This document shows, piece after piece, positions 1 through 27,469 of a stretch of DNA of 27,469 nt. How positions within the stretch are numbered: the first letter of the stretch is position 1; the number at the start of each line of letters is the position of its first letter. This stretch comes from Abditibacteriaceae bacterium (GTDB taxonomy: Bacteria > Armatimonadota > Abditibacteriia > Abditibacteriales > Abditibacteriaceae), in contig JANPJS010000106.1 in NCBI GenBank assembly GCA_031425655.1, forward strand, positions 1-27,469. Reading direction: 5' to 3'. The notes below the pieces were generated by a model that had not been told where the DNA came from, ran no database searches, and saw only the letters and a list, made by a program, of their open reading frames with translations. The translations under genes and the position numbers were made by a program.

Positions 1-1
1 G

Positions 2-211
2 GATGTTTCAGAAACTGTCGCAACGTGGAAAGCCTCGATGGAAGCGCACACTTCGCAAATCAGTGCGCGCAACTACATCGAAGTGCAGCTCAATCGGGCG
101 CGGCTGCGCGGCTTGAGCGCGGGCATCGGTCACGCCATCGCGCTTTTTCCCAACGACCCGATTGTTGTTGATTCGCTGGATTGTGTCAGTCGGGGGGCGC
201 GCAATTTCTGA
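2..211 (+). CDS. bshB1: C-terminal part of a PIG-L family deacetylase, BshB1-like (5' end outside the window)
   Basis: Not in the ORF track. Manual translation from position 2 gives DVSETVATWKASMEAHTSQISARNYIEVQLNRARLRGLSAGIGHAIALFPNDPIVVDSLDCVSRGARNF*. The D(V/I)S..K..AH.SQ..RAR..G pattern is typical of the PIG-L/BshB1 C-terminus, and the ORF is adjacent to bshA. Confidence 0.75.
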   Translation, partial: DVSETVATWKASMEAHTSQISARNYIEVQLNRARLRGLSAGIGHAIALFPNDPIVVDSLDCVSRGARNF

Positions 212-1394
212 GTCCATCGGCGCACGACCTCTTAAAATCGGCATTACCTGTTATCCCTCGGTCGGTGGCAGCGGCATTCTGGCAACCGCACTGGGAGAAG
301 AATTGGCGCAGCGTGGCCACGAAGTGCATTTCATCAGCTACGAGCGCCCGTTTCGGCTTTCTCCCGATGCACCGCGCATTCATTTTCATACGGTGGAAGT
401 GAGTGGCTATGGGCTTTTCAAATATCCCGATTACACCCTGCCGCTTTCGGTGAAAATGGCCGAAGTCAGCCGCGAACAGGGTCTTGATATTTTGCACGTT
501 CATTATGCCGTGCCGCACGCTACGGCAGCGATTTTAGCGCGTTCGATGCTGGCGCCGGAATCGCGGCCCAAAGTTGTCACTACGCTGCACGGCACCGACA
601 CCACGCTTTTGGGCCGCGACCCGCATTATGGCCCGGCGATTCGTCATGCACTGATAGAATCGGATGCTGTTACGGCGGTTTCGGCCTTTTTGAAAGGTGA
701 AACGCAGCGTTTGCTTGGCGATATACCCATCGAAGTGATTCACAACTTTTTTGCGCCGCGCCCTCCACTACGCTCGCGCCGCGAAGTGCGACAGGAACTT
801 GGTGTGCAGGACGATGAAGTTTTGCTGATTCACTCGTCCAATTTGCGCCCCGTCAAACGCATTGATTTGCTGTTCGAGGCAGTTTCGCGCATCCGGCCCC
901 GCGACAGCTTTAAGCTGCTCATTTTGGCGGGCGAAGAGTTCGCGCCGTTTGCAAGCGAAGTTGACCGCTTGGGATTGCAGGATCGCATTATTGTGCGCGA
1001 AAAAGTGTTGGATGTCGAAGAATATGCCCAAGCGGCTGACTTGGGTCTTGTGACCTCGGAATCGGAGAGTTTTTGCCTCAGCATTCTCGAAGCGATGTTT
1101 TTTGCGTGTCCCAGCGTCGCTACACGCGTTGGCGGCATTCCCGAAGTGATCGAAAACCACAAAACCGGCCTTTTGGTGCCTTTTGGCGATGCCGATGCTC
1201 TGGCGCGAAGCGTAGAATCGCTGATGGAAGACCCGGCGCGTCGAATCGAAATGGGTCGCGCGGCCAAACATTTTGCCTCGGAACATTTTTCCGCCAATGC
1301 CATCGTGCCTCGCTATGAAGCGCTTTATCGCCGCGTGTGCCTGCTTGTGAGAAAGTATCGCCTAGTGGTCGAACCCGGTAGTAGATTAGGATAG
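183..1394 (+). CDS. bshA: N-acetyl-alpha-D-glucosaminyl L-malate synthase (GT4 glycosyltransferase), BshA
   Basis: Motifs KIGITCYPSVGGSG, LFKYPDYTLPL, HVHYAVPHA, TTLHGTD, HSSNLRPVKR, ESFCLSILEAM, GGIPEV. Start uncertain (GTG 183 or TTG 162; no in-frame ATG nearby). Confidence 0.9.
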   Translation: MSVGGRAISESIGARPLKIGITCYPSVGGSGILATALGEELAQRGHEVHFISYERPFRLSPDAPRIHFHTVEVSGYGLFKYPDYTLPLSVKMAEVSREQGLDILHVHYAVPHATAAILARSMLAPESRPKVVTTLHGTDTTLLGRDPHYGPAIRHALIESDAVTAVSAFLKGETQRLLGDIPIEVIHNFFAPRPPLRSRREVRQELGVQDDEVLLIHSSNLRPVKRIDLLFEAVSRIRPRDSFKLLILAGEEFAPFASEVDRLGLQDRIIVREKVLDVEEYAQAADLGLVTSESESFCLSILEAMFFACPSVATRVGGIPEVIENHKTGLLVPFGDADALARSVESLMEDPARRIEMGRAAKHFASEHFSANAIVPRYEALYRRVCLLVRKYRLVVEPGSRLG

Positions 1395-1495
1395 AGGACT
1401 TGAACAAAAAAGTGCGATTCCTCGCTCAGTTCTCATCAGAATCCGTTGCAGGAACCCGACAATCCACCACTACTTACTACCGGGTTAGACCACTA
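1363..1495. mobile_element. 133-bp MITE-like element with 21-bp terminal inverted repeats and TA ends
   Basis: TAGTGGTCGAACCCGGTAGTA (1363-1383) and TACTACCGGGTTAGACCACTA (1475-1495) are reverse complements at 20/21 positions; no transposase inside. Confidence 0.65.
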
Positions 1496-1523
1496 CGTCG
1501 AATTTAAAAAGCCTCCGCTATCT

Positions 1524-2533
1524 TATAGCGGGAGCGGTTAAAGTATTCCACATTTTTGAAACTATCCTTCTGCGGCGGAATCGGGCACGCCCTGAGCCGC
1601 ATTTTGAATGGCGATTTGTCGTAGGTCATCGGTTCGTGGGGCTTGTTTTCTCACGTTGTCTTTGAACCAACTCCACAGCAGCTCAATGGGATTGAAGTCA
1701 GGTGAGTAAGGCGGCAGGTAGAGGATGTGACAGCCAGCGGTTTCCACCAACTCGCGCAGGGTGGTGCGGTGATGGATGCGGGCGTTGTCCATCACCAACA
1801 CACTCCCTTTGGGCACAAGAGGCAACAGGATTTGGCTAACAAACTCCTCATACGTTTGGCCTGTCCACGCGCCCAAGCGTTGAGAAATGGCCCATAAGCC
1901 GCTTGGGTTTTGGGGACAAGGAAAGCCGTAAGCGCCCACAACCGATAAGCGCCCACAACCGAGCGGTTTTGCCCTTTATTGAACGGCACCCGCTCGAAGC
2001 AGCGTTCTCCTTTGGGTGCCCAGCCATAGAAGCGCAGCAGGTTCAGTGAAAAGCCACACTCGTGCAAAAATATTAGTTTCTCTAACGGCACCACTTCGAG
2101 TTGAACACGAAAGGTCGCCCGTTTTACTTCGCACCGTTCTAAGGCGAGGCGGCTCTTTTTTTATGCGTAGTTTCCAGACGATGCAACGCATCCCGCAACG
2201 TGGTGGGGGGCACCTCTTGGCCGGTGCGCTCTTGCCAGGCCGCGCTCAAGGGGGGTAACGTCCAGTCGCTTTCCTCGGCGACCAATGCGCGCAGAGTTTG
2301 GTGTCCCTCTTGGCTCAAGCGCGTGGCCTTGCTCCGGCGAGGCGTAGGCGCCAGACGCCCCTGGGCCGCCCGCTTTTCATACACGCGCACCGTCTTGGTG
2401 CAAACACCAAAGCGTTGCGCCACGGTCTCCACCCTCTCGCCACCGCGACGATCTCCCGCGATGCGTTCCCGTAAATCCATCGAATACGCTTTCATGCCTC
2501 CCAGCTTGGAATACTTCATTCGCTCCCGCTATA
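1524..2533 (-). mobile_element. IS630-family insertion sequence (~1.0 kb), decayed
   Basis: Inverted repeats 1524-1550 (TATAGCGGGAGCGGTTAAAGTATTCCA) and 2507-2533 (TGGAATACTTCATTCGCTCCCGCTATA) match 24/27 including the flanking TA target duplication, and enclose an IS630 transposase. Confidence 0.92.
1538..2495 (-). pseudogene. IS630 transposase pseudogene (HTH plus DDE_3 domains)
   Basis: MKAYSMDLRER N-terminus; frame change at an A7 run (2156-2162); motifs IFLHECG, VMDNARIH, YLPPYSPDFNPIE. Lesions: first catalytic Asp position reads His (2062-2064), a 17-bp tandem duplication shifts the frame (1929-1962), and a TAG at 1562-1564 precedes FQKCGIL*. Confidence 0.88.
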
Positions 2534-2627
2534 AAAGTCACGCACGGTTTCCCCATCCTTACTGCGCCAGTGGGATCGGCTCCGGCGGCGCGCAGGGTCA
2601 CGATGAGGGGCGACATTAGCGAAGGGG

Positions 2628-2745
2628 CATAGTCATCAAGCTAAGCAAAGAAACGCGATTTTGGGCCGGCCAAGAGCAGTTGCTCCGCTCGCCGGGGGTT
2701 GAAAACCCACGGCGGCGCCGAAGGCGCCTTAGCTTGATGACTATG
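2628..2745. mobile_element. 118-bp MITE-like element with perfect 18-bp terminal inverted repeats, flanked by ~20-23-bp direct repeats
   Basis: CATAGTCATCAAGCTAAG (2628-2645) and CTTAGCTTGATGACTATG (2728-2745); GGGGCGACATTAGCGAAGGGGCA occurs at 2607-2629 and 2745-2767. Confidence 0.8.
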
Positions 2746-3020
2746 GGGCGACATTAGCGAAGGGGCAACAGGCGCCGGGCCGTCACCAGAAACAGAAAAG
2801 CCAGCGCCACATACCGCTCGTTGTCACGGTGATGAACATTCGTTCAGAACACGATGAGCAGCGACAGCAAATCGTGGCGCCCTTCGTTAGTGGCTGTGAG
2901 TAGCGGTGACCGGCCTCTCGCAGCGGTTTTTCCCAGGTCGGCGCCGGCTTCGACTATTATCTAAACCATCGCGGCAGCGCCTTGAGATTGACGCAAGCGG
3001 CCAGCAAGGGCATCGCAGTG

Positions 3021-4748
3021 TCACGGCGTTTGCCCCATTGATTTTGTAGCGTGTAATTCGAGCTTTACCACGCGCTGGTTACCGCTGTCGAAAACGACCG
3101 CTTTGTTGACGTTTGCGGTCAGAGTGCGAGGCGTGTTTAACGTCGAGAGGCTGTCGCCGGAGACATCTACTGAGCCAAAGAACGCCAGTGGCCGCCGGGT
3201 GGCTGGGTCGAAACACAGGACGCGATGGCGCGTCGCATCGGCAACCCAAAGGCGGCCCGCAGCACTTAACCAAATGTTGGCGCCGAATTTTTCGTCGGCG
3301 TTTTGTCCCCACGAGTTCCAACGGCGGGTTTCGCGCCAGTTGTCGCCATCGCGCGCTAATTCAATAACGAAGCCATCGCCTGCGCCGATCAAACCGTCAC
3401 GACCCGCAGCGGCCAAAGCCGTCCATTCGCGCACCGGCGTTGCGGTTGCTAATTCGGCGGTTCCCGCGTCGCTCTCGTAACTGCCGTTAGCGCCGATATA
3501 AACCACGGTTGCCTGCCCCTTTTTAGTCAAAACCAACAAGGCGCGTCGCTTGCGAAATTCGGTAGCGACGATGGCGACGGCTTCGCCCGGCAAGTCCGCC
3601 GCTTTTTCAATGTGTCGTTGCTGCATCTCGGAGTCGAGCTTGCCGTAAATCAACGCCGGTTTGCTATGCAACTGGGCGTAGGCCACCATGACATCGGAAT
3701 CGAGCATGGTAGTGGTGAACACTTGTCCCGCCGGAATTCCATACCGTAACGGCGTGGCCGGGCCATCGCTCCATTGCCAACTGCCCGATCCATACCAAAC
3801 CCGTCCATCGCGGTCGAGACCGAGGGCGGCGCATTGCGGCACCGCGCCGATGCGCCGCACCGGCGTAAAACGCGCGTTCGTGTGCGACCATTGCAGTAAG
3901 TGCATCACACCGCTCAAACCGGAAATAGCGAAAAGGTTGGGATTCACCTGCGCGAGGCCGCGCCCGTTAACGATCTCAGATTGCTCGTCTACATGGCCGA
4001 TAAACGAACCGGAATTGCCGCCCAACACCACACCGGGCGCCGGGTTCAGCGCGGCATCGAAACGCCTGACGGTGCTGTGCCAGCCACTGCCGAACCACGA
4101 ACCCGCCAAAAACTGGGGGCGTTCGCCGGGCAGAGGCCCGACACGAATCGGAGCCGCCGCGTCAACACGGCTCAACCCGCCCGCATCTTGAACATAAACC
4201 ACGCCGTCCGGCCCCAGTTCAAGACCCTGCACATTGGTTTTTAAGATGGCGACAGGCTTGCGTTCCCCGGCGGCGTTCACCAGAAAGACTTCGTTGGCGG
4301 TGGCCGCTGCGACCCAACCGCCCTGTGCTGACGGCGACATCCAATCAGCGGCGACGTTCATCGGCTTGGCCGCCGTGCCGGAGGGAGCGTCGAGTGGCAG
4401 CGAATAAAGCCCTTTGCCCAAGCGGAGCAGCACGTTTTCGCCAGTCAGCGCGATGGCGTCGCTGCTGCGATTGGGTTGGCTGTCCGGCAGACGGTAAGTG
4501 GCCAACAGCCGTCCGTCGGGAGAATAGCGGTTCAAAACTCCGGCGCCGGCACGATCCCAGAGCGAGCCATAGCGGTCGCAGACCACGCCTAAGCCACTGG
4601 CTTCAGCCGTCCCAAAACGCACCAGCGAACTGCCCTGCTCGCCGGAATTGCCTAAAATGCCGGCGCACTGCAAAACATCAGCGCGCAGCGATCCGGCAGC
4701 TAAAAAATACGTCGCCAGGCTAAAACCCGTTATGAAAGTGCGGTTCAT
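3021..4748 (-). CDS. Secreted beta-propeller (NHL-repeat-like) protein of unknown function
   Basis: 575-aa ORF with signal peptide (MNRTFITGFSLATYFLAAGSLRA) and NHL-like motifs GRLWVADATRHRVLCFD and AVVFDSGNQRVVKL; start overlaps the upstream stop (ATGA, 4745-4748). Confidence 0.75.
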   Translation of the reverse strand: MNRTFITGFSLATYFLAAGSLRADVLQCAGILGNSGEQGSSLVRFGTAEASGLGVVCDRYGSLWDRAGAGVLNRYSPDGRLLATYRLPDSQPNRSSDAIALTGENVLLRLGKGLYSLPLDAPSGTAAKPMNVAADWMSPSAQGGWVAAATANEVFLVNAAGERKPVAILKTNVQGLELGPDGVVYVQDAGGLSRVDAAAPIRVGPLPGERPQFLAGSWFGSGWHSTVRRFDAALNPAPGVVLGGNSGSFIGHVDEQSEIVNGRGLAQVNPNLFAISGLSGVMHLLQWSHTNARFTPVRRIGAVPQCAALGLDRDGRVWYGSGSWQWSDGPATPLRYGIPAGQVFTTTMLDSDVMVAYAQLHSKPALIYGKLDSEMQQRHIEKAADLPGEAVAIVATEFRKRRALLVLTKKGQATVVYIGANGSYESDAGTAELATATPVREWTALAAAGRDGLIGAGDGFVIELARDGDNWRETRRWNSWGQNADEKFGANIWLSAAGRLWVADATRHRVLCFDPATRRPLAFFGSVDVSGDSLSTLNTPRTLTANVNKAVVFDSGNQRVVKLELHATKSMGQTP

Positions 4749-7700
4749 GGCGTCACCTCTTCAAAAACGACATCGCCCCACAAATTGGGCGTTAGTATGA
4801 TTTCGCCGGGCACGTCGTTGACTAAGCCCGTCGCCGGATTCGCCCAGTAGTTGCGGAAGATGTTGACTGTGCCCGCCGCGTCGCCGTAAATCACGCCAAA
4901 ATCGCCGCGCAGCGGTTTCGCAGAGAGCGCATTAAGGCCCAATTCGGCCAGCGGCACAGCAATTTCCACGACGTAGCTGTCGCCACCGCGTGTGACGGCG
5001 ACCCGCGCGGTTTCGAGTTTCTTCACCGAATCCACTTTTTCGCTGCGCCACGGACTCTGAAAGACCACGCTATCAGCGGCTCCCGGCAGGCGGTGGCGGT
5101 AGAGAATGGCGCTGGATTGGCCTGCGAAGGGCGCGACGAATAAACGCAAATCGCCCGCAACCGGCCCGCTGCGTGCGGGATTAGCAGCCACGTTGGTGCC
5201 GAGCTGCAAATCAACGCCGTCGCCGGTTTTAAAGAGTTGCTGCCAGTCTTTGCCGTTGTTGACCCAGGGCGAAGCGTCGCCGCGCACTGTGTAATGAAGG
5301 TAGAGCATTTTGCCGTCATGGGCAGCGCGCACCGCGACGGGAAACTGGCCGTTGCGATCCCACTGCACTTCCGCCTCGCCCGTCCAATCGTCCGACCTAC
5401 CGTCAATAATAGGCGGCGTGGCGCGAAAAGCGATGCGCGTGCGACGGGCCGGAGCCTCGGCGGCAAGGGTGCGTGCGCTATTGCGTTCGGCGGCTATCGC
5501 TTGTTGCGGGGTTACGACCAACGGGCCTCCGGCGCGCGTGGTCTGGCGCAGTCCGTCCACGCGATAAAGGCGATATTCGATGCCGCCGCCCTGAAAATAA
5601 TAGTTGCCGTCTTTTTCGGAGCGCCCGAAAGTGCCTCCGAAGCATTCGCCGCCCAAAATGCCTACGCCACCGGCCTGCGGATTGGTCATCAGCCGCACAT
5701 CGGAAAACATTTCGTCGAGATACAAGCCGTCCGTCGTCATCACGAAAGCGCGTCCGTGGTTGCCGTTCATCACCACAACATCGGCTCTATCGTCCAGCGG
5801 GGCGACGCCGGTGAAAAACAGCACGCCCTGCAATTCGCCCGGACTGGGCAACGGCGCCTTATGCGAGCCATGAACGCCGCTCCATTGGTTGGGATACGTC
5901 CATAACAACTTGCCGTCGGGCGAAAATGCCCTCATGGTGGGGTCAGCATTCAGCAGCAAATTGCCGAACCGATCCACCGTGCTTTCGGCGGAATTGCTAC
6001 CGGCGGGCAAATCAACCGGCACGGAGGCTTTCACCGCGTCGTTCAGCGCCGGATAACGCGGCGCTCCGCCCGGCCACCAGCCGTTGGGACGCAGCGTCAC
6101 GAGCGCGCCTTTGCCGCCTACCGTGGCCGCCACGCGCAGCGTTAAATCGTTAAAATCGTGGCCCCAGCCGGAACCCGCCAAGCTGTCGGCGGCTGTGGCA
6201 AATTCTATTTCCTCGGCCTGCATAGCGGCGTCGCCGTTTTTATCAACCCACAACATGCCGAACCCGTGATTAGGCCTGCCGGGCACTGCGACAACGTATT
6301 TCTGAGCGGGATAATCGCGATTAAAGGCCTCGACGAAGGCTGCAGGTGGCCGCCAATCGCGGCTATAGCTGAATTGGTGGGCGGATGAAAGACACGCCAG
6401 CGGGCGCGTCGTGCCGTCGGCGCGCAATTCCTGAATAAAAATCGCTTTGCCGTAAGTGATAAGAAACGTGCGCCCGTCCTGCCGCCAGAAGCGGTAATGC
6501 GCCCCATCTTCACCACCCATAATCGCCAGTGGTTTGGCGGTTTTGGCGGCGAAATCGAGTTGAAACAGCGTGTTTTGCCCGATCCATCGCGTGGCGTCCA
6601 ACGGGTCGAAACCGGCGCCGGGCGCGCCATACGCTGCGGGGCCGAAAAACTCTTTCCACATCGCCGGCGTGCGCGGATCATAGGCCGCCAGGCGTTTGGG
6701 CTGCCAGCGATTATTTTCCGTGACCCATAAATGTCCGTCGGGGGCCAGCACCAAACCGGCAGGATTGTGCAGACGCAGCGGATCGTAAGCTCCGGGCGCA
6801 ATGCCTCCCGGTTTGCCAACGGTGCCGATGATTTTTCCGCGCTCGTCCAACACCTGCACAACGTGCGCCTCTGCGTCGCTAACGTAAAACTTGCCGTCGC
6901 CGATAGCGAGTCCGGCAGGCTGGCCCGTGAGCGAAGCGATAGCTTTGCTTTGACCGGTAGCCGGCGCGATTTGCAACAGTTGTCCGCCCGCGATGGCATA
7001 AAGCAAACCGTTGCCGGAAGTGAGAGCCACGGAGTTTTCCAGCGAAAAAGAGCGCGCGATGGCTCCGGTGGCCGGATCAATGTCTAAAACTTCGTTGGAG
7101 CCGCCGTCAGCGAGATAAAGCCGCCCATTGAGAAACGCCAGGCCAGCTAATGCCAGTCGGTCGGGGCGCTTGTCGGGAGAACCGGGGCCGACGACATAGC
7201 GCCGCAGAGTGGCGAAGCGCGCCGTGCGAGAAAAGTCGCTCAAGTTACCGGTAGCGAGGTCGAAACGCACTAAGCTGATCTGGTTTTCGACTTTCCAGTC
7301 GGGTTTGCTGCGGTCGGTGGATTGTCCCCACGCCGTGCCATCGTAAGCCGCATAAAGGAATTTTTCATCGGCAGCGACTGCGACGCGCCCCAGACCGTGC
7401 CCGTGTGGAGCGTTGAAACCGCGCTGAAAAGTGCCGTCCTGTGCTAATTGCACCAGTTCGTAGCCGCCTTCGGAGACCGATGTCCCGAAAAAGAGCGACG
7501 CGCCATTCGTCGTCGCGGCGTGCAGCGTGCCGTGATTGGAGCCGGGGCCATTGGCGTAGGAGAAAAGGTAATTCGGTTTTAATCCGGGATGCGCGATAGC
7601 GCGCCAGCGATAGTTTCCCGGCGGCATGGCGCGGCCTTGATCATCGCGCCCGTCCCAGACAATGCGCTGCGTTCCTTTGGCCATCGCGCGCCCGGAAATC

Positions 7701-8326
7701 AGGTTGCGCACACGGCGTCCCTGCGCTTCTTCGATGACGACGGTCGCCTTGCCGTCGAGCGGCTGGTTGTAATCGAAAGCGATTTGCAGGCGGCGGTCTG
7801 CGGCAGCGCGTTCAAATTCGGCGAGGCTAATGGGCTGCCAGTCGGTGGGATTCGAGGAGAGTCCGCCGTGCGCGGCCCGCGCGCTGCTTTGCAAAAAACT
7901 TTCGCGCTGGCGAGCTTGGCCGAACGGCCCGCCCTCCCAACTCACCTCGAAGCCGAGACGGAGCAGTTGCCATCCCGCTTCACTGTTCACCAACCATTCC
8001 GCAGGAACGCGGAACTCGTAACGGTCGGTGTTGCCGCTGCGCACGATGCGCATCGCGCGTGCGCCTTTGTTGCTCAGCCGCACCGTTTTATCGGCGGCTA
8101 AACCCACTTGCACCGTCGAGTCGCCCCCAGTCGGCGCGAAGGACTCGACCGCAACTGTCAGCGTCAAGGTGTCATTATCGCGGCTCAGAGTGTAAGCCAC
8201 GCGCGGCGAAGCTGGGCCGGAAACTACCACCAAGCCATCGTCCGGAGCCGTTTGGCCTCGCGCCGCTCCGGTGCAGGTTACAGTGAACGCCAGCGTAATC
8301 AAGGCCCGTCGAAAATGAATGTTCAT
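4745..8326 (-). CDS. Large secreted protein: FlgD Ig-like domain, NHL/beta-propeller region, C-terminal CBM9-like sugar-binding domain
   Basis: Signal peptide after ATG 8326; GRRVRNL..IVWDGRDDQGRAMPPGNYRW (FlgD_ig); FYVSDAEAHVVQVLD (NHL); PPIIDGRSDDW..AAHDGKMLYL..YVVEIAVPLAELG (CBM9-like). Confidence 0.75.
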   Translation of the reverse strand: MNIHFRRALITLAFTVTCTGAARGQTAPDDGLVVVSGPASPRVAYTLSRDNDTLTLTVAVESFAPTGGDSTVQVGLAADKTVRLSNKGARAMRIVRSGNTDRYEFRVPAEWLVNSEAGWQLLRLGFEVSWEGGPFGQARQRESFLQSSARAAHGGLSSNPTDWQPISLAEFERAAADRRLQIAFDYNQPLDGKATVVIEEAQGRRVRNLISGRAMAKGTQRIVWDGRDDQGRAMPPGNYRWRAIAHPGLKPNYLFSYANGPGSNHGTLHAATTNGASLFFGTSVSEGGYELVQLAQDGTFQRGFNAPHGHGLGRVAVAADEKFLYAAYDGTAWGQSTDRSKPDWKVENQISLVRFDLATGNLSDFSRTARFATLRRYVVGPGSPDKRPDRLALAGLAFLNGRLYLADGGSNEVLDIDPATGAIARSFSLENSVALTSGNGLLYAIAGGQLLQIAPATGQSKAIASLTGQPAGLAIGDGKFYVSDAEAHVVQVLDERGKIIGTVGKPGGIAPGAYDPLRLHNPAGLVLAPDGHLWVTENNRWQPKRLAAYDPRTPAMWKEFFGPAAYGAPGAGFDPLDATRWIGQNTLFQLDFAAKTAKPLAIMGGEDGAHYRFWRQDGRTFLITYGKAIFIQELRADGTTRPLACLSSAHQFSYSRDWRPPAAFVEAFNRDYPAQKYVVAVPGRPNHGFGMLWVDKNGDAAMQAEEIEFATAADSLAGSGWGHDFNDLTLRVAATVGGKGALVTLRPNGWWPGGAPRYPALNDAVKASVPVDLPAGSNSAESTVDRFGNLLLNADPTMRAFSPDGKLLWTYPNQWSGVHGSHKAPLPSPGELQGVLFFTGVAPLDDRADVVVMNGNHGRAFVMTTDGLYLDEMFSDVRLMTNPQAGGVGILGGECFGGTFGRSEKDGNYYFQGGGIEYRLYRVDGLRQTTRAGGPLVVTPQQAIAAERNSARTLAAEAPARRTRIAFRATPPIIDGRSDDWTGEAEVQWDRNGQFPVAVRAAHDGKMLYLHYTVRGDASPWVNNGKDWQQLFKTGDGVDLQLGTNVAANPARSGPVAGDLRLFVAPFAGQSSAILYRHRLPGAADSVVFQSPWRSEKVDSVKKLETARVAVTRGGDSYVVEIAVPLAELGLNALSAKPLRGDFGVIYGDAAGTVNIFRNYWANPATGLVNDVPGEIILTPNLWGDVVFEEVTP

Positions 8327-8744
8327 AAGAATAATCAAACCCAAGAGGTCTAATATCTCCTAAATTTATGGTCTTAATAGAGATTTTCGATAGCTGAAAC
8401 CAAATAGGCGCTCGTGCCTCGCTCCGCTCAGAATGACAGCGCCTTTTAAAACCAAAAATCTTTAGTTAAGGAATTCTAAAGCATCTCTCGACCGCCTACA
8501 ATTTCGACTACGGTTGTCTGAATTTCATCCCGGTTCTTTACTTTGCGCGGCCTTCGGATTCCTACAGGTTTGCTCTTGGGCCGTGTGGCCCGCGTTTGAA
8601 AAGAAGCAGCGTTGGAAAGAGCCAGACGACTTCATTCTGGCCAAGAACTATAAGATAACCCAGATTGCTCCCTTCGCAGCCGCGATTTCAATCGGCGGCA
8701 ACTTGGATTACACAGGTAGACAACTATTTATGAGGAACAACACC

Positions 8745-10016
8745 ATGAAAACACGCATTTTCCCCGCCGTCGCACTCACGCTCGTGCTTACGGGCGCCGC
8801 ATTTTCCCATGCAGCGCAAGCCGCTCCGCTGCCGCCGAACGCCCGCGTCGCCATCATCGGCGATTCGATTACGGAACAAAAGCAATATTCCAAATTTATG
8901 GACGCCTACCTGCTCGCCTGCACGGGCCGCACCGACATCAAATGCTTTCAGTTCGGCTGGAGCGGCGAAACCGCCGGCGGTTTTAAGCAGCGCATGGAAA
9001 ACGACCTTAGCGTGTTTCGTCCCAACGTGGCGACGTTTTGCTACGGCATGAACGACGGTGGTTACCAGCCCTACAACGAAAATATCGGCAAAGGCTATGA
9101 AGCCAATATGCGCGCCGTGCTGCTGAAAGCGAAGGAGATGGGCGTAACGACCATCGTCGCCGGCACGCCCGGAGCGGTAGACACCACATATTTTCGCAGA
9201 GCCACCCCCACGCCCGACCAATACAACGACACGCTGGCGCGTCTTGGCGCCATTGATAAAAAGCTCTCCGAAGAACTCCAAACTGGCTTCGCGGACGTGC
9301 ATGGCGAGATGATCAATGCGATGGCGAAAGCCAAAGCCGTGCTCGGCACCGATTATGATGTCGGTGGCCGCGACGGCGTGCATCCGGGAGCCAACGGCCA
9401 ACTGCTGATGGCGGCGGCGTTTCTTAAAGGCTTAGGCGTGGACGGCAACATCGGCGAAATCAGCGTAGATATAAAAGGTCAGGGCGCTGCGAGCGCGGGC
9501 CACCGCATCACGGGCGCTAACGGCACCGTGGAAGTGGAAAGCACGAAATGGCCATTCTGCTTCGAGGGCGACGCAAAATCCTCCGGCGGCACGCGCAGCA
9601 TTGTTCCCTTCACCGACTTCAACGAAAAACTTAACCGCCTGACGTTGCGGGTGAAAAATCTGGATGCCGCCAAAGCAAAAGTGACGTGGGGCACCGAGAG
9701 CAAAGAGTTCACGAAAGAGCAGCTTACTCAAGGCATCAACCTCGCCGCCGAGTTCACCAAAACGCCGTTCGATGGCGCTTTCAAGACGTTCATGGATGCC
9801 ATCGGGGCCAAGCAGAATTACGAAACGACGATGATTAAAGGCGTCATCACGAACTTCCGTAGCCTCACCAACGATGCCAAAGAAGACGCCGAATTCGCGG
9901 CGGCGCTGAACACCCTGAAGACGAAGATGCTCGCCAAACAAGAAAGTCTCGATGCCGCCGCGCGCAAACTGCTCGTGCCGGTGAAGCATTCGCTCAAAGT
10001 CGAAGCTGCCCAGTAA
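8745..10016 (+). CDS. Secreted SGNH/GDSL hydrolase (esterase) family protein
   Basis: IIGDSIT (block I), GWSGET, YGMNDG and DGVHP catalytic motifs; GAGGA ribosome-binding site at 8732-8736 and a signal peptide after ATG 8745. Confidence 0.88.
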   Translation: MKTRIFPAVALTLVLTGAAFSHAAQAAPLPPNARVAIIGDSITEQKQYSKFMDAYLLACTGRTDIKCFQFGWSGETAGGFKQRMENDLSVFRPNVATFCYGMNDGGYQPYNENIGKGYEANMRAVLLKAKEMGVTTIVAGTPGAVDTTYFRRATPTPDQYNDTLARLGAIDKKLSEELQTGFADVHGEMINAMAKAKAVLGTDYDVGGRDGVHPGANGQLLMAAAFLKGLGVDGNIGEISVDIKGQGAASAGHRITGANGTVEVESTKWPFCFEGDAKSSGGTRSIVPFTDFNEKLNRLTLRVKNLDAAKAKVTWGTESKEFTKEQLTQGINLAAEFTKTPFDGAFKTFMDAIGAKQNYETTMIKGVITNFRSLTNDAKEDAEFAAALNTLKTKMLAKQESLDAAARKLLVPVKHSLKVEAAQ

Positions 10017-10038
10017 AAACTGGCAAACAGGCAAATCC

Positions 10039-13000
10039 ATGAACCTCATACCCAAAACGCCCTTCGTCGCGGCGCTGGGAGCCGCTTTGTCTCTTGCTTC
10101 GCCGTCAAATGCGACAGAAACCGAAAACCACGGCTTGCGCGTTTTGCCCGCGCCCGGCGCGGTGGCGATGGATGGGCAAATCGGCGATTGGGATTTGAGC
10201 GCCGGCATTTTTGCCTGCGGGCAGTTGGAGCAGTTGCGCGAACGCAGCGCGTTGTGGTTTCACGCAATGCACGACAGCGAAAACCTGTATCTGCTGGCGC
10301 GCTGGAAAGATGAAACGCCGCTCAACAACCCGGAATCGCAGGGCGGGCACAGCTTCAACGGCGATTGCCTTCAGTTTCGCTGCATCCTCTTCCCAGACAC
10401 GCCCGACGAAACCGTCACATGGTGGAATGCGTGGCGCGATAACAAAGGAATATCTATCGTGGATCGCAGTTGGCCCGGCAAAACCAACGGCGTAAGCAGC
10501 AATCCCCTGCCCGATTTGGCAAACGCCGTAGGTCAAGGCGTTAAGCAGAGTTTTCGCGTAGATGAAGGCGCAAAAGGCTACGTGCAGGAAATCGCCGTGC
10601 CGTGGAAGATGCTCAGCCTCGCCGGACGCGCGCCCAAAATCGGCGAGCGGTTTCGCTTCACTATCGAGCCGAATTTCACCGCCGGAGCCTACGGGCGCAT
10701 CACGATCAAGGATATTTTCGACGACAAAGTGGCCGCGCCTGACCGCGTCTTTACGTTTCGCGCCTACAAACACTGGGGCTGGGCCACGCTTTCGCCGACC
10801 GGCAAAGCCCTGCCGCAACCGGTGCGAGTGGCCGATGGCCGCACCTTTCCGGTGGCGCTGCCGGGCGGCATTCCGGCAGTGACGTGGAACGGTTTGGAAC
10901 GGCGGTTCGAGTGGCCGGGCTTCAAGCCAATTTCGTTCAATATGCCGTTCGAGGGCACCGTTTCGCTGAATCTGCTCAACGAAAAAGGCAGCGTCGTGCG
11001 CCATCTGCTCAACGAAACCCGGCGTTCGGCGGGGCCGGTGACAGTGCGGTGGGACGGCCTCACCGACGCCACTTATCGCACGCCGGGACATCCTGTAGCG
11101 GCGGGCAATTATACGTGGAAAGCCATCGCGCACCCCGGCGCCACGCTGGCGCTGCGCGGCTACGCCGGGTTCAGCGGCGCCGCACCCTGGCAGGCCACGC
11201 CGCAGGATTTCTGGCTGGGCGATCACGGCGCGCCCAGCGACGCGGAAACCGACGGCACACGCATGTATTTAGCCTGCAACGGCGCTGAAGGCGGGCGCCA
11301 TCTGATCGCTACCGACTTCGACGGCAAGCTGATTTGGAGCCTGCAAAACACTACTGGCGCCGCCGACCCCAACGACATCGCAGTGGACGGCGGCACCATT
11401 TTCGTGCTGCATCCCAAAGCGTCGTGGATGAAAAACACCACGCTAATTAGTCGCGTGGACGCCAAAACCGGCGCCTATCAAAAGTGGCCCGGCCTGAAAA
11501 ATCACATTCTCAGCCCGACGGATGCCTTTGGCGCCGAAGCCGTGAAATCCGGCCTCGACCACCTTGATTCCTTCGACGCGCATGGCGGCCTGATCTACGG
11601 CACCATCGGCGGCACCACCATCTACAACGAGGATATAGATTGGCCGGAGCTGCTGGCCAAAGTGAAGGCCGACACAGCGCTCTCGGCGAAAGTTTTTGCC
11701 GATGTCGCGCCCGAACGTCTTGCCGGCATCGAGCGTTTTTTTGCGAGCCAAGAAAAGAATGCCAACCAGCAGCAGAGCGAGGTCATGAGCCGAATCCGCG
11801 ACAATCTCAACGATTTGTTGCTGACCACAGATATGGCGCCCGGCGTTGCAAAGATGCAAAGTGCGCAACGCGTTCTGGCCAACCGCCGCCTGCTGGAAGA
11901 ACGCCTCGCGCTGCGCCGCGTGGAGCATTGGATCGTGGTGCTGGATGGGCAGAGCGGCGCTCTAAAAAAACGCTGGCCCTTGCCGCTGGCGGGCGCCATC
12001 AAGGTGCGGGACGAGAAAACTGCTTATGTTGTAAGCGGCGACGACGTGCTGGCTCTGAACCTCGAAAGCGGCGCCGCCAAGCCGTTTATCAGCGGACTCA
12101 CCGCGCCGCGTGCGCTGGCGATTGACACGCAGGGCCGCGTCTTAGTGAGTTTGGGCGCCGATCATCAGGTTGCGGTTTTCAGCGCCGCCGGCAAAGAACT
12201 GGGCCGCGTTGGCGTTAAAGGCGGGCGTCAGATTGGCCCGTGGCAGCCGGATCGTATGTTAAATCCGCACGGCATCGCAGTGGATGCGCAGGGCAAGCTG
12301 TGGGTCATGGAAGACGATCATTCGCCCAAGCGTGTGAGCGTCTGGGCGCTGGGGGAATCCGTGAAAACTGCTCCCCTCGTGCGCGAGTTCTTCGGCCCCA
12401 CGCACTACGGCGCATCGGGTGGCGCAATCAATCCACGCGACCCCAACCTGATGATCGGCGAGGGCTGCGAGTGGCGCATTGACCCCAACGGCGGTCAAGC
12501 GGCGTGCGTGGGAACTTTTCATCGCGCGGAGGGCGGCGATTCCGGCATCCATAATTTCGCCACGTTCCGCGAAGGCACCAACGGCAGGCTCTATCTTTTC
12601 ACCAATCAGATGCGCTATGGCACCGGCAGCATTCAAATCTGGGAGCGTCTTGGTGATGCGCGTTACGCGCTGCGGGCCGCACTGCGTAACGATGTCAAAG
12701 GCGCTGACTCGAACAGCGGCGCGACGGAATTGTGGACGGACTTAAACGGCGACGGGCAGGAGCAAGCCGGGGAAATTCAGCGGCGTAGCGGCGCGCTTTA
12801 TTGCGCCGGCAGCAACAGTTGGTCGCTTAACCTCGGCCCCGATTTCACGCTCTACGGCCTTGATGCTCAGGACAAAAAACTGAAAGCACTGACGCTCTCC
12901 AAGTTCGCCGCCAACGGCGCGCCGCAATATGACCTGGCGAACTTGAAAACTCTGCCCAATGCTCTCAGCGACGGCTACGAGCGCAACAACAGTTGCGCTC

Positions 13001-14265
13001 TGCCCGACGCCGACAACCGCAGTATTCTGGTGAATCTGCGCGTGAAAGACCATCCGGCGGGGATGCTGTGGCATTGCTTCGACCTTGCCACCGGCAAACT
13101 GCGCTGGACGTATCCTAACCCATATTTTCAAGTGCATGGCTCGCACAAAGCCCCGGCGCCGGAACCGGGCCTCTTTCGCGGCGCTTACGGCCCGATTGGC
13201 GCCGCAAAGCTGGCCGGCGTCGGCAATTTCTGGACGATCAACGGCAATCTCGGCGAATGGTGGGTGCTGAACTCTGACGGTTTTTACGTCACGCGCCTTT
13301 TCAACGGCAGCCCTTTCGAGTGGAACTGGCCGACCACGCCCGCGCCCAGCACTGACATGACGAACCTGCCGGCGGGCAGCGGCAGCGAGGATTTTGGCGG
13401 CAGCGTAACGCAGGCCAAAGACGGCAAGGTTTATATTCAGTCGGGCAAAGTCGCCAACTGGAACATCGTGCTGAGCGGCTTGGAAAAAACCGTCGCTCTG
13501 CCCGGCGGCGCGCTGACGATCAGCGAAGCTGAAACGCGGCAGGCGTTGGCGCTGCGCGAAAAAGCGATGCAGGCGGCTGCGAATCCAAAACTCACCATCA
13601 AAAAAGCCACCATCACGTTCAGCGGCAACATCAATCAGGATTTTCGCGGTCAAACGAGCGTTTCGTATCAGAAACTTGAGGATGCCGCCGTTACCACCGC
13701 GCTGGCCTATGATGACAGCAAGCTCTACATCGGCTGGCAGGTCAAAGACGCTACACCGTGGGTCAACGGCGCTACTGACATCGCGCAGATGTATGCCACC
13801 GGCGACAGCGTTGATCTTCAACTTGGCACGGATACCGACGCCCGGCGCAGCGCCGCCGCAAAAGGCGATTTACGCCTTTCAATTGGCAATTTACAAGGCA
13901 AGCCGACGGCGGTGCTTTATCGCTTCGTGAGCGAAGAAAAAAAACCGCGTGCCTTCAGTTCGGGCGTCGTTCAGGGCTGGCAGGTGGACTGGGTTGACGT
14001 GCTGGCCGAAGCCGAAATCAAGGTAAAAATCGAAGCCGGTAAAGGCTACGTCGTGGAAGCCGCCGTGCCGTTGGCCGCGCTGGGAGTCAAAGCCGCGCCG
14101 GGTCTGCGGCTGCGCGGCGATGTCGGCGTGACGCACGGCGATTCGGCAGGCGTTCGCACGCGCCTGCGCACCCATTGGGCCAACCAGACGACGGGCCTCG
14201 TGGACGACGTGGTTTTTGAGCTGCAACCCGCTCCGCAAAACTGGGGCGAAATTGCCTTTGAGTAA
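10039..14265 (+). CDS. Very large secreted protein: N-terminal CBM9-like domain, FlgD Ig-like domain, NHL/beta-propeller, C-terminal CBM9-like domain; paralog of 4745-8326
   Basis: 1408-aa ORF with signal peptide; MDGQIGDW..HDSENLYL; VVRHLL..VRWDGL..AGNYTW; NPHGIAVDAQGKLWVME; C-terminal AYDDSKLYIGW..YVVEAAVPL. Confidence 0.75.
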   Translation: MNLIPKTPFVAALGAALSLASPSNATETENHGLRVLPAPGAVAMDGQIGDWDLSAGIFACGQLEQLRERSALWFHAMHDSENLYLLARWKDETPLNNPESQGGHSFNGDCLQFRCILFPDTPDETVTWWNAWRDNKGISIVDRSWPGKTNGVSSNPLPDLANAVGQGVKQSFRVDEGAKGYVQEIAVPWKMLSLAGRAPKIGERFRFTIEPNFTAGAYGRITIKDIFDDKVAAPDRVFTFRAYKHWGWATLSPTGKALPQPVRVADGRTFPVALPGGIPAVTWNGLERRFEWPGFKPISFNMPFEGTVSLNLLNEKGSVVRHLLNETRRSAGPVTVRWDGLTDATYRTPGHPVAAGNYTWKAIAHPGATLALRGYAGFSGAAPWQATPQDFWLGDHGAPSDAETDGTRMYLACNGAEGGRHLIATDFDGKLIWSLQNTTGAADPNDIAVDGGTIFVLHPKASWMKNTTLISRVDAKTGAYQKWPGLKNHILSPTDAFGAEAVKSGLDHLDSFDAHGGLIYGTIGGTTIYNEDIDWPELLAKVKADTALSAKVFADVAPERLAGIERFFASQEKNANQQQSEVMSRIRDNLNDLLLTTDMAPGVAKMQSAQRVLANRRLLEERLALRRVEHWIVVLDGQSGALKKRWPLPLAGAIKVRDEKTAYVVSGDDVLALNLESGAAKPFISGLTAPRALAIDTQGRVLVSLGADHQVAVFSAAGKELGRVGVKGGRQIGPWQPDRMLNPHGIAVDAQGKLWVMEDDHSPKRVSVWALGESVKTAPLVREFFGPTHYGASGGAINPRDPNLMIGEGCEWRIDPNGGQAACVGTFHRAEGGDSGIHNFATFREGTNGRLYLFTNQMRYGTGSIQIWERLGDARYALRAALRNDVKGADSNSGATELWTDLNGDGQEQAGEIQRRSGALYCAGSNSWSLNLGPDFTLYGLDAQDKKLKALTLSKFAANGAPQYDLANLKTLPNALSDGYERNNSCALPDADNRSILVNLRVKDHPAGMLWHCFDLATGKLRWTYPNPYFQVHGSHKAPAPEPGLFRGAYGPIGAAKLAGVGNFWTINGNLGEWWVLNSDGFYVTRLFNGSPFEWNWPTTPAPSTDMTNLPAGSGSEDFGGSVTQAKDGKVYIQSGKVANWNIVLSGLEKTVALPGGALTISEAETRQALALREKAMQAAANPKLTIKKATITFSGNINQDFRGQTSVSYQKLEDAAVTTALAYDDSKLYIGWQVKDATPWVNGATDIAQMYATGDSVDLQLGTDTDARRSAAAKGDLRLSIGNLQGKPTAVLYRFVSEEKKPRAFSSGVVQGWQVDWVDVLAEAEIKVKIEAGKGYVVEAAVPLAALGVKAAPGLRLRGDVGVTHGDSAGVRTRLRTHWANQTTGLVDDVVFELQPAPQNWGEIAFE

Positions 14266-14284
14266 CTCGATGCGCCCTGTCGTT

Positions 14285-14312
14285 AAAAGAGCCGGGAAAT
14301 TCACTTCCCGGC
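14285..14312 (-). terminator. Possible intrinsic terminator between convergent genes
   Basis: GCCGGGAA/TTCCCGGC 8-bp stem (14291-14312) followed on the minus strand by TCTTTT; overlaps the dioxygenase stop codon. Confidence 0.4.
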
Positions 14313-15074
14313 CCAATTCTCAAAGCGAAAGAGCTTGCGGCCCCGTTCGGAAAGGCTGTTGTAAGCCGAAGCAGAAATCTCGATAAGTGGATAATGGGTT
14401 TTCAGCCAGGGGCGCGCATAAATAAGTGCCAAATTCGGGCGCGGTTGGTGGGAGCGGTTGGGCGTGCCTCGGTGCCACATCCGCATATCACGAATCAAGA
14501 GAGAACCTGCGGGCATCAAGCAGAGTTCCGAATGCATGGTCTTCGATAACTCGCGCATATCAACGCCACTTGGCATGAGATGCGTGCCGCCGGGCCAGAT
14601 TTCCATAGGGCCGTTGTCTTCCCGGTGGTCAACCAGAGGAATGTTCAGCACCACGCTATAGGCGGGCAGCGACAGCGGCGCTTCAGGAAACAACAAAGCA
14701 ATGTCGGAATGCACGCTCTGATGCTCTGAGCCGGGAAGGGCCGTATCGGAGGCGAAATAATGGCATACGCAGTCTGGCCCCACAAGTTGGTCAATGACCG
14801 CTAAGGCCAGGGGATTTTCAATGACTGCGGGATCGTTGAAAGGCTCGCGGAATGGCAAGTGCATCTGAAAACGGTTGGCCCCGCGATTGGACTCGCTGCC
14901 TGCTCGATGCTCATTGAAAACGTGCGTGAATTCCGTTTGAAGAGCGGCTAACAAATCGGGCGGCAAAATACTTTCGATCAGGACATAACCGTTCATCTTG
15001 ACCGATTGGACGGCATGACTCAAGGTTTCCGGCTGGAGAGTCCTGCATTGAAATTCTTGTGGAGAAAGTATCAT
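14301..15074 (-). CDS. Phytanoyl-CoA dioxygenase (PhyH) family Fe(II)/2-oxoglutarate oxygenase
   Basis: NGYVLIESIL, Q.VHSD (HxD), NIPLVD..EDNGPMEIWPGGTH, AGSLLIRD.RMWHRGTPN.S..PR; GAGGA upstream of ATG 15074. Confidence 0.88.
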   Translation of the reverse strand: MILSPQEFQCRTLQPETLSHAVQSVKMNGYVLIESILPPDLLAALQTEFTHVFNEHRAGSESNRGANRFQMHLPFREPFNDPAVIENPLALAVIDQLVGPDCVCHYFASDTALPGSEHQSVHSDIALLFPEAPLSLPAYSVVLNIPLVDHREDNGPMEIWPGGTHLMPSGVDMRELSKTMHSELCLMPAGSLLIRDMRMWHRGTPNRSHQPRPNLALIYARPWLKTHYPLIEISASAYNSLSERGRKLFRFENWAGK

Positions 15075-15327
15075 AGTTTGAATATCCTCGAATAAATCCG
15101 TGAAGGCGAGGTCTGGTTTTCTTACCCATAATGGCAAGGCTCTCAGCATCCGCGCATACCGAGCGCTCAAACATGTGCAACTCGCCACCTCGTTGATCTG
15201 ACGACTGTCGAATGTTTGTTATTAAGCGCCAATTCTGGCCTGCCCCTCCGAATATATTTTTGCTCCGGTTAATCTCGGCATCGCCATGAAAATATCTTCT
15301 CGCAACGGTTGCTCCGGCTTCCATCAA

Positions 15328-16650
15328 ATGAAAATCAGTCGCCGCGAGGCGTTGCGCATCGGTTTCTGTGGCGCGCTCGGTTTAAGTATGTCGGACTTGC
15401 TTCGTCACGAAGCGCACGCGGCAACGCTACCCGGCACTTTTAAGGAAGGCAAAGCCAAGAGCGTCATTCATTTGCACCTGCCGGGCGGCATGGCACAACA
15501 GGAGTCGTGGGATCCGAAACCGGAAGCACCATCGGAATATCGCGGCGCGTTCGGCGTGGCGAAAACCAATACCGGCGAGATTTTCAGCGATAATTTTACG
15601 CGCACGGCCAAAGTCGCCGACAAAATAACCGTCGTGCGCTCCGTTGTGGGCAAGATTCCCGACCATTCGCAGGCGACTTATCATCTTTTCACCGGCTATA
15701 CGCCGACGACCGTGATTGATTACCCGCAAATGGGCGCCGTCGTTTCGCACCTGCTGGGCACGCGCAAAGGCTTGCCGCCTTATGTCGCCGTGCCCAACTC
15801 GAATGCCTTCGCGGGCGGCACCGGCTTTCTGAGCAGCAAATACGGCGCGTTTCAACTCAACGCCGACCCCGGAGGGCGCGGCGCGTTCAAAGTGCGCGAC
15901 TTCAACATCCCGGCGGGCGTATCGCCGGAGCAATTCGAGCGGCGCAAAACGGCGCGGGCCATCGTGGAAAATCACCTGCGCCAACTCGACGCGAATACCG
16001 ACACGCTGAACACGATGGACGAATTCCAACGCAGCGCGCATTCCCTTCTGACAAGCGACGAAGCGCGCCGGGCCTTTTCGCTGGAAGGCGAAAGTGACGC
16101 CATGCGCGAGCTTTACGGGCGCGGCTACACGCTCAAACAAAACGCGCCCGCCGCCGTGGGCGAGAGGCTGCTCTTGGCGCGTCGCATGGTGGAAGCCGGC
16201 GTGCGCTTTGTGACTGTGAATTACGGTTCGTGGGATTCGCACGTCGGCATTAAAGATACTTGCAACGAGCATATGCCGGCGCTCGATCACGCGATTAGCG
16301 GTCTGATTACCGACCTCGATCAACGTGGGATGCTCGACAGCACCTTAGTGATGGTCACCACGGAGTTTGGCCGCACGCCAAAAGTCAACAAAGATAATGG
16401 GCGCGATCACTGGGCGCGGGTTTATTCGATGATGTTAGCCGGCGGCGGCATCACGCGCGGCCAGATTTATGGCGCCTCCGACGCCACCTCCGCTGAACCC
16501 GCGAGCGACGCCGTGATGCTGGAAGATTTCCTTTGCACCGTTTATCACCAGCTTGGTATTGACTCCAACGAAGAACTGATGGCCTTTGGCGGCACGCGCC
16601 CGATTGAAATCGTGAAAGACGGCAAAGTTGTCAAAGCGATTGTTGCCTGA
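15328..16650 (+). CDS. DUF1501 domain-containing protein, Tat-exported
   Basis: SRREAL twin-arginine signal; AKSVIHLHLPGGMAQQESWDPKP, LLARRMVEAGVRFV, WDSH, EFGRTPKVN..GRDHW, LAGGGI. Confidence 0.9.
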   Translation: MKISRREALRIGFCGALGLSMSDLLRHEAHAATLPGTFKEGKAKSVIHLHLPGGMAQQESWDPKPEAPSEYRGAFGVAKTNTGEIFSDNFTRTAKVADKITVVRSVVGKIPDHSQATYHLFTGYTPTTVIDYPQMGAVVSHLLGTRKGLPPYVAVPNSNAFAGGTGFLSSKYGAFQLNADPGGRGAFKVRDFNIPAGVSPEQFERRKTARAIVENHLRQLDANTDTLNTMDEFQRSAHSLLTSDEARRAFSLEGESDAMRELYGRGYTLKQNAPAAVGERLLLARRMVEAGVRFVTVNYGSWDSHVGIKDTCNEHMPALDHAISGLITDLDQRGMLDSTLVMVTTEFGRTPKVNKDNGRDHWARVYSMMLAGGGITRGQIYGASDATSAEPASDAVMLEDFLCTVYHQLGIDSNEELMAFGGTRPIEIVKDGKVVKAIVA

Positions 16651-16651
16651 T

Positions 16652-16758
16652 TTTATGGCAAAAAATGGACTGGCAAAAAATAGATTTAGTTGCTAATTTC
16701 TCGAAATCTATTGCCAGTTGCAAAGGCAATAATTTAGAAATCTATTTTTTGCCATAAA
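16652..16758. repeat. Intergenic palindromic element 1 (TGGCAAAAAAT family, long loop)
   Basis: Left arm ATGGCAAAAAATGGACTGGCAAAAAATAGATTT; perfect 17-bp inverted repeat 16671-16687/16738-16754; outer right unit degenerate. Confidence 0.85.
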
Positions 16759-16775
16759 TTATTTACCACCCAATC

Positions 16776-17561
16776 ATGCCCATTCACACGCCGGTAAAGA
16801 CGCGATGTTTGAGCCAAAGTGAATTCGGTGAAATTTCGTTTGAAGTAATGAAGCACATCTTTGCCATTCACGGCGAATTTGGTCGCCTGTTTGATGAGAA
16901 AATCTACAAACGCGAATTGGCTCGGCGAATGCCCGGTGTGCAACTTGAAGTTCCTGTTGATGTGACTTACGACAGTTTCGCCAAACGTTATTTTCTTGAT
17001 GTTCTTATCGGAGAAGGAGGACTTTTCGAGTTCAAGACGGTGGAAACGCTCAATGCTCGTCATCGAGCGCAGTTGGCTCATTACATGATGCTGCTAAAGA
17101 TCAAGCACGCCAAGTTGGTAAACATGAGGCCGGAAAAAGTGGCGCACGACTTTGTGAACTTGTCGCGCACTTTATCGGAGTTGCGCCAACCCCTGATAGA
17201 AAAGCGTGATTGGGATCGGGCAATTCCCGGTGCCTTACAGTTTGAACAAACTCTACTTGCCCTTGTGGCTGACTGGGGAACCGGCCTCGAACTTCCTCTC
17301 TACATTGAGGCGTTGACCCATTTTCTCGGAGGAGAATCCGAGGCCTGTCAAGACGTTTTGGTGCTAAATGGCGACTACGAATTAGGAGTGCAAAACCTAC
17401 GCTTGGCTGCGCCTAACGTGGCATTCAAATTAACGGCACTGTCTAACAATTTCGCAGCCCACCTTGTTCAAACTCGGAAGCTGTTGGCCTACACCAGCCT
17501 CAAAGCCATGCTTTGGGCAAATATCAATCATCAAGATGTTCATTTCACCTGCATTCGTTAA
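16776..17561 (+). CDS. GxxExxY protein (PD-(D/E)XK nuclease superfamily), double-length form
   Basis: IHGEFGRLFDEKIYKRELA, EVPVDVTY, FLDVLI..LFEFKTVE, HRAQLAHY, AKLVN; the second half repeats the pattern (WGTGLELPLYIEAL..LWANI). Confidence 0.8.
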   Translation: MPIHTPVKTRCLSQSEFGEISFEVMKHIFAIHGEFGRLFDEKIYKRELARRMPGVQLEVPVDVTYDSFAKRYFLDVLIGEGGLFEFKTVETLNARHRAQLAHYMMLLKIKHAKLVNMRPEKVAHDFVNLSRTLSELRQPLIEKRDWDRAIPGALQFEQTLLALVADWGTGLELPLYIEALTHFLGGESEACQDVLVLNGDYELGVQNLRLAAPNVAFKLTALSNNFAAHLVQTRKLLAYTSLKAMLWANINHQDVHFTCIR

Positions 17562-20025
17562 CAACATTGGCAAAAAATGGGATGGCAAAAAATGGTTTTT
17601 ATTTTTTGCCCTCCCATTTTTTGCCATCATAGCCCAAGCCGGGCCGATGGTGCATCACATCGAATACGTCACGCCACGCGCGGGCCAACGCGGCACCACG
17701 GTAGAAGTGTTGTTGGAAGGCGCTTATCTCAAAGAGCCGCGCGAAATTCTCTTTTTTCGGCCCGGTATCAAGTGCGTCGAAGTGAAAGCTTTGCCGTCGC
17801 TGACCTCGCGGCGCGGTATGGCTCATAGCGGTTTTATCGAGGACAACGTGCGCTGTCGTTTTGAAATCGCGCCCGATTGTCCACTCGGTTTGCACCCCTT
17901 CAAGCTACGCACGGCTACCGAGTTGACCATGATAAGCACCTTCGCCGTCACCGCATTTCCGAACGTGGACGAAGGCGAAGACAAGCAGGGCAGCGACGAT
18001 TCGCCAGCAACGGCTAAGGAAATTTCGCTCAATACGACGGTGCGAGGCCGCATGGACAGCGCGCAAATAGCCGATGTGGATTTGTATCGCGTGAGCGGGA
18101 AAGCAGGCCAGCATCTTTCGGTCGAAGTGGATTCCGTCTGGCTGACCGAAAAGTTTTACGGCGGCTCCGAATTCGATTTAGTAGCGCGTTTGCTGGATGC
18201 CGAAGGCCGCGAACTGGCGCGAAACGACGACAGCGCGCTGCATTTGCAAGACCCCATTGTTTCCACGTTGCTGCCGCGCGACGGCGATTACTTCGTCGAG
18301 GTGAAACAGCGCGTTTTTAATCGCGGCAGCAACTGTTATTATCTGGCGCACATCGGCACGAATTCGCGCCCACTGGCCGCTTATCCGGCAGGTGGCCCAG
18401 CCGGAAAACCGCTGCAAACCACGCTGCTTGGCGATCCGGCGGGAGCGATGCCAAAAACCATCGCATTGCCCGCCAGCGCAGGCGATTTCGCATTTCTTGA
18501 CGATATGCCTTCGCCTCTGCCGCTGCGCGTGAGCAACTACGACAATGTGCTGGAAGCGGGCGACGAAACACCCGTAAAAACTCTGCCCGCTGCGCTCAAC
18601 GGCATCATCGAACAAGCGGGCGATGAGGATACTTTTCGCATCAGCGCGAAAAAAGGCGAACGCTGGTGCGTGCGCGTTTTTGCACGTTCATTGGGCACGC
18701 CACTCGATCCGCGCCTCGCTATTCGCCGCGCCGGGGAAGAAACCATTGAAATCGAAGGCGACGACGCCTCGCTCGAAGCGCGTGGTTTGTATGGCATGGC
18801 GGGCCAGATTCAGCGCAAGGAAAAAATGGATCCCTCGCTGGTTTGGGAGCCAAAAACCGACGGCGATTACACGCTAACCATCTCTGATATGCGCGGACTT
18901 GGCGATGCGCTTTCGGTTTATCGCGTCGAAATCGAGCCGGTGCGCGATGAAATCAACACCTTCCTCTTCGCGTCGGTCATTGACAGCGTGGAATGTCCGC
19001 GTCTCACCAGCATCGCTGTTCCACAGGGCAATCGTTGGAACGTAAGCGTCAAACTTTCCGAAGGTCAGGGCAATCGTTATAAAGGCGAACTCGAACTGGT
19101 AGCCGACGGCCTGCCCAAAGGCGTAACGATGATCGCGCCGCGCATCGCGGCGGGCGCCAAGCAAACGCAAGTGCAATTCGTCGCCGAGGCCGATACGCCA
19201 CCGCAAGTCGCGCTGATAACTCTGCAATGCAAAGCCGTGGACGGCACACCAGTTGTCAGTCGCTCGCAGCAGGGTTTTCCATTTCTCAACCACTCCGGCG
19301 GGCACGCCTGGCATTCGTTCGTGGTTGACAAATATGCGCTCGCCGTCACCGAAGCGGCGCCGTTTACCTTCGATTTGGCGCAGCCGCAGCTTTCGCTTTC
19401 GCAGAACGGCGAATTGTCTTTACCCGTGAAAGTCACGCGCCGGCCCGGTTTCGACGAAGCGCTGGAATTTCAGTGCGACTGGCTGCCGCCCGGCGTGCAA
19501 AGCGAGCCAACGGTAACGATTCCCGCCGGGCAATCTACAGGCATGATGCGCATTACCGCCGATTCGGGCGCGCGGCCCGCAAAATGGCAACTCGCCGTTA
19601 CTGCTTCCACGACCGGCGGCTCCTATTATCTCGGCGCCGGGCGCATGCGCTGCGCCACGAATTTCGTTGATCTCGTTATCGCCGAGCCTTATGTCGTGCT
19701 GAAAAATAATCCGACTGCCGTGCGGCGCGGCGGCAAAGCCGAGGTGGTGTGGGATGTCGAAAACAAAAAACCCTTCGAGGGCGAAGCGCGGGCCATTCTT
19801 CTCGGTTTGCCCAAAGGCGTCAGCGTAGTCGGCGCCCCAAAACTCAAAGCCGGCGACGCGAAATTGACATTTGAAATCACCGCCACCGATGAAGCGTTGT
19901 TGGGCCAATACAAAGAATTGACTTGCGAAATCGTCGTAAAGGAACGCGGTCAGGAAATCCGTCAGCGCAGCGGCAAAGGCATTCTGCGCGTAGACCCGGC
20001 GCTGGTTAAAACGACCAAAAGCTGA
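17536..20025 (+). CDS. Secreted PPC (pre-peptidase C-terminal) domain-containing protein of the DUF1501/DUF1549 operon
   Basis: P.AGQRGTTVEV, DVDLYRVSGKAGQHLSVEV, ELARNDDS..DP, LPAALNGIIEQAGDEDTF, ARSLGTPLDP. Start uncertain: ATG 17536 gives a signal peptide, ATG 17647 does not. Confidence 0.8.
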   Translation: MFISPAFVNNIGKKWDGKKWFLFFALPFFAIIAQAGPMVHHIEYVTPRAGQRGTTVEVLLEGAYLKEPREILFFRPGIKCVEVKALPSLTSRRGMAHSGFIEDNVRCRFEIAPDCPLGLHPFKLRTATELTMISTFAVTAFPNVDEGEDKQGSDDSPATAKEISLNTTVRGRMDSAQIADVDLYRVSGKAGQHLSVEVDSVWLTEKFYGGSEFDLVARLLDAEGRELARNDDSALHLQDPIVSTLLPRDGDYFVEVKQRVFNRGSNCYYLAHIGTNSRPLAAYPAGGPAGKPLQTTLLGDPAGAMPKTIALPASAGDFAFLDDMPSPLPLRVSNYDNVLEAGDETPVKTLPAALNGIIEQAGDEDTFRISAKKGERWCVRVFARSLGTPLDPRLAIRRAGEETIEIEGDDASLEARGLYGMAGQIQRKEKMDPSLVWEPKTDGDYTLTISDMRGLGDALSVYRVEIEPVRDEINTFLFASVIDSVECPRLTSIAVPQGNRWNVSVKLSEGQGNRYKGELELVADGLPKGVTMIAPRIAAGAKQTQVQFVAEADTPPQVALITLQCKAVDGTPVVSRSQQGFPFLNHSGGHAWHSFVVDKYALAVTEAAPFTFDLAQPQLSLSQNGELSLPVKVTRRPGFDEALEFQCDWLPPGVQSEPTVTIPAGQSTGMMRITADSGARPAKWQLAVTASTTGGSYYLGAGRMRCATNFVDLVIAEPYVVLKNNPTAVRRGGKAEVVWDVENKKPFEGEARAILLGLPKGVSVVGAPKLKAGDAKLTFEITATDEALLGQYKELTCEIVVKERGQEIRQRSGKGILRVDPALVKTTKS
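17568..17626. repeat. Intergenic palindromic element 2 (short loop)
   Basis: 26-bp arms 17568-17593 and 17601-17626, complementary at 25/26, 7-nt loop. Confidence 0.9.
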
Positions 20026-20140
20026 ATGGCAAAAAATTGTTGGGCAAAAAATGATAGTCAGATAAATTCAGACAAATAATAGTGGACTGAGGTTAAACCG
20101 CATTTACAGACCATTTTTTGCCCAACAATTTTTTGCCATT
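20025..20140. repeat. Intergenic palindromic element 3 (long loop)
   Basis: Perfect 29-bp inverted repeat AATGGCAAAAAATTGTTGGGCAAAAAATG at 20025-20053/20112-20140, 58-bp loop. Confidence 0.92.
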
Positions 20141-20150
20141 TAAATTACAA

Positions 20151-22385
20151 ATGAAGCCGAACATGAATCATAAAATTTGGTATTTATGCGTTTTTGCGAT
20201 CCTGCTCTGGCTGCCACGCGCCGCGTTCGCCGCCGATGCGCCACAAGCTCCCAGTTTTCGCCGCGATGTGATGCCGGTTTTTTTGCGCGCCGGCTGCAAT
20301 CAGGGCACATGTCACGGTGCGGCGCGCGGCAAAGACGGCTTCATGCTCTCGCTTTTCGGCTACGATGCCAAAGGCGACTATTATCGCATCACGCAGGAAC
20401 AAATTGGGCGGCGCCTCAATCTCGCGGTGCCCGAAGAAAGTCTGCTGCTGCTCAAAGCCACCGGCAAAGTGCCGCACACCGGCGGCGAGTTGTTCACCAA
20501 AGATACCGCGTATTACAAAACGCTGCTGCGCTGGATCGAAGCCGGCGCGCTGGACGACGATCAAGCTGTGGCAATGCCGGTCGAAATCACTTTGACGCCT
20601 GATAATATGCTTTTCCAGAGCGGCAAAGGCACGCAGCAGTTGAAAGTGAACGCACGCTATTCGGATGGCACAACGCGCGATGTCACCGACCTCGCGCTTT
20701 TTGCGACGAACAATCCCAGCACGGCCAAAATCAGCAAAACCGGCATGGTAACCGTCACCGGACGCGGCGACACCTTTGTTTTCGCGCGTTTTAATCGCTT
20801 CACTGTCGGCGCCGAAGTTATCGTGTTGGCACCGGACAAAGGTTACAAATGGACGAATCCGCCGGTGCAGAATTCTCTGGACGCCGTTGTCTACGACCGC
20901 TTGCAAAAACTACGGCTTTTACCTTCGGATTTATGCGATGACGAAACGTTTTTGCGCCGCGCCAATCTTGACCTTACCGGCAACTTGCCAAGCGTGGCCG
21001 AATATCGCGCGTTCGTGGCCGATACCAACCCGAAAAAACGCAGCGCGCTTGTGGATCAGCTCATCAAAAGCGATGCTTTCACCGACTTGTGGACGGATTT
21101 ATGGGCTGAAATGCTGCGTGTCAAAGGCGGCGGCTACGCGCCCACTGCCACCGACACCAAAGCGGCGGAGGCTTATTACGACTGGATTCACGAACAAATG
21201 GCGAAAAATCGCCCGCTCAACGAATTCGTGGCCGATCAAATCACTGGAACCGGCAGCAATCTCACCAACGGCCCGGCTAATCTTTACACCATGCTGGTGC
21301 ATGACGTGAGATTTACGCCGAAAAACTTCGCCGCCGATGCCTCGCAGCTTTTCACCGGCGTGCGTATTCAATGCGCCGAGTGCCACAATCACCCCTCCGA
21401 CCGCTGGACACAGGACGATTATTACGGCTGGGTTAGTTTTTTCACCGGAATTCAGCGCAAACTCGGCTCGGAACCGCGCGAATTTTACATTTACAACGAT
21501 CCGTCGGCACCGCCCGCCAAGCACGCCGTAGACGACCGCCCAATGCCGCCCACTGTTTTGGGTGGCGAAGCGCCGGTGCCTAAAAGCAACGACCCGCGCA
21601 AGGCCTTAGCCGCGTGGCTGACTTCGCCGAAAAACGAGCTTTTTTCTCGCAATCTGGCTAATCGTATCTGGGCGCATCATATGGGGCGCGGCCTTATTGA
21701 GCCGCTCGACGACATCCGCGTCAGCAACCCTCCCACCAATAAAGCGCTGCTGGATGCTCTGGCGGCGCGCTTAGCCAAAAACAACTTCGACTTGCGTGAT
21801 TTAGTCCGCGAAATTTGTAATTCGCGCGTTTATCAATTGTCGGCGAAGCCCAACGCCACGAATGCAAGCGATAATCGCCAATTTTCGCGTTCGCAACTGC
21901 GCCGAATGCGCGCCGATGTGTTGCTTGATGCTATCGTGAAGGCTACTAACAGCGAGCGGAACTTCAATTATTTCCCCAAAGGCATCAAAGCGATTCAGCA
22001 ATATCCGCGCTCGGACGGCGACACCAACAGCCCGCATACCGGCGACTCATTTTTCACGATTTTCGGACGCGCCGGACGCGCCAGCGTAAATGTGGACGAC
22101 ACCAAAATGGAGCCGACGCTTTCGCAAACGCTGCATTTTATCGCCGGAGAAACGGTGCAAAACCAAATCAACGGCGGGCAAGTCGTTCCCAAACTCCTCG
22201 CCGCCAACACACCACCCGAAGCGATTATCGAGGAACTTTATATTCGCGCCCTGTCGCGGAAACCCGCAGTTGGCGAACTTAAAGCGATGCTCGAACTTGT
22301 CGGCACCAACCCGCGCGACCGCAAAGCCTACGAGGACATCTTTTTCGGCCTGCTCAACTCAACCGAGTTTCTTTTCAATCACTGA
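20151..22385 (+). CDS. DUF1549/DUF1553 (PSD1-type) protein with Ig-like domain and heme-binding motifs
   Basis: SFRRDVMPVF.RAGCNQGTCHG, DDETFLRRA.LDLTG.LP, IQCAECHNHP.DRWTQDDYY, NRIWAHHMGRGLIEP.DD, LLNSTEFLFNH; start 20151 or 20163. Confidence 0.88.
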   Translation: MKPNMNHKIWYLCVFAILLWLPRAAFAADAPQAPSFRRDVMPVFLRAGCNQGTCHGAARGKDGFMLSLFGYDAKGDYYRITQEQIGRRLNLAVPEESLLLLKATGKVPHTGGELFTKDTAYYKTLLRWIEAGALDDDQAVAMPVEITLTPDNMLFQSGKGTQQLKVNARYSDGTTRDVTDLALFATNNPSTAKISKTGMVTVTGRGDTFVFARFNRFTVGAEVIVLAPDKGYKWTNPPVQNSLDAVVYDRLQKLRLLPSDLCDDETFLRRANLDLTGNLPSVAEYRAFVADTNPKKRSALVDQLIKSDAFTDLWTDLWAEMLRVKGGGYAPTATDTKAAEAYYDWIHEQMAKNRPLNEFVADQITGTGSNLTNGPANLYTMLVHDVRFTPKNFAADASQLFTGVRIQCAECHNHPSDRWTQDDYYGWVSFFTGIQRKLGSEPREFYIYNDPSAPPAKHAVDDRPMPPTVLGGEAPVPKSNDPRKALAAWLTSPKNELFSRNLANRIWAHHMGRGLIEPLDDIRVSNPPTNKALLDALAARLAKNNFDLRDLVREICNSRVYQLSAKPNATNASDNRQFSRSQLRRMRADVLLDAIVKATNSERNFNYFPKGIKAIQQYPRSDGDTNSPHTGDSFFTIFGRAGRASVNVDDTKMEPTLSQTLHFIAGETVQNQINGGQVVPKLLAANTPPEAIIEELYIRALSRKPAVGELKAMLELVGTNPRDRKAYEDIFFGLLNSTEFLFNH

Positions 22386-22509
22386 CTTTGGCAAAAAATG
22401 GGATGGCAAAAAATGGTTTTTGGAGCATTTGCGACTCACTTTTCTGATAAATCCTACATACATTCAACTCTAAGCCATTTTTTGCCATCCCATTTTTTGC
22501 CAAAGTCAG
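22382..22509. repeat. Intergenic palindromic element 4 (long loop)
   Basis: Perfect 35-bp inverted repeat CTGACTTTGGCAAAAAATGGGATGGCAAAAAATGG at 22382-22416/22475-22509, 58-bp loop; includes the upstream TGA. Confidence 0.93.
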
Positions 22510-22528
22510 CATACACATCATCACGTCC

Positions 22529-23893
22529 ATGAAATTCATTTTTGCTTCGTTGTTTTTCGCCGCGTGTGCCGTTTCCGCCGCCGAGCCTGTCGTCACTTAC
22601 GACGAGCATATCAAGCCGATTTTTCGTGAACATTGCCTGAAATGTCACGGTGACGACACGCAGAAGGCCGGTTTCAATTTTTCGACTTACGAAGCCGTGC
22701 TCAAAGGCGGCAACGGCGGCCCGGCTGTGGTGGCCGGACGCGCCAGCACCAGTTTGGTATTTCAGGCCATCACATCCGAAGACGACGCCGTGCGAATGCC
22801 GCCCAACAAACCGCCGATTCCAGCGGCACAAACGGAACTGATTCGCGCATGGATTCAAAGCGGCCTGCGCGAAAATGCCGGGGGCAAGTCACTGGCCGGT
22901 GAACGGGACATCGGTTTCAAACCCACCGCTGCCAAACTCGACGGCCCGCCGCCGGTGCCGGAAAACTGGCCAGCTTACACTGCGCCGCCAACGCGCCGCT
23001 CTTTGCCCATCGTGGCGATGGCATCCAGCCCCGTCGCGCCGGTTTTGGCTGTGGCCGGCTACGCGCAAGTGCGCTTCGTGGATTTGAACACCCAGCAACC
23101 GCTCGGCGCGCTGCCGTTTCCCGAAGGCCAACCCAATGTCATTCGCTTCAGTCAGGATGGCCGCGTGCTGATGGTGGCGGGCGGCAAGCCGGTGCAATCC
23201 GGCAGCGTGGTGCTTTACGATGTGAAAAGCGGCAAGCGACTGACTGCCGTGGGCGATGAAACCGACGCAGTGCTGGCCGCCGATCTTAGCCCCGATCAGA
23301 AACTCATCGCATTGGGCGGCTCCGGCAAAATCGTGAAGGTTTATGGCACCGAAGACGGCAAACTGCGCTACAAACTCACCAAGCACACCGAATGGATCAC
23401 TTCCGTCGCTTTCAGTCCCGATGGCAAGGTGCTGGCAAGCGCCGACCGCGCCGGCGGCATTCATCTCTGGGACAGCGCCAGCGGCGGCATTTTACTGACG
23501 TTGGCCGAACACAAAGCCGCCGTGCGCGCTCTGGCGTGGCGCGCTGACAACCGAATGCTCGCCAGTGGCGGCGAAGATGGTCAACTTATCTGGTGGGACG
23601 CCAAGGACGGCTGGCCCGCCATTCTCAAGAACAACGCGCATCCTCCCGCGCGTCCGGCGGGAGTTTTCGGCAAGATTCCCAACGGCGTGTTGTCACTCGC
23701 TTTTGGCCCGTCGGGCGAGCTTCTCAGCACGGGCCGCGATTATCAGGTGCGTCTGTGGAACGCCGAAGGCCGCGCCGTGAAATCTTTCGCAAGTGCGGCC
23801 TCGCTACCCCTTCAATCCGCGATTCGCAACGATGGCAAAACCTTAGTCGCCGGTGACGCCGCTGGAGAATTACGCTACTGGCCCGTGCCGTGA
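22529..23893 (+). CDS. Planctomycete-type cytochrome c domain plus WD40-repeat protein
   Basis: Signal peptide; [18 protein letters not shown] (CxxCH), RMPP, LIRAWI; WD repeats such as [30 protein letters not shown]. Confidence 0.88.
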
Positions 23894-23894
23894 A

Positions 23895-23953
23895 TGGCAA
23901 AAAATTGAATGGCAAAAAATGAAATTTTATTTTTTGCCCAACATTTTTTGCCA
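23895..23953. repeat. Intergenic palindromic element 5 (short loop)
   Basis: TGGCAAAAAATTGAATGGCAAAAAAT (23895-23920) and ATTTTTTGCCCAACATTTTTTGCCA (23929-23953), 8-nt loop. Confidence 0.88.
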
Positions 23954-23962
23954 AGAGAATCT

Positions 23963-24904
23963 ATGAAACGCTCTATGAGTCGCCGCACTTTTCTTTCTCA
24001 AGCCGCCGCCGTTGTCGCCTCGCCCGCTTTGGCGCAAACCGCGCCGACGTTGCGCGTGGTAGACGCGCACACGCATTTTTACGACCCGACACGCCCCGAA
24101 GGCGTGCCGTGGCCGGGCAAAGGCACGCCGCTTTACCGTCGCGTTCTACCTAAAGACTGGCTCGCCGTCGCCGCGCCGCACGGCGCCCACGAAACTATAG
24201 CTGTGGAGGCCAGCGCGTGGCTGGAAGACAATCAATGGATTCTCGATGTCGCTGCCGTCAACAAATCCATTGTCGGCTTCGTCGGGCATCTGCTGCCGCA
24301 CGAAACGGACTTTGCAAAGCATTTGAAACGCTTCGCCCCCAACCCGATTTTTCGTGGCATCCGCGTCAGCGGCAACGATTTTCTTGAAAACGTGGACAAA
24401 GCGGAGTTTCACAGCGGCGTAAAATTAATGGCCGATTTGGGTCTTACGCTCGACATCAACGGCGCGCCGTCCCTGCATCAGCATTCGGCAAAGCTGGCCG
24501 CCGCAGTTCCCGAATTGCGCATCGTGATCAATCACGTCGGCATTGCCGGCGATGCCGCGCATCTCAGCGACAAATGGCGGAGCGGCATGAAAGCGCTCGG
24601 CGCACAGAAGAACGTCTTTTGCAAAGTCTCAGCGCTGATGGAGCAAACCGACGCCTCCAACAAAGGCCCCGCCTTCGCCCCGCGCGATACGGCCTATTAC
24701 AAGCCCATCCTCGATCAGTGTTGGAATTGCTTCGGCGAAGACCGCCTCATCTACGGCAGCAACTGGCCAGTGTGCGAAAAAGCCGGCTCCTACGCCGATC
24801 AATTCAAAATTGTCAGCGAATACTTCAGCGCTAAAGGTCGCACGGCAAGCGAAAAGTATTTTTTGAAAAACTCGCTAACGGCCTACCGTCAGTTGCCCCA
24901 ATAA
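23963..24904 (+). CDS. Tat-exported amidohydrolase family protein (Amidohydro_2, sugar lactonase-like)
   Basis: SRRTFL Tat signal; VDAHTHFYDP, FRGIR, VINHVG, NVFCKVS, FGEDRLIYGSNWPV. Confidence 0.88.
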   Translation: MKRSMSRRTFLSQAAAVVASPALAQTAPTLRVVDAHTHFYDPTRPEGVPWPGKGTPLYRRVLPKDWLAVAAPHGAHETIAVEASAWLEDNQWILDVAAVNKSIVGFVGHLLPHETDFAKHLKRFAPNPIFRGIRVSGNDFLENVDKAEFHSGVKLMADLGLTLDINGAPSLHQHSAKLAAAVPELRIVINHVGIAGDAAHLSDKWRSGMKALGAQKNVFCKVSALMEQTDASNKGPAFAPRDTAYYKPILDQCWNCFGEDRLIYGSNWPVCEKAGSYADQFKIVSEYFSAKGRTASEKYFLKNSLTAYRQLPQ

Positions 24905-25018
24905 CTGCGAAGAAGGAACATAAACATACCGAAGCAAAAACGAATCAACCTTTTGTGCAATATGGCTTCCCGTTCTTTCCGTCTTCCCGCTTAAAACGGC
25001 CAGACCGCGTAAGAGGAG

Positions 25019-25948
25019 TTATTTCAGGCTGACGGCGATTTTCTGCGTTTGGGCATCGGACAAGCCCAGAACTAAGTAACGACTGCCGTTTTGTTGCACG
25101 AACCAGCCGCCGCCCGCACGCCGCGCCGGCACAGCCACGCTGTCGCCGGTGCGCTGCTGAAAAATCGAAAAGCGATTGATGCCGTTGGCGTAACGCAGCC
25201 AGGCCTCGCCCTTGCCTCCGGCGCCGTTGGGATCAACGACGGCGCTCTCGAAATTGTAGCCGCGCGGCACAAAGCCGGGAATTTGCAGCCAGTTCGCGGC
25301 GCGTTGCGCGGCTCCGCGTTCGTTGAAAAGCGTGCCATTGGTGCGCGTGATGTTCGCGCCGGCGGGCGGCGACCATTGAAATTGATTGTCCGCGATGGGG
25401 GCGAAAACCACTTTTTGCAGCGTCATGGTTTGCCCGGCAAGGCCAGTGTGTTCGACGCGCAAACGCGCAAAATTCTTCTGATCAATCCACACTTTCCAAG
25501 CTGGCTGCGCTTTGCCGCGCGGTGTAAGTTCGACAATCCACGCCGCGCGCCCAGCGATGTTGCCGCCGCCTGAGAGACTCGCGGCCATCGAACGTCCCAG
25601 ACGATTCCAGTCAATTTCCGCCGTGCCGCGCGTTTGCACGGCACTGTTTTCGGCGCGGTGATATTGCCAGACGCTTTGGCCGTCGTCCGCCAGCACATCG
25701 CCACGCATAACGGGCGGAGCCATCCATTCCAAGCGCTTTTTGTCGCCGGAGCGCCAGACTTTGATAATCATCGGCGGCGCCGCAGGCCGCGTAATCTGCA
25801 TCGTCCCGCTGTAATTGAGATTTTTTTGCGCGCCGACCATTGAACGCAGCAAATCCGCCGCGTTTGGCGCCGCGTGCGACGGCAGTGACAAGGGCAGCAA
25901 CACAAATGGAACGAAGAATCGGTGTTTCGCGGGAAAATTGATTTTCAA
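25019..25948 (-). CDS. MucB/RseB-like periplasmic sigma-E regulatory protein (LolA-like fold)
   Basis: Signal peptide; LNYSGT, RLEW.AP, IAGRAAWIVELTP, VWIDQ, LRYANGINRFSIFQ; follows the anti-sigma gene. Start inferred (TTG 25948 or GTG 25957). Confidence 0.75.
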   Translation of the reverse strand: MKINFPAKHRFFVPFVLLPLSLPSHAAPNAADLLRSMVGAQKNLNYSGTMQITRPAAPPMIIKVWRSGDKKRLEWMAPPVMRGDVLADDGQSVWQYHRAENSAVQTRGTAEIDWNRLGRSMAASLSGGGNIAGRAAWIVELTPRGKAQPAWKVWIDQKNFARLRVEHTGLAGQTMTLQKVVFAPIADNQFQWSPPAGANITRTNGTLFNERGAAQRAANWLQIPGFVPRGYNFESAVVDPNGAGGKGEAWLRYANGINRFSIFQQRTGDSVAVPARRAGGGWFVQQNGSRYLVLGLSDAQTQKIAVSLK

Positions 25949-26015
25949 TTGAATCACTTCCAAAAACAGCAGGCCATCCCGCTCTGCGAGATGGCCCGAA
26001 AATCCAACGCGATTT

Positions 26016-26549
26016 TTACGGAGTAGCGCCACCGGCGTCGTCTTCCTCATCGCCGGTTTCTGCGCTGAGAGGCGCGCCGATGGGCGCTCCGGCCAAAGGC
26101 TGCGACGAAACGTAAGCCTTGTGGCGCTGCGTGGACATTTTAATGAACATCTCCGCTTCGGGCGGCAACGCTCGCGCCGTGTCAATGGATTGCTGTGGCG
26201 CGAACCACTGGCCGGCCAAAGCGACGATTCCCGCAATAACCGCAACACGCAAGGCCATCGCCGTGCGCGAAGTTTGCGGCCAGAGCATCGCGCCCAACTG
26301 CGTCGTCCACGAGCGGCGCGGCGCCTTGTCAGGCAAATTGTCGCGCACTTTCATCCAGAAATCGTCGCTGGCGCGCACCGGTTCCAATTCGTCTAAGGCG
26401 TGCAAAGCGTCCATAGCGGCGCGCATTTGCATCACCAGAGCGCGATCTTCGGCGTGTTGCGCCAGATGCGCCTCGACTTGCGCGCGGTGCGCCGTATCGA
26501 GCGAGCCGTCTAAATACGCCATAACTTCATTGCTGTCTAAATTTTTCAT
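26016..26549 (-). CDS. Membrane-anchored anti-sigma factor (zf-HC2/RseA-like)
   Basis: AYLDGSLD...VEAHL N-terminal anti-sigma pattern, one hydrophobic segment (ALRVAVIAGIVALAG), GAGGTG upstream of ATG 26549, directly downstream of the ECF sigma gene. Confidence 0.8.
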   Translation of the reverse strand: MKNLDSNEVMAYLDGSLDTAHRAQVEAHLAQHAEDRALVMQMRAAMDALHALDELEPVRASDDFWMKVRDNLPDKAPRRSWTTQLGAMLWPQTSRTAMALRVAVIAGIVALAGQWFAPQQSIDTARALPPEAEMFIKMSTQRHKAYVSSQPLAGAPIGAPLSAETGDEEDDAGGATP

Positions 26550-26565
26550 TATCGTCACCTCGTCT

Positions 26566-27195
26566 TTATTTCACGCCGCGAATATAAGGCCGCAGACGGC
26601 GGGCTAAATCAGCGCGGGCGTGAAACAAGCGGCTTTTCACGGTTCCCAGCGGCACATTTAGCACTTGAGCGATGTTTTCGTAGCTCATGCCCTGAATGTC
26701 GCACATTACGATCACCGCGCGCAGTTTTTCGGGCATTTCGGCCACGTTTTCGCGCACTCTTTGGCGCACTTCTTCGCGTTCGACGCTAATCGAAGGCTCG
26801 AAAGTTGAGTCGGCGATTTCGCGCCCGCCTTTGTCTTCTTCGGGATCAAGAGGATCGTCCAGAGAATACGCCGGCTTCGGACTACGCTTGATTTTACGCA
26901 CGCGATCAATGCAAAGATTGGTCGCAATGCGATAAAGCCACGTTGAAAACGAACTCTCGCCGCGAAACGAGGCCAGCGAGCGATAAGCCTTGATAAACGT
27001 TTCCTGCGCCACGTCTTCGGCTTCGACCGGATCGTTCAGCATCCGCGCCGAATAGCCGATGATCTTGTTTTGATAGCGCGTCACCAACTGCTCGAACGCC
27101 GCCAGATCGTTGTCGAGCGCACGCTCAACTAAAGCGGCATCGCTGTTATGTTCTTCGCTGTTGGGCCACACCTTCGAATATGTCATTGCAACCAT
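26566..27195 (-). CDS. ECF sigma-70 family RNA polymerase sigma factor (RpoE/SigW-like)
   Basis: AFEQLVTRYQ, AEDVAQETFIKAY, FSTWLYRIATN, GMSYENIAQVLNVPLGTVKSRLFHAR; GAGGTG 7 nt upstream of the ATG. Confidence 0.93.
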   Translation of the reverse strand: MVAMTYSKVWPNSEEHNSDAALVERALDNDLAAFEQLVTRYQNKIIGYSARMLNDPVEAEDVAQETFIKAYRSLASFRGESSFSTWLYRIATNLCIDRVRKIKRSPKPAYSLDDPLDPEEDKGGREIADSTFEPSISVEREEVRQRVRENVAEMPEKLRAVIVMCDIQGMSYENIAQVLNVPLGTVKSRLFHARADLARRLRPYIRGVK

Positions 27196-27251
27196 TGCGC
27201 AGCACCTCGTTCGGCATTTTCCGCGAAAACTTCGTCTTTCGCGGAGTTGGG

Positions 27252-27276
27252 GACGGCTTCCCTGCCGAATTGTTCA
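27252..27276 (-). promoter_or_regulatory. Candidate autoregulatory ECF promoter
   Basis: Minus strand TGAAC-N16-CGTC matches the common ECF -35 AAC / -10 CGT pattern, ~57 nt upstream of the sigma factor start. Confidence 0.45.
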
Positions 27277-27376
27277 ACTGCGTTCTTAAATTAATTCGTG
27301 CGCAGAGTTTAGCAAGCCGCCGCTGCAAAGGCAGGCGAAGCGTCGTCGGGGGTTAACAGGGCAATCGTATTAGAAC

Positions 27377-27469
27377 TTGCCCGGCGAATAAATTCGCGGC
27401 AACAACACGGCAAAGTCGCCCTACGGCGACTAAAAGCGCTGAAAAGAGTCCACGAAGGTGGACTTTGCC
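27377..27469. repeat. REP-like multi-hairpin element, probably truncated by the window end
   Basis: Hairpins TTGCCCGGCGAATAAATTCGCGGCAA, AGTCGCC-CTAC-GGCGACT and AGTCCAC-GAAG-GTGGACT; outer inverted repeat GGCAAAGTC (27409-27417)/GACTTTGCC (27461-27469). Confidence 0.6.

Follow-up and report, generated by a model that had tools for sequence, protein, structure and literature searches.

Why does one operon carry a palindrome at each of five consecutive gene junctions, and what is the gene that lies between the first two of them? These questions are raised by a stretch of 27,469 nt (here, the window) from an Abditibacteriaceae bacterium, in which a gene for a GxxExxY protein stands between a DUF1501 gene and a gene for a PPC-domain protein. 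The features concerned are as follows; palindromes have no strand.

15286..16650, + strand: host gene DUF1501, upstream neighbour of the cassette
16656..16754: element 1, palindrome built of GGCAAAAAAT units that flanks the cassette on the left, 5 nt past the DUF1501 stop codon
16776..17561, + strand: gene for a 261-aa double-domain GxxExxY protein; N-domain with D75, E85, K87, Q99 and Y103, C-domain a probable degenerate copy
17536..17640, + strand: proposed cassette-supplied start codon and 35-aa signal-peptide-like N-terminus of the PPC protein, suggested by orthologs and hydropathy
17568..17626: element 2, flanking the cassette on the right; it shares the reading frame of the PPC gene and encodes the basic and hydrophobic parts of the predicted signal peptide
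17641..20025, + strand: host gene for the PPC-domain protein, mature part
20027..20138: element 3, bare palindrome between the PPC and PSCyt2/PSD1 genes, with 100% complementarity of the arms along 29 nt
20151..22385, + strand: host gene PSCyt2/PSD1 (DUF1549/DUF1553)
22389..22502: element 4, bare palindrome between the PSD1 and WD40 genes
22529..23893, + strand: host gene PSCyt1 + WD40
23895..23953: element 5, bare palindrome between the WD40 and amidohydrolase genes
23963..24904, + strand: host gene Amidohydrolase_2, with its own start codon 3' of element 5

Results

Five palindromes follow five consecutive stop codons

An earlier note on this DNA had placed palindromes just after five consecutive stop codons, and all five lie there: the elements begin 5, 6, 1, 3 and 1 nt past the stop codons ending at 16650, 17561, 20025, 22385 and 23893, respectively. 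The form ascribed to them, with two units per arm, holds overall, except that the right arm of element 1 has one unit and that of element 5 has a 3-nt spacer. At element 4, complementarity reaches outward across the host stop codon (22382-22509, 38 nt, 97%). All five elements fold into hairpins much better than their shuffled counterparts (z -4.7 to -11.7; 0 of 200 shuffles equal). The GxxExxY gene is, as had been noticed, visibly richer in AT, with a GC content of 0.48 and a GC3 of 0.52 compared to 0.56-0.61 and 0.65-0.70 in the four neighbouring genes. A search of the window against Rfam gave no match, and promoter- and terminator-like sites occurred at chance level only. An assembly artefact is ruled out because homologous layouts occur in other genomes. 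Contigs of run X1, which is possibly the window's own source, match elements 1, 2, 3 and 5 without differences, and element 4 is spanned by none of the X1 contigs among those listed.

The GxxExxY protein is a predicted PD-(D/E)XK nuclease

The gene product belongs to PF13366/TIGR04256 (55.7 bits against a cut-off of 22, and 53.5 bits against a cut-off of 35, respectively) and has 536 homologs of similar length, of which the named ones are from Verrucomicrobiota and Planctomycetota. Six residues of the N-domain, i.e., G36, E41, D75, E85, K87 and Q99, are invariant in 98 of 98 sequences (near-duplicates included). In the predicted structure (pLDDT 95), one run of helices and strands is present twice. 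The best fold match of the N-domain is Cas4 SSO0001 (Z 7.5, rmsd 2.1, 90 residues aligned; a modest score) followed by AdnA (Z 6.9, also modest); matches of the protein also include restriction enzymes, and tRNA splicing endonucleases come low in the lists. With an intact D...ExK motif on a restriction-endonuclease-like fold, the protein qualifies as a predicted PD-(D/E)XK nuclease. The placement of GxxExxY proteins in this superfamily by the earlier note agrees with D75, E85, K87 and Q99 and with the Cas4-like modelled fold. None of the Fe-S cysteines of Cas4 is conserved among the invariant or nearly invariant columns, and no cas gene was found among the 16 window proteins scanned.

The C half folds like restriction enzymes (Z 5-6) without the catalytic residues. 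An alignment of 95 columns links it to the family of short GxxExxY proteins (E 0.0058, probability 6%). An HMM of the short family recognized 5 of 98 C halves at E < 0.01, with the window's own C half at E 0.91 and the best reversed control at 4.6, and direct profile comparison of the N half with the C half was not significant (E 0.36). Model and alignments together suggest that the protein is probably a fused pair of an active and an inactive domain. Sequence searches found no relative of solved structure, and a search of the Atlas returned GxxExxY clusters only. The median dN/dS of 0.13 across 22 pairs indicates purifying selection; L062 was omitted for an internal stop.

Each protein clade has its own repeat unit

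At 77 of 80 genome loci, the gene has a related doublet no more than 200 nt away, and at 60 of the 80 it has one on both sides; among control windows, 140 of 2736 were positive (5.1%). After shared sites were collapsed, the repeat is near the gene at 42 of 45 independent sites and on both sides at 32. Eighteen divergent members (29-37% identity; 17 from an even sample of one phylum and one from locus L090) also have related 11-nt units. Thirteen of these 18 pass a flank-similarity cut-off that is passed by 1.5% of 600 control ORFs, and the arms of those failing it are short or overlap the gene end. Short GxxExxY genes of the window's genome and related genomes pass the same cut-off in 25 of 30 cases. 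In the window's genome, all nine GxxExxY genes (one long, eight short) have arms of their own, and patterns for these arms occur at 16 to 179 places among the matches listed. The pairing of clade and unit is one-to-one for these nine genes, the short ones being labelled by eye, and for three paralogs in genome G061. Moreover, variants of the repeat are distributed along the protein tree irrespective of host phylum: they need 46 changes, a number that 0 of 200 shuffles attained (shuffled mean, 67.5), as judged on a quick tree with 10 rows unlabelled and a few automatic labels wrong (L008, L073). Altogether, these comparisons show that each protein clade has its own 10-11-nt unit, such that enzyme clade and repeat form cognate pairs at the level of sequence. 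Because physical linkage alone predicts co-variation of protein and repeat, this establishes the cassette rather than recognition.

Cassettes are gained, lost and replaced at operon junctions

The 78 loci represent 49 distinct sites with varied upstream genes. Eight of eight orthologous operons lacking the gene, one of them from the same genus, have tight junctions with neither gene nor element (L094 was left out of this count). The earlier note had named gene-free orthologous operons with the same elements as evidence against its reading, and none was found. The same operons contradict its prediction that removal of the cassette leaves a fused element 1/2; the natural empty junction is without any element.

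Junctions differ in their occupants. At L090, a 32%-identical member occupies the next junction between arms of a different variant, and the junction where the window has its gene holds this L090 variant as a bare copy. At L172, a gene of the L090 type lies in single arms, and the first junction, filled in the window, is empty. Around one DUF1501 junction, host genes are 96-98% identical (dS 0.37-0.57); the cassette genes at this junction are 62-71% identical (dS 1.2-2.5). Identity between genes from different sites is 82-90%, and some of the genes at this junction share 84-88% identity with genes elsewhere. Alignments place the edges of one incoming cassette just past the host stop codon and just beyond the right arm, while at L061 the old left element was retained and the gene and right element were exchanged. 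A short-type cassette is present in three same-genus genomes where the window's genome has a bare stop-start overlap, with no visible duplication. Similarly, comparison of filled and empty junctions, among which there is no near-identical pair, revealed no target-site duplication, and no integrase chemistry is apparent at the cassettes. No excision joint at the elements was found among 15 of 22 joints in four DNA contig runs, whose contigs drop rare variants, and the long-form gene was not found in the viral contigs or plasmids searched.

These alignments show that one junction has hosted several gene lineages unrelated to each other, the swap points lying at the arms or at the start of the gene. 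They also show that arm(s), gene and arm(s) together form a unit, which sits at many unrelated operon junctions and has been gained, lost and replaced at a single site, in line with the earlier proposal that the gene and its flanking palindromes are the autonomous unit.

Bare copies collect near the gene, and a MITE has spread others

Near the 45 independent sites, we counted 44 bare arms in 534 kb (82 per Mb), compared to one for the reversed-pattern control. Five whole carrier genomes have 3-12 arms per Mb, corresponding to an about 7-fold or higher enrichment near the gene. The local variant is carried by 40 of the 44 bare arms, compared to 11.1 in shuffles. Any bare arm at all is found at 15 of the 45 sites, the other 30 having none in the available flank. 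In the complete genome G065, elements occupy three consecutive upstream junctions and one downstream junction, a layout as in the window. G061 contains three long genes, each with a different unit that also occurs in bare copies, and one of these units has 14 matches in G061 compared to 0, 0, 0 and 1 in four other genomes. Thus, by count and by variant, gene-less copies of the cassette's unit are shown to collect at nearby junctions.

Other bare arms have no gene beside them. G091, in which no long gene was found, matches the pattern at 28 places (control, 6); G065 has 11 GGCAGAATGAT-type arms, for which no cognate gene was found; and in a prophage-like region of G061, arms are clustered at junctions with no gene in cis. 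Among 60 relatives, the exact doublet turned up only as a bare element in one genome of the same genus and as a single arm within an ORF. In a phylum-wide test of co-occurrence in 151 genomes, 12 of 13 carriers were without clear excess, the degenerate pattern being too loose and missing the units of divergent clades. The idea that elements 3-5 are gene-less relatives of the cassette holds in that bare copies cluster near the gene with its variant, and is weakened by the existence of gene-less families without a cognate gene. A motif spread through the genome with no enrichment near the gene had been named as speaking against the earlier reading; the motif does occur genome-wide, but with the enrichment given above.

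The window's genome has 47 exact arms compared to none for the reversed pattern. They make up 28 elements, so the restriction of the motif to the operon's junctions holds within the window but not for the genome. Nineteen of the 28 lie in or at the end of a 183-bp MITE; the other nine comprise the five in the window operon and four elsewhere. This MITE has no ORF and has inverted ends, which we take to be IS5/IS1031-like, together with a duplication of 3 bp (TAA/TTA/TCA) in 12 of the 14 copies that were examined. An autonomous partner was not found near 10 PF01609 matches, a search covering this one family in a 327-contig assembly. The five window elements have neither MITE ends nor a 3-bp duplication, and none of the flanks examined in several phyla has MITE ends around the repeats that bracket the gene. 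Because repeats of this family flank the gene without MITE ends in several phyla, the MITE most likely captured one palindrome and secondarily spread most of the copies outside the operon.

The right-hand palindrome may encode a signal peptide

Seven element-free PPC orthologs begin with a signal-like peptide of 19-26 aa followed by GPMVHH. In the window's PPC protein, that stretch is gone except for its last residues, and the frame runs from an ATG inside the 3' end of the GxxExxY gene through element 2 to GPMVHH. The 35-aa N-terminus proposed on this basis ends in AQA just before the conserved GPMVHH. In translation, lysines come from the A-rich arm of element 2, and the T-rich arm encodes a hydrophobic core whose hydropathy is similar. 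Element 2 thus appears to have replaced the signal-peptide region of the PPC gene, the predicted signal peptide being judged by eye and by hydropathy. Alternatively, translation of the PPC gene could start at the ATG of GPM, with loss of export. At 20 of 80 loci, which represent six distinct sites, the reading frame of the downstream gene passes through the right element and yields a similar peptide; frames were counted if there was no ATG in the next 75 nt, and one spurious frame was dropped from 21.

Discussion

Here, we describe a cassette in which a GxxExxY gene and palindromes of a clade-specific unit travel together between operon junctions. In our estimate, there is about an even chance that it is a selfish, REPIN/RAYT-like, junction-colonising cassette whose Cas4/RecB-type PD-(D/E)XK nuclease acts on DNA, by cognate binding and nicking, followed by recombination between arms. 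In this model, the protein would bind its own tandem units in DNA, either as duplex or as extruded hairpin. The inactive C-domain would probably aid recognition, and the single active site would nick. Host repair, through strand invasion or template switching between arms, would then copy the arms alone, or the arms with the gene, to other places. Bare palindromes would be both by-products and landing pads, and action partly in cis would give rise to runs of elements along one operon. Copies at junctions may persist because their arms can provide the gene before them with a stop codon, and the gene after them with a start codon and a signal peptide. Action on DNA is favoured because there is no G-U preference, because the best folds are those of DNA nucleases and because the stems are often coding.

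More tentatively, and at less than even chances, we suggest an undescribed class of mobile elements for which GxxExxY proteins serve as mobilising enzymes, with clade-specific palindromes, gene-less seeding, and homing by nuclease-triggered recombination without a transposase. The double-domain clade would be a version with one active site, in which the right palindrome is a portable start codon and signal peptide that overwrites the N-termini of secreted proteins.

Two other explanations deserve consideration, and we regard both as unlikely. In the first, the protein is a passenger: the repeats are made by host recombination, by slippage or by another enzyme such as a RAYT or a MITE transposase, and the genes hop by homology of the arms and are kept for another benefit, e.g., defence or repair. 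Ordinary recombination between arms could explain the cassette swaps, and orphan repeat families and gene-less clusters exist. Small foreign ORFs and non-nuclease four-helix-bundle genes also lie between similar arms. Of seven four-helix-bundle genes in the window's genome, six have inverted 7-mer arrays on both sides, and the seventh has an array upstream and a remnant in the gene tail; because these genes share the bracketed layout, that layout needs no nuclease in cis. The absence of the long gene from the viral contigs and plasmids searched fits a passenger as well, and IS110 elements that target REPs provide a precedent, as far as the available text of PMC12288879 goes. Against this explanation, no other maker of the repeats was found, and the RAYT-like genes of the genome have different, classical flanks. 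Moreover, clade and unit pair one-to-one for the nine genes in one genome and the three G061 paralogs, and orthologous operons without the gene are without elements in all eight cases.

The second explanation, which we find similarly doubtful, places the action at the level of RNA, as in intervening sequences (IVSs). Stems in the mRNA would be cut by RNase III or by the GxxExxY protein, the message would be excised or the transcript divided, and mobility or placement would proceed via RNA. The predicted RNA stems are strong, arms lie 0-12 nt past stop codons in most measurable cases, and the elements run along one transcription unit. The gene-in-loop layout resembles that of ORF-bearing rRNA IVSs cut by RNase III (available part of PMC4990558). 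Furthermore, the four-helix-bundle genes, i.e., IVS-protein genes, have this layout, and tRNA splicing endonucleases, which have the same fold, appear low in the fold lists. However, arm mismatches comprise 43 G:T and 66 A:C, such that the coding strand has no G-U bias, and the best fold matches, although modest, are DNA nucleases (Cas4 SSO0001, AdnA and restriction enzymes). The arms are, moreover, found singly, in back-to-back pairs and repeated in direct orientation. Finally, because the stem encodes the N-terminus of the next protein in the 20 of 80 loci described above, cleavage of the RNA would destroy the message.

That the five elements are eroded copies of the IS5-like MITE with the GxxExxY gene adjacent by chance is very improbable: the MITE does hold most elements of the genome, but the five lack its ends and its duplication, and the association of gene and repeat across phyla largely refutes the idea.

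The cassette ties an orphan nuclease family to specific repeats and bears on the origin of bacterial palindromic repeats that have no RAYT. If the more tentative suggestion is true, a large orphan nuclease family gains a function, and the origin of many repeat families in PVC and related bacteria is explained. For mobile-element biology and for annotation of PVC genomes, it would be important if REP-like spread had a second chemistry and if a repeat could be recoded as a signal peptide, and a small sequence-specific nuclease could be of use. The three paralogs of G061 offer cognate and non-cognate pairs that occur naturally. Should the protein turn out to be a passenger, the cassette would instead be a further form of REP-associated cargo.

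We found no published description of repeats around GxxExxY genes in a literature covering few subscription papers and no supplements. In the parts of the sources available, PF13366 is listed as of unknown function (PMC3424549), and GxxExxY is mentioned only incidentally in 10.1101/2021.01.26.428298. Because the testable defining tests of known families failed and no description was found, we apply the label of a new class: the cassette is part of a wide class that is real, is not ordinary and is without a description found in the literature.

Pairs of IS and MITE, either IS5/IS1031-like or IS110 elements targeting REPs, resemble the cassette in having autonomous and gene-less forms, and the 183-bp carrier is itself such a MITE. 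However, profile searches found no DDE, DEDD, serine or HUH transposase in the cassette, no target duplication was seen, and cassette paralogs within a genome are divergent rather than identical copies. Homing endonuclease genes can be free-standing or of the PD-(D/E)XK type. Like them, the cassette's nuclease gene appears to enter empty sites as a copy, by recombination, and to be exchanged for another where a site is already filled; unlike them, it has no single conserved target gene and no intron or intein, and the shared sequence is the element's own repeat.

In IVSs of 23S rRNA, which encode S23p/four-helix-bundle proteins, a small ORF likewise lies in the loop of an inverted repeat, and four-helix-bundle genes of the window's genome show the same layout at operon junctions. 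By contrast, the cassette lies between protein genes of mRNA operons and not in rRNA, and has a nuclease-fold ORF under purifying selection, bare copies genome-wide and no G-U bias. The available part of PMC3936711 describes IVS-protein genes inside cas operons and makes no mention of repeats, and that of PMC4679880 describes heptamer repeats only.

The closest comparison is with REPIN/RAYT systems (REPtron, TnpA-REP), for which we relied on the available parts of PMC5581495, PMC8266576, PMC3733652 and PMC6006769. The cassette differs from these in its enzyme, which is a predicted PD-(D/E)XK protein of the Cas4/RecB type and not an HUH tyrosine transposase; Y1_Tnp, with its HUH motif and catalytic tyrosine, is absent from the cassette, for which Pfam gives PF13366 only, and the six Y1_Tnp matches of the genome are elsewhere, with other flanks. 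It also differs in its arms, which are tandem 10-11-nt units without GTAG/CGTC tags and can become coding, and in its gene, which often changes site and lies in tight operon junctions. By the 16-mer measure used for RAYT flanks (criterion from PMC5581495), the window gene scores only 3 and 5 and the eight short GxxExxY genes score 7-96 on both sides, in fixed 170-nt flanks that are not strictly extragenic and with 10.5% of 800 control ORFs reaching 5 on both sides; the genome is repeat-rich, 49% of control ORFs having a repeated 16-mer in one flank. The likeness lies in the architecture: as in REPIN/RAYT systems, a low-copy predicted nuclease gene under purifying selection, not found on the plasmids searched, is flanked by palindromic doublets that recur across the genome in extragenic space, and enzyme and repeat are paired as cognates by sequence association.

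Gene-specific repeats in the source genome

The source genome of the window (G000) carries two sets of genes that are accompanied by short repeats of their own.

Contigs C215, C45, C54, C228, C298, C143, C260 and C126: eight short GxxExxY genes
C74:24342, C253:9078, C193:18599, C54:18969, C92:12251, C262:140 and C26:13452: seven four-helix-bundle (PF05635) genes

The repeat unit differs for each of the eight short GxxExxY genes, and the unit of each also makes up a bare, i.e., gene-free, family across the whole genome. Each of the seven PF05635 genes adjoins its own 7-mer tandem arrays, which are mostly inverted about the gene; one of these arrays is the source of the commonest 16-mer of the genome (228 copies).

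Occupants of junctions

Three cases concern what occupies a junction. First, at C207:40362-40922 of G000, a small foreign ORF lies between two elements, and ∼55 bp comprising the end of the upstream gene and the left arm are directly duplicated. This layout, together with the duplication, suggests that such sites capture foreign genes. In a relative (locus L117), the same junction is occupied by a GxxExxY gene. Second, the site directly 5' of the start of a gene that we take to be guaA-like holds a four-helix-bundle cassette in G000 (C262:140-430), and in a relative (L119) this place is taken by a cassette of the GxxExxY type. Third, in two genomes (L143 and L151), two differing long GxxExxY genes lie in or next to an ABC-transporter-like operon, at two junctions separated by a few kb.

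Arms and palindromes apart from a gene

G061:C63:50000-63000 (L186): prophage-like gene cluster whose consecutive junctions carry single arms, in two or three variants
G000, 19 places, e.g., C143:39055-39237: 183-bp MITE whose ends form an inverted repeat and are accompanied by a 3-bp duplication (TAA/TTA)

The prophage-like cluster lacks a GxxExxY gene and is a possible vehicle for arms. Long non-coding repeated islands of G065 (e.g., L175-L182) contain GGCAGAATGAT-type arms, and no cognate gene for them was found in this complete genome. The middle of the MITE holds one GGCAAAAAAT palindrome, and the MITE is a nested parasite; no transposase partner was found near the 10 PF01609 matches of G000. 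A related 150-bp element, with an end at C108:25245, lacks the palindrome.

Other features of the window

1523-2534: element of the IS630 family; its inverted ends measure 28 nt, and its transposase is broken across several frames
3021-14265: large NHL-repeat proteins flanking a GDSL hydrolase on both sides, two with FlgD-Ig domains
∼24960-24995: single CGGGAAG-family arm between converging amidohydrolase and MucB-like genes

The CGGGAAG family is the cognate of the GxxExxY gene on C260 of G000. The stem of element 4 (22382-22509), the bare palindrome at the PSD1/WD40 junction, reaches across the host stop codon, with the reverse complement of the stop at its far end, which hints that the right arm was templated in place.
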